A stretch of DNA of 64,000 nucleotides, from the NCBI GenBank assembly GCA_964005815.1, contig CAXFSR010000060.1:8559-72558 (forward strand), given 5' to 3'. The notes beneath the pieces are model-generated. The model had not been told where the DNA came from, searched no databases, and worked only from the letters and a program-made list of their open reading frames with translations. The stretch is from an uncultured Nitrospinaceae bacterium. GTDB taxonomy: Bacteria > UBA8248. This document shows positions 1 through 64,000 of this stretch, one piece after another. A program made the position numbers and the translations under genes. How positions within the stretch are numbered: the stretch's first letter is position 1; each line of letters opens with the position of its first letter.

Positions 1-2
1 AA

Positions 3-533
3 ATTTTTTTTATTTCAAGTACTTCTGTATATGGACAAAATTCTGGAGAATGGATAGATGAAAACTCTACAACAAAACCAAAATCTTCTACAGCAAAGAT
101 AATTCTCCAAACAGAAAATTATATTCTAAAGAATTACTTAAAAACTACTATTGTAAGATTTTCTGGTATTTATGGACCTGGGCGAACAGGATTTTTAAAT
201 AAAATGATTAATGAGGGCAAAACGTTTACCCATAATCGATATACCAATAGAATACACAGAGATGATTGTGCAAACGCACTGATTCACTTAATGAATTTAC
301 CTAATTGTGAAAATATCTATCTCGTTTCAGACAATGAGCCAGTAGATCTTTCTGAGTTAGCAAACTGGATTAAAATAAAAAAGGGATTAAAAAATGAGGG
401 TCTTGAATACTTAACAAAGATCCCATTTATTAAAACTAAATCAAATAAAAGATGTTCAAATAAAAAATTAATAGATTCAGGATATAAATTTTTATTTCCA
501 AGCTTTCGCGAAGGATACAGTGGAATAATTTAG
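3..533 (+). CDS. NAD-dependent epimerase/atypical SDR (YeeZ-like), 5' truncated by window edge
   Basis: Frame is open from base 3: IFFISSTSVYGQNSGEWIDE...VRFSGIYGPGR...NRIHRDD...NKRCSN..L...GYKF.FPSFREG, typical of this family. Confidence 0.8.
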   Translation: MFFISSTSVYGQNSGEWIDENSTTKPKSSTAKIILQTENYILKNYLKTTIVRFSGIYGPGRTGFLNKMINEGKTFTHNRYTNRIHRDDCANALIHLMNLPNCENIYLVSDNEPVDLSELANWIKIKKGLKNEGLEYLTKIPFIKTKSNKRCSNKKLIDSGYKFLFPSFREGYSGII

Positions 534-538
534 TTTCT

Positions 539-1228
539 TTACTTATTGAAATTCAATAATATATTTATATCTTTCCTCAGTTTACGTAATTCTTCCTTGT
601 TATTGCTCATATAATATCCACGAACTCTCAGTTCTGTATCAATTAATACAAAACGAAAACTATGCAAAATACTTATTTTTTTCTGATGACCTGGGTGATG
701 TGCATATGCATTTGGCAAAAAAGAAGCATTATTTAAAAATTCAAAAAAAGAAGAAATTTTTTTCTGTTTTTTATATAAAGCAATGTCTGCGCTTAATCCA
801 AGTCCAGATTTCACTAAATTATGTATCTCTGATTTTTCTCCTGTAAGAAAAAACCATTTTTCAAAGTTTGCATTAAACCGTTTTCCATATTTTTGGAGTA
901 CACTAGAAGTATCAAATTCGGGATTAAGAGTGACAGAAAATTGTGAAAAAAGTTTTTCCTTCACAAACTCTCTTTGTAATTTTGACATTTCGGATGATTG
1001 CAAAGGACAAGTATCATTACACCGGGTAAAGATTAAATCTCCAACCCAAATTTTTCCTTTTAAATTTTTCTCCGTAAAAACGATATTTCCCTGATCTTTT
1101 AGAGAAAACTTAGAAATGTCTTTAAAAGTCGGCAGAATATTGTTGTTCTGCTTACACCCAGTAAATAAAAATAAACATAAAAAAACGTACAAGAAAAAAT
1201 AATTGTTCTTTGTAGTACTTTTTCTCAA
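539..1228 (-). CDS. SCO1/SenC family copper chaperone lipoprotein
   Basis: Lipobox LFTGC; FTRCNDTCP (CxxxC); PEFDT; WFFLTG; conserved His in ILHSFRFVLID. Confidence 0.9.
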   Translation of the reverse strand: MRKSTTKNNYFFLYVFLCLFLFTGCKQNNNILPTFKDISKFSLKDQGNIVFTEKNLKGKIWVGDLIFTRCNDTCPLQSSEMSKLQREFVKEKLFSQFSVTLNPEFDTSSVLQKYGKRFNANFEKWFFLTGEKSEIHNLVKSGLGLSADIALYKKQKKISSFFEFLNNASFLPNAYAHHPGHQKKISILHSFRFVLIDTELRVRGYYMSNNKEELRKLRKDINILLNFNK

Positions 1229-1229
1229 T

Positions 1230-2411
1230 TTAAGTGCCTTCCTTAGTATTTCTATGTCGGTGAATGTTCATTGAAACTAAAAGAGCAACGAAACACAAAA
1301 ATGAGAAAAACAAAAATGTTTTCTCTACCCCATAGGCCTCGGCAACTAATCCTGCAATTAAAGGTGATAAAATAGAAGCAACTTCATTGACACTATACAA
1401 TAATCCAATAGAACTGGCTCTATTGTCCTCTTCTACCACTTTCGTAGCTACTGACAAAATAAGGCCTTGTGTAGGATTTAGGGTCCCACCAAGTAAAATA
1501 ATAAATATGAAAGTTAAAAAAATTGAAAGATTAGATGACAAAAATACTAATGAAATAGAAGCAATTATCATCATCAAAGAGAGATATAATGTTTCCCGAT
1601 CTCCTTCTGCAATCTTCCCCCAAAAAATGGAGCTGAGAGTTCCTACTAAAAAATAGAGTGTTAGAATCCACCCTATAGACGTGACATTAAAACCAAGACT
1701 TTCTGCAATCCAGATAGGCAAAAATGTCATAATTCCTCTAAGACCCATCACTCGACAACTTGATAATAAAAGAATGAACATTAATATTTTATTATGAAAT
1801 AATTGAGAAAATGTTCTCTTTACCTCATTTTTTAATTCTTTCTTCTCTCTAGAAAAATCGGTAAAACTAAACCAAATAACTAAGGAAAATATAACTCCCG
1901 GAAGAACAAAAAACTGAACTGCGGTTCTCCAATCACCAAAGTAATATGTTAACCAACCAACTAGAACAGGAGTAAAAATACTGCCAAAATCTCCTCCAGC
2001 CTTAAAAATACTCATATGAAAAGAAAGTTTTTTTGTCGCTTCCCTTGCAAGTAACGCTACTGCAGGAGGATGGTAAGCAGAACTACCAATTCCACTAAGA
2101 AAAACCAAAAAAAGCAAAACGAAAAACGATTCAAGAAAACCAAAGAAAATTAAGGGTATTGCGCTAATGACAAGCGATAGGCATAAAATAAGCCTATGCC
2201 TGTTTAAGTAATCTGCAAAAAAAGATATAGGAAATTGAAAGATGCCACACGCAAATGAATAAGTAGATACAATTAATCCAGTTTCAAAATAACTCAATTT
2301 GAAATCAAGTAGTATAAGAGGCAAAACCGGAGTCAGAACCCTAGCATAGACTGAATTGACGGCATGACTACCCGACAATAAAAAAACACTTTTAAGATTA
2401 GGAGATTCCAT
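1230..2411 (-). CDS. MFS transporter (FSR-like)
   Basis: About 12 hydrophobic segments, GIGSSAYHP motif; true start taken as ATG at 2411 (MESPNLK) because the upstream ORF extension runs through the tRNA. Confidence 0.85.
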   Translation of the reverse strand: MESPNLKSVFLLSGSHAVNSVYARVLTPVLPLILLDFKLSYFETGLIVSTYSFACGIFQFPISFFADYLNRHRLILCLSLVISAIPLIFFGFLESFFVLLFLVFLSGIGSSAYHPPAVALLAREATKKLSFHMSIFKAGGDFGSIFTPVLVGWLTYYFGDWRTAVQFFVLPGVIFSLVIWFSFTDFSREKKELKNEVKRTFSQLFHNKILMFILLLSSCRVMGLRGIMTFLPIWIAESLGFNVTSIGWILTLYFLVGTLSSIFWGKIAEGDRETLYLSLMMIIASISLVFLSSNLSIFLTFIFIILLGGTLNPTQGLILSVATKVVEEDNRASSIGLLYSVNEVASILSPLIAGLVAEAYGVEKTFLFFSFLCFVALLVSMNIHRHRNTKEGT

Positions 2412-2470
2412 AATATTGAATTTTCTGGCAGAGAAAACGGACTTCTTTAAATCAATTTTAAAGTAAAAAA

Positions 2471-2546
<76 letters not shown>

Positions 2547-2596
2547 ACACAAAAACTTTTCTAAATCATCAAAAAAGATTTGTATTCAAGAAAATA

Positions 2597-2625
2597 ATTC
2601 TAGGTGCATCAAAAAATAGCGTCAA
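2597..2625 (-). promoter_or_regulatory. sigma70-type promoter for tRNA-Phe
   Basis: Minus strand TTGACG-17 bp-TAGAAT, about 50 bp upstream of the tRNA. Confidence 0.7.
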
Positions 2626-2737
2626 GCGCAGTCAAAATTAAAGTATTTAAAAATTAACATTGCAAATAATACTTGTTTCAATCAAATTATGAAATTAGTT
2701 TCGTGCAAAATATTTAACCATAAGAAAGAGGAATTTT

Positions 2738-3748
2738 TTGAATAAAGAAATACTACCGTTAGGAAAAATAGAACATGATCTATTAAGAGAATTTTTAGAT
2801 GACCTTGAAGGTGACCCTCGTCTAATAGTAGGACCAAAAGTTGGAGAAGATGCTGCTGTAATCGATTTTGGGGATAAATATCTTGTAGCAAAATCAGATC
2901 CAATTACATTCACGGAAGAAAAAATAGGATGGTATGCAGTTCATATTAATGCCAATGATATCGCTTGTATGGGAGCTGAACCTAAATGGTTTCTCATTAC
3001 TCTTTTAATGCCAGATGGTAAAACTTATAAATCTTCAATAAAAAAAATATTCAAAGATATTAAAAGAGCCTGTAAAGAACTAGGTGTAATCTTATGTGGT
3101 GGTCACACTGAGATAACAAAAGGTTTAGAACGGCCTATTTTGTGTGGCCAGATGCTTGGTGAAGTTAAAAAAAATAATCTCATACAGGGATCTAAATCTA
3201 AGAAAGGTGATTCCATATTAATGACCCAAAAAATTCCTATAGAAGGAACTGCAATTTTAGCAAATCATAAAAATAAAGAATTACTTAATACAATAGATAA
3301 CAAATTACTTAAAAAAGCTCAGAGATTTTTAGAAAAACCTGGAATCAGTGTGGTAAAAGCAGCTATTACCGCAGCAAAAACTGGTCATATACATTCTATG
3401 CATGATCCTACAGAAGGTGGACTAGCAACAGGAATCCATGAACTTGCTCTTGCTTCAAATTTAGGAGCTTTAGTCAATTACGAATTAATTCCAATGTATA
3501 AAGAGGGAATGGAAATTTGCAAAACATTCAATCTCGATCCGCTGGGCCTCATTACATCTGGAACTCTACTTATAACTACAAGTGAGGATAATGAAAAAAA
3601 GATTATAAAAAAATTAAAAAAAATAGAGATAGAGACAACTAAAATTGGTAAATTGGTTGATAAAAATCTTGGTGTGAAAATAAAAATAGGAAAAAAGACT
3701 AGTGATTTACCCATTTTTCAAATGGATGAAATCTCAAAAGTTATTTAA
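2738..3748 (+). CDS. AIR synthase (PurM-like)/HypE-related ATP-binding protein
   Basis: LGKI, GEDAAV, SDPIT, NANDIACMGA, GGHTE, MHDPTEGGL motifs. Confidence 0.85.
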   Translation: MNKEILPLGKIEHDLLREFLDDLEGDPRLIVGPKVGEDAAVIDFGDKYLVAKSDPITFTEEKIGWYAVHINANDIACMGAEPKWFLITLLMPDGKTYKSSIKKIFKDIKRACKELGVILCGGHTEITKGLERPILCGQMLGEVKKNNLIQGSKSKKGDSILMTQKIPIEGTAILANHKNKELLNTIDNKLLKKAQRFLEKPGISVVKAAITAAKTGHIHSMHDPTEGGLATGIHELALASNLGALVNYELIPMYKEGMEICKTFNLDPLGLITSGTLLITTSEDNEKKIIKKLKKIEIETTKIGKLVDKNLGVKIKIGKKTSDLPIFQMDEISKVI

Positions 3749-3770
3749 AAATAAGGTATGGAGAAATAAA

Positions 3771-4343
3771 GTGAAAGTTGGTGTATTACTCGATTTTGAT
3801 GGAACTATAACAAAACCTGTTTTTAACTGGCCGGCAATGAAAAGAGAAATGAATCTTACAAATGCAGATTTATCTATTCTCGATTATATCTCAACTGTAG
3901 ATCCTGAAGACGCTGCAAAGATAGAAGCAATTCTCGAACGTTACGAAATAGAAGCCGCTCTTAAAGCTGAATTAAACGAAGGCGCTAAAGATTTAATTAA
4001 TTTTTTAAGAGAAAAAAAAATCCCACATGCGATTGTTACTAATAATGCAAAAAGACATATTCTTAAAATGTTGGAAATTTTAGATCTTAGTTTTGAGAAA
4101 ATAATAACCAGAGATATTGGATTTTGGAAACCAGATCCAAGGCAAGTTGTTGCGGGTGCACAGATAATTCAAACACCGCCAGATCGATGTCTTTTTATAG
4201 GCGATGGACAATACGACATGCATGCAGCAACTGAAGCAGGGATGATTGCAATACATCTTTCAAAATCTAAAACACTTGAGTGTGACTATCAAATTACAAG
4301 CCTTAACGACGCAATCCCAATAATTTCTAGTTTTTATAAATAA
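3771..4343 (+). CDS. HAD-family hydrolase
   Basis: DFDGT motif I, VTNN, KPDP, IGDG.YD; GTG start with GGAG SD. Confidence 0.85.
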   Translation: MKVGVLLDFDGTITKPVFNWPAMKREMNLTNADLSILDYISTVDPEDAAKIEAILERYEIEAALKAELNEGAKDLINFLREKKIPHAIVTNNAKRHILKMLEILDLSFEKIITRDIGFWKPDPRQVVAGAQIIQTPPDRCLFIGDGQYDMHAATEAGMIAIHLSKSKTLECDYQITSLNDAIPIISSFYK

Positions 4344-4352
4344 ATTTTAGAT

Positions 4353-5858
4353 TTAAAATAAACTTGAAGCGGAAAGTTTTGTGATATCAATAAAACTATC
4401 TGGGAAAAGACCAAGATAAAGGGTCATAGACAATAGAATGACCAAAGTAAAGATTAATGAGGAAGCACGGGAGAATTCAAAAGGAATGTCTGGGTCCTTT
4501 GCAGGTTCCATAAACATCACCATAATAACTCGTCCATAATAATACATAGAAATCGCACTTGTAAGTATCCCGATAACAGCCAACCAATAGAATTCATTTT
4601 GTATTGCCGCTGCGAAGAGATATAACTTTCCTACAAAACCTGCAGTTGGAGGTATCCCAGCCAATGAAAGAAGAAAAACCACGAAACACATACCGAACCA
4701 AGGATGGGACTGACCTAATCCACGCCAATCTTCAATCTGATCTCCTCTTTTGCCTTCTTGGCACATCCATATCAGCATTCCAAAAGCACCTAAATTTGTA
4801 AACAAATATATACCTAAATAAAACAGTACTGAACTTACATTAAAATCACTAAAAAGATATTTCCCATTATGAATTGTGAAACATGAAACAAAACCCATCA
4901 AAATATAACCGGCATGACTCATACTTGAATACGCAAGCATACGTTTTAGATTCTTCTGTGCAATTGCAGCAATATTACCCCAAACCATTGTCGCAGCAGT
5001 TAAAGCCCAAAAGAGAACAGTCCATCTTGTACTCATAGAAGGCAAGGCTATGACAAAAAGTCGGACTATAACTGCCACAGCTGCTGCCTTCACTGCAACA
5101 GACATAAATGCAGTTACAGATGTTGGAGCGCCTGTATATGCATCTGGTAGCCACATATGAAAAGGAGCTAGCGCCATTTTAAAAGCAAAACCGCCAACTA
5201 ATAATATAACTGACAAAATTAAAACTGGCTGAGATACTACTGCATTTACATTAGAACTAGAAAGAGCCTTAGCGATAGCAGTAAATGATGTTGAACCGGT
5301 GTAGCCGTAGAGTAATGCGATACCATACAACAAAATTCCAGACGCAAAAGCACCCATCAAAAAATATTTAAATCCTGCTTCTCTACTTAATACATCATTT
5401 CTCATAAATGCAACTAAAACATAAATACTTATACTCATAGTTTCTATACCAAGATATAGAGTCATTAGATCATTAGCTGAAACTAAAACTAGCATCCCAA
5501 AAACGGAAAACAAAAGCATGGCATAAAATTCACCATAATTAATTTTTTCAACTTTCAGATAATCAATCGACATTAAAACTGTAAGAGCAGCACAAACTAA
5601 AATAGTAGATTTTAAGAAAACACTAAAATTATCAACTATATAAAAATCACTAAAGGTAGTTTTTGGCCCAACACCCCACTGAGATAAAGTAAAATAAAGG
5701 ACTATAATTATTCCAATTAAACTAACTAAACCAACTAGAGATTTCTTCTCTAATGAAACAAATAGATCAAAAATAAGAACAAATCCTATAAGAATAGCAA
5801 GACTAATCTCAGGCAAGGCCAGTGAAAATAATATGTCTGGTATAACTACTTGCTGCAT
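4353..5858 (-). CDS. nuoN: NADH-quinone oxidoreductase subunit N (operon 2)
   Basis: EAGFKYF, FKMALAPFHMWLPD, KRMLAYSS, SLAGIPP; last gene of cluster. Confidence 0.95.
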   Translation of the reverse strand: MQQVVIPDILFSLALPEISLAILIGFVLIFDLFVSLEKKSLVGLVSLIGIIIVLYFTLSQWGVGPKTTFSDFYIVDNFSVFLKSTILVCAALTVLMSIDYLKVEKINYGEFYAMLLFSVFGMLVLVSANDLMTLYLGIETMSISIYVLVAFMRNDVLSREAGFKYFLMGAFASGILLYGIALLYGYTGSTSFTAIAKALSSSNVNAVVSQPVLILSVILLVGGFAFKMALAPFHMWLPDAYTGAPTSVTAFMSVAVKAAAVAVIVRLFVIALPSMSTRWTVLFWALTAATMVWGNIAAIAQKNLKRMLAYSSMSHAGYILMGFVSCFTIHNGKYLFSDFNVSSVLFYLGIYLFTNLGAFGMLIWMCQEGKRGDQIEDWRGLGQSHPWFGMCFVVFLLSLAGIPPTAGFVGKLYLFAAAIQNEFYWLAVIGILTSAISMYYYGRVIMVMFMEPAKDPDIPFEFSRASSLIFTLVILLSMTLYLGLFPDSFIDITKLSASSLF

Positions 5859-5887
5859 GATATTTAAGACTCCTATGGACTAAAATC

Positions 5888-7447
5888 TTAGTTTTTAGCA
5901 GAAACCTTTGAAATACGTTTTTGGATAATTGCAACGTTTTTACTCGTTTGATTCTGATCCACAATTTTCACAACTCTTTTAAGACTAGCCTCCATTTTAT
6001 TTATAAAAGGTTTAGGATAGAGACCAATCCAAAACATTAAAATAACTAAAGGAGCTAGATAAAGAATCTCTCTTAAATTACAATCTGGGATATTTTCATT
6101 TTTTGGATTTTCCAATTTCCCAAAAAATACTCTTTGAAATAACCAAAGCATATAAGCAGCACCAAGAACAATTCCAATCACAGCAAATGCCGCGTAAATA
6201 TAACTTTTCTTAAATGCACCAATAAGGATTAAAAACTCACCTACAAATCCATTTAACCCAGGTAGCCCTATACTACTTAACATAGTTATTGCAAAAATTA
6301 CGGTAAAAATTGGCATTTGCTTTGAGAGTCCGCCATATTCGGAAATTTCGCGTGTATGTCTTCTTTCATAAACAACTCCGACAAGTAAAAAGAGTGCGCC
6401 GGTACTAATACCATGATTTATCATTTGTAATTGACCACCTATTAGCCCCTGTTCATTTAACGCAAAAACTCCCAGCATAACAAATCCTAGATGACTGACT
6501 GATGAGTAAGCTACAAGCTTTTTAATGTCAGTTTGAGCCATCGCGACCAATGCTCCATATATAATTCCGATGATAGACAGAAGTACCATAAAAGGCACAA
6601 AAAGTTGCGTCGCCTCTGGAAGAAGAGGCAATACAAATCGAACAAAACCATATGTACCCATTTTCAATAGAATTCCAGCAAGAATTACACTACCGGCAGT
6701 CGGTGCCTCTACGTGCGCGTCAGGCAACCATGTATGAAAAGGAAACATTGGAACTTTGATAGCAAAACCAATGAAAAAGGCAAGGAAAATCCATACCTGT
6801 AAACTTAGTGGAATCTTTGGTCCCACAAGATACAATTCGGTTAGACTAAAAGTTAAAGAACCGGTTCCTGACTTCATATTAAAGAAATATAAAGCAAGGA
6901 TTCCTAGAAGCATTAAAACACTTCCGAAAAGCGTATAAAGAAAGAATTTTATTGCAGCATAGAGTTTTCTGGTTCCACCCCAAATACCAATCAAGAAATA
7001 CATCGGTACTAATGTAACTTCGAAGAAAACGTAAAACAGAAAGATATCAATTGCTAGAAATGTTCCAAGCATACCTGTTCCTAGCAAAAGCAAACAAACA
7101 TAATATTCTTTTTCACGTTCTTTAATAGCAGTAAAAGAACAAACAATAGAAATTAACATTGTTAACGTTGTTAGAAGAATCAAAAGTACACTAATCCCAT
7201 CTACTCCAAGATAATAACTGACACCAATTGATGGTATCCAGCTGACTTTTTCAACAAATTGAAATCCTGCCTCAGAGTCATTGAAGTTCGTCCATAAAGG
7301 AAGAGATATAAGAAAATCGAGAAATGCAACACCAGTAGCAAACATCTTGATTGTTTTCACTTGCTCTTTTTTTATAAAGAGCATAATAATAATTGCTCCC
7401 AGCAAAGGAAGAAAAATTATCAGCGAAAGAAGTGGAAGATTATTCAT
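5888..7447 (-). CDS. nuoM: NADH-quinone oxidoreductase subunit M (operon 2)
   Basis: IKVPMFPFHTWLPDAHVEAPTAGS, KKLVAYSSVSH, LPGLNGFVGE. Confidence 0.95.
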   Translation of the reverse strand: MNNLPLLSLIIFLPLLGAIIIMLFIKKEQVKTIKMFATGVAFLDFLISLPLWTNFNDSEAGFQFVEKVSWIPSIGVSYYLGVDGISVLLILLTTLTMLISIVCSFTAIKEREKEYYVCLLLLGTGMLGTFLAIDIFLFYVFFEVTLVPMYFLIGIWGGTRKLYAAIKFFLYTLFGSVLMLLGILALYFFNMKSGTGSLTFSLTELYLVGPKIPLSLQVWIFLAFFIGFAIKVPMFPFHTWLPDAHVEAPTAGSVILAGILLKMGTYGFVRFVLPLLPEATQLFVPFMVLLSIIGIIYGALVAMAQTDIKKLVAYSSVSHLGFVMLGVFALNEQGLIGGQLQMINHGISTGALFLLVGVVYERRHTREISEYGGLSKQMPIFTVIFAITMLSSIGLPGLNGFVGEFLILIGAFKKSYIYAAFAVIGIVLGAAYMLWLFQRVFFGKLENPKNENIPDCNLREILYLAPLVILMFWIGLYPKPFINKMEASLKRVVKIVDQNQTSKNVAIIQKRISKVSAKN

Positions 7448-7471
7448 AATATCTTAGACCCCCAAAACCTA

Positions 7472-9529
7472 CTATTGTAAAAGATAAGCACTTAACATTA
7501 AGAAAACACCTAAAAGCATTGCAAGCAAATAATTCTGAACCATTCCAGATTGTAAAAATTTAAAAACTTGACTAAAGAAACGAACAAAGTTCGCTACACC
7601 GTTCACTGCACCATCAACTGTCCTTATATCAAAAAGGGAAGACACTCGACTCGTTAAAACCGTTACAAATGTACTTCCATTTACAGCACCATCAACAACT
7701 TTAGCATCAAAATTCCACAAAAAACGCATCAATCTATAAATTGGCTCTACAATACATTTTTGATATAACTCGTCTACATAATACTTATTCAGTAAAATTT
7801 TATATAAACCTGGGAACTTTTGTTGTATTTGATCAGGCATGTTTGATTTTTTCCCATACATACTCCAAGCAATCACAATACCTCCAACAGCTATTATTAT
7901 AGCAAGTATAATTAAGTACATAGCTTCTGGTCCATGATGACCTCCGCTTTCTCCAGAAGCCGCATGAGCGGAAGAAATCAAATTAAAAGAAGAATGATGA
8001 GTCACATGAGACATTTTAGCGAGAGAAGGAGCTAGAAAATCATGAATCCACCCTTTTTCTGGTGGAAACCCGGGAATAATTCCTCCAAAAATACTCAAAA
8101 CTGCAAGTAAAATCAATGGTATTGTCATTGCGGGGGGAGATTCATGAATATGTTCCCTAGCATGAGTGTCTACTCTCATTTCTCCATGAAAAGTCATAAA
8201 AATCAGCCTAAACATATAAAAAGCAGTCATTAATGCTGCTATAGAACCAACTATCCATACAAAAGTATGTCCAGAGAAAAAAGCATTAGCCAAAATTTCA
8301 TCTTTACTCCAAAATCCTGCAAAAGGCGGAACGCCTGCTATTGCTATCGCACCGATTAGAAAAGTCCAATATGTTATTGGCATCTTAGATTTAAGACCAC
8401 CCATATATCTCATGTCTTGCTGTTGCTCTTCGGGAGCATGATGTAAAGCATGAATTACACTTCCACTTCCAAGAAACAAAAGACCTTTAAAAAATGCATG
8501 AGTCATAAGATGGAAAACACCTGCAGTAAATGCCCCAACCCCAAGCGCCATAAACATAAAACCTAATTGACTAACAGTACTATAAGCAAGCACACGTTTA
8601 ATATCATTTTGCACGAGACCTATAGATGCTGCAAAAATTGCTGTAAGTGCTCCTACAACAGCAATAACTTCTAAAGCCAAAGCTGCATCAACATATATAG
8701 GACTGGTTCTCGCAACCATATAAACGCCAGCCGTTACCATTGTAGCCGCATGAATTAGAGCACTAACGGGAGTAGGTCCTTCCATAGCATCAGGCAGCCA
8801 AACATAGAGAGGGATTTGAGCACTTTTTCCCATCGCACCAATAAAAAGCAGAAGTCCAATAATAGAAGCATAAGTAGTTTCAACACCAAGAACATTGATA
8901 TTTACGGCAAATTTCGATGTTGATTGCGACACTTCTTGGTAAGTGAGAGTATCTGCTAACATCCATATCAAAAACATTCCTAGTAAAAATCCAGCGTCTC
9001 CAATTCTGTTTACAATAAAGGCTTTTTTCCCTGCATCAGAAGCAGATTTTTTTTCATACCAAAAACCAATAAGCAAATAACTACATAAACCAACACCTTC
9101 CCATCCAACAAACATTACCAAATAGTTATCGCCAAGTACGAGGAGAAACATAGAAAGCATGAATAAATTGAGATATGTGAAAAATCTAGAGAATCCGGGA
9201 TCCCCATGCATATATCCAATTGAATAAAGATGAACCAAAAATCCAACTCCAGAAACAACTAAAAGCATAATTGTACTTAATGGATCTATAAGAAAACTTA
9301 GCGAAACACTAAAACTTCCTGCGTGAATCCATTCCCAGAGATGAACGGTATGTTTTCCACCAGCACCAAAAATCATTTCATTCGCAATGAAAATTACAAC
9401 CAACAGAGACAATCCTGCCATTAAAGTTGCTATATAACCGGATTTCTCCCCTAATCGTTTTCCAAAAATTCCATTAATTAGAACACCTACAACAGGGAAA
9501 AAAGGAATTAACCATGCATTTAAAATCAT
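7472..9529 (-). CDS. nuoL: NADH-quinone oxidoreductase subunit L (operon 2), with extended lateral helix
   Basis: GWEGVG, GKSAQ, WLPDAMEGPTPVSALIHAATMV, HAFFK; DGAVNG motif occurs twice, 26 aa apart. Confidence 0.95.
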   Translation of the reverse strand: MILNAWLIPFFPVVGVLINGIFGKRLGEKSGYIATLMAGLSLLVVIFIANEMIFGAGGKHTVHLWEWIHAGSFSVSLSFLIDPLSTIMLLVVSGVGFLVHLYSIGYMHGDPGFSRFFTYLNLFMLSMFLLVLGDNYLVMFVGWEGVGLCSYLLIGFWYEKKSASDAGKKAFIVNRIGDAGFLLGMFLIWMLADTLTYQEVSQSTSKFAVNINVLGVETTYASIIGLLLFIGAMGKSAQIPLYVWLPDAMEGPTPVSALIHAATMVTAGVYMVARTSPIYVDAALALEVIAVVGALTAIFAASIGLVQNDIKRVLAYSTVSQLGFMFMALGVGAFTAGVFHLMTHAFFKGLLFLGSGSVIHALHHAPEEQQQDMRYMGGLKSKMPITYWTFLIGAIAIAGVPPFAGFWSKDEILANAFFSGHTFVWIVGSIAALMTAFYMFRLIFMTFHGEMRVDTHAREHIHESPPAMTIPLILLAVLSIFGGIIPGFPPEKGWIHDFLAPSLAKMSHVTHHSSFNLISSAHAASGESGGHHGPEAMYLIILAIIIAVGGIVIAWSMYGKKSNMPDQIQQKFPGLYKILLNKYYVDELYQKCIVEPIYRLMRFLWNFDAKVVDGAVNGSTFVTVLTSRVSSLFDIRTVDGAVNGVANFVRFFSQVFKFLQSGMVQNYLLAMLLGVFLMLSAYLLQ

Positions 9530-9539
9530 TTCTAGTTAC

Positions 9540-9845
9540 CTACCATTTTAAAAGATTTACTTCATCAACATTCATAACAGTTTTATCACGATTCAACGAA
9601 ATCAAAATCGCCAATCCAACAGCAGCTTCACAGGCAGCAACGGCAATAACAAAAATCGCAAAAACTTGACCGGATAGATCCGCCCACTGTCTAGAAAAAC
9701 CAATTAAAGTAACATTTACCGCATTTAACATAAGTTCTATAGATAAGAGAATAATAATAGCGTTTCTTCTCATAAGAACACCTGCTGCACCAATAAGAAA
9801 AAGTACAGCTCCTAGAGTCAAAAAATGAGAAATAGGTATCATCAA
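9540..9845 (-). CDS. nuoK: NADH-quinone oxidoreductase subunit K (operon 2)
   Basis: IELMLNA, AACEAAVGLA. Confidence 0.95.
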   Translation of the reverse strand: MMIPISHFLTLGAVLFLIGAAGVLMRRNAIIILLSIELMLNAVNVTLIGFSRQWADLSGQVFAIFVIAVAACEAAVGLAILISLNRDKTVMNVDEVNLLKW

Positions 9846-9851
9846 AATCTC

Positions 9852-10361
9852 CTATGAATCTATTCTTTTCTTAGCAAGCACAATTGCACCAATCATGGCG
9901 GCTAACAAAAGAATAGAAACTACTTCGAACGGAAAAACAAATTTCGTATACAAAACGCTTCCCAATGCTTCTACATTTCCAGGGGTTGCTCCTAACTTCC
10001 AAGGCCATACTTTCATTGCGGGGAAAACTCCCTTACCAAGAACAGACCAAATTTCGAAACCCAAAATTAACACAATTAGAATCGCAAAAAATCGTTGTCT
10101 GTGCCATTGACGAATTCGTACTGCAACCTGAACATTCATTAACATAATCGAGAATAGGTACAGAACCATAATACCACCAGAATAAATAAGAACTTGAACA
10201 GCCGCAAGGAATTCAGCTCCAGCTAAGACAAAAAGTCCTGCCAAGAAGAAGAATGACAAAACTAATAAAAGAGCTGCATGAATTACATTAGACCTTGTAA
10301 TCATGAACAAAGATGTAATCACTATACCGGCAGAAAAAAGATAGAAAAATGGCAGTTCCAA
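9852..10361 (-). CDS. nuoJ: NADH-quinone oxidoreductase subunit J (operon 2)
   Basis: QVLIYSGGIMVL, FPFEVVSILLL.AMIGA. Confidence 0.95.
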   Translation of the reverse strand: MELPFFYLFSAGIVITSLFMITRSNVIHAALLLVLSFFFLAGLFVLAGAEFLAAVQVLIYSGGIMVLYLFSIMLMNVQVAVRIRQWHRQRFFAILIVLILGFEIWSVLGKGVFPAMKVWPWKLGATPGNVEALGSVLYTKFVFPFEVVSILLLAAMIGAIVLAKKRIDS

Positions 10362-10377
10362 ATGTAGCTCCTAAAAC

Positions 10378-11349
10378 TTATAAGAAAAGATACTTAATCA
10401 AACCAGTTAGAAAAATATTAATGAGTACAAGAGGAAACATAAATTTCCAACCAACACGCATCAATTGATCATATCGATATCTAGGCAATGTAGCTCTAAG
10501 CCAAATAAAAACAAAAATCATAGCGGCTAGCTTTAGCACAAACCATACAAAACCTGGTAAAGGAATTCCAGGAATTCCCATCCAACCACCAAAAAACAAC
10601 GTAATTCCAACGGTTGAAACAACCATAATATTTGCATACTCAGCTAGAAAGAAAAATGCGAACTTCATTCCACTGTATTCTGTATGAAAACCAGAAACGA
10701 GTTCCGTCTCAGCTTCAGGCAAATCAAAAGGGACACGATTAGTTTCCGCTAAAGCAGCAATGAAGAATACTATAAAAGCCAACGGTTGCGAGAATACAAA
10801 CCAACCTTCGGACTGTGCTTCAACAATTTTTTGCATATTTAGTGAACCCGCAAGCATCAAAGGACCGATGAGAGCAAAACCGAGAAAAATTTCGTAACTC
10901 AACATTTGCGCAGCACTTCTCAATGCACCTAGTAGACTATACTTACTGTTTGATGCCCAACCAGCCATAACAACTCCAAAAACACCTAGAGAACTTATAG
11001 CTAGAATCAAAAATAATCCAATATTTACTTGGGTAATATAGAAATTTTCACTAAAAGGTAAAACTGAATATACTACAAACGCGGGGACTAAAACCATGAT
11101 AGGAGCAAGGACAAAAACAACTTTGTCTGATTTTGCAGGAATTATATCTTCTTTCAAGAAAAGCTTAAGTCCATCGGCAATAGGCTGTAAAAGACCGTGC
11201 CAGCCTACTCGCATTGGACCCAATCGCATTTGTATGTGAGCAATAATTTTTCTCTCCAGATAGGTCAAATAAGCAACCACTAGAGAAACAACTAAAAGTA
11301 CTACTGCAATTTTAATAAACGCTATTAATGCCTCTGTTGCAATATCCAA
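10378..11349 (-). CDS. nuoH: NADH-quinone oxidoreductase subunit H (operon 2)
   Basis: [37 protein letters not shown]. Confidence 0.95.
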
Positions 11350-11370
11350 TGAAATAAACTCCCAAACAAA

Positions 11371-12513
11371 TTATCTATCACATTCCCCAAGTACGATATC
11401 TATGCTTCCAATAACGGCAACAACATCTGCAAGTAGACCTCCAACACACAATTTTTTTAGAGCAGCTAAATTTATAAATGACGGGGGTCTAATACGCACA
11501 CGATATGGTGTTTCTGTACCATCGCTAACTATATAGAATCCGAATTCTCCTTTAGGGTTTTCAATACTATGATATATTTCACCCTCTGGAGGCTTAATTG
11601 TTCTTGGTGTTTTACAGCTCACAGGTCCATCAGGTAATTGCTCTAAACACTGCTGTATGATTTTCACACTTTGCCTTAATTCTTCAATCCTAACGATATA
11701 CCTGTCATAAATATCTCCATTTTCGCCAGTAGGAACTACAAAATCTAAGTATGGATAGGCCGCATATGGTTTAGCCCTTCTCAAATCATAATTTACTCCA
11801 CTTGCTCTCAAGAGAGGACCAGACAAACCAAAATCAACTGCATCTTCACCTGAAATAACTCCCACTCCACGAGTACGTTGAAGCCAAATACGATTATTAG
11901 TCAAAAGTGTTTCATAATCTTGAATTCGACTGGGGAAAATATCGATAAACTCTTGTGCTAATGTCAAAAACTTTGCTGGAACATCTTGCTCCAATCCGCC
12001 TAAACGGAATGCATTCACAGTTAAACGACCACCAAACGCTGTTTCAAATAAATCAAGTACCATCTCCCTTTCTCTAAAGCACCATAGAAAAACTGTCATT
12101 GCTCCAATATCAAGAGCATGAGTAGCTAACCATAACAAATGACTAGCAATACGAGAAAATTCACCAACCATAGAACGTATATAGTTGGCTCGCATAGGAA
12201 TTTCCCAATCGAAAAATTTTTCAACTGCAGTTACCCATGCCAAATTATTAGAAGGAGCAGCTATATAATCCAAGCGGTCGGTATAAGGTATAAACATGGA
12301 ATAGGTTATATTTTCACCTATTTTTTCGGTACCTCTATGCAGGTATCCAATATCACAATCAAGATCTGTCACTGTTTCACCATCTAGATGAAGAATCACA
12401 CGAAGTACACCATGTGTACTAGGATGCTGGGGTCCCATATTTACTACAAGTTCCTCAGCTCCAGTAACAGTCTTTGTTTGAATTTCTGAATTTGTTTCTT
12501 CTATTTCATACAA
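11371..12513 (-). CDS. nuoD: NADH-quinone oxidoreductase subunit D (operon 2, short form)
   Basis: NMGPQHPSTHGVLR, GYLHRGTEK, DRLDY, ends DIVLGECDR. Confidence 0.95.
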   Translation of the reverse strand: MYEIEETNSEIQTKTVTGAEELVVNMGPQHPSTHGVLRVILHLDGETVTDLDCDIGYLHRGTEKIGENITYSMFIPYTDRLDYIAAPSNNLAWVTAVEKFFDWEIPMRANYIRSMVGEFSRIASHLLWLATHALDIGAMTVFLWCFREREMVLDLFETAFGGRLTVNAFRLGGLEQDVPAKFLTLAQEFIDIFPSRIQDYETLLTNNRIWLQRTRGVGVISGEDAVDFGLSGPLLRASGVNYDLRRAKPYAAYPYLDFVVPTGENGDIYDRYIVRIEELRQSVKIIQQCLEQLPDGPVSCKTPRTIKPPEGEIYHSIENPKGEFGFYIVSDGTETPYRVRIRPPSFINLAALKKLCVGGLLADVVAVIGSIDIVLGECDR

Positions 12514-12532
12514 ATTTCAAATCTCCTAATCA

Positions 12533-13126
12533 TTACTCTCCTATTTCCTTTCGTTGAGGCTTTTCATATACTCTCTCGCCTTTTCCTTCTATAGGGTAGC
12601 TTTTAAGCATTGGATGGCTCCCCCAATCATCAGGCAATAAAATTCTTCTCAAGTCAGGATGACCAGAAAAATCAATTCCAAAAAGATCAAAAACTTCCCG
12701 TTCCATCCAATTGGCACTAGACCAAAGATTGGATAATGTAGGAATGGATTGCTCTTCTTGTAATTTCACTTTTAAACGTACACGTCGATTTCTTTCAATG
12801 CTATATAGTTGGTATATTAAATGAAGGGGTAGATCGTCATCTGGATAATGCGTAGCTGTCAAATCAACAAGCATAGTGAACTTAAAGACTTCATCATCCC
12901 TAAGTAAAAGCGCAACTTCTTCTATGGAATCCGGTTTTATAGTAATACTAAGCTCATCCTCAAAATCACTAAATGCTTCAGCATCAAATGTAGACCCTGA
13001 AAATTTAGCCTCTAGAAAATCAAGGATATCCTTACCAACGTCTTCTTTCGAATCTTCCTCTGGGTTTTTTTCTGAGGTCTCTTCCTCTACCTCGGAATTC
13101 TCACCTTGAACTGACTCGTCTGCCAT
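12533..13126 (-). CDS. nuoC: NADH-quinone oxidoreductase subunit C (operon 2)
   Basis: ANWMEREVFDLFGIDFSGHPDLRRIL; acidic N-terminal extension. Confidence 0.95.
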   Translation of the reverse strand: MADESVQGENSEVEEETSEKNPEEDSKEDVGKDILDFLEAKFSGSTFDAEAFSDFEDELSITIKPDSIEEVALLLRDDEVFKFTMLVDLTATHYPDDDLPLHLIYQLYSIERNRRVRLKVKLQEEQSIPTLSNLWSSANWMEREVFDLFGIDFSGHPDLRRILLPDDWGSHPMLKSYPIEGKGERVYEKPQRKEIGE

Positions 13127-13155
13127 CTCATTCCTTAAAAGTTAATTTCTGAATC

Positions 13156-13632
13156 TTATTTGCGAATAAATTTCTCTTGTTCAATTTTTTTCTGTAACTG
13201 CATTACTCCCCACATAAGAGATTCCGGTCTGGGAGGACATCCAGGAATGTAAACATCAACGGGAATAATCTCATCTACCCCTTGCATTACTGCATAATTT
13301 GGATAAGGTCCACCACAAGTTGCGCAATTTCCCATAGCTATAACCCATCTTGGTTCAGGCATTTGATCATAAACTTTTCTAATTGCACTTCCCATTTTAT
13401 GAGTGACTGTTCCAGCAACTATAATTACATCTGATTGTCTTGGGGTAGCACGAAAAATTACTCCAAATCTATCAAAATCATACCTTGCCGCACCTGAAGC
13501 CATCATTTCAATCGCACAACAAGCAAGACCAAATGTCATCGGCCATAAAGCACTTTTCCTAGCCCAAGCAACAAGACTATCTACCTTGGAAGTAATAAAA
13601 TTGTCGTTAAATTTTCCTTCTACTACGCCCAT
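13156..13632 (-). CDS. nuoB: NADH-quinone oxidoreductase subunit B (operon 2)
   Basis: GLACCAIEM (N2 tandem Cys), MGNCA, PGCPP; ATG at 13632 overlaps the nuoA end. Confidence 0.95.
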
Positions 13633-14033
13633 TCCAGAGCTCCTTTTTTCCAAGCATAAAAGTATCCTACTAATAAAACTAAAATGAATAACATCATTTC
13701 GACAAAACCAAATAAACCTAAAGCATCATACTTAACTGCCCAAGGGAAAAGAAAAAGAGCTTCTACATCAAATAATAAAAACAAAATCCCTAATAGATAG
13801 AAGCGTACAGAGAACCTTTCATTCGCCTCCATTAATGGAGGAGAACCACATTCATATGCTGATAATTTCTCTGGATCTGGATTATTGGGTCTAATTAATA
13901 GAGCAATTAATAATGTTATGCCTGCAAACGCAAAAGCGAACATTACAAAAATAAAAATAGGCAAATAACCATTAATGAGTTGATAATCTCTAAAAAACAC
14001 ACTTAGAAATTCTGGCACAACAAAATCTTCCAA
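13623..14033 (-). CDS. nuoA: NADH-quinone oxidoreductase subunit A (operon 2)
   Basis: YECG, LFDVE, KGALEW. Confidence 0.93.
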
Positions 14034-14086
14034 AAAAATAAAAAAATCGTTTGTAAAAAAGTTCAGAATTAAAATCTACAAAAATT

Positions 14087-14115
14087 TTTATACCATGCTA
14101 TTGATTCTAAACCAA
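14087..14115 (-). promoter_or_regulatory. Putative extended -10 promoter for nuo operon 2
   Basis: Minus strand TTGGTT-17 bp-TATAAA with TG immediately upstream (TGgTATAAA), in the 92-bp gap between the operons. Confidence 0.45.
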
Positions 14116-14125
14116 GTCCAAGCTA

Positions 14126-15610
14126 TCAATTCAAGGAAATATTTGAGCTCAAGGCAAAATCCAAAAAGAAAGATGGAAAGACGCCTAAACTCAATGTTCC
14201 AATTACACATATAACTAATGCAACTACAGCATAAGATAATCTAGACCCCCATACAAATATGAACTGCTCTTTTTTTACATCTTCTACAGGGTCATTCATA
14301 TACATTACAACAATTACTCTTAAATAATAAAATACCGAAACTACGCTATTTAAAACAGCAATAATAGCGAGCCAAACAAAGTCTGACTTTATAGCAGCGC
14401 TAAAAATATAAAATTTTGCAACAAATCCACCTGTTGGAGGAATTCCCGCCAATGCAATCATAAAGATTGCCATGGATAATGCTAATCCTGGTCGAGTTAA
14501 ACCTAACCCAGAGAATTCTTCTATAAGTATTCTTTCTTTTCCATCTTCCTTTTTCGCAAGCATTACGACAGCAAATGCGCCTATATTCATAAATGTGTAA
14601 ACAAATACATAGAAGAGAAAACTAGCAGAGGATAAGGTCCCAGCTTGTTTAATTGTGACTAATGCAATGAGTAAATAACCAGCATGGGCAATACTGGAAT
14701 AAGCAAGCATTCTTTTAATATTTGTCTGCCATATAGCTACAAGATTTCCTAAAGTCATAGTTAATACTGCAATTATCCATATTGTTATCTCAATTTTATT
14801 GGCAGAAAAACCAGAGGAGGCAATAAAAACACGGAACAGCGCTGCAAATGCGGCTACTTTTGGACCTACAGACATAAAAGCAGTAGCAACAGTAGGAGAG
14901 CCTTGATATACATCCGGAGTCCACATATAAAATGGGAAAGCTCCTATTTTAAATCCAAAACCAACAATAATAAGACTGAGCCCCAAAAAGAACACTAACT
15001 TTTGGGAAGAAACTTCATATAATTTGATAATTTCAAAAAGATCTGTAGACCCTGTTGATCCATAAATAAGCGCTATACCAAAAAGTAAAAATCCCGAAGC
15101 AAAAGAACCTAACAGAAAGTACTTCAAAGAAGCTTCATTTCCAATAGAACTAGAACGGAAAAAACCAGCTAGGACATAGAGGGAAAGTGAAAAAATCTCT
15201 AGAGCAATAAAAATCATTACAAGATTTCTTGTCGATACCATAAGCATCATTCCTAGTGTTGCAAAAAGTATCAGCCCTAAAAAATCCCCATATGAGTTTT
15301 CTTCAAATTTTCTCTCCATCGAAGAAATTAAAACAACTAAAAAACTTGAAAAAAGAATTATAAGAAAAAGAGTTCTTGTAAAACCATCAAACAAATACAT
15401 TCCGCCAAAAGAAATTTTGGTGGTTTCCGGACTTGAAAGCAAACATGAGACAAATGTGGTCAACAAAACTATAATAGACAACCAAAACGTGATTTTTCGA
15501 TTTTTATCAGAGGTAAAAATATCGAAAAGTAGAACCATGACAGCGCCAAAAGTTAGAATTGGTATAGGTAGAAAGCTTTTCCAAAAAATTACAGGAAAAA
15601 TAAATTCCAT
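14126..15610 (-). CDS. nuoN: NADH-quinone oxidoreductase subunit N (operon 1)
   Basis: EASLKYF, FKIGAFPFYMWTPDVY, KRMLAYSS. Confidence 0.95.
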   Translation of the reverse strand: MEFIFPVIFWKSFLPIPILTFGAVMVLLFDIFTSDKNRKITFWLSIIVLLTTFVSCLLSSPETTKISFGGMYLFDGFTRTLFLIILFSSFLVVLISSMERKFEENSYGDFLGLILFATLGMMLMVSTRNLVMIFIALEIFSLSLYVLAGFFRSSSIGNEASLKYFLLGSFASGFLLFGIALIYGSTGSTDLFEIIKLYEVSSQKLVFFLGLSLIIVGFGFKIGAFPFYMWTPDVYQGSPTVATAFMSVGPKVAAFAALFRVFIASSGFSANKIEITIWIIAVLTMTLGNLVAIWQTNIKRMLAYSSIAHAGYLLIALVTIKQAGTLSSASFLFYVFVYTFMNIGAFAVVMLAKKEDGKERILIEEFSGLGLTRPGLALSMAIFMIALAGIPPTGGFVAKFYIFSAAIKSDFVWLAIIAVLNSVVSVFYYLRVIVVMYMNDPVEDVKKEQFIFVWGSRLSYAVVALVICVIGTLSLGVFPSFFLDFALSSNISLN

Positions 15611-17160
15611 TACTGACCTCCTCTAGTAGTAATTGAAGATGAAACTAGTCGAGGTTTAATATTTTTTGTCTCTTTTGCAACAAGTTTGCGCCCTTTAATT
15701 TTAAGAAGCAAAGATTTTGTAGAAGGTTCGATTATCTTAAGTATTGGCTTTGGATAAATACCTAACAAAAAAACTAAGAAAATCATCGGCACCAACACAA
15801 ACCATTCGCGAAGATTTAGGTCAGTTAAAATCTTATTAGCTTCTATTCTTATTTTTCCAAATATCACCTTCTGCACCATGGGCAACATGTAGACAGCGGA
15901 AAGAACAACACCAATAGTTGCTATTATCGTGGGGATAAAGTGTGATTGGAAAGAGCCAGACAAAATGGCAAATTCTCCTACAAAACCGTTTAATCCAGGA
16001 AGTCCAATACTACTGAAAACAGTAATCACAAAAAAAACAGAAAAAGCAGGCATCACTTTTGCGATCCCACCAAAATCATCTATCAAACGTGTATGTCTTC
16101 TTCTATAGAGCATGCCAACCATCAAGAAAAGTAGTCCGCTACAAATACCATGGTTGACCATCTGCAAAACACTTCCACCAAGAGCTAAGAGATTAAATGA
16201 AAAAAGCCCGAACATAACAAATCCTAAATGACTTATAGAGGAATAGGCTACAAGTTTTTTTGCATCCCTTTGAATCATAGCCATCAATCCACCATAAATA
16301 ATGCCAACCAACGAAAGAAAAACAAAAAGAGGTGAAAACACAATAGCAGCTTCGGGAAAAAGTGGAATTGCTAGTCTTATGAAACCGTAAGTACCCATTT
16401 TCAAAAGAACACCAGCAAGAATTACACTCCCTGCTGTTGGCGCCTCTACATGTGCATCAGGCAACCAGGTATGAAAAGGGAACATTGGCACCTTGATTGC
16501 AAAAGCTATTGCAAACGCAACAAAAAGCCATGTCTGGAGTAAAGGGTCAACAGGAGAATTTAAGAAAACTAAAATATTAAAAGTCCCAACACCAGTTGCA
16601 AAATATAGCCATAAAATTGCAATAAGCATCAAAACACTTCCGGCCATTGTATATAGGAAAAATTTCATTGCAGAGTAAATTCTTTTCTTCCCACCCCAAA
16701 TTCCAATAATGAAATACATTGGAATTAGCATAGCTTCCCAGAACACATAAAAAAGAAAAAAATCTAAAGAAACAAAAACACCTAACATCGCGGTTTCAAG
16801 AAGAAGCATAGAGAAATAATACAAACGAATGCGTTTCTTGATATCATCCCAAGAAAACAACAAGACTATTGGAGTTAAAAAAGTCGTAAGTAGAATTAAC
16901 GGGAGACTAATTCCATCCAACCCAACTCTATAAGAAACCCCCATAGAATCTATCCATTTAAAATTCTCTACAAATTGCATTTCTGGAGATGATTGAAAAT
17001 TTACAAAAATTACCAATGAAAAAAGAAAAGAAACTAGACTAGAAATTATCGCAATAAGAAAAATTTTTTTACATTGCTTTTCGTTTTTATCCCCAAAAAA
17101 CAAAATAAAAAAAGCACCAATTAAGGGAGAAAAAACCATCCAGCTAATAACAGGAAACAA
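15610..17160 (-). CDS. nuoM: NADH-quinone oxidoreductase subunit M (operon 1)
   Basis: FWEAMLIPM, IKVPMFPFHTWLPDAHVEAP. Confidence 0.95.
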   Translation of the reverse strand: MFPVISWMVFSPLIGAFFILFFGDKNEKQCKKIFLIAIISSLVSFLFSLVIFVNFQSSPEMQFVENFKWIDSMGVSYRVGLDGISLPLILLTTFLTPIVLLFSWDDIKKRIRLYYFSMLLLETAMLGVFVSLDFFLFYVFWEAMLIPMYFIIGIWGGKKRIYSAMKFFLYTMAGSVLMLIAILWLYFATGVGTFNILVFLNSPVDPLLQTWLFVAFAIAFAIKVPMFPFHTWLPDAHVEAPTAGSVILAGVLLKMGTYGFIRLAIPLFPEAAIVFSPLFVFLSLVGIIYGGLMAMIQRDAKKLVAYSSISHLGFVMFGLFSFNLLALGGSVLQMVNHGICSGLLFLMVGMLYRRRHTRLIDDFGGIAKVMPAFSVFFVITVFSSIGLPGLNGFVGEFAILSGSFQSHFIPTIIATIGVVLSAVYMLPMVQKVIFGKIRIEANKILTDLNLREWFVLVPMIFLVFLLGIYPKPILKIIEPSTKSLLLKIKGRKLVAKETKNIKPRLVSSSITTRGGQ

Positions 17161-17173
17161 GACAAAACCCTTT

Positions 17174-19102
17174 TTAAAATCTATTTGAAAAATTAAAAAC
17201 CATCAATAAAATAATACACACTAAGCCAAACAAAATAGATACTGCATATGTTTTAACGTATCCATCTTGTAAAAAACGCAGCGTTAATCCTAGAGACTTA
17301 ACCAATCGACCAGTACCATTCACTGTTGCATCAATTACGTTTTGCTCAAAAAGCTTGAAAAACAAACTTGCAATAGTTCTTAATGGACGTACCAGAATGA
17401 AATCATAAATTTCATCAATATAATATTTATTTTCAAGAAGAGAATAAATACTTACATTGAGTGTTGATGTACTAGGAAGAATTTGTCGTTTTTTGCAACA
17501 GGTTTGATAAGCTAGGAAAATACCTAATAAAGCAACACCAAGAGATAAAAACATTAAGACAAGTTCTAAAGTTAAATTATGATGTAGTTCCACCGAACCT
17601 GATGGACTCAATGCTGAGGAAAGAAATTCAGCAAAAACATTTCCCCCTGATATAATTGGGATACCTACCCATCCTCCCACAATAGAGAAAAAAGCAAGAA
17701 CAAATAATGGGAAAATCATAATCGGTGGCGATTCGTGTACATGTATTTTATTTTCGTTGAAATTTTTATCTCCATAAAAAACCTTAAATACCAGTCTAAA
17801 GGTATAGTAAGAAGTCATTAAAGCACCTAATATCCCCGCAAACCAAAAAAGATTAGAGAAAGAACCACTTGTAAAAGCGGAAAACAAAATTGCATCCTTA
17901 CTAAAAAATCCTGCTAAAGGAAAAACTCCTGAAATTGCCAGAGAACCAATCAAGAAAACAAAACTAGTTTTGGGGATATCAGATTTTATTCCCCCCATTT
18001 TTTCAATATCTTGTTCCCCATCCATTGCATGAATTACACTTCCCGCACCAAGAAAAAGCAAAGCCTTAAAAAAAGCATGAGTCATAAGATGAAACATTGC
18101 TGTTGCATAAGCTCCAAGACCGCAAGCTAAAAACATATAGCCTAGCTGACTTAAAGTACTGTATGCTAAAATTTTTTTAATATCTTTCTGAACCAGTGCA
18201 ATAGAAGCCGCAAATAATAAAGTGAAAGTTCCTATAATCGCTATGATCATAAGAGTCGATGGCGCAAGGCTAAACAGAACATCGTTTCGAACAAGCAAAT
18301 AAATCCCTGCAGTTACCATAGTTGCCGCGTGTATGAGAGCACTTACAGGCGTAGGACCCTCCATGGCATCCGGAAGCCATACATGAAGTGGAAACTGTGC
18401 ACTTTTTCCAGCTGCTCCCAAAAATAAAAAGAGACATAATAAATTTACATTAAGGCTATCTTTGACGAATAGTTCGGATGCACTTTTAGAAATATCTGTA
18501 AAATCAAATGTTCCAAAGACAGTTAGAATATAAAATAAGGCAATAAGAAAACAGAAATCTCCAACTCTATTTACTATGAATGCTTTTTTCCCAGCCTCTG
18601 TAGCAGAAGGTTTTTCATACCAAAACCCGATAAGTAAATAACTACACAAACCTACTGCTTCCCAACCAACAAACATCAATAAAAAATTATCAGCCAACAC
18701 TAGTAATAACATAGAAAAAGAAAAAAGATTCAAATAAATGAAATAACGAACAATACCCAAATCTTCACGCATGTATGCGACAGAATAAATATGAACCATG
18801 AATCCGACACCAGTAATAATTAAAGTCATAATAGAAGATATCGGATCAATCACAAATCCAATTTTAATTATCAAATTCCCAATAGGGATCCAATTAAAAA
18901 GAAATATAGAAACGATTCTATCTTGCGGACTTTGGGATAAAAAACTAAAGAATAGAAATAGAGAAACTAGAAACGATAACAATATTGCTGTGGAAGCTAT
19001 CCAACCAGATAATGACTCTTTTTTCCCTTTCCCCAACAACAGAAGATTTGCGAACAAACCCAAAAGCGGGAAAAAAAGTATCAAGAGAATTAATTTGCTC
19101 AT
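17174..19102 (-). CDS. nuoL: NADH-quinone oxidoreductase subunit L (operon 1)
   Basis: WLPDAMEGPTPVSALIHAATMV; single IDATVNG helix motif. Confidence 0.95.
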   Translation of the reverse strand: MSKLILLILFFPLLGLFANLLLLGKGKKESLSGWIASTAILLSFLVSLFLFFSFLSQSPQDRIVSIFLFNWIPIGNLIIKIGFVIDPISSIMTLIITGVGFMVHIYSVAYMREDLGIVRYFIYLNLFSFSMLLLVLADNFLLMFVGWEAVGLCSYLLIGFWYEKPSATEAGKKAFIVNRVGDFCFLIALFYILTVFGTFDFTDISKSASELFVKDSLNVNLLCLFLFLGAAGKSAQFPLHVWLPDAMEGPTPVSALIHAATMVTAGIYLLVRNDVLFSLAPSTLMIIAIIGTFTLLFAASIALVQKDIKKILAYSTLSQLGYMFLACGLGAYATAMFHLMTHAFFKALLFLGAGSVIHAMDGEQDIEKMGGIKSDIPKTSFVFLIGSLAISGVFPLAGFFSKDAILFSAFTSGSFSNLFWFAGILGALMTSYYTFRLVFKVFYGDKNFNENKIHVHESPPIMIFPLFVLAFFSIVGGWVGIPIISGGNVFAEFLSSALSPSGSVELHHNLTLELVLMFLSLGVALLGIFLAYQTCCKKRQILPSTSTLNVSIYSLLENKYYIDEIYDFILVRPLRTIASLFFKLFEQNVIDATVNGTGRLVKSLGLTLRFLQDGYVKTYAVSILFGLVCIILLMVFNFSNRF

Positions 19103-19103
19103 A

Positions 19104-19406
19104 TTAAAATTTCAACAAATTGACTTCGTCAAGGTCAGTAGATTCTCGATTCCTGTATATCATTACAACAATCGCCAAACCTATCGCCGCTTCTGCAGCA
19201 GCTACAGCCATAACAAAAAAAACAATTAGTTGTCCATCCATAGAATTTAAAAAATATCCATAACTAACAAAGGCAAGATTTGCACCACTCATCATAAGTT
19301 CAATACATAAAATAACAACTATTACACTCCGTCTTACAATTACGCCAATAACACCCAACGTAAAAAGAATTGAACTAAGAAAAAGATAATTTTCTAAAGG
19401 TACCAT
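19104..19406 (-). CDS. nuoK: NADH-quinone oxidoreductase subunit K (operon 1)
   Basis: IELMM, AAAEAAIGLA. Confidence 0.95.
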   Translation of the reverse strand: MVPLENYLFLSSILFTLGVIGVIVRRSVIVVILCIELMMSGANLAFVSYGYFLNSMDGQLIVFFVMAVAAAEAAIGLAIVVMIYRNRESTDLDEVNLLKF

Positions 19407-19423
19407 ACGTCTTCATCCCAAAA

Positions 19424-19942
19424 TTAACGACTTTTTTTTCTTCCTAAAACAACTGCTCCAATGATGCCGACAAAAAGAAGGACTCCCATTGTTTGAAATG
19501 GCAAAAGATATTTCGATAGCAAAAACTGTCCTATTAACTGTGTGTTTCCAACTTCATTAATAAATTGCGGAGTGAAAACTCCCTTGATTTGAGGAGAAAT
19601 ACTCATATCTTTCAAAACGATTATTAAGACCAAAAATACAAATAAACCAAAAACAATCCCCAGTAGTTTCTGGAAAGGAATTTTTAAATCCTTTTTTTCC
19701 TCTTTGTCTAAATTTATAAGCATAATGACGAATAAGAAAAGCATCATTATTGCACTTGCATAAACAATAATTTGAACTATCGCAACAAATTGGGCGTTTA
19801 AAGATAAGAATAATCCAGCAAGACCAAGGAAAGTTACTATCAAACTAAAAACACAATACATGGGATTAGGCAAAGCAACAACTGAAACTGCGCCGACTGT
19901 GGTTACTATTGCCAAGAAATAAAAAACTAAAGTTGATGCCAT
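19424..19942 (-). CDS. nuoJ: NADH-quinone oxidoreductase subunit J (operon 1)
   Basis: QIIVYASAIMMLFLFVIML; position in operon. Confidence 0.93.
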   Translation of the reverse strand: MASTLVFYFLAIVTTVGAVSVVALPNPMYCVFSLIVTFLGLAGLFLSLNAQFVAIVQIIVYASAIMMLFLFVIMLINLDKEEKKDLKIPFQKLLGIVFGLFVFLVLIIVLKDMSISPQIKGVFTPQFINEVGNTQLIGQFLLSKYLLPFQTMGVLLFVGIIGAVVLGRKKSR

Positions 19943-19954
19943 AAATCATAAACC

Positions 19955-20434
19955 TTATAAATAGGTAAGAAGTTTTTCTTCAGGATAGCGGTTTTTTAAT
20001 TCAGGATAATCTTCGTTCCGTTTTACTAAAAAATCTTCTTTTTCATATAAAAATTTACTTCTGTCATCCGCACAAAATTCGTATTCATTGCTAAGAACAA
20101 TTGCACCAACCGGACATGCTTCTTCACAATATCCACAAAAAATACATCTCAGTTCATTGATCTCATAAACAGAAGCATACCGCTCTCCTTTAGAAACAGG
20201 GGAACTAGACTCATTCTCTTCAGACTCAACATAAATACAATCTACTGGACAAGCTGCAGAACAAAGTTTACATCCTACACAACGTTCAAGACCGTCTTCC
20301 CATCGAAGTAATTTGTGTAAACCTCTATATCCTATTGGCATACTTTCTTTTTGCTCTGGATATTGAACAGTCTCACGGCTTTTCCAGGAATGTTTCAGAG
20401 TAAGCCAAAGACCTCTAAAAATAGCAGTAAACAT
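19955..20434 (-). CDS. nuoI: NADH-quinone oxidoreductase subunit I (operon 1)
   Basis: TVQYPE; two 4Fe-4S motifs CVGCKLCSAACP and CIFCGYCEEACP. Confidence 0.97.
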   Translation of the reverse strand: MFTAIFRGLWLTLKHSWKSRETVQYPEQKESMPIGYRGLHKLLRWEDGLERCVGCKLCSAACPVDCIYVESEENESSSPVSKGERYASVYEINELRCIFCGYCEEACPVGAIVLSNEYEFCADDRSKFLYEKEDFLVKRNEDYPELKNRYPEEKLLTYL

Positions 20435-20458
20435 TGAAATCCCTCTATTTTCTGAAAT

Positions 20459-21442
20459 TTACAAATTAAAAAAAGTAATAGCTCCTGCAGTTACTATCGC
20501 ATTTAAAATCGAGACAGGAAGTAAAATCTTCCAACCAAAATCCATCAATTGATCGTATCTCAATCTTGGCGTAGTTGCTCTTAACCACATAAAGAAAAAC
20601 ATGAAAGCAATTACCTTTATTAAAAACCAAACAACTGGAGGCAAAAACGGACCTCTCCATCCTCCCAAAAAGAAAGTAGCACCAACTGCTGAAAGAGTAA
20701 TCATATTGCAGTATTCAGCAAGAAAATATACTGCAAAATGCATACTACTATACTCAGTGTGAAAGCCTCCTGTTAATTCACTTTCAGCCTCAGGCAAATC
20801 AAATGGAGCACGATTCGTCTCTGCTAACATACAAATCACAAACAAAACAAATCCAAGAGGCTGTAAAATAATGAAAGGTAATTCAGATTGTGCATCAACA
20901 ATTCCTTTCAAACTTAATGTTTCAGATAACATCACTACACCAAGAAGTGACAATCCTAATGACAATTCATAACTAATTAGCTGGGCTGCAGAACGAAGTC
21001 CCCCAAGCAAAGGGTATTTACTATTAGAAGACCAGGAACCAAGAACAATTCCGTATACACCCAGTCCACTTAGAGCAAAAATATATAGTATGCCAATATT
21101 TACATCAGCCAAAAACAAATCAATCTGATAGCCAAAAATCTCAACCTGATCTCCAAACGGAATAACTGCAATAGAAGATAACGCTGGAATAAGCGTCAGA
21201 GTAGGAGCTAAAATAAAAACAATTTTATTTGCATCTGCCGGAATCAAAGTTTCTTTGAACATTAGTTTTATTCCATCCGCAATTGGCTGCAGTAGACCCG
21301 CAGGACCAACCCGATTTGGTCCTACTCGAACTTGAACTAAGGCAAAAACTCTCCTTTCCATCCAAGTCATATACGCCGCAAGAATTAACAAGACAGTAAA
21401 AACTACAATCACTTTTATTAAAATTACACCGGCAATCGCCAT
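20459..21442 (-). CDS. nuoH: NADH-quinone oxidoreductase subunit H (operon 1)
   Basis: [31 protein letters not shown]. Confidence 0.95.
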   Translation of the reverse strand: MAIAGVILIKVIVVFTVLLILAAYMTWMERRVFALVQVRVGPNRVGPAGLLQPIADGIKLMFKETLIPADANKIVFILAPTLTLIPALSSIAVIPFGDQVEIFGYQIDLFLADVNIGILYIFALSGLGVYGIVLGSWSSNSKYPLLGGLRSAAQLISYELSLGLSLLGVVMLSETLSLKGIVDAQSELPFIILQPLGFVLFVICMLAETNRAPFDLPEAESELTGGFHTEYSSMHFAVYFLAEYCNMITLSAVGATFFLGGWRGPFLPPVVWFLIKVIAFMFFFMWLRATTPRLRYDQLMDFGWKILLPVSILNAIVTAGAITFFNL

Positions 21443-21454
21443 TTTTTTAAATCC

Positions 21455-23998
21455 CTATAAATTTTCTTTTTTTTCTTCTAAGAGCAAAGAAAACTCTCCA
21501 TTATTTAACAAACTATCATTGTATATTTTCAAAAATCCTTCTGGAGCGAAAACTAGACCAGAAGGAATAGATGGATCAATTTCGACCGGCAATTTTAAAA
21601 TTTTCTCTCCAACTTTAAATTCGACTTCATCCCCATTCGAAATTCCAAGTATTTGTCCATCCGATTCACACATTCTTATACACGCATCTGGCATATCCCA
21701 AAGATGAAATGACGATGAAACATAAACACCAGAAAGAGGCAAATTAGGAGTTAAGATTAATTTGATATCTTGTTCGTCCATCTGTTGCGGATTAGATATT
21801 TCTGGAACTACAAACTGCCCTTCTTTTTCTTGCGATAAACAAATTCCATACTGTTTTGAACCTGTATAAACAAACTCATAATCATCTAAAGATTTAGAAA
21901 TATCAATTTGTATTTTCTCTATAGAATTAGTTTTCATTGGAATTTCCATAGCCTTTGCAATTTCGCTAAATACTTTCCAAGCTTCTTTCCCAAATAAACC
22001 ATTAACAGGTTTAATAGCTCTTCTATTCCTTAAAACTCTTCTCTCTATATTTGTATAAGAACCATTTTCTTCATAAGAGGTTAACGATGGCAGAACTACA
22101 TCTGCAAAAGGGACCGTAGCATTTACATGCGTAGCGTGAACAACGACGAAACAGGAAGATTCCATAGCCTGCCGAACTAATTTTCCATTAGGATGTTCGG
22201 AAACAGGATCACAATCCATCAAATATAAGGAAGAAATTTTCCCAGCTAAAATAGAATCAAAAACTTCTTCACTTCTTTTAAATTCGACGTTTTCTTTATG
22301 TATACCTTTTGCAGAAGAAGAAATCATCATATCAAATGCGCCCTGAAGATTTGGAGGCACACTTGCAAAAAAGAAATTACAGTCAAGAATTTTAGCGAGA
22401 TTCAATATCTCTGAATTTAGAGAGAGACTTTGGATAAAAGGTCCAATGACGAAGGTAAGATTATCTTTATTTGTTATTAATCTAGTCGTAATTTCCTCTA
22501 AGAGCGACATCTCCATTTCAGTTTCATCCGTATTTTCATCAGAAATCCTTTTCAGAAATTCATCTAGCCCATCAAATCCTTTTGGATTATTTCCATTGCT
22601 AAAATTAGACACTCCATCTGGAAAGAGTTTTCTAGAGACAATCTTTTGAATTGCTTTAATGAAATTAATCTCTTGACCTATTGAAGGAATAAAATGAGAC
22701 ATTCTACTATTTAGACGCAAATCGATTTTTCTAGGATTAATACTATCTATAAAAGCGCCTTTTGAATGGGCTTTTCTTATCTGAAGAGCTAAAATTGGAT
22801 TTTCTAGAAAAGGATCAGAACCGAATAAAACAATTTGACTCGAATTTGACAAATCCGATAATGTAGCAAAACCACCGGTGTGACCGAACACAGAAGTTTG
22901 TGCAACCGTTTGAGAAAAATCACGTGGATGTATTCTACAATCTATTTGTTCGCTTTCTAAAACAGTTCGAAAGAATTTTTGGAACTGGTATGCAGCTTCA
23001 TTACTTGAATAAGAACCACCCAAACCTGCAAACGAGTTCCCACCATTTATTTGTTTTAAAGAAATATACTTATCTGCTATATATTGAACTGCTTCACCCC
23101 AATTAACCTCTTTCAAAATACCGTCTACTTTAATCATTGGTTTGCTAATTCTGTTTTCAGCATGGACTCCACTCCAACCATACCGTGCAACATCACATAT
23201 CCAGGTATCATTGACTTCTGGATTTTCAGAAGCTGTTACTCTTTTCAAAATACCCTCTTGCGACCAAACGCTTTGCTTACAACCAATACTACACAGAGTA
23301 CACGAAGTATCGATATGTTCCATCTCCCATACTCTTGAAGTAAAACGATATTTGTTGTCAGTGAGAGCACCTACTGGACAAATATCAATTACATTTCCTG
23401 AAACTATACTAGAAAGAGGGAGATCCTCATAAATTCCTACTTCCGTTTTATCTCCTCTAAAAGCCCAACCAAATTCTTCACCACCATCAATTTCGGAAGT
23501 AAATCTTATACAGCGTGTACAATGAACACAACGATTCATTTCAGGTTTAATAAAGGGACTAATTTCTTTCTTAGGAAAGATTCTTCTGAGTTCTTGAGTA
23601 CGACTTATTGCATTGGCATAAGACATTGTTTGGTCTTGCAACGGACACTCTCCACCCTGATCACATACAGGACAGTCCAAAGGATGATTTTTTAATAGAA
23701 ATTCGAAAACACCCTTTTGAGCTTCATCTACCTTCGGTGTTTCAGAACTTACAACCATTCCTTCAGAAGGAAACGTTGCGCAGGAAGGCTGTAACTTGGG
23801 AATTGGTTTTCCATTTCCCGCATCTGTAATTTCTACTAAACATGCACGACACTGACCAACCACGGAAAGATTTTTGTGATAACAAAAATGAGGAATATGT
23901 ATACCCGCATCTAGGGCAGCTTGAATAATAGGCTCACCGTGTTTTGCCTTTAATTCTTTTCCATTAAAAATAAAATTTATTTTTGATTCCTGTGACAA
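21455..23998 (-). CDS. nuoG: NADH-quinone oxidoreductase subunit G (operon 1)
   Basis: N1b CYH..GQCRAC..PSC, N5 HPLDCPVCDQGGEC, N4 CVHCTRC..CPVG, N7 CTLCSIGC..WICD. Confidence 0.95.
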   Translation of the reverse strand: MSQESKINFIFNGKELKAKHGEPIIQAALDAGIHIPHFCYHKNLSVVGQCRACLVEITDAGNGKPIPKLQPSCATFPSEGMVVSSETPKVDEAQKGVFEFLLKNHPLDCPVCDQGGECPLQDQTMSYANAISRTQELRRIFPKKEISPFIKPEMNRCVHCTRCIRFTSEIDGGEEFGWAFRGDKTEVGIYEDLPLSSIVSGNVIDICPVGALTDNKYRFTSRVWEMEHIDTSCTLCSIGCKQSVWSQEGILKRVTASENPEVNDTWICDVARYGWSGVHAENRISKPMIKVDGILKEVNWGEAVQYIADKYISLKQINGGNSFAGLGGSYSSNEAAYQFQKFFRTVLESEQIDCRIHPRDFSQTVAQTSVFGHTGGFATLSDLSNSSQIVLFGSDPFLENPILALQIRKAHSKGAFIDSINPRKIDLRLNSRMSHFIPSIGQEINFIKAIQKIVSRKLFPDGVSNFSNGNNPKGFDGLDEFLKRISDENTDETEMEMSLLEEITTRLITNKDNLTFVIGPFIQSLSLNSEILNLAKILDCNFFFASVPPNLQGAFDMMISSSAKGIHKENVEFKRSEEVFDSILAGKISSLYLMDCDPVSEHPNGKLVRQAMESSCFVVVHATHVNATVPFADVVLPSLTSYEENGSYTNIERRVLRNRRAIKPVNGLFGKEAWKVFSEIAKAMEIPMKTNSIEKIQIDISKSLDDYEFVYTGSKQYGICLSQEKEGQFVVPEISNPQQMDEQDIKLILTPNLPLSGVYVSSSFHLWDMPDACIRMCESDGQILGISNGDEVEFKVGEKILKLPVEIDPSIPSGLVFAPEGFLKIYNDSLLNNGEFSLLLEEKKENL

Positions 23999-24023
23999 AC
24001 TGAATCTCCAATACTAATTTTAA

Positions 24024-25325
24024 TTACACCGAATATGGACTGTTAAGAGGACAACATTTCTTGCTGATATGCTCCTCAAATTCATTCTGGAATTTATTTA
24101 AAATTGCTCCAAACATCATCGCACATGCATCCGATAGAACACATATAGTGTTTCCTCGCATGTTTGGGTCAATTGACTTTAAAGTCGAAATATCTTCCTT
24201 GACCCCTTTTCCACTTTCTATGCGAGATATTATTTCGGAAACCCATCCTGTTCCTTCTCGACAAACTGAACACTGGCCGCAAGATTCATGCTCGAAGAAA
24301 CGAGAAAGTCTAGCGGCAACTTCTACCATACAGGTTGATTCGTCCATTACAACAACACCGCCACTTCCACCCATACTTCCTGCTGCAGCCAAAGAATCAA
24401 AATCCATCTTTATTTTATCTTCGTAAACTTCCTTTGAGGTTAAAACTGGAGCACTTGCACCACCTGGAATAACTGCTTTTAATTTTTTGCCATCAATTAT
24501 TCCGCCACAATGCTCTTCAATGATCTCCTCACAAGTAAGCCCGAGAGGCAATTCATAGAGTCCTGGTTTTTTTACATGTCCAGAAACACAGTACATACGA
24601 GTTCCAGAATTTTTCTCATTTATCCCTATCTGGGAAAACCAGTCCGCACCTTTATTAATAATATGAGGAAGATTACTAAGCGTTTCTACATTATTAATTA
24701 CCGTTGGACGACCATACAAACCTTCAACTGCAGGAAAAGGGGGTTTTAAACGTGGATGACCTCGCTTTCCTTCTAATGATTCTAGTAAACCAGTTTCCTC
24801 GCCACAAATATATGCACCAGCTCCCGAATGGACATATATGTCACAATCAAAATTACTACCAAAAACATTTTTACCTACATAACCCCTTTCATATGCCTCT
24901 CGGAGTGCCTTTTCTACAACCAAAATAGGAGCAGAATATTCCCCACGAATATAAATGTAGGCCTTCTCTATTCCAACCGCATAACAAGTAATTAAAATTC
25001 CTTCAATTAATTGATGCGGATCTCGAAGCATCAATTCTCGATCTTTGAAAGTTCCTGGTTCACCTTCATCAGCATTAACAGCCAAATATTTTGGCCCATC
25101 AACTTTAGGCACAAAACTCCATTTCAATCCACATGGGAAACCTGCTCCACCTCTTCCTCGAAGACCAGATGTTTTTACAATTTCAATAACGTCTTCGCTT
25201 GAGATATTTTTGTCTAAAATAGATCGGATTGCCTGATAACCCGAGGTTTTTTCATAAGCATCTATTTTTTGACATGCAGGATCTTCAAAACGCGATGTTA
25301 CAATTTTTTCTAAAGTAAAATTCAT
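24024..25325 (-). CDS. nuoF: NADH-quinone oxidoreductase subunit F (operon 1)
   Basis: GRGGAGF, NADEGEPGTFKD, GAGAYICGEET, SCGQCSVCREG. Confidence 0.97.
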   Translation of the reverse strand: MNFTLEKIVTSRFEDPACQKIDAYEKTSGYQAIRSILDKNISSEDVIEIVKTSGLRGRGGAGFPCGLKWSFVPKVDGPKYLAVNADEGEPGTFKDRELMLRDPHQLIEGILITCYAVGIEKAYIYIRGEYSAPILVVEKALREAYERGYVGKNVFGSNFDCDIYVHSGAGAYICGEETGLLESLEGKRGHPRLKPPFPAVEGLYGRPTVINNVETLSNLPHIINKGADWFSQIGINEKNSGTRMYCVSGHVKKPGLYELPLGLTCEEIIEEHCGGIIDGKKLKAVIPGGASAPVLTSKEVYEDKIKMDFDSLAAAGSMGGSGGVVVMDESTCMVEVAARLSRFFEHESCGQCSVCREGTGWVSEIISRIESGKGVKEDISTLKSIDPNMRGNTICVLSDACAMMFGAILNKFQNEFEEHISKKCCPLNSPYSV

Positions 25326-25344
25326 AATTTAATCCATAAAAAAA

Positions 25345-25959
25345 TCATTCTAAAATAGTCTTTGTTTTATTTTCACTTGAAGCGAATGAACTCTCTTTTG
25401 TCAAATTTAAAGCAACTTCATCTGCTCCTATCGGAGCAACTACTTCACCTTTCTCCAGAGAAACTATAATTGGTTCTAAAATTTCTTCTGTTAAATTTTC
25501 AAAATAATCGGTATTGATTATTAAACAAGGGGCACCTCCACATGCACCAAGACATTCGACTCTTTCTATAGAAAATTTTTTATCCGAACGAGTTTTCCCA
25601 GAAGCACAATCCAAGCGTTTTTCTAGAAAGTTAATTAATTTTCCTGCCCCCATTAATGCACAAGATAAATTATCACAAACTTGAAAATGGAACTCGCCCA
25701 AATCGTTCGTTTTTAACATTGTATAAAAACTAACTACGCTCCAAATTTCCATTGCTGAGGTTTCAAAATATCCCGCTAAATACTGCATAGCTTTACTTGA
25801 AATTTTTCCCTCCTGTTTTTGAATAAGTATCAATGCAGGAATGAGCGCAGAACGCTTGACAGGATATTTTTTAACAATCCTTTCAAGTTCTTCTTTGTTT
25901 TCGTCTGAAAATTCAAAATCTTCTTCATCTGAAGAATTTGGAAAGTGTGCAAAAACCAA
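25345..25959 (-). CDS. nuoE: NADH-quinone oxidoreductase subunit E (operon 1)
   Basis: CDNLSC...ECLGACGGAP 2Fe-2S motif. Confidence 0.95.
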   Translation of the reverse strand: MVFAHFPNSSDEEDFEFSDENKEELERIVKKYPVKRSALIPALILIQKQEGKISSKAMQYLAGYFETSAMEIWSVVSFYTMLKTNDLGEFHFQVCDNLSCALMGAGKLINFLEKRLDCASGKTRSDKKFSIERVECLGACGGAPCLIINTDYFENLTEEILEPIIVSLEKGEVVAPIGADEVALNLTKESSFASSENKTKTILE

Positions 25960-25978
25960 GCGAAATTACTCCTTAAAT

Positions 25979-27202
25979 TTAACGATCAATTTCACCTAAA
26001 ACAATATCAATACTTCCTATTGCAGCAACCACATCACCAATTAAACATTCTGAAGTGATCTCAGAAAGTGAATGTAAATTTGCAAAACTTGGGGCTCTCA
26101 CTTTTACTTTATATGGTTTTGTGCCCCCATCACTTATAATAAAATAACCAAGCTCCCCGCGTGGAGACTCAATAACTTGATAGACCTCACCAGCCGGCAC
26201 GTCATATCCTTCAGTAAAAATCTTAAAATGATGAATTAAAGCCTCCATATCATGAGACAGTTGTTCCTTAGGAGCAGGAACAACTTTAGGAGCATTAGAC
26301 ATTAAAGGTCCTTCTGGCATCCCCTCTAGAACTTGTGTAGCAATTTTCTGAGATTCACGCATTTCCGAAATACGAACTGAATATCGATCAAAAACATCAC
26401 CATTTTTTCCAATCGGAATATTAAAATCGAATTCCTGATAACAAGAATATGGCTCTTTCTTTCTTATATCGTAAGAAACTCCACAAGCCCTAAGTATAGG
26501 ACCTGTAATTCCAAGAGCAAATGCTTTCTCTTTCGTGATTGGACAAGTTCCTTCTGTACGCCTTCTAAAAATAGGGTTGTTAGTAAGCAATTCTTCGTAA
26601 TCATTCACTCTACTAATAAAGTCCTTCAAAAAAACTTCACAATCTGAGTAAAATTCGGGATAAGGTTCTCTTGCGACCCCACCAACCCTAAAATAACTTG
26701 TCATCATACGAACACCTGATACTTTTTCAAAAATCTTTAAGAGTTTTTCTCTTTCTCGAAAACAGTAAAGGAAAACCGTCATCGCACCTAAATCTAGAGC
26801 ATGTGTCCCCAACCATACAAGATGACTATTTAAACGGGTAAGTTCTACTAGTAAGACTCGCAAATAGGAACATCTTCGAGTAATTTCAATACCAAGAAGT
26901 TTCTCTACAGCAAGTACATATCCTAAGTTATTTGACATGGGTGCGAGATAATCCATTCTATCTGTCATAGGTAAAGCTTTATTAAAAGTCTTAACCTCCA
27001 TATTTTTTTCTATCCCTGTATGAAGGTATCCAATTACAGGCTTACAAGATTTAACAGTTTCCCCCTCTAACTCTAAAGACACTCTTAAAACACCGTGAGT
27101 AGAGGGATGTTGTGGACCCATGTTAAGGGTCATCCTCTCCGTGCCAATGGGTCCTAGAGTCTCTTCGTTATAATCTTGTTCTTCTTCTAATTCTATAGAC
27201 AT
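25979..27202 (-). CDS. nuoD: NADH-quinone oxidoreductase subunit D (operon 1)
   Basis: GPQHPSTHGVLR, MEALIHHFK, DIVLGEIDR. Confidence 0.96.
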   Translation of the reverse strand: MSIELEEEQDYNEETLGPIGTERMTLNMGPQHPSTHGVLRVSLELEGETVKSCKPVIGYLHTGIEKNMEVKTFNKALPMTDRMDYLAPMSNNLGYVLAVEKLLGIEITRRCSYLRVLLVELTRLNSHLVWLGTHALDLGAMTVFLYCFREREKLLKIFEKVSGVRMMTSYFRVGGVAREPYPEFYSDCEVFLKDFISRVNDYEELLTNNPIFRRRTEGTCPITKEKAFALGITGPILRACGVSYDIRKKEPYSCYQEFDFNIPIGKNGDVFDRYSVRISEMRESQKIATQVLEGMPEGPLMSNAPKVVPAPKEQLSHDMEALIHHFKIFTEGYDVPAGEVYQVIESPRGELGYFIISDGGTKPYKVKVRAPSFANLHSLSEITSECLIGDVVAAIGSIDIVLGEIDR

Positions 27203-27228
27203 AATTATGTAATCTCTTTAATTTAAAC

Positions 27229-27789
27229 TTATTCTTTAGCAGAAGGCTTACCATCAGGAGTAGGGCGAAAACTAAATTCTACTGTTTCAGACGATACATC
27301 AAAATCTTTACGATGCGGGAAACCCTCAAATCCTTCAGGAGTAAAAATTCTTTCTAAATTTGGATGCCCTTCAAAATGAATACCAACTAAATCAAAAGCT
27401 TCTGACTCGTGATAATTTGCACCAGTCCAAACAGAACAAACACTAGGCAAACTAGGCATTAAATCATTTTCACAGAACACTTCTAAACGAATACGCTTAC
27501 TTCTTTCAAAATCGAGGAGTGAGTACACAACTTTAAATCTATATTCCAGATTCAGTTCAAGACAATCCACTCCCGCTAGAAAACTGAGTTGCTTGAAATT
27601 TCTTTCTTTTAATAAAAAATCTGAAACACTGAGAAGTTCGGAAGGAGAAATCTGAACCGTAATTTGATCTAAATATTCAAAAAAAAGAAGGTTTGAACTA
27701 TGAAAATTTTTTTTTAAAGCGATAACATCTTCGTCTTGATCTAAGATGTTATTTCCAGCAATACCTTCATCTTCAATTTGACTCTGCAT
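27229..27789 (-). CDS. nuoC: NADH-quinone oxidoreductase subunit C (operon 1)
   Basis: ESEAFDLVGIHFEGHPNLERI, PHRKDF. Confidence 0.93.
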   Translation of the reverse strand: MQSQIEDEGIAGNNILDQDEDVIALKKNFHSSNLLFFEYLDQITVQISPSELLSVSDFLLKERNFKQLSFLAGVDCLELNLEYRFKVVYSLLDFERSKRIRLEVFCENDLMPSLPSVCSVWTGANYHESEAFDLVGIHFEGHPNLERIFTPEGFEGFPHRKDFDVSSETVEFSFRPTPDGKPSAKE

Positions 27790-27838
27790 CTTTTACCCTT
27801 TGTATCTTTCACCTAAAAAATGGAAATCAACTGAGGAT

Positions 27839-28315
27839 TTAATTCTTAACAAGACCTTCTGCCTCAATTTTCTTTTGAAGTTTCAAAATCCCGTCTATGA
27901 GTGTCTCCGGCCTAGGAGGACAACCAGGCACATAAATATCAACAGGCACTACCTCATCCACTCCCTGAACAAGGGCATAATTATTAAAAACACCTCCTGT
28001 TGAAGCACAAGCCCCCATTGAAATGACCCATTTTGGTTCTGGCATTTGATCATAAATCTGTCTTAAAACTGGCGCCATCTTTTTTGACACTCTGCCCGCA
28101 ACAATCATTAAGTCAGCTTGTCTAGGAGAAGCACGAAAAACCTCGGCTCCAAATCGAGAAATGTCATATTTCGAAGCAGAAGTAGACATCATTTCTATAG
28201 CACAACACGCGAGACCAAATAGTGCAGGCCACAGACTGTTTTTTCTAGCCCATTTTATTGCATCAGATATCCTACCTAGAACAACACTACCTTCCAATTT
28301 TTCTTCTAATCCCAA
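27839..28315 (-). CDS. nuoB: NADH-quinone oxidoreductase subunit B (operon 1)
   Basis: [21 protein letters not shown]; probable TTG start at 28315 behind GAGGGG. Confidence 0.95.
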
Positions 28316-28662
28316 TCTAAAGCCCCTCTTTTCCACTCATAAATTAAGCTTGCAAAAAGTAAAAAAACAAAAGGCATCACTGCCACAAAACCAAAAACCC
28401 CAAGACTTTTCAAATTAACAGCCCATGGATATAAAAAAATTATTTCAACATCAAAGACAATAAAGAGAATTGCTACCAAAAAGAATTGTATTGAAAAACG
28501 TCCTCGTGCACTCGTTTCTGGTATAATTCCGCATTCATAAGCTACATTCTTTTTGTTTGAAGGAGTTCTCTTCCCAAACAAAAAAGTTATACAAATATTT
28601 AAAAAAGCAAAACAAGTTGCTAATCCAATCATCATGAAAATAGGGAGAAAATCTTGAGACAA
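28306..28662 (-). CDS. nuoA: NADH-quinone oxidoreductase subunit A (operon 1)
   Basis: [22 protein letters not shown]. Confidence 0.95.
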
Positions 28663-28721
28663 ATTAAACCTCTAAAACTTAAAAATAAAATGAAAAAACA
28701 AAATCTGTAAAACTCAGGAGC

Positions 28722-28751
28722 ATATTAGGGATGGTGGGGGGCAAGTGTCAA
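28722..28751 (-). promoter_or_regulatory. sigma70-type promoter for nuo operon 1
   Basis: Minus strand TTGACA-18 bp-TAATAT, about 60 bp upstream of nuoA. Confidence 0.55.
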
Positions 28752-28763
28752 CATTTACTCGGA

Positions 28764-29633
28764 TTAACCTAACAGAATTAAAATCACAAGCCCTGATATA
28801 ATTATTGACCCACCAAAAAAAACTTCCCAAAAACGTTCCCTTTCTTTAAAAAAAACATATCCAATGAATATAGCAAGCAAAACTTCTGTCTGCCTAACTG
28901 ATTCTACATATGATGCAAAAGTCATTTGATATGCTTCTGCGAGAATCAAGCTATTAAGAGCAGCAAAAAAACCTAACGCTAAAAAATCTTTCCAAGAAGA
29001 AGAGATTTTTGATAAACCTGATGTTGATTTATAAAACGCTATTGGTAACGTAAAGACAAATGCAGCCGTATACGTACCAAATGTTCCCATAGGTCCACTT
29101 GAAGAAGCTGCCGCCCATTTAAAGGTTAGCGCTGAAGGTGCAAACATGATTGATGAAATTAAAGCATATCTCATCCCTTTGTCTTTAAAAAGTATTCTTA
29201 ATGGCTCCCAAAATGATATTTTTGACCTAGAAACATTAAGAAAATAAACTCCCAAAAGAGTAATTAAAATACCAATGACACCAAAAAAAGTAGGAGTATC
29301 GTCAGCAGTAAAATATTCAAGCAACATCAGCCATACAATTGAAATCTTCCAAAGTGCTGTTACAGCACCAATGCTTCCGTATAATAGCGCTTTCGATAGT
29401 GCAAGTGTGGCAACAGTTTGTGACACTGCAAAAATACTACAAGCAATATAAAAATCGGTATGGATTTTAGGAATACCAGTCAAAAAGAGGACTACTCCTG
29501 CAAATGGCAATGTCATAAAAAATCGACCTAAAACATTTATATATTCATCTAGATTATGTCCAATCGATTTCATAGATACGTTTCTTAACACTTGAGCCAT
29601 TGCAGAAACAAGAGATAAGGCGATCCAGTCCAA
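28764..29633 (-). CDS. EamA/DMT-family transporter
   Basis: About 10 TM segments in two repeats; C-terminal FFKERE...GG.II..G. Confidence 0.8.
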   Translation of the reverse strand: MDWIALSLVSAMAQVLRNVSMKSIGHNLDEYINVLGRFFMTLPFAGVVLFLTGIPKIHTDFYIACSIFAVSQTVATLALSKALLYGSIGAVTALWKISIVWLMLLEYFTADDTPTFFGVIGILITLLGVYFLNVSRSKISFWEPLRILFKDKGMRYALISSIMFAPSALTFKWAAASSSGPMGTFGTYTAAFVFTLPIAFYKSTSGLSKISSSWKDFLALGFFAALNSLILAEAYQMTFASYVESVRQTEVLLAIFIGYVFFKERERFWEVFFGGSIIISGLVILILLG

Positions 29634-29785
29634 AAGAAACTCCTACACAACAATTATTTATAGTGAAAACGAAAAGATTATACCTAGAATTTCAAAAAAG
29701 TGTTTCTTCTTTCTCTTAAAAATTAACTTTGAGTTCAAGCCCACTATGTTATACGATCAATAAAAATCTAATCTGGAGAGTAACA

Positions 29786-30805
29786 ATGATAGAGAAAGAC
29801 GTATTCATTTTCGATAACGTTGTCCACATGTACGATTATTCCGACGAAAATTTAAAATCAAAAGAGAGCGATTTTGATAGACAATATCATTTAAATAAAG
29901 TTCTTGGTCGAAGACAAAAATCAGCAAATGATATTTACTCTTCTTGGGACCCCATTAAAGGGTTTGCTAGAAAATGGACTTCTGAAGACCTAGGAAAATT
30001 GCTTTTTGAGGATTCTGGAACAGATATGGCAATGGCTCAAGCAGTTCCTTTATTCGACCTATATAAAGACGGTTTTGCTCCCGTGAAAGCACAATATGAA
30101 TTTTCAAAAACCTATCCAGAAAGAGTTTTATTTTGCGGTGCAGTTGATCCTATGTACCCAAGTTTAGAGGGAGCACTAGAACAAATGGAAGAACAGGTCA
30201 AAGTAATGGGCGCAAAATCAATTAAAATATACAATGCACATGTAGATGGAAAATCTTGGGCATGTGATGATCCTGAAATTGCCTATCCTCTCTACGAAAA
30301 AGGTCTTGAACTTGGAATGAAAATTTTTCAGTTCCATAAAGGCAATCCAATTACTAGAGCAAGTTTAAGGGATCTTTCCCCACTAGATATTGAAAGAGCT
30401 GCTATGGATTTCCCAGATTTGTCTTTTGGAATACATCATCTAGCCGTCCCATATTTTGAAGAAACCGTTTGGATTGCCTCTAGATACCCAAATGTTTTCT
30501 TAGTTCTTTCAGGGATAGGACATACTCCTATGGTCGCACCTAGAACTTTCAAAGAGTGGATAGGAAGGCTACTAAGGGACGTAGGTTCTGATCGAATTCT
30601 CTGGGGATCAGAAGCACCACTCCTTGGAAATCCAAGACCTATCCTAGAATGGATATGGAACATGAAAATTGACGAACAACTTCAAGAGGATTACGGTTAT
30701 CCAGAAATTACAGAAGAAGACAAAAGAAAAATCTTAGCAGAGAACCAGGCAAGATTATTTAATATAAATCTAGAATCTAAGAAAAAAGAATTTTTCAATA
30801 AATAA
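29786..30805 (+). CDS. Amidohydrolase-2 (TIM-barrel metallo-hydrolase) family protein, divergent
   Basis: FIFDNVVH, IKIY, QFHKG, IHH, RILWGSE, KRKILAENQARLF; ATG at 29786 behind GGAG. Confidence 0.8.
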   Translation: MIEKDVFIFDNVVHMYDYSDENLKSKESDFDRQYHLNKVLGRRQKSANDIYSSWDPIKGFARKWTSEDLGKLLFEDSGTDMAMAQAVPLFDLYKDGFAPVKAQYEFSKTYPERVLFCGAVDPMYPSLEGALEQMEEQVKVMGAKSIKIYNAHVDGKSWACDDPEIAYPLYEKGLELGMKIFQFHKGNPITRASLRDLSPLDIERAAMDFPDLSFGIHHLAVPYFEETVWIASRYPNVFLVLSGIGHTPMVAPRTFKEWIGRLLRDVGSDRILWGSEAPLLGNPRPILEWIWNMKIDEQLQEDYGYPEITEEDKRKILAENQARLFNINLESKKKEFFNK

Positions 30806-30822
30806 AATGGTGCGATTTCCCT

Positions 30823-31131
30823 ATGCAAGAACATGAACTAGAAAAAGATATTAACAACCTCATAGAAACACAAATCAAACCACTTCTAAAAATACATGGA
30901 GGTGGTATACGCTTTATTAAAATAACCGAAGATAAAACAGTTCAACTTGCCTTTGAGGGAGCTTGTCTTGGATGTCCTTTGAAGAGTGTTACCTATGCAC
31001 TCGGTGTAAGACAAAGATTATTACAACATCCAGAAATTCACGAAGTAGAAATTGAAGGGGTACGTTTATCTAGAGCTGCATTGAATAGAGTAGAAAAAAC
31101 TTTTTCTGGCTATTCCTTTTGGGAAAACTAA
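30823..31131 (+). CDS. NifU/Nfu C-terminal domain protein
   Basis: IKPLLKIHGGGI, FEGACLGCP (CxxC). Confidence 0.85.
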   Translation: MQEHELEKDINNLIETQIKPLLKIHGGGIRFIKITEDKTVQLAFEGACLGCPLKSVTYALGVRQRLLQHPEIHEVEIEGVRLSRAALNRVEKTFSGYSFWEN

Positions 31132-31156
31132 AAATACTCCTATCAGGGAATAATAA

Positions 31157-32419
31157 TTGAACCTACAATCATCAAAAAACCAAAAAAAGATATGGTATGG
31201 ATGGATCGTACTTTCAATTGTTTATTTTGTAATGCTCTCCCTCATAGGAACACGTTCAAGCTTTGGTTTTTTCTTTAAACAAATTTCAAACGAATTTTCG
31301 TGGTCACGCGCTGAAACTGCCGCTGCATTTTCAATTGGCATGTTTGCACAATCAGTCTGCTCACTTTTTTCTGGATGGATTTCTGATAGATTAAGCATCC
31401 GTTTAACAATGTCTGCAGGCATTGCTATTTTCGGATTTTCTGTATTATTAGGAAGTCAAATAAATAGTCTTGCTTTTTTTTATCTGACTTACGTTCTTAT
31501 GAATATTGGATTTGCATCCAGTACTTGGGTTGCACAAGTCCCAACTCTTTCTAACTGGTTTGTTACTAAAAGGGGACTTGCTCTAGGAATATCTAGTTCC
31601 GCTCAAGGTACAGCATTTATTTTAAATTTTTTTACTCCAATTCTTATACTTACTCTTGGCTGGAGAATGAGTTACGTTTTTTTTTCTATTTTGATTCTGT
31701 TCATAACACTTCCTCTCGCTGCAATATTTCATCGTGACCATCCCGATCAAAAAAATACAGTTGCCGATCAGCCCTTTTTAGATTCAGAGAATATCCCTAC
31801 AAAAAAAGAAAAATCTTTTCCAAAAAAAATTCTTAATGATCCTGTCAATTTCTTTTCATTTCGTTTTTTCCTTTTTTTAGTTTTATTTCTCCCAATTGCT
31901 TATGTTTTTACTGTTCTTCTAGTTCACTTTCCTGCTCATTTGACAGACCAAGGGATAACGGATCTTTCTTCTGCAGGAATTTTTGCAATCTGGGGGGCAT
32001 CTTTAATTGTCGGATATTTGATCAGTTCAATTTCAGATTATTACGGAAGAACTTCTACATTTTCAACAGGTAGTTTGCTCGGTGTACTTTCAATGTTTTT
32101 AATAGGGAAATACAATATTTCTTTTGAACCATGGGTAATTTATGTGCTCACTATGACAAATGGAATCGCTCTCGGTCTTATACGTTCAACTGCATCAGCA
32201 ATAATGGCAGACCATTTTTCAGGTGAAAAATTTGGCAAAACAAATGGTATCGCAATGTGTCTTTTTGCCATTTTTGGCGGATTTGGTGCATGGTTCACCG
32301 GATTTCTTTACGATTTACACTTGAATTACTACTGGGGATTTTCTATCGCTTCACTAATGTTTATGATATCCGGGGTTTCCGCATTAATTTTATCTACACA
32401 AGAGAAAAAAACTAATTAA
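31157..32419 (+). CDS. MFS transporter (OFA/MCT-like)
   Basis: YGWIV, FSWSRAE, GWISDR, NWFVTKRGLALG; 12 TM. Confidence 0.85.
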   Translation: MNLQSSKNQKKIWYGWIVLSIVYFVMLSLIGTRSSFGFFFKQISNEFSWSRAETAAAFSIGMFAQSVCSLFSGWISDRLSIRLTMSAGIAIFGFSVLLGSQINSLAFFYLTYVLMNIGFASSTWVAQVPTLSNWFVTKRGLALGISSSAQGTAFILNFFTPILILTLGWRMSYVFFSILILFITLPLAAIFHRDHPDQKNTVADQPFLDSENIPTKKEKSFPKKILNDPVNFFSFRFFLFLVLFLPIAYVFTVLLVHFPAHLTDQGITDLSSAGIFAIWGASLIVGYLISSISDYYGRTSTFSTGSLLGVLSMFLIGKYNISFEPWVIYVLTMTNGIALGLIRSTASAIMADHFSGEKFGKTNGIAMCLFAIFGGFGAWFTGFLYDLHLNYYWGFSIASLMFMISGVSALILSTQEKKTN

Positions 32420-33168
32420 TCGAACGCTACCTTTTCATACTCTTCCGGTGTCAATGCATCTGCAACCCCAATCATAGAATCACGAGTAACGAGCCTAGCC
32501 AATGCCTCTTCTCCCAATTCTTCTGTTCCGGCAGGGCGACGAGGTATTACAAGATATCGACAATCAGCATTACTATCTATGACAATCAATTCAATATCTT
32601 CTGGAGGAGTGTAACCCAAATCAAGCAAGGCACCTCTAGGATCCGTAACTGCTTTTGACCGGTATGGGAAACTTTTATACCAGGTAGGAGGTTGTCCAAG
32701 AAGTACTCTTGGATAACAAGAACACAAAGTACAAACAACCATGTAATGCACACTGTCAGTATTTTCAAGAACTATCAATTTATTAACACTGCTTGCTTCT
32801 ATATCTATTTCCATTTCTCCACATGCAGAATGTGCATCAGAAAGAAGACGTTCTTTAAATTCATCGTCAACCCAGGCTCGAGCAACTACCCTAGCACCAG
32901 TAGTTGGAGTTTGAGCATATATTTCCTCCACCGTACGTCGCATTTCATCAGTAGTTACTATTCCCTTCTCTCTCAAAAGATTCAATATTCCAACAACACG
33001 CACCTGAAAATAATCTAGATCATGTTCTACAGGAACAACCTTATCTTCCATGTAAGCTTCATCGGACTTCATTCGAGCATTATGCGATGACAAATCATGA
33101 CTATATGGACTTTCATTGTCATGAGGGTGATTATGGTGATGGCCACTTCCATGGTGGTTATCTGACAT
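32416..33168 (-). CDS. Cobalt-type nitrile hydratase alpha / thiocyanate hydrolase gamma-like subunit
   Basis: VCTLCSCY cobalt motif, GARVVARAW, LVTRDSMIG, His-rich N-terminus. Confidence 0.9.
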   Translation of the reverse strand: MSDNHHGSGHHHNHPHDNESPYSHDLSSHNARMKSDEAYMEDKVVPVEHDLDYFQVRVVGILNLLREKGIVTTDEMRRTVEEIYAQTPTTGARVVARAWVDDEFKERLLSDAHSACGEMEIDIEASSVNKLIVLENTDSVHYMVVCTLCSCYPRVLLGQPPTWYKSFPYRSKAVTDPRGALLDLGYTPPEDIELIVIDSNADCRYLVIPRRPAGTEELGEEALARLVTRDSMIGVADALTPEEYEKVAFD

Positions 33169-33188
33169 TTATTTTCTCCTTAAAGAAA

Positions 33189-33470
33189 CTACAATGCTTC
33201 AATCCAATGATCGTAAATTTCAATGTTCAACTTATCTTTCTTCTCTCCTGGGTTATGTTCCCAAAGATCATTTAAATTAAACTGAACCCAATATAAGTCC
33301 TGAAACGGCTTTCCGTCTCCACCATAAGCAAGGATTTCGGGGTTCTCGTAACTTCCGAAATAACGAATAATCTTCCCAGATTTACCTTTCACATATTCAG
33401 TTGTTCTGTGATGACCTTCGAAATAAGTGTTCTTTATTCGAACCTCTTCACCAATCTCAAATTTTGACAC
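33189..33470 (-). CDS. Stand-alone SH3-like C-terminal domain of nitrile hydratase beta (ScnA-like)
   Basis: FEIGEEVRI, GHHRT.EYVKGKSG, PE..AYG, LYWVQF...DLW, IEIYDHWIE; only 93 aa. Confidence 0.85.
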   Translation of the reverse strand: MSKFEIGEEVRIKNTYFEGHHRTTEYVKGKSGKIIRYFGSYENPEILAYGGDGKPFQDLYWVQFNLNDLWEHNPGEKKDKLNIEIYDHWIEAL

Positions 33471-33544
33471 TTTTACCCCACAAATTTAATTAAAAAAGAA
33501 ATTTAAAATCAGTACAAAAAGAGTACCGAAAGACAAATCTATTT

Positions 33545-34567
33545 TCAAGTAATTTGAAATAGCTTTCGTACATTCTCAACCAAAATCTCATTCTGCTGTT
33601 TCTCTTCCAACTTGCTCATTCCAGGAATTTCGCGACAATTTTCATGGTTAGCCATGTCAGCTGGATAATCGGTACCATACACGACTCTTTCGGAACCCAA
33701 AGTTTTTACGGCAAATTCAAAGGAATCAGCATTATGAATTATCGTATCGTAAAAAAATCTATTAATATATTCTTCTGGGTTCTTAGAACCATGTACTTTT
33801 GGCTCTCTTCTTTCCCCATAACCATGTTCCCAACGTCCACGAATCCAGGGAAGAAAACCACCTAGATGAGAAAGCAAGAAATTAAGATTTGGGAAACGAT
33901 CCAAAACCCCTCCAAAAATCAAACATGCAGCAGCTATAGTTGTATCAAGAGGATTTCCAATGAAATTGCGTAAATAAAAATCCTTGAGTCTATCTGCAGC
34001 ACCCATTGTATCAATTGGATGGATAAAAATAGTAATACCTAAATCTTGCGCTTTTTGCCAAAAAACATCGAGATCAGGATCGTCCAAATTTTTTCCTGCA
34101 ACATTCGAGGCAATCTGTACACCAAGATGCCCGTTGTTTATTGCACGTTCTAATTCTTCTGCTGCTAATTCAGGATCTTGTAGAGGAACTGTCGCCATAC
34201 AGGAAAAATTAGAAGGGTTATCGTTTGAAATTCTAATTAGTGCGTCGTTCATAGATTGAGCAAGATCATGTGTAATCGACTTATCAAGAGAATAAAAAGT
34301 AAGTGACGGAGAAACAGATAGAATTTGTCTACTAACTCCCATACGCTTCATATCTTCTAAACGCAAATCAACTTCATAATACATAGGAGTCAGAATATTT
34401 CTTAATTCCCTACTTTTCCCAAGAACATTACTCTTCGTAACTATCCATTCCTTACCATCCGCATTTTGAACGGTTACAGTATCTCCAAAAGCCTTGTTTC
34501 TAACGTCTTCTAAAAAACCTAAAGGAACAATATGCGTATGAGGATCAATAACCATCTTAAACTCCAA
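33545..34567 (-). CDS. Amidohydrolase-2 family (ACMSD-like decarboxylase/hydratase), paralogue B
   Basis: IDPHTH, FIHP, SHLGG.LP, YGTDYP. Confidence 0.88.
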   Translation of the reverse strand: MEFKMVIDPHTHIVPLGFLEDVRNKAFGDTVTVQNADGKEWIVTKSNVLGKSRELRNILTPMYYEVDLRLEDMKRMGVSRQILSVSPSLTFYSLDKSITHDLAQSMNDALIRISNDNPSNFSCMATVPLQDPELAAEELERAINNGHLGVQIASNVAGKNLDDPDLDVFWQKAQDLGITIFIHPIDTMGAADRLKDFYLRNFIGNPLDTTIAAACLIFGGVLDRFPNLNFLLSHLGGFLPWIRGRWEHGYGERREPKVHGSKNPEEYINRFFYDTIIHNADSFEFAVKTLGSERVVYGTDYPADMANHENCREIPGMSKLEEKQQNEILVENVRKLFQIT

Positions 34568-34581
34568 AGTCTAAAAAGAAA

Positions 34582-35589
34582 TTATATTTTATAAAGTTCC
34601 TTTACATTTCCACACAAGATTTTATCCTGATCTTCATCTGACAATCTTGAAAGGCCAGGAATGTCCTTTGCAGCACCTAAATATCCCATATCAAACGGGT
34701 AATCAGTCCCATATAAAATACGTTCTGACCCTAAAGTGTTTACGGCAAATTCAAAAGAATCGGCATTATGAATTATTGTGTCATAATAAAAATTGTTAAT
34801 ATATTGCTCAGGATTTTTTGCACCATGAACCTTCGGCTCACGTCTTTCTCCATACCCGTGTTCCCAACGACCACGAATCCAAGGAGTAAAACCACCTGTA
34901 TGGGAAACTAAAAATTTAATTTTTGGGAACCTGTCAAAAACACCACCAAAAATTAAACACGCCATGGAAATTGTAGTATCTAAAGGATTACCAATAAAAT
35001 TGCGAAGATAGTAATCTTTAAGACGATCATTTACACCCATAACATCTGAAGGATGAATAAAAACAGGGACGTCTAATTCGCAAGCCTTTGCCCACACAAC
35101 ATCAAGACTAGGATCGTCAAGGTTTGTTCCTGCAACGTTTGATGCTATCTGGCAACCTTTATGTCCATTCTTTACGGCACGATCTAATTCAGTAGCCGCC
35201 GCATCTGGATCTTGCAGCGGAATCTGAGCCATGCAATGAAACTGTTCTGGATATGTCTTGGTCAATTCAGTTAAGGCATCATTTAAGGATGAAGAAATTT
35301 CTTTATTCAACCCAGCATCTAAAGCGTAAAATGTCATGGGAGGAACCACCGATAAAACCTGCATATCGACTCCCATATTCTTCATATCAGAGAGTCTAAG
35401 ATCAACGTCATAAGTTGTTTTTGGTAGAGGATTTTTATGAACTCTTTCCTGTCCCAAAACCGTATTCTTGGTTGTTAGAAATTCCCAGTCTTCTCCTGGT
35501 TCAATAATTACAGAATCACCAAAACTACCTTTTCTTACATCTTCGATAAAACTAGGCGGTGCTATATGGGCATGAGGGTCAATTATCAC
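34582..35589 (-). CDS. Amidohydrolase-2 family (ACMSD-like decarboxylase/hydratase), paralogue A
   Basis: IDPHAH, FIHP, SHTGG.TP, YGTDYPFDM. Confidence 0.88.
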   Translation of the reverse strand: MIIDPHAHIAPPSFIEDVRKGSFGDSVIIEPGEDWEFLTTKNTVLGQERVHKNPLPKTTYDVDLRLSDMKNMGVDMQVLSVVPPMTFYALDAGLNKEISSSLNDALTELTKTYPEQFHCMAQIPLQDPDAAATELDRAVKNGHKGCQIASNVAGTNLDDPSLDVVWAKACELDVPVFIHPSDVMGVNDRLKDYYLRNFIGNPLDTTISMACLIFGGVFDRFPKIKFLVSHTGGFTPWIRGRWEHGYGERREPKVHGAKNPEQYINNFYYDTIIHNADSFEFAVNTLGSERILYGTDYPFDMGYLGAAKDIPGLSRLSDEDQDKILCGNVKELYKI

Positions 35590-35716
35590 TGATTTCTCCT
35601 TATTGGAAAGATTTTATAATTAAACATATAAGATTATAAATTTTCTTTTTAAAAGTATTTAAACAAAAAACGGGTCATTTTCAAGTTATAGAAAAAAATT
35701 ACTTTAAATGATCAAT

Positions 35717-36541
35717 CTAATATTTTTTATTTATATTGATACGTACTTCAGAGGAACCAACGGAAATTTCCTCTTTGGAGATACCTTCCATGTCTCCTTT
35801 TCTAACTGGACCAGCAATACCATCAGAATCAAGACGTGCTATGATTCGATACCTCCCATCAAATTTCACGCCTCTAATCATGACATTTTTTTCAGACAAT
35901 TCAAATTTCAAAGGAAATGAAGGTGACAATATCCTTACAACTGCGACTGGAGCTGGTCTATTTTGATTTTTAGCTATGATATATAAGACAGATTTTTTAT
36001 TTTTAAAAGAAACCAAAGAATCATCAATTGTAATGACCCCAGATATTTTTCTAACAAAAGAATTCCTTTTTGTTTTTTTGAGTAAAGAAGGCTGAATTTT
36101 TGAAATTTTTTTACTTTTTCCTTCTCTTGCGATAACAACGTTGACATCCTTTGTCCCTATTTGGACTATATTACGTGAAACGCCCTCAAAATCACCTTTA
36201 GAGAGAGGGCCGACAATTCCGTCAGCATCTAGTCTTGCCCTAACTAAAACACGACCGCTAAAAGAAACTCCCGGCATCATAGAATCGTTCTTTGTTATAA
36301 TAAAATGGTAAGGAAACTTAACATTAATTAATTTTTGTACCCCTAAAGGAGGTCCACCTCTCTCCGACTGTAAATATAAAAAAAGTGTTCTTACATTTTG
36401 GACTCTTTTTTTAAGTTGAGGGGTTATACGAACAACTCCAGAAACTGATTCTTTTGGCACAGAAAAAATCGGATAAAAATCACATCCATAAATTAAAAAA
36501 CTAAACCCAAATAAGAAATAAAAGAAAATTCTCGAACACAT
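35717..36541 (-). CDS. Putative lipoprotein with two tandem CcmI/CycH C-terminal-like Ig domains
   Basis: Lipobox LIYGC; repeated unit SGV..I...L(F/Y)....PP.AV....FP..F...N.M..GV.F.GR....ARLD.DGI.GP..KGD.EG.S. Confidence 0.6.
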   Translation of the reverse strand: MCSRIFFYFLFGFSFLIYGCDFYPIFSVPKESVSGVVRITPQLKKRVQNVRTLFLYLQSERGGPPLGVQKLINVKFPYHFIITKNDSMMPGVSFSGRVLVRARLDADGIVGPLSKGDFEGVSRNIVQIGTKDVNVVIAREGKSKKISKIQPSLLKKTKRNSFVRKISGVITIDDSLVSFKNKKSVLYIIAKNQNRPAPVAVVRILSPSFPLKFELSEKNVMIRGVKFDGRYRIIARLDSDGIAGPVRKGDMEGISKEEISVGSSEVRININKKY

Positions 36542-36546
36542 TTTGA

Positions 36547-37476
36547 TTATTTTCCCTTTTTGTTGATACGCAAGAAATCAGAAACTTCCTCTGAAGAAGG
36601 AAGAGCAGAACGTCCTCCAAGTTTTGTGCAATTTATCGCAGCAACAGCATTTCCATATCGAAGAGATTCTTCAATGGAAAAATTCTTTAGTTGACCATAC
36701 AGGAACCCTGCATGGAATGCATCTCCTGCACCAGTTGTATCTACAACATCTACCGGAAAAGATTCAACTTCATAAAAAGTACTGCCATCATAGGCTAGAA
36801 CCCCTCTATATCCAAGAGTCATTCCAACCAATTTTGGTCCAAAGGAAAAGATCCTTTTCAAAGACTCTAACGGATTTTTTTTGCCGGTAAATTGTTCAGG
36901 AAAATGTTCTGATGATATGAAAAAATCAGTTTTTTCTATCAATTTTTCTACGCCGGGAAAAACACGTTCTGCATCAAAAGAAATTAATGTTCCTTCACTT
37001 TTAGCAATCTCACATGCAAGAATTTCTGCGTCTAGATTATGCCCATCGATATGTAGAAACTTTGAGGAACCAATAAGTTTAGGGTCTATATTTTCCGGAG
37101 CTATAAAAGTATCTCTTTTCCATATAATTGTTCTACCTCCACGCAATTCTTCTTTTCCCTCTCTTTGGACCAACACAATTGCAAACTGACTAGACAATCC
37201 AATCTGTGTAGTTACATTTTCAACATTTACCCCTTCATTACGGAGACTTTCAATAGAAAATTTTCCAAGCTCATCATCTCCGATTGAACCTATATAAGAA
37301 ACATTTTGTCCCAATCTTGAAAGTGCAACCATTGCAGTTGCAACTTGACCACCACCTTGATAGGTAATATTTCTAGCCTCAGATTTTGAATTAAAAACAG
37401 GGAACGTTCCTAACTCACATAACAAATCAACTGAATTAAGACCAAGACCGACAACATCAAAAATATAATTTTTCAT
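36547..37476 (-). CDS. PfkB family carbohydrate kinase
   Basis: GGGQVAT, IGDDELG, DTTGAGDAF. Confidence 0.9.
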   Translation of the reverse strand: MKNYIFDVVGLGLNSVDLLCELGTFPVFNSKSEARNITYQGGGQVATAMVALSRLGQNVSYIGSIGDDELGKFSIESLRNEGVNVENVTTQIGLSSQFAIVLVQREGKEELRGGRTIIWKRDTFIAPENIDPKLIGSSKFLHIDGHNLDAEILACEIAKSEGTLISFDAERVFPGVEKLIEKTDFFISSEHFPEQFTGKKNPLESLKRIFSFGPKLVGMTLGYRGVLAYDGSTFYEVESFPVDVVDTTGAGDAFHAGFLYGQLKNFSIEESLRYGNAVAAINCTKLGGRSALPSSEEVSDFLRINKKGK

Positions 37477-37479
37477 TTT

Positions 37480-38223
37480 TTAATTAAATTCTCTATAGCG
37501 AATTCCAAATGGATCAACTTCATGAAGAGCAGCTATCTCTTCACTAGAAGGTTCAACTGTTTCAGAGCAATTCTTGATACTTCCAATATCAAAACCAGTA
37601 GATTCAATTAAACGTTTTTCGTCAGTTCCATAATGTTTGCTATGCAAAGAAAGATTCCCTTCTGTTTTTTTAAAAATACAAAGTGGTGTAACTATTTTAT
37701 CGACATTTCCTGATGCTGTTATAAAAGAACAATCCTTAGGAAATGTTTTTTTTGTATGAACGGTTCTCCATAAGACAATTCGATTTGCCGTAGGAAGCAG
37801 CATTGCACTTCCCGCACCACCAGGAAATTTTATCTTAGGTTTATCAGATTCACCTATAAAGGAAAGATTTACATTCCCAAATGAATCTATTTGAGCACCA
37901 CTCAAAAAAGCCAAATCTAATTTCCCTCTAGCAGAAAGATCAAAAATTTCAGAAAGAGAGAAAAATGATCTGTTACCTTCCATTAATTCTATCCCAACTG
38001 TCGTTAATGGCATTTTTGAAGGAATCGCATCGACTCCACCAGGAATATTAAGATATGTAATATTTGGTGCTTTAGTTAACCTTGCCAAAAAAATTGCTAC
38101 CATAGGTAAAATGGAAGAAACCCCATGAAAAACTGTCTGATAGTCTCTAATCTCTCTTGCAAGGAAAACAACCATCCTATCTGCAATTTCTTTTGTTTCT
38201 ATAGAAACTTGAGAATTGTTCAT
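37480..38223 (-). CDS. Family I CoA-transferase beta-like subunit (GctB-like)
   Basis: LDLAFLSGAQIDSFGNVN, FPGGAGS, IVTPL, ESTGF, EVDPFG. Confidence 0.8.
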   Translation of the reverse strand: MNNSQVSIETKEIADRMVVFLAREIRDYQTVFHGVSSILPMVAIFLARLTKAPNITYLNIPGGVDAIPSKMPLTTVGIELMEGNRSFFSLSEIFDLSARGKLDLAFLSGAQIDSFGNVNLSFIGESDKPKIKFPGGAGSAMLLPTANRIVLWRTVHTKKTFPKDCSFITASGNVDKIVTPLCIFKKTEGNLSLHSKHYGTDEKRLIESTGFDIGSIKNCSETVEPSSEEIAALHEVDPFGIRYREFN

Positions 38224-38243
38224 CTAAAACCTATTTATTTTTC

Positions 38244-39056
38244 CTATGCGTAATCTATATTTTCTAAAGAAACAAGATGATCTTTTACAGCATTATTGGA
38301 TTTTGATTGCAAAAAATATTTTTTTATAACTTCCTCATCATAATCATAGAAAGGGTAGCAAGACATAGGGAATGCACCCTTTTCTATTTGAACCACAGCC
38401 CTAATCAGAAAAGACGGAATTTTAGTCTTCATAGGATTTTCCTGAAAAAAAGACGTTTCTTTAATTTTCTCGGTCGTTAAAATTACTTGTGTTGAGGCTC
38501 TTGTCATTAAAATATCTTCAAATACTCCACCGTCTATTCTAGCATTACCAAATTTGTCCGCATAAGGAACATGAATGATTGCCCAATCAGGTGTAATAGA
38601 AGGAATCATGAAAATTTCTTCCCCAGTATACGGATCAGATGTTTTATCAAAACCAGTCAATTTTGGAACATCACTTCCCTGCAAACCAGCTATAGGCTGA
38701 CTAGGAATACCGTAAGAAGATGCACGCAATCCTGCAATAACAGTTGCACATGCATGTTCTTTAACTTTCACTATTCCAGACTCGACAGATCTCCGAAAAG
38801 ATGGACATAAACCTAAAACATTCTCAAATCCAACATATCCGACAGTCACTTCAGAAACGACTTCTGCAAAACATAGAAGATCGATATCATAACCACCTGC
38901 AGTTTTTACCAATGATAGATTTCGTTTTTTTTGACGTGCAAGTTCACGAACAAACGAAGAGGGAATTCTAGAAAATGAGTTCCCGCCTAAGGCCAACATC
39001 TGTCCGTTCTCCACTAGCGAAACGGCATCAGACAAAGATGTAAGTTTAGAGTCCAT
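38244..39056 (-). CDS. Family I CoA-transferase alpha-like subunit (GctA-like)
   Basis: KLTSLSDAV, GLRA, DPYTGE, PDWAIIH..ADKFGNA, YDYD. Confidence 0.85.
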   Translation of the reverse strand: MDSKLTSLSDAVSLVENGQMLALGGNSFSRIPSSFVRELARQKKRNLSLVKTAGGYDIDLLCFAEVVSEVTVGYVGFENVLGLCPSFRRSVESGIVKVKEHACATVIAGLRASSYGIPSQPIAGLQGSDVPKLTGFDKTSDPYTGEEIFMIPSITPDWAIIHVPYADKFGNARIDGGVFEDILMTRASTQVILTTEKIKETSFFQENPMKTKIPSFLIRAVVQIEKGAFPMSCYPFYDYDEEVIKKYFLQSKSNNAVKDHLVSLENIDYA

Positions 39057-39147
39057 ACAAAACCTTCAGCAATGCGACAAATATAATTAAACCACAATTA
39101 CACATTTAAGCACGATTCCAATTTAAATTCTAACAAATAGAATCTTA

Positions 39148-39176
39148 TTGACAATTATAGGTGAATTGCCTACGCT
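39148..39176 (+). promoter_or_regulatory. sigma70-type promoter for scpAB
   Basis: TTGACA-17 bp-TACGCT. Confidence 0.6.
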
Positions 39177-39243
39177 AGTTGTTGTTAAAGCCAAGTATTT
39201 TATTACTTAATCCGCCTTCCCCCCAAACCTTGGGGAAGTAAAC

Positions 39244-40185
39244 TTGAAAGAGATTCTTCATAACAATTCGACTTCATCTCCAGGAATGAAAAAGCCTATC
39301 CAAAAAGAAAAAAAAGATGGGAATTTTGAAGACGTTCATTCTGACGATTGGATTGAAAGTTTGCATCAAGAACAATTACCTTCCCTACAACTTTCTTCCA
39401 AAAATATTGATCAACCCGAATTTCTTACTACAAAAGAAGAAAATAAATTTAGAGTAAAATTGCAAGTTTTCGAAGGTCCACTAGAACTACTTCTTAACTT
39501 AGTAAAAGAACATGAATTGAATATAAACGATATTCCTATCGCATTTATAACAGACCAATACATGGAATATGTAAATTTGATGAAAAATTTAAACATCAAT
39601 CTTGCATCAGAATATCTAGTTATGGCTTCTTGGCTTATTTACATAAAAAGTAGGACCTTACTACCAAAAACTGATGGTGAGGAACTTCCTGAAGAAGACC
39701 CAGAAATGCTTCGCGAAGAGTTACAAAAACAATTAATAGAATATCAAAAATTCAAGAATTTAAGTGGTTACTTTAAAATTGCCGAGGAAGAACAATCCCT
39801 CCATTTTGAAAGGGGTGGTGATCAAGAAATAGAATCTATTGTTAGGAAAATTGATCCTGAAGAGGACGGGAAAATCATCCTGACAACATTTGAACTCATG
39901 AACGCAATGAAGAATATGCTTGCTTTAGAAGATGGAGAAAATGTACATTTAGTCGAGATAGACGAATTAGAAGTAGCCGACAGGCAAAACTATATATTAG
40001 ATTTCATCAAAAATTTAGACTCTGAAGGCATAGTTTTCGAAAAAATTCTAGAAAACAAGAGAACTTTAACAATCGTTGCTACGTTCCTAGCTCTACTTGA
40101 ACTCATAAAAAGAAATTTGATCATTGTTTTTCAAAATCAAAGTTTTTCAGAAATCAGGATTAAAAAGGCGGTGCTTAATGAATAA
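39244..40185 (+). CDS. scpA: Segregation and condensation protein A
   Basis: FEGPLELLL.L, ASEYLVMA..L.IKSR.LLP, TFLALLEL; start uncertain (TTG 39244 or ATG 39286). Confidence 0.92.
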   Translation: MKEILHNNSTSSPGMKKPIQKEKKDGNFEDVHSDDWIESLHQEQLPSLQLSSKNIDQPEFLTTKEENKFRVKLQVFEGPLELLLNLVKEHELNINDIPIAFITDQYMEYVNLMKNLNINLASEYLVMASWLIYIKSRTLLPKTDGEELPEEDPEMLREELQKQLIEYQKFKNLSGYFKIAEEEQSLHFERGGDQEIESIVRKIDPEEDGKIILTTFELMNAMKNMLALEDGENVHLVEIDELEVADRQNYILDFIKNLDSEGIVFEKILENKRTLTIVATFLALLELIKRNLIIVFQNQSFSEIRIKKAVLNE

Positions 40186-40963
40186 AGACGAACAATCCAA
40201 ATTTGAGTTAGCTTCAGATCATACTTCTTCTCCTGAAGAAAGTGCTAAGGCTCTTGCAGACCATCAAATGGAAGCTATGGAAGAATTGCCTACTCATGCT
40301 ACTTTTGATCTAGTTGCCGGTGAAGAAGAAGTAAAAAAATCAGAAGAAATTCCTCTAATCATAGAAGAAAGTGAAGCAAAAAAAATAGTGGAAACTCTTC
40401 TTTTTGCTTCCAAAGAACCTCTCCGTGCACGTGATATTTCTGCCGTATTTAGAGGAGTAGAAAATATTGATGTAAAAAAAGTAAGAAAAATTCTTCTGGG
40501 TCTAGTAGATGAATATAAAGATAAAACCTTTCAAATAGTAGAGATAGCAGAAGGTTTCCAAATTAGGACTAGATCCGAATTTCATCCTTGGGTGAGAAAA
40601 CTTCTAAGAAAAGAAAAAAACAAAAAATTGTCTCAAGCTGCACTCGAAACACTTGCTATAATTTCATACAAACAACCTATTACACGAATAGAAGTAGAAG
40701 AAATCAGAAGAGTGGATTGTAGCGGTGTGATGAATACACTTTTAGAGAAAAATATAATAAAAACTATGGGAAGAAAAGATGTCCTTGGGAAACCTATAGT
40801 TTACGGCACTACTCCTTTATTTCTTAAACATTTTGGATTTAAAAGTATTTCTGACATGCCAAATCCAGAGGAATACCTTTCTGAAATTGGTTTAGAACAA
40901 AATCTCCAAAGCATAAACGTTATGGATAGTAACGGTGACAAAAACGACAATGAAAATAATTAA
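40178..40963 (+). CDS. scpB: Segregation and condensation protein B
   Basis: ETLLFA, LSQAALETLAIISYKQPITR.E.E.IR.V, GKPIVYGTT..FL..FG. Confidence 0.93.
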   Translation: MNKDEQSKFELASDHTSSPEESAKALADHQMEAMEELPTHATFDLVAGEEEVKKSEEIPLIIEESEAKKIVETLLFASKEPLRARDISAVFRGVENIDVKKVRKILLGLVDEYKDKTFQIVEIAEGFQIRTRSEFHPWVRKLLRKEKNKKLSQAALETLAIISYKQPITRIEVEEIRRVDCSGVMNTLLEKNIIKTMGRKDVLGKPIVYGTTPLFLKHFGFKSISDMPNPEEYLSEIGLEQNLQSINVMDSNGDKNDNENN

Positions 40964-41000
40964 TTTCTTTTATTTCAAAACCACTTAGAAAAAAATCACG

Positions 41001-41687
41001 TTGATTAAATTCCCAAAAAGTATTCGGAGATTCTTAGCTAGACACGGATCTAATGTTGGTTATTTCACAAGTAGAAATAGATTAGATAAGAGAATTGCAG
41101 AACTTTTTTCCTATAAAAGAAATGGTGTTTTCATCGAAGCTGGTGCAGCAGATGGTTTTATTGAATCACATACACTTCTTTTAGAAAAGAATTATGGTTG
41201 GACCGGTTTATTAGTTGAACCAGAACCAGAACAATTTAATTTTTGCAAACGATTCAGAAAAAATTGTATCGTGGAAAATTTTTTCCTTACTGATTTTTCA
41301 AATACTTCTTCAAAAACACAAATGAGAGATGCGCAACGTAGTTCAAGAAAAGTCGGACATAATTTAAATTCAGATTCAACTTACAACCGATTTAATCAAA
41401 AAATTATTGAAGAAACAAAGAATAAAACTTTTTTTGCAAAAAATACAAATTTAAAATCTCTACTAGAAAAACATTCTATTAATCAGGTTGATATAATGAT
41501 ACTTGACGTTGAAGGTGATGTTTTCGAAGTACTAAATGGATATGATCATAATTCGAAAATTATTGATTTTTTATTAGTTGAAGTTTGGAGAGACGATCTT
41601 TCACATTTTTTACAAATGGCTGAAGAAAAAAAATGGGAATATATTGGACCTTGGGGTGGTTCTGATCACCTTTTTAAGCTGAAATAA
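41001..41687 (+). CDS. FkbM-family methyltransferase
   Basis: GVFIEAGAADG, LE...GWTGLLVEP, LDVEG. Confidence 0.8.
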   Translation: MIKFPKSIRRFLARHGSNVGYFTSRNRLDKRIAELFSYKRNGVFIEAGAADGFIESHTLLLEKNYGWTGLLVEPEPEQFNFCKRFRKNCIVENFFLTDFSNTSSKTQMRDAQRSSRKVGHNLNSDSTYNRFNQKIIEETKNKTFFAKNTNLKSLLEKHSINQVDIMILDVEGDVFEVLNGYDHNSKIIDFLLVEVWRDDLSHFLQMAEEKKWEYIGPWGGSDHLFKLK

Positions 41688-41727
41688 GATTTTTCTTACA
41701 AAAAACCTTTTTAATGCAGGGCAACAA

Positions 41728-42654
41728 ATGAAATTTGGAATTATGGCATGTGGAGGAGTTGGGGGGGATTTTGGAGGCCTACTCGCAGCTTCAGGAAATG
41801 AGACTCACTTTATAGCACGAGGGGAACACCTGAAAGCTATAAAAAAAAGAGGCTTAAAAGTACAATGTATTGAACCAAAAGATTTCACAATTAAGGACGC
41901 TTCCTTCACAAACGATCCACAAGATGTCGGGCCTTGCGATGTTATCCTTTTTTGCGTCAAAACTATTTCCAATAAATCAACGATACCTGCTATCGCACCC
42001 ATGGTTGGAAAGAATACAACAATAATTAACTTACAAAATGGTGTAGATAATGAGAAACAACTTGCCGATTTCTATGGCAAAGAGAAAATTATGGGGGGTG
42101 CTGCGTATATTTTCACTTCGGTGACCGGACCAGGAGTTATTACTCAAATCGGAGGCCCCAGAAAATTTGTTTTCGGTGAATTAGATCGCACTTATACTGA
42201 AAGATCAGAAGAAATTCTTGATATTTTGAAAAAAGCAAAAATCAATGTATTTCTTTCTGATGATATTCAAAAGGAATTATGGACGAAATTTATTTTTATT
42301 TGTGCTGTCGGTGGCATGACCGCTTTAACACGCTCTTCAATCGGAGAGATTATGAAATATGAAGGCACGAAAACTATGACTCGATCTATGATGAAGGAAG
42401 TTTATGATATTTCAAAAGCCGAAGGAATAAATCTTCCTACAGGAACAGATGAAGACAGATTTAATTTTATTAAAGAACAAGACCCTTTAAGTAAGGGAAG
42501 TTTGTGTCATGATTTAGAGGCAGGAAAGATAACAGAGATAGATTCTCTTTGCGGTTTTGTTTCCAAGTTGGGAAAAAAACATAAAATTTCTACACCCATC
42601 AATGATTTTGTTTGTCATACAATTAAATTTCATGAATCTAAACAAAATAGGTAA
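41728..42654 (+). CDS. panE: 2-dehydropantoate 2-reductase (ketopantoate reductase)
   Basis: N-terminal Rossmann motif, CVKT, LQNGV, LWTKF, S..HDL..GK.TEID. Confidence 0.88.
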   Translation: MKFGIMACGGVGGDFGGLLAASGNETHFIARGEHLKAIKKRGLKVQCIEPKDFTIKDASFTNDPQDVGPCDVILFCVKTISNKSTIPAIAPMVGKNTTIINLQNGVDNEKQLADFYGKEKIMGGAAYIFTSVTGPGVITQIGGPRKFVFGELDRTYTERSEEILDILKKAKINVFLSDDIQKELWTKFIFICAVGGMTALTRSSIGEIMKYEGTKTMTRSMMKEVYDISKAEGINLPTGTDEDRFNFIKEQDPLSKGSLCHDLEAGKITEIDSLCGFVSKLGKKHKISTPINDFVCHTIKFHESKQNR

Positions 42655-42765
42655 TAAAAATAAAACATGTCTGTTCACTAGAATTTCCCCGCTTAATTTG
42701 AATATAATCATTTAAACAAAATTTCTAATTGAAATTGTTCTTTCTTTTTTCCAAAGGATCTTTGT

Positions 42766-43257
42766 ATGAAAAAATCAGATTCTAAAAAAAACAAGATTCA
42801 ATATTGGCTAATGAAAAGTGAACCAGAATCATATTCATTCGACGATTTACTCTCTGAGCCAAGTAGTCAGGCTTGTTGGGATGGAGTCCGTAATTATCAA
42901 GCTCGAAATCTGATGATTTCGATGAAAATCGGAGACCAAGCCTTTTTCTATCACTCTAATTGCAAGCCACCACATATCATTGGAATTGTCGAAATAGTTC
43001 GTGAATCATATCCCGATCATACAGCTCTAGATAAAAAATCTATCTACTATGATGCAAAAGCATCTAAAGAAAATCCAAGATGGTTTATGGTAGATGTGAA
43101 ACCAATAAAGAGACTAAAAAAAATTGTAACTTTAGAAGAACTCAAATCAAATCCTAAACTAAAAGAAATGCGTGTAACTCAGAAAGGACAAAGGTTGAGC
43201 GTACAGCCTGTAGAGAAAAAAGAATTTGATGAAGTAATCAAAATGTCTAATTTATAG
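42766..43257 (+). CDS. EVE domain protein
   Basis: YWLMKSEP, WDGVRNYQARN, FFYHS, RLSVQPV. Confidence 0.93.
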   Translation: MKKSDSKKNKIQYWLMKSEPESYSFDDLLSEPSSQACWDGVRNYQARNLMISMKIGDQAFFYHSNCKPPHIIGIVEIVRESYPDHTALDKKSIYYDAKASKENPRWFMVDVKPIKRLKKIVTLEELKSNPKLKEMRVTQKGQRLSVQPVEKKEFDEVIKMSNL

Positions 43258-43293
43258 ATAATATTTTTCAATTAATGCTTTGAGGGGAATCAT

Positions 43294-44157
43294 ATGAATG
43301 AAAAAAATGCCAAATATCGTTTTTTGTTAGTTCAAGCATTCGAGATACCTGGGAAAAGTAAATACTACGCTTCAAGAGCTAATCTTCCAAAAGAAGAAGC
43401 TTTAAGAAATTATAAAGACATTTCGCATTTACTTGAGGACGTAGATTGGGAAATACATCTTGGTGGTGTCCCTCAATATGGTGATTGGGCAGTAGAAAAT
43501 AGAGAAGAGTTTGCATACGCTGCTTCAGCCCGTCTTCCCGCCGTTCGTGAGGCTGCTGAAAGTGGAAAATATAACGGAATAATTCTCTTAGGGGGTGGTG
43601 AACCCGGTTTTCTTGAATCCAGAGAAATTTGCCGAAAAAATAACGTTGTCGTTACATCCTGTGGTTTTTCACAAATGCATATTGCTACCATGCTTGGCAA
43701 TAAATTCAGTGTTATAGATTTCGCCGAACCACATAATATGTATTACTACAATCTAGTCGTTCAACATCGCTTTGATAGAAGATGTGCTTCAATAAGAAAC
43801 ATTGGTTACTACCATCCAAGACCTGGTTACGACGGGGAACCAGACCTCACTCAAGAAAATATCAAAGCCTTAAACGGTGAACATTCAGATGCAGTTGAAA
43901 GGGCAGTAGAAGAAGCCGAGTCAGCTTTAAAAGAGGATGGCGCTGAAGTTTTAACTTTTGGATGTTCTGGTATGTTTTGGCTTCAACCTTTTTTACAAAA
44001 ACGATTATCTGAGTTGGGATGGGAAGTCCCTGTGCTCGAAGGATACAGCTGTTCAATCATGTTAGCAAAAATGATGGTCGATATGGGAATTAATGCAAGT
44101 GGTATTACCTTTCCAGGAGATAGACCTAAGAAAAGCCCTAGAAGAGTACTTTTTTAA
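43294..44157 (+). CDS. Asp/Glu/hydantoin racemase superfamily protein
   Basis: EPG..E.RE, LGNKFSVI, DGAEVLTFGCSGM, VPVLEG. Confidence 0.75.
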   Translation: MNEKNAKYRFLLVQAFEIPGKSKYYASRANLPKEEALRNYKDISHLLEDVDWEIHLGGVPQYGDWAVENREEFAYAASARLPAVREAAESGKYNGIILLGGGEPGFLESREICRKNNVVVTSCGFSQMHIATMLGNKFSVIDFAEPHNMYYYNLVVQHRFDRRCASIRNIGYYHPRPGYDGEPDLTQENIKALNGEHSDAVERAVEEAESALKEDGAEVLTFGCSGMFWLQPFLQKRLSELGWEVPVLEGYSCSIMLAKMMVDMGINASGITFPGDRPKKSPRRVLF

Positions 44158-44177
44158 TAAATACTTAATGATAAATT

Positions 44178-45284
44178 CTATCCTCCAACAGGAGGAGAGA
44201 ATTTATCTAAAATTCCTTTTTTTATTTCCAAACCAATACCAGGTTCTTCTGACAGGATCATTTCTCCTTTGTATATTTGATGTTTTATTTCAAAGATACA
44301 TTCCCACCAAGGCATATATTCACACCAAAAATCTTCGTTCTCTTTACTCATTAAATGAGCAGAAACTTCATGAAACAAATGAGAAGTAAGTGTTATAGAG
44401 TATTTTTGAGCTACCTCAGAAACTTTATTCCACCCAGTAATCCCAGAACATCTTTGTAAATCTGGCATTAAAAAATCTACACAATTTTCAGAAAGCAGTC
44501 TAAGCATGCCTCCAACATTATAATTTGTCTCGCCACTACAAATCGGGATTGTACTTTTTTTCCTGATTTCGCTACAAAGAAAATAATCCTCATGATCAAC
44601 GGGTTCTTCAATCCATGTCAAATTAAAAAGTTTTAAACTTTCAATCGCTTCAAATGCTTTTTCTCTACTCCAACCTTGATTTACATCAATCATCAAATTC
44701 ATTTCTTCACCTACGGCTTCTCGAACAGCGATAATTCTATCAATATCCTCCTGTAACTCGTCCTTCCCAACGCGCAATTTCATTCCCTGAAATCCTTGAC
44801 TTTTAAAAAATAACGCCTCTTCTTGCAATTGTTCCAATGAATAGTTTAACCATAATCCTTCACTTGCGTAGCAACGTATGTTTGTCCTCTTTCCACCTAA
44901 ATATTTCCAAAGGGGCATATCGAAAATTTTAGAGCTTATATCCCAACAAGCTGTATCTAGGGCAGCAATAGCCATTGCGCTTATCCCATCTCTGCCGACA
45001 AAACTTACAGAATTTCTCATACAATTCCAATTTTCTTCAAGTTTTGTAGAATCTTTTCCTACTAAAACTCCTGCCAGATCTCTAACCATTGCAACTATTG
45101 CTCGAGCGCGTTCTGCACCAAAAGCAAAACTCCATCCCAATCCTTCCAAACCGTCTTTCGTCCTAACCTTAACTAGACATGTCTCTACTGACTTCATGTG
45201 AAAAGTCGAAACATAAACAGGTTTTGCAAGAGGAATACTCAAATGAATAGGAGTAACACTTAAAATTTTAGAATCAAAAGACAA
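44178..45284 (-). CDS. Mandelate racemase/muconate lactonizing enzyme family enolase
   Basis: AALDTACWD, KLR, MIDVNQ, WIEEP, SGE, SH. Confidence 0.88.
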   Translation of the reverse strand: MSFDSKILSVTPIHLSIPLAKPVYVSTFHMKSVETCLVKVRTKDGLEGLGWSFAFGAERARAIVAMVRDLAGVLVGKDSTKLEENWNCMRNSVSFVGRDGISAMAIAALDTACWDISSKIFDMPLWKYLGGKRTNIRCYASEGLWLNYSLEQLQEEALFFKSQGFQGMKLRVGKDELQEDIDRIIAVREAVGEEMNLMIDVNQGWSREKAFEAIESLKLFNLTWIEEPVDHEDYFLCSEIRKKSTIPICSGETNYNVGGMLRLLSENCVDFLMPDLQRCSGITGWNKVSEVAQKYSITLTSHLFHEVSAHLMSKENEDFWCEYMPWWECIFEIKHQIYKGEMILSEEPGIGLEIKKGILDKFSPPVGG

Positions 45285-45436
45285 AGTTCTACACCTTTTT
45301 TTAAAGTTTGTATCTCATTCTGATTTATTACTGTAAAAAAGATAGATTAAAAGCTAGAAAGATTATAATTATTAATTTGCAAAAAAAACATGCTAACATT
45401 TAAGTTAGATTTCATTTTTTAATCAGGTACAATTAA

Positions 45437-46207
45437 ATGACCTCTTTAAGACTTCAGAAAATAATTGCACAAGCGGGTGTTGCTTCAAGGCGCAAAGCTG
45501 AAGAGTTTATCTCAAGTGGAGTTGTTAGTGTAAACGGTAAAATCATCCGTTCCTTGGGGACAAAAGCTGAACCCTTAATTGATTCTATTAAGGTAAATGG
45601 GAAATTAATAACGAAACGAGAAGGGTTACTATATCTAGTCATGCATAAACCTCGTTCTGTTCTAACTACTATGAGTGAAAATGAAGGCGAAACCCGTTTG
45701 CGGATTCCTGACTTTCTCCCAACAAAAAAAGCCAGAGTATTTCCTGTAGGAAGGTTAGATTTTGATGCAAAAGGTACCCTTATTTTGACAAATGATGGAG
45801 AACTAGCAAATCGGTTAATGCATCCAAAATATGAAATACAGAGAGTTTATATGGTAAAAATAGAAGGCATCCCAGACAAAAAAGATCTAGAAAAAATGGA
45901 ATCAGGATCCTGGGTAGCCCTTGAAAAGAATAAAGTGGGTAGCCAAAAAAGAAAAACAAAAAAAATTTTAAGAAGCGAAGTTGAAATTCTTCCTAAAAAA
46001 ACAAAAAAAAATACATGGCTTAGAATCAAACTTAGAGAAGGCAAAAATCATCAAGTTAAGAGAATGTGTGATGCTGTGGGCCATCCCGTGATACAATTAA
46101 ATCGTTATTCATACGCAGGAATTACAATTAAAGGTCTTTTGCCTGGAAAGATAAGACCTCTAAAACCTGAAGAAATCCTAAAATTAAAAAAACTTACTAA
46201 CTTATAA
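45437..46207 (+). CDS. rluB: rRNA pseudouridine synthase (RluB/RsuA family)
   Basis: S4 domain RLQK.IA..G.ASRR.AE; PVGRLD; EGKNHQVKRM. Confidence 0.88.
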   Translation: MTSLRLQKIIAQAGVASRRKAEEFISSGVVSVNGKIIRSLGTKAEPLIDSIKVNGKLITKREGLLYLVMHKPRSVLTTMSENEGETRLRIPDFLPTKKARVFPVGRLDFDAKGTLILTNDGELANRLMHPKYEIQRVYMVKIEGIPDKKDLEKMESGSWVALEKNKVGSQKRKTKKILRSEVEILPKKTKKNTWLRIKLREGKNHQVKRMCDAVGHPVIQLNRYSYAGITIKGLLPGKIRPLKPEEILKLKKLTNL

Positions 46208-46324
46208 AATTAAGTTTTCTACGTAATGAAAAAGTATTTTAGTAGGACAGTGTTCTAATTTTAACTAAAAATTTTACAAGAATTAGGATAAAATGATTTT
46301 TTCTAAAAAAATTCGGGTTTCCTT

Positions 46325-46888
46325 ATGAATAAAAATCTTACCTTAGCAAATAAGGTTACACTTGTGAGACTAATTTTGGTCCCCTTATTCGTTATGTCTA
46401 TCCTTTATGGATTTAAAGGTTATGCTTTGATTTTCTTTGCAATAGCTAGTATTGCAGACGGTGTAGATGGTTACTTAGCAAGGAGCAGAAACGAAATTAC
46501 ATTACTCGGAAGTATCCTAGATCCAGCAGCAGATAAAATTTTAATGCTCACTGCTTTTCTATTATTGTCTTCTTTTAATTATTTGCCCGTTTGGCTTGCA
46601 ATATTAGTAATTGGGAGAGACATAGTTCTGGTTTTAGGGTTTTTGATTCTTAGAACAATCACAACCTCTGATACTATAAAACCATCGTTCCTAGGAAAAA
46701 CAACAACAGTTTTACAAATGTCTACTATCATTTTTGTACTTCTGGTATCCTTATCATCAGACATAAAAAATCTTGATACTTTGTACATTTTATTTATACT
46801 TACAGGAATGTTTACCATTGTTTCAGGAATACATTATCTTTTCTTCGTTGGTTTACGTTTAATTGGAAAAGATTTTTTAAAAACTTAA
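46325..46888 (+). CDS. CDP-alcohol phosphatidyltransferase (PgsA-like)
   Basis: DGVDGYLAR...LG.ILDPAADK. Confidence 0.9.
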   Translation: MNKNLTLANKVTLVRLILVPLFVMSILYGFKGYALIFFAIASIADGVDGYLARSRNEITLLGSILDPAADKILMLTAFLLLSSFNYLPVWLAILVIGRDIVLVLGFLILRTITTSDTIKPSFLGKTTTVLQMSTIIFVLLVSLSSDIKNLDTLYILFILTGMFTIVSGIHYLFFVGLRLIGKDFLKT

Positions 46889-46906
46889 CTTTTTAAAGAG
46901 ATTCTC

Positions 46907-47983
46907 TTGGATAAAAACTCTCCATTTATGACCTGGAAAAGATTGTGGCTAGTAATAATTTTTTGTTTTAGTCTATGGGTCATTTTTTCTGCCCGTTCTG
47001 CACTTACTCCTATTATTTTCTCTTTTATTTTCGCTTATGCAACACAACCAATAGTTGAATTTCTTCATGATAGAAAGATACCTCGTGGATTTGGTATTTT
47101 AATAGTTTTGTTTATCTTTGCTTTTTCGTTAGTCCTTCTATTTGTAGGTCTGGCTCCTCAGGTGCAAAACCAGATTGAATCATTTTCAAGTAATATTCCA
47201 AAATATATTAAAATTTTAGAATTGTGGATTTTAAAATTTCTTATGAAATTAAAAATAAGTTCACAGGCAGAATTACAAAAATTCATCTCTGACAATTTAA
47301 ATCTAATCGTATCTGTTCCATTCAAAACTCTTCAAGCTTCGGGTAATTTTTTGCTTTCTACTACAAAGGGTATTTTCTCCATAGCTATGAGCATCTTATA
47401 TATAGGTCTTATTCCAGTAATTGTTTTTTATATCGGAAGAGATATGAAAGGAATTTCTCCAATTTGTTTACAATATGTACATCCTGACTATCGAAAAGAA
47501 GTAGAAAAACGTTTTTTCCGTTTGGATGAATTACTGTCTGCCTTTATCAAGGGGCAACTAATTGTAGGAATCATACTTTCTGTACTATATATGTCGGGTT
47601 TTTATTTTATGGATGTCCCCCTTTGGCTTTTACTTGGCATTCTAACAGGCCTTGCAAGTATGTTTCCTTATGTTGAATGGATTATAGCATTTCCTTTAGT
47701 AGTTCTTCTGACTATACTCCAACATCAAGATTGGACTCATTTCTTTGGAGTACTCTTAATTTTTGGGGTTTTATCAAGCTTAACTGGTATGTTCTTAGTT
47801 CCAAAAATTCTTGGAGAAAAAATTGGTTTACATCCGATAGTAATCTTGACTGCAATTTTAGTTGGTGGAGAGTTACTTGGCTTTATAGGGATACTGCTAG
47901 CTGTACCTTTGGCAGCAACAGCAAAAGTAGGCTTAGAAGCAGTCTATGACTATTATATTATCTCAAACGATAAAAATTCATGA
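46907..47983 (+). CDS. AI-2E (PerM) family transporter
   Basis: FIKGQ, PKILG...GLHP, G..G.LLAVP. Confidence 0.88.
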   Translation: MDKNSPFMTWKRLWLVIIFCFSLWVIFSARSALTPIIFSFIFAYATQPIVEFLHDRKIPRGFGILIVLFIFAFSLVLLFVGLAPQVQNQIESFSSNIPKYIKILELWILKFLMKLKISSQAELQKFISDNLNLIVSVPFKTLQASGNFLLSTTKGIFSIAMSILYIGLIPVIVFYIGRDMKGISPICLQYVHPDYRKEVEKRFFRLDELLSAFIKGQLIVGIILSVLYMSGFYFMDVPLWLLLGILTGLASMFPYVEWIIAFPLVVLLTILQHQDWTHFFGVLLIFGVLSSLTGMFLVPKILGEKIGLHPIVILTAILVGGELLGFIGILLAVPLAATAKVGLEAVYDYYIISNDKNS

Positions 47984-48502
47984 GGAAATCTTAATTTCCT
48001 GATCGCAAGCTCTTGCCATAAGAAATAATAAATCTGAAAGACGATTTAAGTAAATCATTAAATGTGGATTCTCTATATATCCCTCATCTCGTATTTTGAC
48101 TACCCAACGTTCTCCTCTTCTAATAATTGAAAGTGCAAGGTCAAGTGCTGAACCACAGGCAGATTCTCCAGATATGTACCAATCTTCTATTTTAATAACT
48201 TTTTCATATCTTTCGATCTGACAATCGATCCATTCCTCCATTTTCTTATTAATTCTTTCCTTAAGTAAAGAATTCTTTCCTCGAAGAGTTGCTAACTCTG
48301 CACTAATCACAAAAATATCTTTCTGTATTTTTAAAATTTCGGGTTTTAACCACTCGGGAGCATTCGTTCGGGCTAATCCAAGAGCTCCTTGAGATTCATA
48401 CATTGCACCATAAGCTTCAACTTGAGGATGATACTTAGAAACTCTGTCTGCAAACCATAAATCAGTTTCTCCATCGTCCCCACGTCTTGTAACAAGAGAC
48501 AT
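47978..48502 (-). CDS. pduO: PduO-type ATP:cob(I)alamin adenosyltransferase (divergent)
   Basis: TRRGDDGET, RVSK, AYG, RRGER, YLNRLSDLLF.MAR. Confidence 0.8.
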   Translation of the reverse strand: MSLVTRRGDDGETDLWFADRVSKYHPQVEAYGAMYESQGALGLARTNAPEWLKPEILKIQKDIFVISAELATLRGKNSLLKERINKKMEEWIDCQIERYEKVIKIEDWYISGESACGSALDLALSIIRRGERWVVKIRDEGYIENPHLMIYLNRLSDLLFLMARACDQEIKISS

Positions 48503-48523
48503 ACACTAATTCCTTTCAGTCAT

Positions 48524-49585
48524 TTACAATTTTTTTATAATTTCATTAGCAACAGATTTAGTAGAACCTGAACCCCCTAAATCCGGTGTAGTATTTCCTG
48601 AAGATAAATGCTCACGAACTGAAGCATCCAAACGGGAAGATGCTTTTTCTTCTCCAAGAAATTCAAGCATCATGGAAGCCGAAAAGAGTGTTGCTACAGG
48701 ATTTGAAATTCCTTTTCCCATTATGTCTGGGGCAGATCCATGAACAGGTTCAAAAAGCCCTGGAACTTTTCCGTTAGGATTGTAATTCGCACTTGCTGCA
48801 ATTCCTAAACCTCCTACAATACCTGCACCAAGATCTGTCAGAATATCTGCAAACAAATTCGTCGATACTACCACATCAAAAATTTCAGGCTTTCTCACAA
48901 AATCTAAAGCTGCAGCATCTACGAGAAGTTTATTTGTCTGCACTCTTTGATATTTTTTTTGTTTAGAAACTTCGTCGAAAATTTCATCCCATAAAACTAA
49001 AGTATGTCCTTGTGCATTTGATTTTGTCACACTGGTTACATGTTTTTTCCTTTTTAAAGAAGCTTCGAATGATTCTTCAATAATTCTTTTACAACCTAAA
49101 CGTGAAAAAATAGCTATTTGAGTCGCAATTTCATTAGGATAGCCTTCATAATGACGCCCTCCCATAGGACTATATTCCCCCTCGGTATTTTCACGAAAAA
49201 AAAGGATGTCTATATCCCCGGGGACGTAATCTCTGAGAGGAGATTTTAAACCTTTATAAAGAATAATTGGTCTCTTATTTACATACAAATCGAAACCTCT
49301 TCTTATCGGCAAAAGCAACTCATTTAGTGTAATATGATCTGGAATATCAGGCCTTCCAACTGCACCTAGAAGTATTGCATCAAACGTTTCTAGAGTAGTT
49401 AAATAATTTTCTGGACACATTTTTCCATGCTTGTGATAGAAATCGCTCCCCCATGGAAATTTCTTAAAATCTAATTTTAATTTTTTTTCAATCCCACATA
49501 GGGCCTGAAGAACGCGAACAGTTTCACCTATAACTTCAGGACCTATCCCATCGCCGGGAATTAGTCCTATGGAATGCTTTGCCAT
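48524..49585 (-). CDS. Tartrate/D-malate dehydrogenase-like (isocitrate/isopropylmalate DH family)
   Basis: PGDGIGPEV, PDHITL, RENTEGEY, TKSNA, NLFADILTD, FEPVHGSAPDI. Confidence 0.85.
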   Translation of the reverse strand: MAKHSIGLIPGDGIGPEVIGETVRVLQALCGIEKKLKLDFKKFPWGSDFYHKHGKMCPENYLTTLETFDAILLGAVGRPDIPDHITLNELLLPIRRGFDLYVNKRPIILYKGLKSPLRDYVPGDIDILFFRENTEGEYSPMGGRHYEGYPNEIATQIAIFSRLGCKRIIEESFEASLKRKKHVTSVTKSNAQGHTLVLWDEIFDEVSKQKKYQRVQTNKLLVDAAALDFVRKPEIFDVVVSTNLFADILTDLGAGIVGGLGIAASANYNPNGKVPGLFEPVHGSAPDIMGKGISNPVATLFSASMMLEFLGEEKASSRLDASVREHLSSGNTTPDLGGSGSTKSVANEIIKKL

Positions 49586-49711
49586 ATCAATTTCCTATAA
49601 GAAACAATTTAAATATTAAGTATATATACCCTTCAATTTATCACAAATTAAGATTATAAATAGATAAATGATTAAAATATTTACTTCTTCTAAATAGGTT
49701 CATTAATAATT

Positions 49712-50407
49712 ATGGAAATTTTTTCAAAAAAAATCATTCCCTCATCTTATGAAGCTGTTTCTGAAATCCAAGATGGATCCATAGTATCAATTGGTGGATT
49801 TGGAGGGATAGGAATCCCTGAGAACTTATTAGAAGCATTACTGAAACACGATGTGTGTGATCTAACAATAGTTTCGAATCATGCTGGTCAGGGAGAAAAA
49901 GGGTTGTCAGCTTTAATAAAACAAAAAAAAGTAAAAAAACTAATATGTTCTTATGCTTTTCACAAAAATTCTTATATTTTCCGTGATCTTTTTTTATCTA
50001 AAGAAGTAGAGCTTGAACAAGTCCCCCAGGGAACACTTGCGGAAAGATTAAGAGCGGGCGGTGCTGGAATTCCTGCTTTTTATACTAGAACTGCTGTAGA
50101 CACAGATTTTGAAAAAGGGAAAGAAACAAGAAATTTCAATGGGGAAAAAACCGTTCTGGAATTTGCTCTGCAAACTGACTTTGCTTTAATTAAATGTTAT
50201 GAAGCAGATAAACTTGGAAATCTAACTTACAGAGGAACTGCAGGAAATTTTAATCCTGTAATGGCAAAAGCCGCAAAAATAACTATTGCAGAAACAGAGT
50301 TATTATTAGAAGCAGGAGAAATCGAACCTGAATCCGTACAAACTCCTAGCGTTTATGTGAATAAAATCGTCGTTGGAGAAAATATTGAGCTTAGATCCGA
50401 AATATAG
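49712..50407 (+). CDS. 3-oxoacid CoA-transferase subunit A
   Basis: GGFG..GIPENL, PQGTLAERLRAGGAGIPAFY, NFNP.MA.A. Confidence 0.92.
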   Translation: MEIFSKKIIPSSYEAVSEIQDGSIVSIGGFGGIGIPENLLEALLKHDVCDLTIVSNHAGQGEKGLSALIKQKKVKKLICSYAFHKNSYIFRDLFLSKEVELEQVPQGTLAERLRAGGAGIPAFYTRTAVDTDFEKGKETRNFNGEKTVLEFALQTDFALIKCYEADKLGNLTYRGTAGNFNPVMAKAAKITIAETELLLEAGEIEPESVQTPSVYVNKIVVGENIELRSEI

Positions 50408-51077
50408 CGATCTTTTGTTGACTCCAAAAGATATAGCTAAACGTATTGCAAAAGAAATTCCTGATGGATCTACCGTTAACCTCGGCATTGGAATTCCTAC
50501 CCTTGTCGCAAATTACGTCGACCCATTAAAAGGGATTTTATTTATGGCAGAAAACGGAATATTAGGAACTGGACCTAAACCAAAAAAAGGAGAAGAGGAT
50601 TTAAATTATATTAATGCGTCAAGAGAACCCGTAATTCCAATAAAAGGGGCATCAATCTTCGACCATGCTGAAGCGTTTTCTATGATAAGAGGAGGACACA
50701 TTGACATTGCAATTTTGGGTGCTCTTCAAGTATCTGAAAACGGAGATCTTTCGAACTGGACCGTACCTGGAGAAGCCAGAGGTGGAATCGGTGGAGCGAT
50801 GGATTTAGCTAAGGGAGTTAAGGAAGTATATGCTGTGATGAAACATATCACTAAAGATGGGATGCTCAAATTTCTCAAAAAATGCTCTTATCCACTAACT
50901 GCAAAAAAAGTGGTAACGAAAATTTTTACTGATATGGCACTAATAGAAATTACTGAGAAGGGCCCTATACTCAAGGAAATGGCAACTGGCCTTAATCAAG
51001 AATTGATTGAAAAATTCTCTGAGCCAAAATTAATTATTCCTAGTAAGACAAGTTTCATTTTAAAGGAAGAAGAATAA
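50385..51077 (+). CDS. 3-oxoacid CoA-transferase subunit B
   Basis: VNLGIGIPT, AENG (catalytic Glu), GGAMDL; TTG at 50385 behind GGAG. Confidence 0.92.
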   Translation: MSLDPKYSDLLLTPKDIAKRIAKEIPDGSTVNLGIGIPTLVANYVDPLKGILFMAENGILGTGPKPKKGEEDLNYINASREPVIPIKGASIFDHAEAFSMIRGGHIDIAILGALQVSENGDLSNWTVPGEARGGIGGAMDLAKGVKEVYAVMKHITKDGMLKFLKKCSYPLTAKKVVTKIFTDMALIEITEKGPILKEMATGLNQELIEKFSEPKLIIPSKTSFILKEEE

Positions 51078-51140
51078 AACAGAAATACACAAAAAATTTT
51101 CAGGTCATATAGAAAAGAAAATTAAATTGGAGAAATAAAA

Positions 51141-51560
51141 ATGCCCATACATAAAATTTTTGAAATGGAAAAAAATCGAGAAGAATCTACTCCTGAAGCA
51201 GAAATGCAAAGAGTTAAAGGGGAACTAATGAAAGTTGGTATAGTTGTTTATCAAAAAGACAAAGGTGCGCCTCCACATTTTCATCCGAATGATGAACAAT
51301 TTAATTTAATTTTAGAAGGACGTAGAGTAATGATCCTAGACGGCGAAGTAGTATATGCCGAACCCGGTGACTTAATTCATATTCCTAGAAATTCTGTCCA
51401 TGGCGGAGGGCAATCTCTCGATGATAAGTGTGTTTTTTTTGCGGCAAAAAGTCCTGCAGGTAGCGGAGTCATGGGAGAAGATTACAACCCTGTTGAAAAT
51501 GCGGAAGAACTTATGCAGTTAGTTGAAGATCGTGTCAGAGAAATTAGAGAAAAAGAATGA
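51141..51560 (+). CDS. Cupin domain protein
   Basis: PHFHPNDEQ...PGD.IHIP.NSVH metal-ligand pattern. Confidence 0.8.
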   Translation: MPIHKIFEMEKNREESTPEAEMQRVKGELMKVGIVVYQKDKGAPPHFHPNDEQFNLILEGRRVMILDGEVVYAEPGDLIHIPRNSVHGGGQSLDDKCVFFAAKSPAGSGVMGEDYNPVENAEELMQLVEDRVREIREKE

Positions 51561-51666
51561 AAGTTTATTATAGTTGCAAATCGTAATATAATGGGAATTA
51601 GCAACGATAATACTTTATTGTAAGTTTTTAGAATTTAAATTTTAATCAATGTAGGAGTTTCCAACC

Positions 51667-52095
51667 ATGGGATATAGTACTGGGAACATAATTGTCACAA
51701 CTTTGCACGTAATATGTGCAATCCTTTCAGTAGGTGGAGTAGCTTTTCTCAGATTTGTAGCATTACCGTTTTCAGAAAGTCTTTCAGATGAAGAAAAACA
51801 GCGATTTCAATTAACACTCAGAAAACGTTTTGTTCCTATTCTTCATACTTCATTTTTACTTCTTATTTTAACGGGAATACACCATATAACACGCCTTATT
51901 AGAGAAGGCATGACAATCCCAACTCCACTTATAGTGAAAATAGTTCTCGCTCTGATTATAATTTTTATAGGGATCGCATTAACAATACCAAAAGGATTTG
52001 AAGGTTTAAAGAATAAGAAAAAATCTTGGCTTTCATTCAACTTGCTTCTTGCAACTATTGTTGTCTATCTAGGGATTTCGGTCACGCACGGTTAA
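51667..52095 (+). CDS. Small 4-TM membrane protein (CopD-like)
   Basis: LHVICAILSVGG, LILTG, IVKIVLA; AGGAG SD. Confidence 0.55.
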   Translation: MGYSTGNIIVTTLHVICAILSVGGVAFLRFVALPFSESLSDEEKQRFQLTLRKRFVPILHTSFLLLILTGIHHITRLIREGMTIPTPLIVKIVLALIIIFIGIALTIPKGFEGLKNKKKSWLSFNLLLATIVVYLGISVTHG

Positions 52096-52123
52096 AACTA
52101 ATTAATTTTTTTAAGGATTTCAA

Positions 52124-53131
52124 ATGTTTGCAGCTTGGTATGAGAAAAAAGGAAAAGCAAGAGATGTTTATAATATTGGGGAATTAGATAATCCAGAACC
52201 AATGCCAAATGAGGTCAGAGTTCGTCTTTATGCCTCTGGAGTCAATCATACTGACTGTAAACGAAGATCTGGACATGGTAATGAAGACTGGAATTATGCG
52301 CATCACTTCCCTGACTTTCCAATTATTATTCCAAATAACGATGGTGCAGGAATTGTTGATAAAGTAGGCAGCGATATTTCAGCTTTCTCTATTGGAGATA
52401 GAGTTTGGGTTTTTAATGCAAGGTACAGAAGAGCATTCGGTACTGCTGCAGAATTTATCACAATTCCTGCAAATCTAATCTCTCCTTTACCAGATAATAC
52501 TTCATTTATAGAAGGAGCTTGTCTTGGAGTTCCTGCTATGACTGCTCATCGCTGTCTTTATTCAGATGGAGATATCCAAGGGAAAAATATACTAGTAACG
52601 GGAGGTGCTGGTAGTGTTGGAAACTATGCAGTACAACTTGCAAAACTAGGGAAAGCTAATGTTATAACTACCGTAAGTTCTCCTGAAAAAGGAGAAAAAG
52701 TTTCTATGGCTGATCACATTATTAATTACAGAGAAACAGATGTTGTTTCAGAGGTTATGCGTATTACCGATGGAGAAGGAGTAGACCGGATAGTAGACGT
52801 AAATTTAGGAGTACATTGGGAAATAAATTATAAAATTCTAAAAGAAAATGGAACTATCACTTCTTACTCTTCCATGGGAAATAGAAACCCTAGTTTCCCG
52901 CACTATGAACTAATGTTAGGCAATGCAAATATTCGTCTAGTAATGATTCACTGTTCTCCTTTTGAGGCTCTTCAAAAAGCAGCGGATGAAATTACAAACA
53001 CACTCAAAACCAATAGCTTGATTCACAACGTTGCTAAATTATTTCCTCTCGACAAAATTCACGAATCTAACGAAGCTGTTGAAAGTGGAAAAATGATTGG
53101 AAATGTAATTATTGAAATAAGTGACAATTAG
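52124..53131 (+). CDS. NADPH:quinone reductase (zeta-crystallin-like MDR)
   Basis: ASGVN, DGAG, GTAAE, VTGGAGSVG. Confidence 0.88.
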   Translation: MFAAWYEKKGKARDVYNIGELDNPEPMPNEVRVRLYASGVNHTDCKRRSGHGNEDWNYAHHFPDFPIIIPNNDGAGIVDKVGSDISAFSIGDRVWVFNARYRRAFGTAAEFITIPANLISPLPDNTSFIEGACLGVPAMTAHRCLYSDGDIQGKNILVTGGAGSVGNYAVQLAKLGKANVITTVSSPEKGEKVSMADHIINYRETDVVSEVMRITDGEGVDRIVDVNLGVHWEINYKILKENGTITSYSSMGNRNPSFPHYELMLGNANIRLVMIHCSPFEALQKAADEITNTLKTNSLIHNVAKLFPLDKIHESNEAVESGKMIGNVIIEISDN

Positions 53132-54360
53132 TTTTTACACGAAGAAATGTTTAGTTTCTTAGCTCCTATCTCTAACGCATTCAAAAGATTGTCAATATGT
53201 TCTTTTTTATGGGTAGCCATTAAACTAATTCTAATTCTACTCGTACCTTCGCGAACTGTAGGAGGTCTAATAGCTAAAGAAAAAATTCCTGCTTTCATTA
53301 AAAAATCTGATAATCGTAAAGTTTTTAATGTATCTCCGATTACAAGAGGAAAAATAGGAATTTCTTTACATTTTTTTTCACTAACAGGAATTCCTATTTT
53401 AGTAAGTCCATCCGACAAGTAATGACTCAAATCTGAAAGTTTTTTCCTTCTTCTTTCGCCTTCATTCCCTTGAACTAGACGGATTGATTTAAGAGCACTT
53501 CCAACGGCTGAAGGTGGAAGGCTAGTCGAATAAATAAATGATTTCGCTTTATTAGTTAGATATTGAATTACATCACTTTTTGAAGAAACAAAAGCTCCAT
53601 AAGATGCAAGCGATTTTCCAAGAGTCCCCATACTGATATCTACTTCTTCTTCAACTTTGAAAAGAGAAGCGGCCCCCCTTCCTTTTTTCCCTAAAACTCC
53701 AGTTGCATGCGCCTCATCAACAACTAATAAAGCATTAAATTTTTGTGCAAGATCAACTATTTCATCCAAAGGAGCGAGGTCACCGTCCATACTAAAAACA
53801 CCATCTACGACAATCAAACGTTTACTTTTTCTGCTAGTTTCTTTTAAATATTTTGAAAGTATAGAAAGATTATTATGTGGAAAAATCTTTACTTTTGCAG
53901 CACTTAATCTACATCCCTCTATTATACTCGCATGGTTAAGCTCATCACTAAAGACAACATCTCCCTTGCCCATCAAAGAAGAAATTATTCCTATATTCGC
54001 TAGAAATCCTGAACCAAAGAGAATCGTTTGATCTTTTTCTTTCCAAGAAGAAATAAGTTTACATAAAGATTCATGAATTTGCATAAATCCAGACAATAAA
54101 GGACTTGCTACAGAACTGTTCCCAAATTTTTTCGAGGCTAGAATAGCTGAGCGAATCACTTCTGGATGATCTGCTAATCCTAAATAATTATTGGACGACA
54201 TCATTATTATTTCTTTTCCATTAAATTTCATGATTGGAGATTGAGAACCATGAACTTTTCTTAATGAACGAAAAAGATCATTTTCTTTCATTAATGAAAT
54301 ATCCGTACCAATGAAATCAGACCATTTTTTTTTATCAACTTTGTGATTAATAGGTTTCAT
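53128..54360 (-). CDS. bioF: 8-amino-7-oxononanoate synthase
   Basis: SNNYLGL, DELNHASI, DGVFSMDGD, DEAH, GTLGK, IRPPTV. Confidence 0.9.
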   Translation of the reverse strand: MKPINHKVDKKKWSDFIGTDISLMKENDLFRSLRKVHGSQSPIMKFNGKEIIMMSSNNYLGLADHPEVIRSAILASKKFGNSSVASPLLSGFMQIHESLCKLISSWKEKDQTILFGSGFLANIGIISSLMGKGDVVFSDELNHASIIEGCRLSAAKVKIFPHNNLSILSKYLKETSRKSKRLIVVDGVFSMDGDLAPLDEIVDLAQKFNALLVVDEAHATGVLGKKGRGAASLFKVEEEVDISMGTLGKSLASYGAFVSSKSDVIQYLTNKAKSFIYSTSLPPSAVGSALKSIRLVQGNEGERRRKKLSDLSHYLSDGLTKIGIPVSEKKCKEIPIFPLVIGDTLKTLRLSDFLMKAGIFSLAIRPPTVREGTSRIRISLMATHKKEHIDNLLNALEIGAKKLNISSCKN

Positions 54361-54418
54361 AATAGAATTTCTTAGTAAAAATTAAATACATAAAAAAAGC
54401 TACATAAATGGGCCTATC

Positions 54419-54796
54419 GTGAATATTATCATACTAGTTGCATTTGGAGGCGCTTTAGGAAGTCTCATACGCTACTTTACAGAGTTGGCTTGTAAAAGAT
54501 TGTCTTTTTTTTCGGTACCAATTGGAACAATAGTAGTGAATATTATTGGTTCTTTCTTGATTGGTTACACCCTTCAATTTCTTCTATCTAGAAATATAGC
54601 GACAGAAGAATACAAACGTTTAATAATGACTGGTTTTCTAGGAGGATTAACTACTTTTTCTTCTTTCAGCCTAGAAATTCTACAAATGTTACAAGAGGGG
54701 AAATTATTTCTCGCGGTTACTTATGTGGTTCTATCAATTTCTATAGGGCTACTCGCTGTTTGGTTTGGTATATCAATTGCTTCGAATTCTAGCTAA
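54419..54796 (+). CDS. crcB: Fluoride efflux channel CrcB/FluC
   Basis: GGALG...RY, P.GT..VN..G, GFLGGLTTFSSF. Confidence 0.93.
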   Translation: MNIIILVAFGGALGSLIRYFTELACKRLSFFSVPIGTIVVNIIGSFLIGYTLQFLLSRNIATEEYKRLIMTGFLGGLTTFSSFSLEILQMLQEGKLFLAVTYVVLSISIGLLAVWFGISIASNSS

Positions 54797-54801
54797 ATAC
54801 T

Positions 54802-55587
54802 TTAGACTCCTCTTAGTTCTCCACCGTCAACCTGAATATTCGTTCCAGTAATAAAACTTGCTCTTTCGCTGGCGAGAAATGCAACAGCAGCTGCAAATTC
54901 TTCTGGTTTTCCAAGACGACCTATTTTAATATCTTTAATTACTTCAGAGTAGATTTCATCCGTAGATTTTCCAGTTTCCAACGACATTGCTTCAATCCTA
55001 TCTTGCCAATGTGTATCAAAGCGTCCAGGACTTATCATATTCACAAGAATACCATCAAGAACAAATTCATTTGCGATAGATTTCATAAAATTCAAGAGCG
55101 TAGATTTTGTAACATTCGCAACACTCCTTTTTTCCCTTGGTTGTTTGATACTAGTCGAACCCGTAAAAATAATTCGACCCCATTTTTGTCTTTGCATGTG
55201 AGGAATAACTTCTTTACATAGTTGTACGCCAGCATAAAGATTAAGATCCATCAATTCTTTCCAGTCATTAATTTCAAGATCCAGGAAATTCTTTGTCAAA
55301 CTAATTCCAGCATTACTAAGCAATATATGAACGGCCCCAAAGTGATCTACCACCTCTTTGACTATCTTTTTATTATCGGAAAAAGAGGAAACATCAGCTT
55401 GAATTGTCAAAACTTTAGAATTTGCAATTTGTTCAATATCTTTTTTTGCACTCAAAAGTCTTTCTGGATTTCTGGCACAAATAACTACATGACAACCCTC
55501 TTTTGCCAATTCACATGCCGATGCTAGACCAAGACCAGCACTACCACCAGTTATAATCGCAATTTTGCCCCTAAGACCTAATTCCAA
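54802..55587 (-). CDS. Short-chain dehydrogenase/reductase
   Basis: TGGSAGLG, NAG, VN.ISPG, FITG..I.VDGG; catalytic YxxxK reads NVTK. Confidence 0.85.
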   Translation of the reverse strand: MELGLRGKIAIITGGSAGLGLASACELAKEGCHVVICARNPERLLSAKKDIEQIANSKVLTIQADVSSFSDNKKIVKEVVDHFGAVHILLSNAGISLTKNFLDLEINDWKELMDLNLYAGVQLCKEVIPHMQRQKWGRIIFTGSTSIKQPREKRSVANVTKSTLLNFMKSIANEFVLDGILVNMISPGRFDTHWQDRIEAMSLETGKSTDEIYSEVIKDIKIGRLGKPEEFAAAVAFLASERASFITGTNIQVDGGELRGV

Positions 55588-55706
55588 ATCTCACCTCTTG
55601 TTATTTTTTAGTGAAATTATTTGATGGACATATTAAAACTCGTTTAGGATAAATTGCAATATTTGATTTTTCCACAATTTACCAAACCATTTAAAAAGGA
55701 CTCATA

Positions 55707-55991
55707 ATGCCAGACAAATCAGATTTTCGTAAATTTTATCGCGATGCACACAGTTCTGATCTACTAACAGAAAGAGAAAGAATTCTAATAGGTCTCTCGG
55801 TAGCCATCTCGAGAAATTGCCAACCCTGAGTAAACCATCGTCTAGCAGATGCTAGAAAAAAAGAAATATCAGAGGAAACCTTAGATTCTACTTTCAACGT
55901 GGTCTCTGCCGTAATAGGTGGAATAGCTCAAAGCATGAACCAAAGATTCAAGGCATCTCAAAAAACGACTGAAGAAAAAAAACCTACCTAA
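55707..55991 (+). CDS. AhpD/carboxymuconolactone-decarboxylase-like selenoprotein (94 aa; in-frame TGA at 55827-55829 read as Sec)
   Basis: AAGGA SD then ATG; MPDKSDFRKFYRDAHSSDLLTERERILIGLSVAISRNCQP-U-VNHRLADARKKEISEETL...IGG...KKPT*; CxxU at the AhpD CxxC position; absent from the ORF track. Confidence 0.8.
55841..55856 (+). promoter_or_regulatory. Putative bacterial SECIS hairpin
   Basis: TCTAGC-AGAT-GCTAGA perfect 6-bp stem with G in the loop, beginning after an 11-nt spacer from the TGA. Confidence 0.65.
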
Positions 55992-56589
55992 CACCAGATG
56001 GTTTAGGACGTTTTTTTCTATCAGAAATAGCTTTTTTTACTTGGGCAGAACTTTTTCCTTCCAGTTCTATCCCGAATACTTCACCTACACGTGTATGCTT
56101 ATCCATCAGTCTCATGAAATCGATACCATCAATCTCGGCTATTACCATCTCGCAAGTACTAAAAATCTCACACCCTTCAACAAGGTGACCACCAAAACAG
56201 GTTGCCTCAGGCCTTCCCATTGAAATAGTTACATGTGCATGTAAATATGGTTCTCCATTTTCCGTCTGAGTAATGTTTCCACTCATTTGTAAAAGTTCTA
56301 AAGGTCCATTGATAGGAGTAAAAATTCTACATTCATCATTAATAGGGAATGGTTCTGGGAATTTCCACACATTTCTCAATGTAGCTTTTCTAAGACTAGC
56401 CGCTACACTCAAGATCACCCCTGATTTTAATTTTTTTTCTTTACATATCTTTACTGTAGTTCCGAACAAATCATCACCTGGTGCCATTCTCACTGTGAGC
56501 ACTCTGCCGATTTTTCCCTCAGCAACATCATATCTCGGTTTTCGGGTTTTCCAATTGGTTTTATCAAATAACATTTCTTTTTTTGGCAT
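55984..56589 (-). CDS. PPC/DUF296 domain protein
   Basis: RMAPGDDL, LELLQMSGNI, HAHVT, GGHLVEG, CEMVI. Confidence 0.85.
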   Translation of the reverse strand: MPKKEMLFDKTNWKTRKPRYDVAEGKIGRVLTVRMAPGDDLFGTTVKICKEKKLKSGVILSVAASLRKATLRNVWKFPEPFPINDECRIFTPINGPLELLQMSGNITQTENGEPYLHAHVTISMGRPEATCFGGHLVEGCEIFSTCEMVIAEIDGIDFMRLMDKHTRVGEVFGIELEGKSSAQVKKAISDRKKRPKPSGVR

Positions 56590-56666
56590 TAGAAAAAATT
56601 CTCCTCTCTGGACTAACTAGGCCCATCAATTAATTGAATGTAAAATTCTTCTCTATTCAAACCTAT

Positions 56667-57950
56667 TCATGTTTTTTTTTCAAATCGTATTATTCCGTTT
56701 ATAACAGTACATGTAACAACAGAACGTTTGTCAAAAAGATGTTCTATATCTAAATATTTATAATCTTCAGGTATTTCCACAACGGTGAAATCGGCAACTC
56801 CGCCCGGCATGATTGATCCGACTCCTTCGTTTTCAAATCCCAAAGCTTTTGAACCAGAGAGTGTACAATACATAAGCAGTTCACTTGCTTCGATAGAACT
56901 GTCCTCTTCTCTTAAGGCTATTGCCTCTTCCAAAACAGAAAGAGAAGGAGAACTTGCAAGACTGTCTGTCCCAAGACATAACATTACTCCTTGACTCCTC
57001 ATTTGCATAATATCTGCTATTTGATGTTCAAAGAATGATGCAGAACGTGGACAAATACAAACATGGACTCCGTTTGTACGTAATAATCGCCAATCATTTT
57101 CATCCGTCTGATTACAATGTACAACAAGATCAATTTTTCGGAGAATCCCTTTTTGATTAAAATACTCTATAGGACTACAACCAAAAGGCTCAAAAAAATC
57201 TATATCGATTTTCAATTTTTTGAACATGTCCTGAAAACCACCTTCTCCAGTCTCTAGAAATTGCAACTCATCCGGACTTTCAAGAAGATGGGTTGCTACT
57301 TTCCAGTTATTTAAACTCCCATAAGATACCGTTCTCTTGTAGAGTTCAGAAGATGTAGAATAAGGTGAATGAGGACTAAGACCGTTTCGAACAAATTCGT
57401 TCGATTCTCCTTCGTAATTCTTAGATTCAGAAATTTCTTCCATTTTTTTATTGAAAATAATTTCAGCTTCCCTATCATTAATGCCTAAAAATTCATGAAA
57501 AATTACTCCCCTCATTCCTGCATCGACGATAGCCGTCTTACTTTCACCGGAGACACTAATATCTCCAACACAAGTTACACCGGAAGAAATACTATTTGCT
57601 GTTCCGATCCTTGAGGAGGAGAGAAATAAATGACTTGGCCACTCCCTTATTTGTGATACTAAATTTGGAATCCATTCCGAAAGTTTCGATGGTGAAATTT
57701 GCATACCGCTTAATTCAAGATGTGTATGTGAATTCACCAATCCTGGAATAAGAATCGAATTTTTGAAGTGTCTCTCAGTTACAAAAGTACTGTGAGGACG
57801 AATAAATTCTTCTTCCCCTACCGCTACAACTTTCCCATTTGAAGTTAAAACCGCTCCATTTCTTATAGGCAAATCACTTACCGGGCAAACTAGATCGGCT
57901 GTCCATAGTTGAAATCTATCTTTAGTGTTATCCAAACTTGATTCTTTCAT
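56667..57950 (-). CDS. Amidohydrolase, probable aminodeoxyfutalosine deaminase (MqnF-like)
   Basis: PGLVNSHTHLE, PHSPYS, HLLES..E, VHC, GTDSLAS; directly downstream of mqnC. Confidence 0.75.
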   Translation of the reverse strand: MKESSLDNTKDRFQLWTADLVCPVSDLPIRNGAVLTSNGKVVAVGEEEFIRPHSTFVTERHFKNSILIPGLVNSHTHLELSGMQISPSKLSEWIPNLVSQIREWPSHLFLSSSRIGTANSISSGVTCVGDISVSGESKTAIVDAGMRGVIFHEFLGINDREAEIIFNKKMEEISESKNYEGESNEFVRNGLSPHSPYSTSSELYKRTVSYGSLNNWKVATHLLESPDELQFLETGEGGFQDMFKKLKIDIDFFEPFGCSPIEYFNQKGILRKIDLVVHCNQTDENDWRLLRTNGVHVCICPRSASFFEHQIADIMQMRSQGVMLCLGTDSLASSPSLSVLEEAIALREEDSSIEASELLMYCTLSGSKALGFENEGVGSIMPGGVADFTVVEIPEDYKYLDIEHLFDKRSVVTCTVINGIIRFEKKT

Positions 57951-57960
57951 GAAAGAAAAA

Positions 57961-59034
57961 TCAGACTAATTCATAGAAAAAATTTCGTCTTTTCGGCAAA
58001 AAACCAGCATTTTTTGCCATGACACTTAAATCTTCTTCATTCAGGCAATAAGTCGTGCCCGCGGAACTCACGACATTCTCCTCAATCATAGTAGACCCCA
58101 TGTCATTTGCACCATAGTGAAGGGAAAGTTCTCCAATCTTCATTCCTTGAGTGACCCAAGAAGATTGAAAATTTGGAATATTATCTAAAAAAAGTCTGCT
58201 AATGGACAATGTTTTTAAATATTCACTACTGCCTACTGTTGGAACTCTTAGAGTTGCAGAACCGTCATTCTGAAAAGTCCAACAAATAAATGCTGTAAAA
58301 CCTTTCGTTTGGTCCTGCAATTCCCTTAAAGAACTTAAATGTTCAACTCTTTCTTCTAGAGTTTCTACATGACCGAACATCATTGTAGCAGTAGATCGTA
58401 AACCAAGACCGTGTGCGACTCTCATAATTTCGAGCCAACCTTCAGTATTCACCTTTAATTTTGAAATTTTGTTTCGAACTCGATCTACTAAAATTTCCCC
58501 ACCACCTCCTGGAATAGAATCGAGGCCAGACTGGTGCAACCTATTTATAACTACTTCATAAGGCATATCTTCCAACTTAGAAATATGATGAATTTCTGGT
58601 GGACTTAACGCATGTAAATGTATATCAGGATACTCTGTTTTCATCCATGAGAATAAATTTTCATACCATTCTATTCGCAAATCTGGATGGTGTCCTCCTT
58701 GAAGTAGAATTTGCTTTCCTCCCAAAGAATATAATTCATCAATCTTTTCCTTAATCTCTTCTTTTGTCCTTACATATGATTCTGGATGTCCACCTGGAGG
58801 TCGATAGAATGCACAAAATGTACAATAAACATCACACACATTCGTGTAATTTATATTTCGATCTACGCAATAAGTAGCAATCCCTTCGGGATGAAAGGAA
58901 TTTCTGATTTGATCTGCAGCAGCACCCAGTGCAACTAAATCATCACCTTCAAACAAAACAAGACAATCATCTGAAGACAATCTTTCCCCAAGTAAGGTTT
59001 TCTCTATTATCTGATAAAATTTTTTATCTGCCAT
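57961..59034 (-). CDS. mqnC: Cyclic dehypoxanthinyl futalosine synthase (radical SAM)
   Basis: DRNINYTNVCDVYCTFCAF, LLQGG.HP, FICWTFQ, SSWVTQG, EENVVSSAG. Confidence 0.93.
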   Translation of the reverse strand: MADKKFYQIIEKTLLGERLSSDDCLVLFEGDDLVALGAAADQIRNSFHPEGIATYCVDRNINYTNVCDVYCTFCAFYRPPGGHPESYVRTKEEIKEKIDELYSLGGKQILLQGGHHPDLRIEWYENLFSWMKTEYPDIHLHALSPPEIHHISKLEDMPYEVVINRLHQSGLDSIPGGGGEILVDRVRNKISKLKVNTEGWLEIMRVAHGLGLRSTATMMFGHVETLEERVEHLSSLRELQDQTKGFTAFICWTFQNDGSATLRVPTVGSSEYLKTLSISRLFLDNIPNFQSSWVTQGMKIGELSLHYGANDMGSTMIEENVVSSAGTTYCLNEEDLSVMAKNAGFLPKRRNFFYELV

Positions 59035-59051
59035 TACAAAAAAGTCTCCGT

Positions 59052-59084
59052 AAAAAATTACGAAAAAATTACGAAAAAATTATG
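59052..59084 (+). repeat. Three tandem copies of an 11-bp unit (AAAAAATTA(C/T)G)
   Basis: AAAAAATTACG AAAAAATTACG AAAAAATTATG in the gap upstream of mqnC. Confidence 0.85.
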
Positions 59085-59099
59085 CCATAAAAAATAAAA

Positions 59100-61409
59100 C
59101 TACCCATTGTCTCTAAGTATAATTTCAGGAATTTGATTTCTATACGAAGTGTTCTCTTTTTCAAAAGCATGCGCAATTTGAAATAAATTTTCCTCTTTCC
59201 ATGGACCGGAAACAATTTGCATAGATGTGGGCATCCCAATTTGATCAAATCCCATAGGGGTAACTAAAGCTGGAAATCCTGTAACATTATGAGGAGTTAA
59301 AAACGGTCTGTGTAAATAATTATAAACGAACTCTTCTTTATCTATATTAGCCTTCAGTCCTTCTATTTTTGGAGCAACACAGGGAAGAGCAGGAGAAATA
59401 AGAGCATCAAAGGTTTTAAAAAAATCTTCCATTTCTCTTTGTAAAATTTCACGTTCACGCAAACCACTAACATATTCGTCCGTTGAAATTTTAAAAGACC
59501 AATCAAGACGTTTTAAAATATCTTCCCCATAACCTTTTGGATTTTTTTCAAAAAAGGACCTATGAAATTCTGAAAACTCTGCTCCAGCTATCTTTGGAAA
59601 AATATTCATTACTTTATCAAAATGAGGGAAAGGGATCTCCTCAACAATTCCTCCTAGGCTTTCAAAAACCAAACATGCACTTTGAAAATTCTCTCGAATA
59701 GAAGAATCTACATCGCAATGATTATAAAAATCTGGGCAGATAACAATCCTTTTTCCCTTGATTCCTTGATCAATAGTTAAAGAATATTTTGGAACAGGAA
59801 TATCTCTAGATTTAGAATCCTCTGAATCATACCCTGCCATACTTTCAAGAATTATTGCTATATCTTCTGTACTTCTTGCCATCGGTCCCACATGGTCAAA
59901 GCTTAAAACGTTTGGACAAACTCCTGACAAGCTTACTCTTCCATGAGTAGGTTTAAGACCTACAACACCACAAAAACCTGCAGGAGTTCTTATCGAACCT
60001 CCTGTGTCACTTCCCAAAGAAAAAGCGGTCAAATACGAAGCTACTGCAGCCGCAGAACCACCACTAGAACCCCCTACTATCCTCTCAGTATTCCATGGAT
60101 TTTTAGTGGTACCATAAAATGGATTGATAGTGGTCGAACCTCCGGCAAACTCATGAGTATTCACTTTTCCCAACATAACAGCGCCAGCATCGTAAAGAGA
60201 AGTTATTACAAATGCATCCTTATCAGGGTAATGATCTTTGTGAAAATTCGAACCATTTGTAGTAAGAATATCCTTAGTATTAATTATATCTTTCGCTGCA
60301 AAAGGGATACCGTGCAAAGATCCCCGGAGATTTCCTGAACTTATTTCCTTCTCAGCCTTTTTCGCTTTTTTTAACGCCTCTTTTGCTGTAACGGTCACGT
60401 ATATGTTTAATTTATTATCTATTTTCTCAATTTGTGTTAAAAAAGACTGCGTGAGGTCCAAAGGAGAAATTTCATTTTCTCGAATGAGAGAAGACAAATC
60501 AGCTATCGATTTAAAACAAAGTTGCCCATCTTCTTGAGAATTAGAAGAATTACAAAATTTTGAATCTCCCGATTGATTTTCAGCTACTTCTTTATGGATA
60601 CGAATTTCTGGCACATGTAATTTCCTCGCAATCCATCCTTTTTTAACAAAACCGTCTTTCTGCAAGAAATCGTAATATAAATTTAGACCTTCTTCCTCTT
60701 TTTCTCCAACATCGTATAAAATGCAATTTGTTAAATAATTATGAATCTCCTCTTCTTTTATAAATGAATTCTCTCTCGCAAGAACAGAAATAATTTCGTC
60801 TAGATTCTTAATTCCTTCTTCTTTTGATTTAATTAATTCACTCGCTATATCAGAATTTCCTTTACCTTCAGGAAAAACCCAAACTGCATACACAAAAGGA
60901 AGATTTGTAAATGCCGTCCATTCATCTCCTAAGTCCACCACATAAAAATCTCCTGGAGGCTCTCTTAATGCATTGTCCCCAATTAAGAGAAATGCATCTA
61001 ATTCTTTATCTTCCTTTGGAGGGATTTTTGGATTTACAGAAACGAACTTTGGTTCTACTCCCCATCTGTGTTTCAGCAGAACTCGTAACATATTACTAGC
61101 AGAAAGAGACCACGAATCAAGGCCTACCACCTGCAATGTATCTGCCGGTTTTCTACAATAAAGGCGTATGCTCTCTACTGGACCATTACTTACAATACCG
61201 ATTTTAGGCACAAATCTGGAATTTTTTAATCCAAACATGGAAAAAGAAGAGACCAATGCACCATCTAATTTATTATCTTTTAAAAGTGTAGCTAGCTCAC
61301 TAGGAGGGAAACTAACAATCTGAATTTTTTCATTATTTTCTAGATTGTATGTAAGAGGTCTTGCATTAATGAAGGGAACTGTTCCGAGTTTTAAGCATGA
61401 ACTGCCCAT
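59100..61409 (-). CDS. mqnA: Fusion: MqnA chorismate dehydratase (aa ~1-258) + amidase-signature amidase (aa ~297-769)
   Basis: N-part PFINARPL, GPVES, LLIGDNAL, DLGDEW...T.LPFVYAVW; C-part LHGIPFAAKD, GGSSGGSAAA, GSDTGGSIRTPA..CG.VGLKPT.G. Confidence 0.88.
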   Translation of the reverse strand: MGSSCLKLGTVPFINARPLTYNLENNEKIQIVSFPPSELATLLKDNKLDGALVSSFSMFGLKNSRFVPKIGIVSNGPVESIRLYCRKPADTLQVVGLDSWSLSASNMLRVLLKHRWGVEPKFVSVNPKIPPKEDKELDAFLLIGDNALREPPGDFYVVDLGDEWTAFTNLPFVYAVWVFPEGKGNSDIASELIKSKEEGIKNLDEIISVLARENSFIKEEEIHNYLTNCILYDVGEKEEEGLNLYYDFLQKDGFVKKGWIARKLHVPEIRIHKEVAENQSGDSKFCNSSNSQEDGQLCFKSIADLSSLIRENEISPLDLTQSFLTQIEKIDNKLNIYVTVTAKEALKKAKKAEKEISSGNLRGSLHGIPFAAKDIINTKDILTTNGSNFHKDHYPDKDAFVITSLYDAGAVMLGKVNTHEFAGGSTTINPFYGTTKNPWNTERIVGGSSGGSAAAVASYLTAFSLGSDTGGSIRTPAGFCGVVGLKPTHGRVSLSGVCPNVLSFDHVGPMARSTEDIAIILESMAGYDSEDSKSRDIPVPKYSLTIDQGIKGKRIVICPDFYNHCDVDSSIRENFQSACLVFESLGGIVEEIPFPHFDKVMNIFPKIAGAEFSEFHRSFFEKNPKGYGEDILKRLDWSFKISTDEYVSGLREREILQREMEDFFKTFDALISPALPCVAPKIEGLKANIDKEEFVYNYLHRPFLTPHNVTGFPALVTPMGFDQIGMPTSMQIVSGPWKEENLFQIAHAFEKENTSYRNQIPEIILRDNG

Positions 61410-62530
61410 TTCTCTCCTTCGCGAATCACCTCGTTATAGAGGGTATCTCTTTCTACTGGCTCTCTACCAACTTCTCTGATAATATTTCGTATATAGTCAA
61501 CCGTCAATTCTGATGGTGTCTGAGCTCCTGCCATATGATAAATTTTCTCTTGAACAACGGTTCCATCTAAATCGTTTACCCCATATTGCTGACTTAATTG
61601 CGCGATAGGAAGACCAACCATTATCCAATAAGCCTTAATATGAGGAATGTTATCCAACAAAAGTCTGCTAACAGCATAATTTTTTAAGTCTAAAATTCCA
61701 CCGGATGGACGAACATCATTCATTTGAGTATTTTCTGGGTGAAAAGACAATGGAATAAAGGTAGTAAAACCATTTGTCTCATCCTGTAAATCTCGAAGTT
61801 GTAAAATATGATCCACTCTGTCGGCATCGGTCTCTATATGTCCATATAACATAGTACAAGTACTTGATAAACCCATATTGTGAGCGATGCGGTGCACTTC
61901 CAACCAATCCTCTGCAGACTGTTTCCCCTTACAAATTTCAGATCTTGTTGGCTCTGCAAAGATTTCGGCACCTCCCCCTGTAAGAGAGCCAAGTCCTGCT
62001 CGAACTAGTGTTTCCAAGGTTTCTTCTATACTCATCTTTGCAATATGATCCGCGATCCAACGTATTTCAGTAGCAGTAAAACATTTTAGATGTAGATGGG
62101 GATGAATTTCCTTGATCCCGTGAATCATTTCAAGATAATAATCAAATGGCAGATCAGGATGGAGTCCTCCTACCATATGAAATTCGGTGCGGCCTTTTCC
62201 AAGTTTTTCTGCCTGTTTAAAGATTTCTTCTAATGAGTACGCGTATGCATCTTGCTGTCCTTCTTTTTTTCCAAATGCACAGAATTTACAGGCTTTCCAC
62301 AAGACACAAACATTTGAATAATTAATATGGCTATTCACATTGTAAAAAGTTCGGTTACCATGAAGTCGTTCACGAACCTTGTTCGCTAAATATCCAATCG
62401 CATTAATATCATTTGAAGCATATAAAATTTGACCATCTTCAAAAGACAATCTATCTCCAGCATTAACCTTCTCCAAAACTTCGGACAGAGAAGTATCACG
62501 TAGATATTTTTCATAATATTGATTGTTCAA
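61391..62530 (-). CDS. mqnE: Aminofutalosine synthase (radical SAM)
   Basis: EFHMVGGLHP, GGGAEIF, TMLYGHIET, HIKAYWIM, DLDGTV.QEKIYHMAGA. Confidence 0.93.
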   Translation of the reverse strand: MNNQYYEKYLRDTSLSEVLEKVNAGDRLSFEDGQILYASNDINAIGYLANKVRERLHGNRTFYNVNSHINYSNVCVLWKACKFCAFGKKEGQQDAYAYSLEEIFKQAEKLGKGRTEFHMVGGLHPDLPFDYYLEMIHGIKEIHPHLHLKCFTATEIRWIADHIAKMSIEETLETLVRAGLGSLTGGGAEIFAEPTRSEICKGKQSAEDWLEVHRIAHNMGLSSTCTMLYGHIETDADRVDHILQLRDLQDETNGFTTFIPLSFHPENTQMNDVRPSGGILDLKNYAVSRLLLDNIPHIKAYWIMVGLPIAQLSQQYGVNDLDGTVVQEKIYHMAGAQTPSELTVDYIRNIIREVGREPVERDTLYNEVIREGEKWAVHA

Positions 62531-62551
62531 TTTTTACCTACCTCACAAATA

Positions 62552-62797
62552 TCAAGGTCCGGGTACATAATTAGGACCATTATTTTCTTTTCTCTCTCTT
62601 CTTTTCGCTCTGACCTTTTTCTTCGAAGAAAATGTCTTTAAACGGTCCATATTTTCTTCTCCATCATTTCTAGTCCCAGCTTCGTAAACGTTACTCTTTT
62701 CAAAACTCATCTGACCAAAAATTCGCTTAAGATTCCTCTCAACAGGACTATCAGGAACATTTTCGCTATCTTCTTTTCCTAAGCTCTCTTTTTTCAA
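62552..62797 (-). CDS. Small charged hypothetical protein
   Basis: TTG start behind AAGGA; fills the gap in frame before mqnE; no recognisable motif. Confidence 0.5.
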   Translation of the reverse strand: MKKESLGKEDSENVPDSPVERNLKRIFGQMSFEKSNVYEAGTRNDGEENMDRLKTFSSKKKVRAKRRERKENNGPNYVPGP

Positions 62798-62953
62798 AAC
62801 CCATTCCTTAAAAAAGAAAAAATAAAGTGAGTAAAACTATCAACTAACAACATTATCTTCACTCTTCGAATATAAGCAACTTCATTTCTTGAAATTTTCC
62901 CGAGTATCTAGAAATTTTTTATCTTTTTTTATACAAACTGTCAAAAGTTGAGA

Positions 62954-63994
62954 CTATTCAACCACAAGAACGATCTTTCCCTTTACATGTCCCTCTTCCA
63001 AAATAGAATGAGCACGACTTATATTTTCAGAGTTCATTAGACCAATTATATCCAATTTTCCCGGCTTTAAAACTTCATCAGCTAGCCAGTTCCTTATTGT
63101 TTCAAGAGATTTCATATAGACACCATAGTAATTAGGTCCGCCACCCCTTACAGGAGATCTTAAAAAAACGCTGTGAAAAGATGCAGATTTTGTATACATA
63201 GGTCCTGTTTTCGATGAAAAAAAGTTATCAATAGGCGCTCCTTCTTCTGGAGCAATAGAAACCACGCGGCCAAGATAATCAACAAGACGCATACAAAGTT
63301 TTTTCATATCTTTTCCAACAAAATCACAAGTAACTCTTGGTAATTTTCCATTATTTATGGATAAAACTTTTTCATATACCTCATCAAGTGATAAAGCAGA
63401 ATATAAAACAATTTTGTCAGGTTCTACTCCGAGTTCTTCAAGATAAACCGCACTCTCCTCGCTTCCCGCTGTAACTATTAAAGGATCTGCCTGAAAGAAT
63501 CGAAGCATTTGCACAGCCATACTACCCACTCCTCCAGAACCTCCTGCAACAAATACAGATTCATTTTTTGCCACTTTTGATTTTATCGAAACTGCTTCAT
63601 ACGCAGTTAATGATACCAAAGGTATTGAAGCAGCTTCTTCGAAAGATAAATTACTAGGTTTTTTCGCTACAAACTCATGAGGAACACAAACAAATTCTGC
63701 GTAACCGTTTCCACCGCTATCACCAAAGCGAGGAAGATAAGCCATCACTTCATCACCAGGCAAAAAACGATCTACATTCTCACCAACTTCTTCGACAATG
63801 CCAGCAGTATCTCTCCCTAAAATAATAGGAACTGCACCTTCGTTTCCTCCCAAACGTGCTTTATAATCTGTGGGATTGACAGAAACAGCTTTGGCCTTGA
63901 TCTTAACTTCACTAGGAGTAGGACTAGGTTCAGGCCATTCTCCATCCTGAAAATTCTCAGTTCCGCCAAATGCTTTGAGAATTACTGCTCGCAT
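62954..63994 (-). CDS. NADP-dependent oxidoreductase (MDR/quinone oxidoreductase family)
   Basis: VSVNPTDYK, LGRD.AG, GYAE, GGSGGVG, GHVKGKIVL. Confidence 0.85.
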   Translation of the reverse strand: MRAVILKAFGGTENFQDGEWPEPSPTPSEVKIKAKAVSVNPTDYKARLGGNEGAVPIILGRDTAGIVEEVGENVDRFLPGDEVMAYLPRFGDSGGNGYAEFVCVPHEFVAKKPSNLSFEEAASIPLVSLTAYEAVSIKSKVAKNESVFVAGGSGGVGSMAVQMLRFFQADPLIVTAGSEESAVYLEELGVEPDKIVLYSALSLDEVYEKVLSINNGKLPRVTCDFVGKDMKKLCMRLVDYLGRVVSIAPEEGAPIDNFFSSKTGPMYTKSASFHSVFLRSPVRGGGPNYYGVYMKSLETIRNWLADEVLKPGKLDIIGLMNSENISRAHSILEEGHVKGKIVLVVE

Positions 63995-64000
63995 AATTCC

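Follow-up and report, generated by a model that had tools for sequence, protein, structure and literature searches.

The window, i.e. the whole 64 kb stretch of DNA that was analysed, carries two tandem complex I operons, the second of which contains ten genes and lacks nuoI as well as nuoE, nuoF and nuoG. Judged by its genes, operon 2 specifies another functional set of ten subunits, namely the whole membrane arm (NuoA, H, J, K, L, M and N) and the quinone module (NuoB, C and D). Across the complex I superfamily, NuoI counts as a core subunit found in every member, and in headless complexes electrons from ferredoxin are presumed to enter through it. We tentatively propose, at somewhat less than even confidence, that the products of operon 2 form an additional membrane arm and Q-module, for which operon 1 supplies the NuoI.

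Gene content of the tandem operons

Operon 1 holds the complete nuoA–N set of 14 genes in order, and nuoA2 starts 92 nt downstream of its end on the same strand. Operon 2 reads nuoA-B-C-D-H-J-K-L-M-N on the minus strand (14033..4353), with Pfam E-values of 1e-29 to 1e-129 for its ten genes in a scan of the window. The D–H and H–J gaps measure 21 and 16 nt and the remaining gaps are at most 29 nt; therefore, there is no space for nuoE, F, G or I. The ORF list and the Pfam scan confirmed the order given in the first-pass annotation, and the two gap sizes stated there also hold. The features are as follows (minus strand throughout).

14126..28662, minus strand: operon 1, nuoABCDEFGHIJKLMN (Pfam scan of 14 ORFs; gaps of -31 to 49 nt)
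19955..20434, minus strand: nuoI1, 159 aa, candidate shared subunit (Pfam Fer4 families; the sole NuoI in the window)
14034..14125, minus strand: nuoN1–nuoA2 spacer, 92 nt
13623..14033, minus strand: nuoA2, 136 aa (Pfam Oxidored_q4, 1.1e-38; 45% identity to NuoA1)
13156..13653, minus strand: nuoB2, 165 aa, the subunit with cluster N2 (Pfam Oxidored_q6, 6e-30)
12533..13126, minus strand: nuoC2, 197 aa (Pfam Complex1_30kDa, 1.3e-42; 30% identity to NuoC1)
11371..12513, minus strand: nuoD2, 380 aa (Pfam Complex1_49kDa, 9.7e-104, two stretches)
10378..11349, minus strand: nuoH2, 323 aa (Pfam NADHdh, 1.2e-129)
9852..10361, minus strand: nuoJ2, 169 aa (Pfam Oxidored_q3, 2.3e-40)
9540..9845, minus strand: nuoK2, 101 aa (Pfam Oxidored_q2, 1.9e-29)
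7472..9529, minus strand: nuoL2, 685 aa (Pfam Proton_antipo_M, 3.1e-84, and Proton_antipo_N, 1.3e-23)
5888..7447, minus strand: nuoM2, 519 aa (Pfam Proton_antipo_M, 3.5e-81; 54% identity to NuoM1)
4353..5858, minus strand: nuoN2, 501 aa (Pfam Proton_antipo_M, 9e-77)

The membrane arm of operon 2 is represented by seven full-length Pfam matches (A, H, J, K and the antiporter-like L, M and N). The genes for NuoE, NuoF and NuoG are confined to operon 1 within the window, which sets operon 2 apart from a canonical 14-subunit operon, and it has no nuoI of its own between nuoH and nuoJ, as a headless 11-subunit nuoABCDHIJKLMN operon has. A six-frame scan of the 64 kb for CxxCxxCxxxC gave no second 2×[4Fe-4S] motif pair, both matches lying in the ORF of NuoI from operon 1. 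No added Cys-rich module was found among the ten operon 2 proteins (no cysteine in NuoC2, NuoH2 and NuoJ2; one each in NuoA2 and NuoK2), and no candidate substitute gene for nuoI lies within or adjoining the operon. Assignment to the Mrp antiporters or to the Mbh–Mbx type was considered and rejected: operon 2 holds Nuo families only, with neither MrpE/F/G-type genes nor a NuoD bearing NiFe-site cysteines. The best solved matches of NuoD2 are complex I 49-kDa subunits (E-values of 1e-119 to 1e-77), those to MbhL and an Mbs subunit being weaker (1e-51 to 1e-65).

The redox core of operon 2 is intact. Cys45, Cys46, Cys110 and Cys139 of NuoB2 are invariant and align with the residues that bind the cluster in solved NuoB/PSST chains, and we take them to be the N2 ligands. 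His34, in the β1–β2 loop, and Tyr83 of NuoD2, which are presumably quinone-site residues, are invariant in 19/19 aligned sequences; their counterparts in chain 2fug_4 are positions 38 and 87. The operon 2 proteins share 30–55% identity with their operon 1 paralogues, and NuoD2 has many relatives of equal 380-aa length at 73–97% identity. Compared with a related locus (L072), dN/dS is 0.024 for nuoA2, 0.009 for nuoB2, 0.174 for nuoC2 and 0.025 for nuoD2, resembling the operon 1 genes (0.036–0.14). By these measures operon 2 is an old and functional paralogue of operon 1 that is under purifying selection and is not decaying.

Loss of nuoI in the short-NuoD clade

NuoD2 lacks a segment of about 25 residues before the C-terminal PxGE..Y block; this segment is present in NuoD1 and also missing in 17/17 aligned clade relatives. 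On this basis a 'short NuoD' clade was defined in the present analysis by the junction K-x-P-[RK]-x-[ILV]-K-x-x-x-G-[ED]-x-Y, which has a single match in the window, located in nuoD2, was absent from 100 shuffles and matches at least 120 genome loci. Among its members are the headless nuoABCDHIJKLMN operons of the classical kind from Firmicutes and Deltaproteobacteria, such as those of Desulfosporosinus (L012) and Syntrophus (L016), which match the deletion pattern and fall in the same NuoD clade as NuoD2 on the tree. These have no nuoEFG nearby and the other ten genes ordered as in operon 2; however, nuoI lies between nuoH and nuoJ in 7/7 such loci, as far as the contigs reach, in agreement with the first-pass annotation, which gave its retention as the norm for headless 11-subunit operons. 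By best match, their NuoB resembles NuoB1 more than it does NuoB2. By gene neighbourhood the clade is headless, with nuoE/F/G absent in 79 of 80 loci; nothing indicates docking of NuoEFG on the operon 2 module, and the 'exchangeable input head' of the first-pass annotation exceeds the data.

Operons without nuoI, which that annotation overlooked, are common in the clade: among 71 evaluable loci, nuoI is kept in 33 and missing in 38. All 38 belong to or cluster with Acidobacteriota, and 37 of them lack nuoB as well. NuoB carries N2 and is indispensable, and supply of Fe–S subunits in trans must therefore be routine in the clade. A single clade of I-less rows was rejected by the AU test (ΔlnL 119, p-AU 8e-73), with at least three state changes of nuoI presence required on the tree; nuoI loss is thus recurrent, and the loss in Acidobacteriota is independent of that in the Nitrospinota clade. 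Acidobacterial 'nuoACDHJKLMN' operons receive a passing mention in Hausmann et al. (bioRxiv 10.1101/197269). Like operon 2, they belong to the short-NuoD clade and have no nuoI between nuoH and nuoJ, whereas operon 2 keeps nuoB and, unlike them, adjoins a complete nuo operon, none of which occurs within 10 kb of the Acidobacterial loci. In Terriglobales a conserved ORF of about 105 aa with a weak match to a bacterial PH domain lies between nuoA and nuoC.

Source of electrons for the operon 2 complex

Under the borrowing proposal, operon 2, which by descent is part of the headless, NuoEFG-free short-NuoD lineage with the ancestral order nuoABCDHIJKLMN, lost its own nuoI in this Nitrospinota lineage. 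NuoI of operon 1 would then most likely complete the complex; we infer both the need for a NuoI and its identity as NuoI1. From the two 4Fe-4S clusters of NuoI, electrons would reach N2 in NuoB2 and then, at the NuoD2/NuoH2 site, menaquinone; this transfer would be coupled to proton pumping and may also run in reverse. The donor would probably be ferredoxin-like rather than NADH. Borrowing is supported indirectly, in that the tandem layout is conserved, no terminator is seen, the NuoI-facing NuoD2 surface is remodelled but conserved and the structural model passes; it is the best supported of the three options raised in the first-pass annotation, among which direct entry at NuoB/D stays a rival.

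The junction between the operons is conserved. The gene nuoN1 is followed by nuoA2-B2-C2-D2 in 2/2 related loci that span it (L072 and L028), and the spacer is kept in L072 at 91 nt. In two further relatives, the NuoI1 and NuoD2 orthologues each occur on assemblies with a longest contig of equal size (95,088 and 63,048). The 92-nt spacer contains neither a terminator-like nor a promoter-like consensus and no significant hairpin, its fold equalling that of shuffles (z = 0.13). Operons 1 and 2 are probably co-transcribed. The spacer is AT-rich, and a promoter could reside there.

In a model of NuoI1 on NuoB2 and NuoD2, ipSAE was 0.84 (0.62 for the best of three controls), a mark reached by 116/157 solved complexes and 2/215 mismatched pairs, with between-run contact agreement of at least 93% and partner pLDDT of at least 81; this pass may be memory, because a like complex is solved. 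The model shows likeness and is no proof of binding by this copy. The NuoI-interface residues were derived from it, with 22 positions compared in D2. Predicted NuoI contacts are identical between NuoB2 and NuoB1 at 16/30 positions (0.53 versus 0.55 for the whole protein) and between NuoD2 and NuoD1 at 9/22 (0.41 versus 0.50), i.e. no better conserved than the whole proteins, and therefore give no sign that the two Q-modules converge on one NuoI. Furthermore, NuoI of the short-NuoD clade is a distinct type with 29–37% identity to NuoI1, which would therefore be alien to a module whose evolution took place alongside the clade's own NuoI type.

On NuoD, the residues predicted to face NuoI are no less conserved than the rest of the protein, in the Nitrospinota (0.914 versus 0.880) as in the I-less Acidobacteriota (0.844 versus 0.825), which suggests that this modelled surface is still in use in I-less lineages. 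In Nitrospinota NuoD2 it carries R69I, K154D, H167N, Y179P and E199D, each at a frequency of 1.00, and G181K at 0.60, of which E199D alone among the clade-specific changes matches NuoD1. Its agreement with nuoI-bearing relatives is 0.59, versus 0.82 for the Acidobacterial I-less NuoD (permutation p = 0.025, 22 positions). Drift of this kind would be expected from a change of partner.

A dedicated NuoI could instead be encoded elsewhere, either as a copy of the clade type that has moved or as the NuoI of a third nuo set, so that operon 2 would specify a normal headless complex of 11 subunits, one of whose genes lies apart. We consider this possible, if rather unlikely. Dispersed nuo genes are common in the short-NuoD clade, with nuoA-nuoB or nuoB lying 4–7.5 kb upstream of nuoCDHIJKLMN in seven loci, and the Acidobacterial I-less NuoD agrees with nuoI-bearing relatives better at its NuoI-facing positions (0.82) than elsewhere (0.68), which fits the view that these operons still rely on their relatives' NuoI type, supplied from another locus. 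The Nitrospinota NuoD2 surface, however, has changed relative to relatives with nuoI in the operon. In searches that were weak, the best 120 matches to NuoI1 were all of the canonical type, and the best 120 to a clade-type NuoI (P0270) included none with a Nitrospinota name and none on a contig sized as in the NuoD2 relatives. According to Lucker 2013 (PMC3578206) and Kop 2024 (PMC10839748), Nitrospina gracilis and other cultured Nitrospinia, from the same phylum, have a second complex I-like set, NUO-2, with a proposed quinol–ferredoxin link. It is scattered (nuoACHIJKLMN and nuoEGD, with nuoB and nuoF separate), has modified NuoF/G and includes its own nuoI, which counts in favour of a separately encoded NuoI, whereas operon 2 is a tandem ten-gene set; against it, the nuo layouts described for Nitrospinota classes differ from that of the window.

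It is improbable, in our estimation, that the complex works without any NuoI, N2 in NuoB2 trading electrons directly with ferredoxin or another redox protein. The remodelled yet clade-fixed NuoI-facing surface of NuoD2 would fit, as would the strongly acidic N-terminal tail of NuoC2 and an extra cysteine in NuoB2, Cys113, which lies three residues past the N2 ligand Cys110 at the predicted NuoI interface and is found in the Nitrospinota-type copies, i.e. in 4/4 B2 copies adjoining C2-D2 (the window, L072, L028 and L075) and in 0/11 other readable NuoB of the clade. With similarly low probability, operon 2 would then encode a minimal ten-subunit redox-driven pump whose remodelled NuoB2/NuoD2 surface is a docking site for a soluble low-potential carrier. 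To our knowledge, however, a NuoI homologue accompanies the NuoB/NuoD module in every characterised complex I and group 4 hydrogenase, and the absence of a substitute gene in or beside operon 2 also argues against this reading. The Acidobacterial relatives, which lack nuoB too, are explicable by supply in trans alone, since absence of a gene is not absence of the subunit. In a milder version, NuoI, together with NuoB in Acidobacteria, may be a shared, separately encoded cassette serving several paralogous membrane arms.

That operon 2 is no longer functional, or that faulty assembly or binning produced it, with the missing gene as sole support, is very improbable, given dN/dS of 0.009–0.17 for A2–D2 (which also speaks against the decay considered in the first-pass annotation), ten intact ORFs with full-length Pfam matches, the same junction in two independent assemblies and a widely conserved family.

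Implications for complex I

Borrowing of NuoI from operon 1 would have parallels in other duplicated sets. For the complex I isoforms of Aquifex aeolicus, sharing of subunits between duplicate sets has been proposed, though not of NuoI. In PMC3150298, sharing is no more than suggested for the duplicate sets of Chloroflexus aurantiacus; the idea is the same, one peripheral subunit serving two paralogous sets, but the missing subunit is NuoG.

Operons without nuoI are conserved, under purifying selection, of repeated origin and account for roughly half the loci in one large clade. This also bears on metabolic annotation from genomes, which treats operons of this kind as incomplete or blames gaps in the assembly. 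Either it is routine for Fe–S subunits to be shared or to have their genes away from those of the membrane arm, which would give insight into the assembly and regulation of complex I isoforms, or some complexes manage without NuoI, in which case the accepted minimal architecture would change.

Gene content and maintenance of the two operons

The window carries two sets of nuo genes in the same orientation, separated by a spacer of 92 nt; genes and proteins are given the suffix 1 or 2 after their operon.

28662..14126, minus strand: operon 1, all 14 genes from nuoA to nuoN, in order
14033..4353, minus strand: operon 2, ten genes, namely nuoA, B, C, D, H, J, K, L, M and N

Each operon 2 gene gave a strong, near full-length Pfam match (E values of 1e-29 to 1e-129), and a six-frame scan of the 64 kb returned two matches to the ferredoxin motif, both within NuoI1 of operon 1 (19955-20434). 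The gaps within operon 2 are 21 nt between nuoD and nuoH, 16 nt between nuoH and nuoJ and at most 29 nt throughout. A NuoI hidden in gaps, alternative frames or fusions was rejected on the basis of these gap sizes, the normal length of the flanking proteins and the lack of an extra cysteine-rich part in any of the ten proteins, of which NuoC2, NuoH2 and NuoJ2 contain no cysteine. The ten-gene order without nuoI and nuoEFG and the gap sizes reported in the first-pass annotation were correct in every detail when checked by ORFs, Pfam, gaps and the motif scan, and the finding is real rather than an artefact.

The subunits of the two operons share only 30-55% identity, and operon 2 is therefore not a recent copy that has lost genes; this divergence, together with the placement of NuoD2 in a different clade, rules out that operon 1 was recently duplicated and genes were then deleted from the copy. 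Comparison with locus L072, a contig of an uncultured Nitrospinaceae MAG, gave amino-acid identities of 87% for NuoC2 and about 98-100% for NuoA2, NuoB2 and NuoD2, with dN/dS values of 0.024 (A2), 0.009 (B2), 0.174 (C2) and 0.025 (D2), in the same range as those of eight operon 1 genes (0.036-0.140). Decay of operon 2, which the same annotation had named as a refutation of its reading, is ruled out by these low values.

As judged from alignment, the redox core of operon 2 is intact. Cys45, Cys46, Cys110 and Cys139 of NuoB2 align with cysteines of solved NuoB/PSST chains; His34 and Tyr83 of NuoD2, shared by all 19 aligned sequences, correspond to positions 38 and 87 in the Thermus chain 2fug_4. 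From the structural literature, we take the cysteines to be the N2 ligands and the His/Tyr pair to be the ligands of the quinone head group. NuoB2 (nuoB2, 13156-13653) has an extra cysteine, Cys113, three residues past the N2 ligand Cys110 in the motif C-A-T-C-G-G and at the predicted NuoI interface. It occurs in all four NuoB2 copies adjoining C2-D2 (the window and loci L072, L028 and L075), and the 11 other clade NuoB sequences with a readable motif all lack it. NuoC2 has a strongly acidic N-terminal tail of about 35 residues.

The two Nitrospinota-type loci spanning the junction (L072 and L028) both have operon 2 after nuoN1. The spacer of L072, at 91 nt, is nearly identical to that of the window; in L028, NuoD2 is 83% identical to that of the window, and tblastn places nuoA2 about 165-190 nt past nuoN1. 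For two further relatives, the clusters of NuoI1 and NuoD2 orthologues report the same length for their longest contig (95,088 in one relative and 63,048 in the other), which places both orthologues on one contig. The nuoN1-nuoA2 spacer contains no terminator-like or promoter-like consensus, and its fold is no better than chance (z = 0.13; 108 of 200 shuffles equal or better it), which is compatible with transcription running on from operon 1 into operon 2. A NuoI1 orthologue with 82% identity (P0125) lies on a 2.9-Mb contig; since no contig of that length is reported for NuoD2-type clusters among the best 120, operon 2 may be missing from some close relatives as an accessory feature.

The short NuoD clade and its gene orders

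NuoD2 (380 residues; nuoD2, 11371-12513) lacks a 25-residue stretch that is present just ahead of the C-terminal block in NuoD1 and canonical 49-kDa subunits. This stretch, corresponding to columns 313-337 of alignment A1, is missing from all aligned clade relatives and possibly contacts NuoG in canonical NuoD. MbhL and the NuoD-like chain of Mbs align to NuoD2 in one piece, and the short form may therefore be the older state. The best 120 database relatives of NuoD2 measure 353-393 residues, mostly 377-380, apart from one 308-residue fragment, and those with names are labelled as Nitrospinota, Tectomicrobia, Acidobacteria or Schekmanbacteria. A genome scan with a degenerate DNA pattern that spans the junction of the deletion (one match in the window, none in 100 shuffles) retrieved at least 120 loci; the 120 listed come from as many different isolates, and 101 of them are Acidobacteriota. 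The flanks of 80 of these loci were examined, with ORFs labelled by phmmer against the 24 Nuo proteins of the window; 71 are evaluable for nuoI, and the other nine, including both Nitrospinota-type loci, end too early.

In a check of the gene order in relatives, as proposed in the first-pass annotation, nuoI is absent from between nuoH and nuoJ in 38 of the 71 evaluable loci, whereas the remaining 33 keep it. Seven of the latter are of the Firmicutes/Deltaproteobacteria type with the classical order nuoABCDHIJKLMN; the other 26 belong to Acidobacteriota or lack a classification, and many of these have nuoCDHIJKLMN with nuoA and nuoB 4-7.5 kb upstream or out of view. Between the end of nuoD and the start of nuoJ, a stretch filled by nuoH in the nuoI-less loci, lie 1003-1519 nt in those loci (median 1192 nt across the 34 in which nuoJ was called) and 1009 nt in the window, versus 1419-3897 nt in nuoI-bearing loci (29 loci). 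Furthermore, nuoB is missing from between nuoA and nuoC in 37 of the 38 nuoI-less loci, the upstream part of the remaining one being uncovered. Of the 80 loci, 79 have no recognised nuoE, nuoF or nuoG in their neighbourhood; only L072 gave a hit, which belongs to its own operon 1, and the clade is thus headless by neighbourhood.

All nuoI-less loci are Acidobacteriota except L004, which is publicly recorded under a Bifidobacterium breve MAG but carries an Acidobacteria-type nuoA-C-D-H-K-L cluster; its NuoD nests inside Acidobacteriota, and the contig was probably misbinned. In most Terriglobales-type nuoI-less loci (about 18 of the 28 listed, e.g. L002, L006, L008, L017, L018 and L031), a conserved ORF of about 105 residues replaces nuoB between nuoA and nuoC; its only match, in one of three tested, is a weak one to a bacterial PH domain (bPH_2, 1.4e-5). 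NuoC of Vicinamibacterales (L014, L055, L023 and L040) has a Pro/Ala/Lys-rich N-terminal extension of at least 100 residues. In the Pyrinomonadaceae-type loci L024, L052 and L064, nuoA-nuoB lies 4-7.5 kb upstream of nuoCDHIJKLMN, and NuoB is extended at its C terminus by about 50 residues that have no counterpart in NuoB1 and NuoB2.

A FastTree phylogeny was built from 78 NuoD rows, consisting of 66 loci with one intact NuoD ORF of 340-480 residues (14 of the 80 being dropped), ten database proteins, NuoD2 and, as the outgroup, NuoD1. The nuoI-less rows form three well-supported groups, namely Vicinamibacterales (support 100), a Nitrospinota group that includes the window (99) and a subset of Terriglobales whose sister group keeps nuoI. 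At least three state changes are needed among the 59 rows of known state. IQ-TREE recovered the same groups from 37 chosen rows with different deep branching. A tree constrained to a single clade of all nuoI-less rows is worse by 119 log-likelihood units (p-AU 8e-73), a value to be read with the caveats that the group was named after the tree had been seen and that five Nitrospinota database proteins of unknown neighbourhood were assumed to be nuoI-less.

Candidate sources of NuoI

The best-supported mechanism, which we favour tentatively, is that operon 2 borrows NuoI from operon 1. A model of NuoI1 with NuoB2 and NuoD2, following the proposal in the first-pass annotation to model NuoI1 against NuoB2, NuoD2 and NuoH2, passes, with an ipSAE of 0.84 against 0.62 for the best of three controls (NuoD2 replaced), contact agreement of at least 93% between runs and partner pLDDT of at least 81; of 157 solved complexes, 116 attain this mark, as do two of 215 mismatched pairs. 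However, complex I has been solved many times, and the pass may therefore reflect memory and speaks for likeness only; such a model cannot separate NuoI1 from another NuoI. The predicted NuoI contacts, 30 residues on NuoB2 and 22 on NuoD2, are not enriched in convergence on NuoB1 and NuoD1 (16 of 30 versus 0.55 overall for NuoB; nine of 22 versus 0.50 for NuoD), only one Nitrospinota-specific NuoD2 change matches NuoD1 and the NuoB interface gives no signal when compared with Pyrinomonadaceae NuoB (0.63 at predicted contacts versus 0.60 in the rest). These three results were counted against sharing.

Conservation of NuoD at the predicted contacts and in the rest of the protein is 0.914 versus 0.880 in Nitrospinota, 0.844 versus 0.825 in nuoI-less Acidobacteriota and 0.895 versus 0.836 in nuoI-bearing Acidobacteriota. 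The contacts of nuoI-less acidobacterial NuoD agree with those of nuoI-bearing kin at 0.82, versus 0.68 elsewhere in the protein, whereas in Nitrospinota the agreement is 0.59 versus 0.67 (permutation p 0.025 for the contrast of the two groups, 22 positions). Group-fixed changes at these contacts of Nitrospinota NuoD2 are R69I, K154D, H167N, Y179P and E199D, all at a frequency of 1.00, and G181K is at 0.60. The contrast between the predicted surfaces fits a change of NuoI partner in Nitrospinota.

A displaced nuoI encoded elsewhere in the genome is a less probable, though serious, alternative to borrowing from operon 1. The NuoI type encoded in nuoI-bearing operons of the clade keeps all eight cysteines and, across 33 sequences, shares only 29-37% identity with NuoI1; a database search with NuoI1, which returned only canonical, NuoI1-like proteins among the best 120, could not have listed so distant a type. 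A profile of the clade type was therefore run against 50% representatives, and the best 150 matches were taken, without taxonomy. The most low-GC-like candidate (P0270) is by name an Acidobacteria MAG protein in an Acidobacteria-named family, and a search with it gave, among the matches listed, none that was Nitrospinota-named or linked to the contigs of NuoD2 relatives, which proves nothing either way. A Sulfotelmatobacter-named NuoI is of the canonical type (53% identity to the L072 orthologue, itself 99% identical to NuoI1, and at most 34% to acidobacterial clade-type NuoIs), and the Sulfotelmatobacter loci L006, L034 and L051 are all nuoI-less, L041 ending before nuoJ. An operon 2 complex working without any NuoI is unlikely; relatives that lack nuoB as well as nuoI cannot work unless NuoB is made elsewhere, and in this clade a missing gene is thus not a missing subunit.

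Genomic setting and published nuo layouts

Further genes of the window bear on the setting of the two complexes:

30823-31131, plus strand: NfuA-like Fe-S biogenesis protein, 102 residues, encoded on the strand opposite to operon 1 and some 2.2 kb upstream of it
32416-33168, minus strand: 250-residue ORF matching nitrile hydratase alpha subunit and an NHLP leader-peptide domain
56667-57950: hydrolase of the aminofutalosine-deaminase family
57961-62530: MqnC and MqnE (futalosine route), flanking an amidase-like gene

No nitrile hydratase beta subunit was recognised adjoining the 250-residue ORF. The MqnC and MqnE genes make menaquinone the likely quinone of both complexes. The window also holds sugar-acid, CoA-transferase and transporter genes that are heterotrophic in look. 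From its headless descent and knowledge of the family, the operon 2 complex probably draws its electrons not from NADH but from another donor, for example ferredoxin.

In the available text of published Nitrospinota accounts (Lucker 2013, PMC3578206; Kop 2024, PMC10839748), NUO-1 comprises nuoA-M with nuoN apart, NUO-2 is scattered with its own nuoI, the class UBA7883 has nuoFGABCDHIJKLMN and one UBA9942 MAG has every gene doubled except nuoEFG; the tandem of the window matches none of the layouts described there. A literature search found no mention of the order nuoABCDHJKLMN and nothing on Nitrospinae with nuoEFG. In the available text of a preprint by Hausmann (bioRxiv 10.1101/197269), missing nuoI is put down to MAG incompleteness. 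Operon 2 thus falls within a broader and so far little remarked occurrence of nuo operons without their Fe-S subunit genes.

What the first reader, a model, noticed from the sequence alone, without database searches (positions are those of the whole stretch)
7598..7693. NuoL carries the 26-aa '2M' lateral-helix extension, but its operon has only one nuoM
Seen: in operon-2 NuoL the helix motif DGAVNG occurs twice, exactly 78 nt (26 codons) apart (FDAKVVDGAVNG...FDIRTVDGAVNG). Operon-1 NuoL has it once (VIDATVNG). Known: an insertion of about 26 residues in the NuoL amphipathic helix is the signature of 2M complex I (e.g. Nitrospira), where it lets the helix span an extra NuoM antiporter subunit. 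Inference: with a single nuoM in this operon, the complex may take two copies of its own NuoM or recruit the NuoM of the adjacent operon. That would give a cryptic, higher H+/e- complex I that gene counting would miss.
Basis: partly seen in the sequence, partly recalled or inferred. Interest (0 to 1): 0.85.

Follow-up and report, generated by a model that had tools for sequence, protein, structure and literature searches.

The report
Lengthened NuoL clamp helix, one nuoM
One of the two complex I gene sets of this marine nitrite-oxidiser relative has a strap helix that is one 26-residue unit longer, as in enzymes with four proton pumps, but no fourth pump gene exists, so the enzyme may use one pump subunit twice or simply have a longer brace.

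Summary
NuoL of operon 2 (7472-9529, minus strand, 685 aa) carries DGAVNG at residues 613-618 and 639-644, 26 residues apart. This is an old tandem doubling of a 26-residue unit inside the lateral helix HL.

The window comes from a Nitrospinota genome. The doubling is found in 48 of 51 genomes of that phylum. Its length never varies, and both copies are as conserved as their flanks.

This NuoL groups with the NuoL of Nitrospira "2M" complex I (SH-like support 0.94 and 0.92; SH-aLRT 97). However, each operon has one nuoM. Two relatives have only the three pump genes nuoL, nuoM and nuoN in the whole genome, so borrowing the neighbouring operon's NuoM cannot be the general answer.

In my enriched sample, 56 of 74 long-helix NuoL genes sit beside one nuoM and 17 beside two. 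None of 51 normal NuoL genes sits beside two. The trait is therefore the usual state of a large family. It was noted in print for Manganitrophaceae (PMC9040806), and this scan has met it before on other DNA.

What lies under the extra unit is unresolved. My estimates are about 0.4 for a second copy of NuoM and about 0.33 for a longer brace on three pumps.

The parts
7472..9529 (-). nuoL of operon 2 (NuoL2, 685 aa) with the lengthened lateral helix
   Evidence: TIGR01974 scores 772.9 bits (cut-off 407.5); the match stops at residue 625, position 598 of 630 in the profile. Best PDB hits are NuoL chains. AF2 model has mean pLDDT 85. VIA-align gives Z 50-55 to solved NuoL chains.
7634..7711 (-). 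HL repeat unit 1 (aa 607-632, FDAKVVDGAVNGSTFVTVLTSRVSSL)
   Evidence: Mean majority-residue fraction 0.84 over 35 distinct Nitrospinota sequences.
7556..7633 (-). HL repeat unit 2 (aa 633-658, FDIRTVDGAVNGVANFVRFFSQVFKF). One of the two units is the extra one relative to canonical NuoL.
   Evidence: Canonical NuoLs show a 25-26 column gap in this stretch of the alignment. Conservation is 0.84, the same as unit 1. AF2 models it as helix but with pLDDT 46-53.
7478..7543 (-). C-terminal anchor helix TM16 (about aa 663-684), which follows LQSG
   Evidence: Hydrophobic stretch after LQSG. It aligns to the C-terminal helix of solved NuoLs (second stretch against 8qby_L).
5888..7447 (-). nuoM of operon 2 (NuoM2, 519 aa), the only nuoM of this operon
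   Evidence: TIGR01972 scores 649.6 bits. In the M tree it groups with the M subunits of other long-helix operons, support 0.985.
4353..5858 (-). nuoN of operon 2 (501 aa)
   Evidence: TIGR01770 scores 450.5 bits, against 158.8 for the NuoM model.
9540..14033 (-). nuoA, B, C, D, H, J, K of operon 2; the operon has no nuoE, F, G or I
   Evidence: ORFs and NCBIfam names. tblastn finds nuoE, F and G only in operon 1 and a second nuoI-like gene on another contig.
14126..28662 (-). Operon 1, nuoA to nuoN (14 genes), with a canonical NuoL1 (17174-19102) and NuoM1 (15610-17160)
   Evidence: NuoL1 has a spacing of 52 and a single motif.

Best explanation
Shown: operon 2 encodes a complex I-like enzyme without the NADH-input genes nuoE, F and G and without nuoI. 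Its NuoL lateral (clamp) helix is longer by exactly one 26-residue unit, about 39 A if helical. The unit is an ancient tandem copy of the helix stretch that carries the FDxxxVDGxVNG motif. It is under the same selection as the rest of the helix and is shared by descent with the NuoL of Nitrospira four-pump (2M) enzymes. Inferred: each 26-residue unit docks one antiporter-like subunit, so the membrane arm has four pump positions. No fourth pump gene exists in the operon, and in relatives G005 and G006 none exists anywhere in the genome. The fourth position would therefore be filled by a second copy of an existing subunit, most likely NuoM2, giving L-M-M-N from one nuoM gene. Such an enzyme would move one more proton per two electrons. 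That suits coupling between quinol and low-potential ferredoxin, which these rTCA-using nitrite oxidisers need; the role was proposed for NUO-2 and for the Nitrospira 2M enzyme in PMC3578206 and PMC6606698.
For: The insert has the same length and place as in operons with two nuoM. NuoL2 falls in an exclusive clade with the Methylomirabilota long NuoLs and the Nitrospira 2M NuoLs. SH-like support is 0.94 and 0.92 on trees built without the insert columns; SH-aLRT is 97 with IQ-TREE, but there the insert columns were kept. The spacing is 77 in all 48 Nitrospinota loci, and both units are as conserved (0.84) as their flanks (0.78 and 0.87). All long NuoLs found in the other sampled groups have a spacing of 77-78. 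Two full-length nuoM occur only behind a long NuoL: 17 of 74, against 0 of 51 behind a canonical NuoL. The two helix units stay alike where there is one M (7.5-9.8 of 26 identical) or two similar Ms (10.0 of 26; Ma-Mb 50-52% identical). They have drifted apart where the two Ms differ strongly (Nitrospira: 3.8 of 26; Ma-Mb 29-35%). G005 and G006 have exactly three PF00361 genes, all in the operon. TM15 and the start of HL superpose on E. coli NuoL (model 2-605 on chain 1-561, rmsd 2.3 A over 548 residues), so the extra length lies beyond the NuoL core. 35 of 36 long-NuoL operons with enough upstream DNA lack nuoE and nuoF, which fits a donor or acceptor other than NADH.
Against: No composition or structure data exist. 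To my knowledge (recalled, not searched) no complex I relative is known to use one antiporter-like subunit at two positions. NuoM would need faces that fit L, itself and N, and something would have to stop longer chains from forming. One nuoM beside a long NuoL is the majority state (56 of 74) in lineages with varied lifestyles, which could equally mean that the unit has another job. The repeat-similarity pattern rests on about five or six independent lineages. The sample was enriched for long NuoLs and is full of close kin. AF2 gives low confidence (pLDDT 46-53) for unit 2 and cannot place TM16 without partner subunits. I saw no sign of higher translation of nuoM2 in its start region (a weak test).
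Confidence: 0.4

Rival explanations
1. Three pumps with a longer brace. The enzyme is L-M-N. The extra unit lets the helix and its anchor TM16 reach about 39 A further, over NuoK/J/A towards NuoH, or it adds a second contact. It serves stability or assembly, not an extra pump.
For: One nuoM is the commonest partner of a long NuoL (56 of 74). No fourth pump gene exists in G005 or G006. In the clade that contains NuoL2, the two-nuoM Nitrospira group is one of three branches, so the long helix with a single nuoM gene may be the older state and does not depend on a second gene. The authors of PMC9040806 leave open that such enzymes are 'in evolutionary transition'.
Against: The fixed length and the retained copy of the same docking motif point to a partner surface like the one unit 1 meets, and NuoK/J/A do not have that fold (inference). 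Both units are equally conserved. Two-nuoM operons arise only on this background.
Confidence: 0.33
2. The fourth position is filled by NuoM1 of the adjacent operon 1.
For: The two operons are adjacent and on the same strand here. Long-helix and canonical operons also lie in tandem in Methylomirabilota and in the phylum of G052.
Against: G005 and G006 keep the long NuoL with one nuoM and have no operon 1. NuoM1 and NuoM2 are only 56% identical and lie far apart in the M tree.
Confidence: 0.05
3. An unrelated, unrecognised membrane protein encoded elsewhere sits under the extra unit.
For: Nothing direct. nuoI of this enzyme is already encoded away from the operon, so off-operon subunits do exist.
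Against: The genes of operon 2 are tightly spaced with no extra ORF. A partner of another fold is unlikely to fit a copy of the same docking motif (inference).
Confidence: 0.1
4. The extra unit is a leftover of a former two-nuoM enzyme and has no present function.
For: The NuoL2 clade includes two-nuoM enzymes.
Against: Length never varies, and sequence is as conserved as the flanks across 48 loci spanning the phylum's families sampled.
Confidence: 0.04

Closest known systems
2M complex I of Nitrospira (Chadwick, Hemp, Fischer and Orphan 2018, ISME J 12:2668). The paper is not held; I know it only through passages of PMC6606698, PMC9040806, PMC10579370 and PMC12342949.
   Same: NuoL is lengthened by about 26 residues in helix HL at the same place, and the NuoLs share a clade. 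The operon lacks nuoE and nuoF. The host is a nitrite oxidiser using the rTCA cycle, and the proposed role is quinol-to-ferredoxin reverse electron flow.
   Different: The Nitrospira operons carry two nuoM: Ma, plus a very divergent Mb that is 29-35% identical to Ma. They also carry an enlarged nuoG-like gene and nuoI but no nuoH. Here there is one nuoM, no Mb-type gene in the genome, nuoH is present, and nuoI and nuoG are absent from the operon.
Complex_I_1 and Complex_I_2 of Ca. Manganitrophaceae (Yu et al. 2022, PMC9040806; passages read)
   Same: The HL insertion occurs in a NuoL from clusters that the authors describe as canonical in gene content and order, not as having an extra pump. 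The authors call this curious and leave its meaning open.
   Different: The lineage differs (Nitrospirota), and those clusters are described as canonical in gene content. I did not see their Fig. S2 or their sequences.
NUO-2 of Nitrospina gracilis (Luecker et al. 2013, PMC3578206; Kop et al. 2024, PMC10839748; passages read)
   Same: It is a second nuo gene set in class Nitrospinia, proposed to reduce ferredoxin by reverse electron transport.
   Different: The passages I read on 'complex I', 'NUO' and 'NUO-2' do not mention the NuoL helix. The gene layout described for the 2013 draft genome differs from the compact ABCDHJKLMN operon seen here.
Canonical complex I NuoL with solved structures (E. 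coli 7z84/3rko, T. thermophilus 4he8, P. denitrificans 8qby)
   Same: The fold is the same (Z 50-55), and TM15 and the start of HL superpose.
   Different: The solved chains have one FD..VDGxVNG-type unit; 0 of the 5 PDB sequences matching the HL region carry two.

Membership tests
NuoL (NADH-quinone oxidoreductase subunit L, TIGR01974) | Score above the curated cut-off | tested here: met
   772.9 bits against a cut-off of 407.5
2M complex I (as described in the citing papers read) | NuoL lengthened by about 26 residues in the lateral helix | tested here: met
   Spacing of 77 against 51-53, with the insert aligned to that of two-nuoM operons
2M complex I (as described in the citing papers read) | A second nuoM gene | tested here: not met
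   One nuoM in the operon and two in the genome, one per operon. No Mb-type gene: all 8 PF00361 genes are accounted for as L1, L2, M1, M2, N1, N2, MrpA and MrpD.
2M complex I (as described in the citing papers read) | NuoL related by descent to the 2M NuoLs | tested here: met
   Exclusive clade with the Nitrospira 2M NuoLs: 0.94 and 0.92 (FastTree, insert columns removed) and 97 (IQ-TREE quick, insert columns kept)
2M complex I (as described in the citing papers read) | Four antiporter-like subunits in the assembled enzyme | not testable with these tools
   This needs subunit composition or a structure. The complex-prediction job was never accepted.
Long-helix NuoL with a single nuoM (Manganitrophaceae Complex_I_1/_2 type, PMC9040806) | HL insertion of about 26 residues together with a single nuoM | tested here: met
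   The same combination occurs in 56 of 74 sampled long-NuoL loci.
Complex I-like enzymes lacking the NADH module | No nuoE, F or G in the operon; the N2 cluster cysteines of NuoB are kept | tested here: met
   The operon is ABCDHJKLMN. NuoB2 shows the CC...C...C pattern in its translation (read by eye).

The most novel reading that the evidence does not exclude
Enzymes with a long NuoL and one nuoM, including NUO-2 of the marine nitrite oxidisers, are hidden four-pump machines in which one NuoM polypeptide fills two neighbouring positions (L-M-M-N) and the clamp helix acts as a ruler that sets the number. A single 78-base tandem duplication in nuoL would then have been enough to create a higher H+/e- enzyme. 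The known two-nuoM (2M) operons would be later gene duplications that split a homodimer into two specialised copies.
Probability: 0.38. Interest if true: 0.8.

Novelty: new member of a known kind. Interest (0 to 1): 0.42.

Why it matters
Gene counting is how proton-pump stoichiometry is currently inferred from genomes. If long-helix NuoLs with one nuoM really hold four pump modules, the energy budgets of Nitrospinota (the main marine nitrite oxidisers), Methylomirabilota and many other lineages would need revising. The cost of making reduced ferredoxin for CO2 fixation would be among the revised figures. If they hold three, the 26-residue insert should no longer be read as a sign of a 2M enzyme. 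In either case, one structure or one quantitative subunit ratio would settle the question for a large family.

Tried and rejected
1. Complex prediction of NuoM2 with itself (alignment A2, residues 1-495, two copies). It never ran, so there is no result of any kind.

2. AF2 of NuoL2 alone. HL and TM16 come out as one unbroken helix (582-684) with low confidence beyond about residue 630. The model cannot say where TM16 docks.

3. Start regions of the nuo genes. There is no clear sign that nuoM2 has a stronger ribosome-binding site than nuoL2 or nuoN2; I dropped this as too weak a test.

4. Hydrophobic-moment profile of HL. It shows amphipathic stretches on both sides of the repeat junction but decides nothing.

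5. L151 first looked like a two-nuoM Methylomirabilota operon. It is one nuoM split over two overlapping frames.

6. The two antiporter-like genes on contig C36 were considered as a possible fourth pump. They belong to a complete Mrp operon.

7. The idea that the helix starts further out on NuoL, so that the extra unit would cross NuoL itself, is rejected, because TM15 and the start of HL superpose on E. coli NuoL.

8. Chadwick et al. 2018 could not be read: it is not held by DOI or by PMC id. A search for E. coli NuoL 'D563' found no text. Only the title of Steimle et al. 2012 was seen, in a reference list, so I make no claim about which residue of the repeat matches Asp563.

9. Single versus multiple origin of the long helix. 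Long NuoLs fall in at least four places in the trees. I ran no AU test, so this is left open.

Full report
**What is in the window.** The window has 35% G+C. Its closest public relative is a Nitrospinota metagenome-assembled genome (94% identity over NuoL). Two nuo operons lie head to tail on the minus strand.
- Operon 1 (28662-14126) has all 14 genes, nuoA to nuoN.
- Operon 2 (14033-4353) has nuoA, B, C, D, H, J, K, L, M and N, and lacks nuoE, F, G and I.
- In the whole genome (97% complete, 64 contigs), nuoE, F and G occur only in operon 1. A second nuoI-like gene lies on another contig.

**The observation.** NuoL2 (7472-9529, 685 aa) has DGAVNG at residues 613-618 and 639-644, which are nt 7676-7693 and 7598-7615, exactly as reported.
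- The two 26-residue units (607-632 and 633-658) share 11 of 26 residues and 40 of 78 bases, so the duplication is old.
- The distance from the KYYVDE motif to LQxG, just before the last transmembrane helix, is 77 residues in NuoL2. It is 51-53 in the canonical NuoLs measured, including NuoL1.
- In a 72-sequence alignment, canonical NuoLs show a clean 25-26 column gap in this stretch.
- The NCBIfam NuoL model stops matching at residue 625, while NuoL1 matches end to end.

**The insert lies in the lateral helix, beyond the NuoL core.**
- The AF2 model (mean pLDDT 85, pTM 0.83) gives one continuous helix from 582 to 684. Confidence falls to 46-53 between about residues 631 and 670.
- Against solved NuoL chains the model scores Z 50-55. 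Residues 2-605 superpose on E. coli NuoL 1-561 at 2.3 A over 548 residues. TM15 and the start of the helix are therefore in the usual place, and the extra length comes after them.
- Five distinct PDB sequences match the last 145 residues at E up to 1. Each has a single motif. In the Paracoccus chain, both query copies align to the same VIDGTINGVA.

**Distribution in Nitrospinota.**
- Of 51 genomes held for the phylum, 48 have a match to the long helix region. 47 of these cover nearly the whole query, and one is cut by a contig end.
- Of the other three genomes, one is 67% complete and one 79%. The third is 92% complete but in 490 contigs.
- In 48 loci (35 distinct sequences) the spacing never varies. 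Both units are as conserved as their flanks: majority-residue fraction 0.84 and 0.84 against 0.78 and 0.87.
- 44 of the 51 genomes have exactly two NuoM-class genes, one per operon. The exceptions are incomplete or fragmented genomes, one genome with duplicated contigs, and G005 and G006.
- G005 and G006 (2.1 Mb, 95% complete, 2 and 6 contigs) have only the operon-2 type, ABCDHJKLMN, with a long NuoL of 673 and 677 aa. Each has exactly three genes of the antiporter-like family PF00361 in the whole genome.
- A fourth pump module in those two genomes could therefore only be a second copy of NuoL, NuoM or NuoN. The neighbouring operon's NuoM cannot be the general partner.
- In the window's own genome, the other two antiporter-like genes belong to a complete Mrp operon.

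**Relation to true 2M enzymes.** Nitrospirota operons fetched here have the long NuoL followed by two nuoM: 13 complete loci, plus L125 cut at its contig end.
- Their gene order is A B C D G-like I J K L Ma Mb N. This matches the description of clade 3 2M operons in PMC6606698 (passages read).
- On trees built without the insert columns, Nitrospinota NuoL2, the Methylomirabilota/NC10 long NuoLs and the Nitrospira 2M NuoLs form an exclusive clade. SH-like support is 0.94 (116 sequences) and 0.92 (153 sequences).
- A 61-row IQ-TREE (LG+C20, quick search) gives 97 for the same clade. Its three branches are unresolved, and in that run the insert columns were kept.
- In the NuoM tree, Nitrospira Mb is a long basal branch. 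NuoM2 groups with the M subunits of other long-helix operons (0.985).
- In that clade, two of the three main branches are one-nuoM and only the Nitrospira branch is two-nuoM. One gain of a second nuoM is thus more parsimonious than two losses. This is an inference from midpoint-rooted trees, and I ran no AU test.

**Wider survey.** I fetched loci in four ways:
- the best 80 of 596 confirmed hits to NuoL2 in the species-representative genomes;
- 15 Nitrospirota loci out of 17 genomes with a hit among 251 searched;
- 20 loci out of 47 genomes with a hit among 201 in the Methylomirabilota phylum;
- 19 loci out of 33 genomes with a hit among 301 in the phylum of the two-nuoM genome G052.

I counted only loci where nuoN was found downstream:

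| NuoL type | one nuoM | two nuoM | fragments only | total |
|---|---|---|---|---|
| long helix | 56 | 17 (13 Nitrospirota, 4 phylum of G052) | 1 (L046) | 74 |
| canonical | 49 | 0 | 2 | 51 |

- Three long-helix loci and 23 canonical loci were cut by contig ends and were left out of the counts.
- The sample was chosen by similarity to the long helix and holds many close relatives, so these are not frequencies in nature.
- Long NuoLs fall in at least four places in the trees.
- Of 36 long-NuoL operons with at least 8 kb of upstream DNA, 35 lack nuoE and nuoF. 20 of 41 canonical ones have both.

**A pattern that bears on mechanism.**

| Lineage | nuoM genes | identical residues between the two helix units (of 26) | Ma-Mb identity |
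|---|---|---|---|
| Nitrospinota | one | 9.8 | - |
| Methylomirabilota phylum | one | 8.7 | - |
| phylum of G052 | one | 8.6 | - |
| Bryobacter-like | one | 7.5 | - |
| phylum of G052 | two | 10.0 | 50-52% |
| Nitrospira | two | 3.8 | 29-35% |

- In Nitrospira the second motif has decayed to VIYGGLNVIGY.
- NuoL2 and the Nitrospira NuoLs share a clade, so if the doubling arose once in that clade (an inference) the two units are equally old in both. The difference would then reflect constraint and not age. That fits both units meeting the same kind of surface where only one NuoM exists.
- The pattern rests on about five or six independent lineages and is only suggestive.

**Reading.** The fixed one-unit length, the equal conservation of both units and the retained copy of the docking motif favour a fourth antiporter-like position. 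So do the restriction of two-nuoM operons to this background and the lack of any fourth gene. A second copy of NuoM would fill that position; I put this at about 0.4.

It would also offer a one-step evolutionary route, in which a single 78-base duplication in nuoL creates a four-pump enzyme if NuoM can pair with itself.

Against this, to my knowledge (recalled, not searched) no relative is known to use one such subunit twice. The one-nuoM state is the majority in varied lineages, and I have no composition data. The main rival, a longer brace on a three-pump arm, stays at about 0.33. The multimer prediction that might have shifted these odds slightly never ran, because the queue was full at every try.

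**What is in print.** Yu et al. 2022 (PMC9040806, passages read) report the same kind of insertion in the NuoL of Complex_I_1 and Complex_I_2 of Manganitrophaceae. They describe those clusters as canonical in gene content and order, and they leave open whether the enzymes can take extra pumps or are in transition.
- The Nitrospinota papers (PMC3578206, PMC10839748) describe NUO-2, but the passages I read on 'complex I', 'NUO' and 'NUO-2' do not mention the helix.
- My searches of the held library found no other paper on a long NuoL without a second nuoM: NuoL with amphipathic helix, insertion and '2M complex I', and Nitrospinota with complex I and NuoM.
- Chadwick et al. 2018 is not held, and I did not open the supplements of PMC9040806.

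**What the scan found before.** The scan's own notes show the same finding on other genomes, with the same open end. I reached my results before reading them. They are AI notes and not independent evidence.

**Verdict.**
- the trait holds across the phylum Nitrospinota;
- two genomes have only three pump genes, which rules out a borrowed pump;
- NuoL2 shares a clade with the Nitrospira 2M NuoLs;
- the repeat-similarity pattern fits a single kind of docking surface where there is one NuoM.

The count of 47 of 201 Methylomirabilota-phylum genomes includes one genome flagged as unpublished (G455). No sequence from it was used.

Noticed in passing
G000 contig C23: 94222-94608 (locus L140: 8193-8849), outside the window: A stand-alone NuoI-like protein with two [4Fe-4S] clusters (218 aa, 36-39% identical to the operon-1 NuoI) lies directly after a 341-aa pyridine-nucleotide-disulphide-oxidoreductase-family gene. 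G005 and G006 also have a single nuoI-like gene away from their only nuo operon. This may be the missing NuoI, and possibly part of the electron-input side, of the operon-2 enzyme.
   Followed up: partly
window 4353-28662; also loci L142-L161 and L166-L174: A long-helix operon without nuoE/F lies directly next to a second nuo operon in Nitrospinota (canonical operon first). The same is seen in Methylomirabilota and in the phylum of G052 (long-helix operon first). The recurring pairing across these three groups is unexplained.
   Followed up: partly
L125-L136, L138 and L139 (Nitrospirota): The second NuoM (Mb) of the Nitrospira 2M operons is only 29-35% identical to Ma and branches at the base of all NuoM in the tree. 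It is a very old or fast-evolving paralogue, not a recent duplicate. The four two-nuoM operons in the phylum of G052 have Ma and Mb 50-52% identical.
   Followed up: partly
L151 (G485), L016, L069, L046: In several metagenome-assembled genomes nuoM is split over two frames or fragmented. In L046 the region after the long nuoL looks rearranged. These may be assembly errors or real frameshifts, and they can mimic a second nuoM in automatic counts.
   Followed up: partly
G000 contig C36 (locus L141: 3985-9708), outside the window: A complete Mrp-type cation/proton antiporter operon (MrpA with MbhD/E domains, then B, C, D, E and G). It accounts for the only antiporter-like genes outside the two nuo operons.
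   Followed up: yes
window 13623-14033: NuoA2 as called from the first start codon is 136 aa, against 118 aa for NuoA1. The extra N-terminal stretch may only reflect the choice of start codon.
   Followed up: no

Follow-up and report, generated by a model that had tools for sequence, protein, structure and literature searches.

A chorismate dehydratase and an amidase joined in one reading frame in Nitrospinaceae: a probable merger of neighbouring genes

The menaquinone gene row of an uncultured Nitrospinaceae bacterium contains a single open reading frame of 769 aa that encodes a whole chorismate dehydratase (MqnA) domain, a flexible linker and a whole amidase-signature domain. It lies in the window, by which we mean the entire 64,000-nt stretch of DNA analysed here. 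We consider it probable (about 0.62) that the product is a bifunctional protein derived from two merged neighbouring genes, and that its halves are two independent enzymes which bring no new amide step into quinone synthesis. No description of an MqnA-amidase fusion was found in the literature searched, the coverage of which stopped at subscription journals, and nothing relevant to the futalosine pathway in Nitrospina turned up there either. The features needed for the argument are listed in the order in which they are read on the minus strand.

61391..62530, minus strand: mqnE (aminofutalosine synthase), upstream of the fused gene; TIGR03700, 488.7 bits (cut-off 434.55)
59100..61409, minus strand: the fused gene, an ORF of 769 aa with an ATG start; MqnA domain, flexible linker and amidase-signature domain
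60660..61394, minus strand: MqnA (chorismate dehydratase) domain, residues 6-250; Pfam VitK2_biosynth, PF02621
60612..60614, minus strand: in-frame GTG codon 266 with GAGGA 8 nt upstream; a chance motif, unconserved
60531..60602, minus strand: disordered core of the linker, residues 270-293; AlphaFold pLDDT <50
59184..60458, minus strand: amidase-signature domain, residues 318-742; Pfam Amidase, PF01425
60291..60293, minus strand: catalytic Lys373, aligned to the GatA triad lysine; present in 54/54 rows
60063..60065, minus strand: cis-Ser449 within GGSSGGS, by alignment to GatA
59994..59996, minus strand: nucleophile Ser472 within DTGGSIR, by alignment to GatA
57961..59034, minus strand: mqnC (cyclic dehypoxanthinyl futalosine synthase); TIGR03699, 484.2 bits (cut-off 428.1)
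56667..57950, minus strand: aminofutalosine-deaminase-like amidohydrolase; NF006269, 184.6 bits, below the cut-off of 320; Pfam Amidohydro_1
55984..56589, minus strand: PCC (DUF296) domain protein, the final gene of the conserved row; PF03479, 80.4 bits

The first-pass annotation had described one 769-aa frame with a full MqnA and an amidase domain, placed between mqnE and mqnC and equipped with a complete Lys/cis-Ser/Ser triad. All three statements were borne out: both Pfam domains and both flanking TIGR03700 and TIGR03699 matches are above their cut-offs, and the triad (K373/S449/S472) is retained in 54 of 54 aligned amidase rows. The mqnE stop and the start of the fused gene overlap by 19 bases, and mqnC follows 65 bases downstream of the fused gene. 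For the deaminase-like amidohydrolase, NF006269 was the best NCBIfam match. The PCC protein shows 74-97% identity in related loci, and among the papers listed for futalosine or menaquinone none mentions DUF296 or PF03479. Relatives of the 769-aa protein align over its full length at 50-89% identity. In public records the fused proteins are named only 'chorismate dehydratase', 'MqnA/MqnD/SBP family protein' or 'GatA', names that miss the presence of two enzymes in one chain.

The N-terminal half matches VitK2_biosynth with 158.9 bits (cut-off 26) over profile positions 1-251 of 252, that is, over the whole length. Because NCBIfam returned no family for this half, MqnA was separated from MqnD by means of solved structures. 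The best solved relatives are the chorismate dehydratases 2nxo/7ahr, 2i6e and 6o9a (E 3e-14 to 9e-12), and all nine solved matches (9/9) are MqnA proteins. The sole other PF02621 gene of the genome matches MqnD TTHA1568 (2czl/3a3u) and AF1704; judged by sequence, then, the fused N-terminal domain is the genome's only predicted MqnA. Asn17 and Ser86 of S. coelicolor MqnA are called absolutely conserved (PMC9672406), and they align to Asn15 and Ser80 of the fused protein. The Asn/Ser pair is retained in 22 of 22 MqnA-bearing rows. The fused protein thus resembles the known enzymes (S. coelicolor SCO4506, PDB 2NXO/7AHR; Deinococcus radiodurans 2I6E; 6O9A) in the PF02621 match of its N-terminal 250 residues, in the Asn and Ser that orient the enolpyruvyl carboxylate and in its position next to mqnE. 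It differs from them in having about 500 extra C-terminal residues that make up a complete amidase, whereas described MqnA proteins are single-domain and about 270-300 aa long, going by the chain lengths of the solved structures. Acting in the futalosine route to menaquinone, the MqnA domain would dehydrate chorismate, giving 3-enolpyruvyl-benzoate.

The C-terminal half matches the Pfam Amidase profile with 382.5 bits (cut-off 27) at positions 1-444 of 445, and the translation contains the Gly/Ser-rich amidase signature GGSSGGSAAAVA. Its nearest solved relative is GatA (3h0l, E 3.9e-74). Identity with GatA was considered and rejected, given a TIGR00132 score of 343.4 against an equivalog cut-off of 481.1; the true gatA of the same genome scores 643 bits and adjoins gatB on contig C3. 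Neither gatB nor gatC is found near the fused gene, the neighbours of which are mqnE and mqnC, and the name GatA in public records is wrong for this half. It has its fold family and its Lys/cis-Ser/Ser triad in common with GatA (PDB 3H0L, 2DF4), but not its substrate pocket. In GatA, glutamine is bound through Tyr309, Arg358 and Asp425 (S. aureus numbering; bioRxiv 10.1101/733030); the corresponding columns hold Phe604, Arg634 and Arg701 in the fused amidase, as against Y-R-D in the GatA of the same genome. Tyr is thus replaced by Phe, and the Asp that binds the amino group of glutamine is replaced by Arg. The Phe/Arg/Arg pocket, present in 54 of the 68 rows of the fused amidase clade, suggests that the substrate is an anionic amide and not glutamine.

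Membership in the AtzE family was likewise rejected, the scores being below the cut-offs (NF006631, 327 vs 461; TIGR02715, 311.8 vs 425.75). AtzE, a 1-carboxybiuret hydrolase that acts on an anionic amide, is nevertheless the second-best NCBIfam family (327 bits) and a solved relative (PDB 6C62, E 6e-55), although no AtzG-like small partner was seen for the fused amidase. The 2.2-Mb genome encodes a set of eight full-length amidase paralogs, to which the fused amidase adds one more, and such a set fits the scavenging of organic nitrogen. A broad scan with the whole-amidase alignment, which contains family-wide motifs, returned at least 79 loci, these being generic amidases and GatA at 31-49% identity; two of them (L026 and L028) reached 49% over N-terminal halves only. 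The scan gave no gene context for true orthologs.

Between the conserved GW that ends the MqnA domain and the L of the N-terminal LCF motif of the amidase lie 40 linker residues, and the wider variable stretch covers residues 258-297. Among 20 fused proteins the linker is 31-40 residues long and unconserved in sequence. AlphaFold places the onset of the amidase fold at about residue 291 of the 769-aa protein, with pLDDT >90. For the whole protein the predicted mean pLDDT is 91.4 and the pTM only 0.65, and the prediction lacks a confident inter-domain arrangement. Both MqnA (dN/dS 0.07-0.10) and the amidase (0.11-0.14) are under purifying selection, and the linker (0.24-1.0) is not.

One could envision that the reading frame itself is misleading, either because a misassembly conceals a stop codon or because the amidase is made mainly from an internal start at GTG codon 266. 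The GAGGA that precedes this in-frame GTG by 8 nt, to which the first-pass annotation had drawn attention, is present and speaks for such a start, but separate translation of the amidase is not supported. Same-genus relatives have GTA (G045) or ATT (G044) at this codon, the GAGGA is gone in the latter, and one metagenome strain carries a C>T change at 60612 that turns GTG into GTA. Furthermore, 17 Shine-Dalgarno-plus-start motifs occur among the 853 in-frame start-type codons in the long ORFs of the window (15,705 aa). About 0.8 such motifs are thus expected per 769-aa ORF, and the GAGGA-GTG pair is no more than chance would give. A hidden stop codon is opposed by contigs of three independent studies, which cross the linker without insertion, deletion or stop (X2 record 7, 59947-61500; X3 record 11, 59859-61500; X6 record 17, 60302-60668). 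It is opposed as well by nine contigs that carry an identical 769-aa protein and by the open frame in 30 genomes. We therefore give hardly any credence to a misleading frame. A single metatranscriptome contig (X18, 59151-59398) matches the gene at 100% identity and is too short to serve as evidence that the fusion is transcribed or to locate a start.

Among 51 Nitrospinota genomes, 30 carry the fusion, all of them in family f1 (genera g1, 4/4; g3, 21/23; g2, 3/4; g7, 1/1; g8, 1/1), and a fusion found in that many genomes is no assembly error. Sister genera have the two genes split (g9) or lack the amidase (g6), and outside f1 the amidase is unlinked or absent. Genus g9 has an unfused mqnA of 268 aa; next comes a gene for an LmtA/ICMT-like methyltransferase and after it the amidase gene, which still lies within the mqnE-to-mqnC interval. 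Genus g6, including a 98%-complete single-contig genome, lacks the amidase and retains mqnE, mqnA, mqnC, the deaminase and the PCC gene, with nadA and nadC occupying the slot. In family f2 mqnA and the amidase gene are on different contigs, and for families f3 and f4 no amidase ortholog was found in the 51-genome survey.

In soil metagenomes the nearest relatives of the amidase are found as stand-alone genes within operons for Ugp-like ABC importers. Orthologs were found at 61 metagenome loci, 51 of which are stand-alone, with no match to MqnA, MqnE or MqnC; at 40 of these 51 an SBP_bac_1 binding protein, two permeases or a UgpC/MalK-type ATPase is encoded beside the amidase. These 473-aa proteins, from Methylomirabilota/Rokubacteria-type soil bacteria, are 50-58% identical to the fused amidase domain and share its clade and its F-R-R pocket; unlike the fused protein they have no MqnA domain, and no mqn genes lie on their contigs. 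Their importer also adjoins the fused gene of genus g2, which is followed by an importer ATPase (72% identical), one to three binding proteins (59-75%) and two permeases (76-83%). In a tree of 57 amidase rows the stand-alone soil forms are nested among the mqn-linked ones, the clade of g2 and soil forms having support of 100/99. Forcing all mqn-linked rows together cost 85 log-likelihood units (p-AU 0.0034), for a group that was named after the tree had been seen. A search of the window's own genome for orthologs of the importer found none, the best binding-protein match being 29% identical (E 2.5e-7). Its contig C35 encodes a distant Ugp-like system (ATPase 60%, permeases 28-30% and binding protein 29% identical). 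The earlier suggestion of ammonia release or amide salvage by the amidase is in keeping with the association with an ABC importer.

Two further gene families were surveyed. No MqnB or MTAN nucleosidase was recognisable above cut-off in the 51 Nitrospinota genomes, and the only PNP_UDP_1 protein of the window's own genome is MTAP. The nucleoside-cleavage step of the pathway is thus unexplained, and this gives some scope for non-canonical enzymes in the row. A second copy of PNP_UDP_1 occurs in g9, g4, f2 and f4 but not in g2, g3, g7, g8 or g6; in g1 it is absent from three of four genomes, G000 included, and G043 has a second match. The idea that the absence of MqnB tracks the fused state was set aside, the pattern not being clean (g6, which has no amidase, also has no second copy) and related genomes not being independent. 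Elsewhere in the window, at 32416-35589, lies a nitrile-hydratase-like cluster. Its alpha subunit is encoded in 44 of the 51 genomes, including five of the seven f4 genomes and G040, all without an amidase ortholog, and in fused genomes it is 26-53 kb from the fused gene. Nitrile hydratase was rejected as an explanation of the amidase, there being neither a correlation nor an operon link.

The reading that we prefer is that one polypeptide holds two independent enzymes on a flexible tether. The C-terminal domain would be an active Ser-cisSer-Lys amidase of a subfamily that elsewhere has its genes beside those of a Ugp-like ABC importer; it may hydrolyse a small anionic amide, bearing a carboxylate or a phosphate, and pass the ammonia to nitrogen assimilation. 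In the ancestor of a single Nitrospinota family the amidase gene, with or without the importer, probably took up a place immediately downstream of mqnA, and loss of the mqnA stop codon would then have merged the two frames; a lost stop codon, mentioned earlier as a caveat, is the origin that best fits the comparative data. In the marine genera the importer would have been lost while the fused amidase stayed. Several observations run counter to this reading. One is that the fusion has been retained over deep divergence (50-55% identity across genera) with the amidase under purifying selection, a pattern that coupling of the two activities would predict as well. Another is that the g9 amidase stays in the mqnE-mqnC interval, and a third is that the window's own genome has no importer ortholog.

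Several alternatives would give the fusion itself a function. The amidase body might help MqnA physically or in dosage, through folding, oligomerisation, co-expression or a link to nitrogen status, with no shared chemistry. The fused state has long been retained in five genera, the overlap of the mqnE stop with the fused start means that three activities are translated together, and GatA-type amidases are known to require small partners, GatC and AtzG among them. However, MqnA is stand-alone in g6, g9, f2 and f3, no confident inter-domain arrangement was predicted (pTM 0.65), and the catalytic triad and pocket, needless for a mere scaffold, are retained. We consider this help unlikely.

A true part for the amidase in a modified futalosine pathway, acting on an amide-bearing intermediate or an imported amide precursor or replacing the nucleoside-cleavage step, seems to us quite improbable. 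It would account for the selection on the amidase and for its being fused in frame, in 30 of 51 genomes, to the enzyme that opens the pathway; the two pocket arginines could accommodate a dicarboxylate, for instance one derived from chorismate, and MqnB is missing above cut-off from all 51 genomes, with MTAP as the sole PNP_UDP_1 protein in the window's own. On the other hand, we know of no futalosine intermediate with an amide bond, nor of any Ser-cisSer-Lys amidase that cleaves N-glycosidic bonds. Genus g6, with its 98%-complete genome, retains the mqn genes without the amidase, the F-R-R pocket also occurs in importer-operon relatives with no mqn genes nearby, and the linker is predicted to be disordered. 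A modified quinone, or a branch from chorismate dependent on the amidase, as put forward in the first-pass annotation, is not supported, given the same g6 genomes, the unlinked or absent amidase outside f1 and the stand-alone state of the nearest relatives. Rosetta-stone reasoning looks for linkage or fusion in independent lineages; here the mqn-amidase linkage was seen only in family f1 of one phylum, and 51 of 61 metagenome loci have no mqn gene. A broader version, in which a variant futalosine pathway of Nitrospinaceae draws non-canonical chemistry from the fused amidase, the deaminase-like amidohydrolase and the PCC/DUF296 protein, the two-arginine amidase acting on an anionic amide that feeds or clears the pathway, strikes us as more doubtful still.

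The fused gene offers a worked example of a conserved fusion that need not mean a shared pathway, its partner coming from an importer-linked module, and it shows that the slot beside mqnA collects unrelated genes. The survey also exposes a real gap, in that menaquinone synthesis in Nitrospinota has no recognisable nucleoside-cleavage enzyme. In these marine nitrite oxidisers the amidase looks like a nutrient-scavenging enzyme that has merged with a neighbouring pathway gene.

The first-pass annotation had described an MqnA (chorismate dehydratase)-amidase architecture between mqnE and mqnC, and this was borne out by a single frame, by the Pfam domains and by the neighbouring genes. The coordinates in the row are as follows.

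59100-61409, minus strand: fused MqnA-amidase gene, 769 aa, single open frame (ORF call)
55984-56589, minus strand: PCC/DUF296 protein, 201 aa, last gene of the mqnC-deaminase row

The VitK2_biosynth domain is complete at residues 6-250 of the fused protein, and the Amidase domain at residues 318-742. The upstream gene, whose end overlaps the start of the fused gene by 19 bases, is mqnE (TIGR03700, 488.7 bits versus a cut-off of 434.55), and downstream lie mqnC (TIGR03699, 484.2 bits versus 428.1), an aminofutalosine-deaminase-like amidohydrolase (NF006269, 184.6 bits, under the cut-off of 320) and the PCC/DUF296 protein. Immediately upstream of mqnE is an 81-aa Lys/Arg/Glu-rich ORF (62552-62797, minus strand) of putative coding status, with 90-94% identity in two metagenome contigs of the same genus.

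The fused protein is present in identical form on 9 contigs, and 8 contigs carry a 769-aa protein of 89% identity. Three independent marine metagenome studies supply contigs that run through the linker, with substitutions but without indels (aligned to the window: X2, 59947-61500; X3, 59859-61500; X6, 60302-60668), so that the single frame stands, and the frame is open through both domains in 30 of the 51 genomes of the phylum, which is taken to be Nitrospinota from the source names of cluster members. Separate translation of the amidase had been proposed on the basis of a GTG at codon 266, and the GAGGA-8 nt-GTG motif is indeed present. The equivalent codon is GTA in genome G045 and ATT in G044, in which GAGGA is also missing, and in one metagenome strain a C>T change at 60612 gives GTA. 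Comparable motifs occur 17 times in the 15,705 aa of the long ORFs of the window, about 0.8 being expected per 769 aa; we treat the motif as a chance occurrence, and the proposed start was not upheld. That the fusion is an artefact, or that its amidase is translated separately, is scarcely credible. No description of an MqnA-amidase fusion was found in the literature searched; the architecture is already in databases, under generic names. The fused proteins there named 'Tectomicrobia' were placed in Nitrospinota genera (P0017 corresponds to genome G010, P0019 to G012 and P0020 to G041).

The solved relatives of the MqnA half are all chorismate dehydratases (2nxo/7ahr, 2i6e and 6o9a). In Streptomyces coelicolor MqnA, one Asn and one Ser are described as absolutely conserved and required for activity (PMC9672406); they correspond to Asn15 and Ser80 of the fused protein, and N/S is found in 22/22 rows. 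Because the only other PF02621 gene of the organism's own genome (contig C16) matches MqnD, the fused gene carries its only MqnA.

Among solved structures, GatA (3h0l, E 3.9e-74) is nearest to the amidase half, in which Lys373, Ser449 and Ser472 are kept. Identity with GatA was rejected, given a score of 343 bits against the GatA cut-off of 481 and a true gatA (643 bits) that adjoins gatB on contig C3; eight amidase-signature genes of full length were counted in the genome. Glutamine is reported to be bound by Staphylococcus aureus GatA via Tyr309, Arg358 and Asp425 (bioRxiv 10.1101/733030). The organism's own GatA has Y-R-D at these positions, whereas Phe604, Arg634 and Arg701 stand there in the fused protein; this F-R-R pattern is seen in 54 of 68 members of the amidase clade, both fused and stand-alone. 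Arg in place of the Asp that binds the amine speaks against glutamine as the substrate, and we infer that it favours an anionic amide. A second, stand-alone member of the clade in this genome (G000:C63:62164-63558, 47% identical) sits at the end of a long branch, with I-A-K in its pocket in place of F-R-R.

The fused state is found in genera g1 (4/4 genomes), g3 (21/23), g2 (3/4), g7 (1/1) and g8 (1/1), all of family f1; the non-fused genomes of these genera come from incomplete assemblies or are missing the locus altogether, and G017 is without any MqnA match. In g4, the last 42 residues of MqnA precede the amidase at a contig edge. MqnA and the amidase ortholog are on separate contigs in family f2, f3 has only MqnA, and f4 has only GatA-like matches of at most 40% identity. 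The two genes are split in g9, where the order is mqnE, a 268-aa stand-alone mqnA, a 260-aa LmtA/ICMT-like membrane methyltransferase and a 472-aa amidase ortholog, with unrelated genes intervening before mqnC. Genus g6 lacks the amidase ortholog yet has mqn genes (in the order mqnE, mqnA, a 345-aa unknown gene, a 99-aa ORF, nadA, nadC, mqnC, deaminase, PCC), so that the amidase is dispensable for their retention. The 99-aa ORF repeats MqnA residues ~209-262 and ends where the linker would start; together with the 345-aa gene, which is lysine-rich and has no Pfam or NCBIfam match (L117, G040, 10041-11378 region), it resembles an insertion in which the 3' end of mqnA was duplicated. The slot after mqnA is thus taken up by different, unrelated genes from genus to genus. 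In g3, two long ORFs of 523 and 536 aa (L185, 11271-14641), without a Pfam match and in high-GC DNA, stand between the fused gene and mqnC; they may or may not be genes.

A metagenome scan with patterns drawn from the amidase's C-terminal half returned 61 loci, 10 of them of Nitrospinota type: fused in L120-L123, split in L129, L133 and L144, cut upstream in L135 and g9-like in L131; L166 matches the g2 fused protein exactly and runs off the end of its contig. In the other 51, the amidase stands alone at 43-55% identity, the lowest values being those of contig-cut pieces, and MqnA, MqnE and MqnC matches are absent. Parts of an ABC system flank it in 40 of these 51 soil loci (an SBP_bac_1 binding protein, two permeases nearest UgpA/UgpE and a convergent UgpC/MalK-type ATPase); the remaining 11 are mostly contigs of 2-5 kb. 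Close stand-alone amidases carry the names Methylomirabilota and Rokubacteria. In g2 the fused gene adjoins this same system: mqnA-amidase is followed by a convergent ATPase (72% identity to its soil counterpart), then by one to three binding proteins (59-75%) and a pair of permeases (76-83%). In the own genome, a distant Ugp-like system is all that was found. Three tandem paralogous SBP_bac_1 genes with one permease pair adjoin the fused gene in G010 (L183/L166), which suggests several related substrates. In L181, the g2 locus that reaches far enough, an ICMT-like methyltransferase follows the importer genes. Such LmtA/ICMT-like membrane O-methyltransferases (TIGR04571, 219 bits, under the cut-off of 325) lie at 3656-4495 and 330-1058 of L181 and at 10493-11275 of the g9 locus L110, between mqnA and amidase; they are absent from the 51 soil loci, and tblastn gave no match in the own genome.

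In an IQ-TREE phylogeny of 57 amidase rows, a single clade took in every fused, every split and every soil stand-alone form, and the g2 fused domains grouped with the soil forms at 100/99; quick trees agreed. Constraining the 20 mqn-linked rows, a group chosen post hoc from the tree, to stand apart from 21 others cost 85 log-likelihood units (p-AU 0.0034). These results indicate that amidase and importer have moved together between Nitrospinota and soil bacteria, and that the amidase works without MqnA.

A true role of the amidase in a modified pathway, as first raised, seems to us quite improbable; it is kept above zero because the nucleoside-cleavage step has no assigned enzyme. MqnB (TIGR03664) was over cut-off in 0/51 genomes of the phylum, with no match whatsoever in the own genome (97% complete), whose only PNP_UDP_1 protein (G000:C9:46226-46936) is MTAP (TIGR01694, 310 bits, cut-off 275). 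An MTAN-type nucleosidase was not found in this or the 50 other genomes, and futalosine or aminofutalosine cleavage thus lacks a recognisable enzyme in the phylum. The PCC/DUF296 protein is a candidate for this step; it is 74-97% identical across related genera, above the conservation of MqnA or the deaminase, and its solved relatives are solely 'hypothetical' or 'putative DNA-binding' proteins. In g1, g2, g3 and g9, a nitrile-hydratase-like cluster (32416-35589, and G000:C60:41019-41567) and the fused gene are 26-53 kb apart, a separation for which an operon link to the amidase was rejected in favour of large-scale synteny; NHase alpha is present in 44/51 genomes.

Within the genus, MqnA has a dN/dS of 0.07-0.10 and the amidase one of 0.11-0.14, against 0.24-1.0 in the linker, which is 31 to 40 residues long and cannot be aligned between genera. 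AlphaFold2 (56-row alignment; mean pLDDT 91.4, pTM 0.65, residues 270-293 below 50) predicts two well-defined bodies without a confident mutual arrangement. A structural or dosage benefit of the amidase to MqnA is rather unlikely in our judgement, if less so than a pathway role.

We favour, at a probability of about 0.62 for the explanation as a whole, two independent enzymes merged as neighbours; part of the remaining probability is given to no explanation. An amidase gene directly after mqnA would have been joined to it by loss of the mqnA stop codon, and the two enzymes would act independently on a single chain. The amidase would be part of a module that imports and hydrolyses a small anionic amide, probably yielding ammonia for assimilation, and the marine, small-genome genera would have retained the fused amidase and not the importer.
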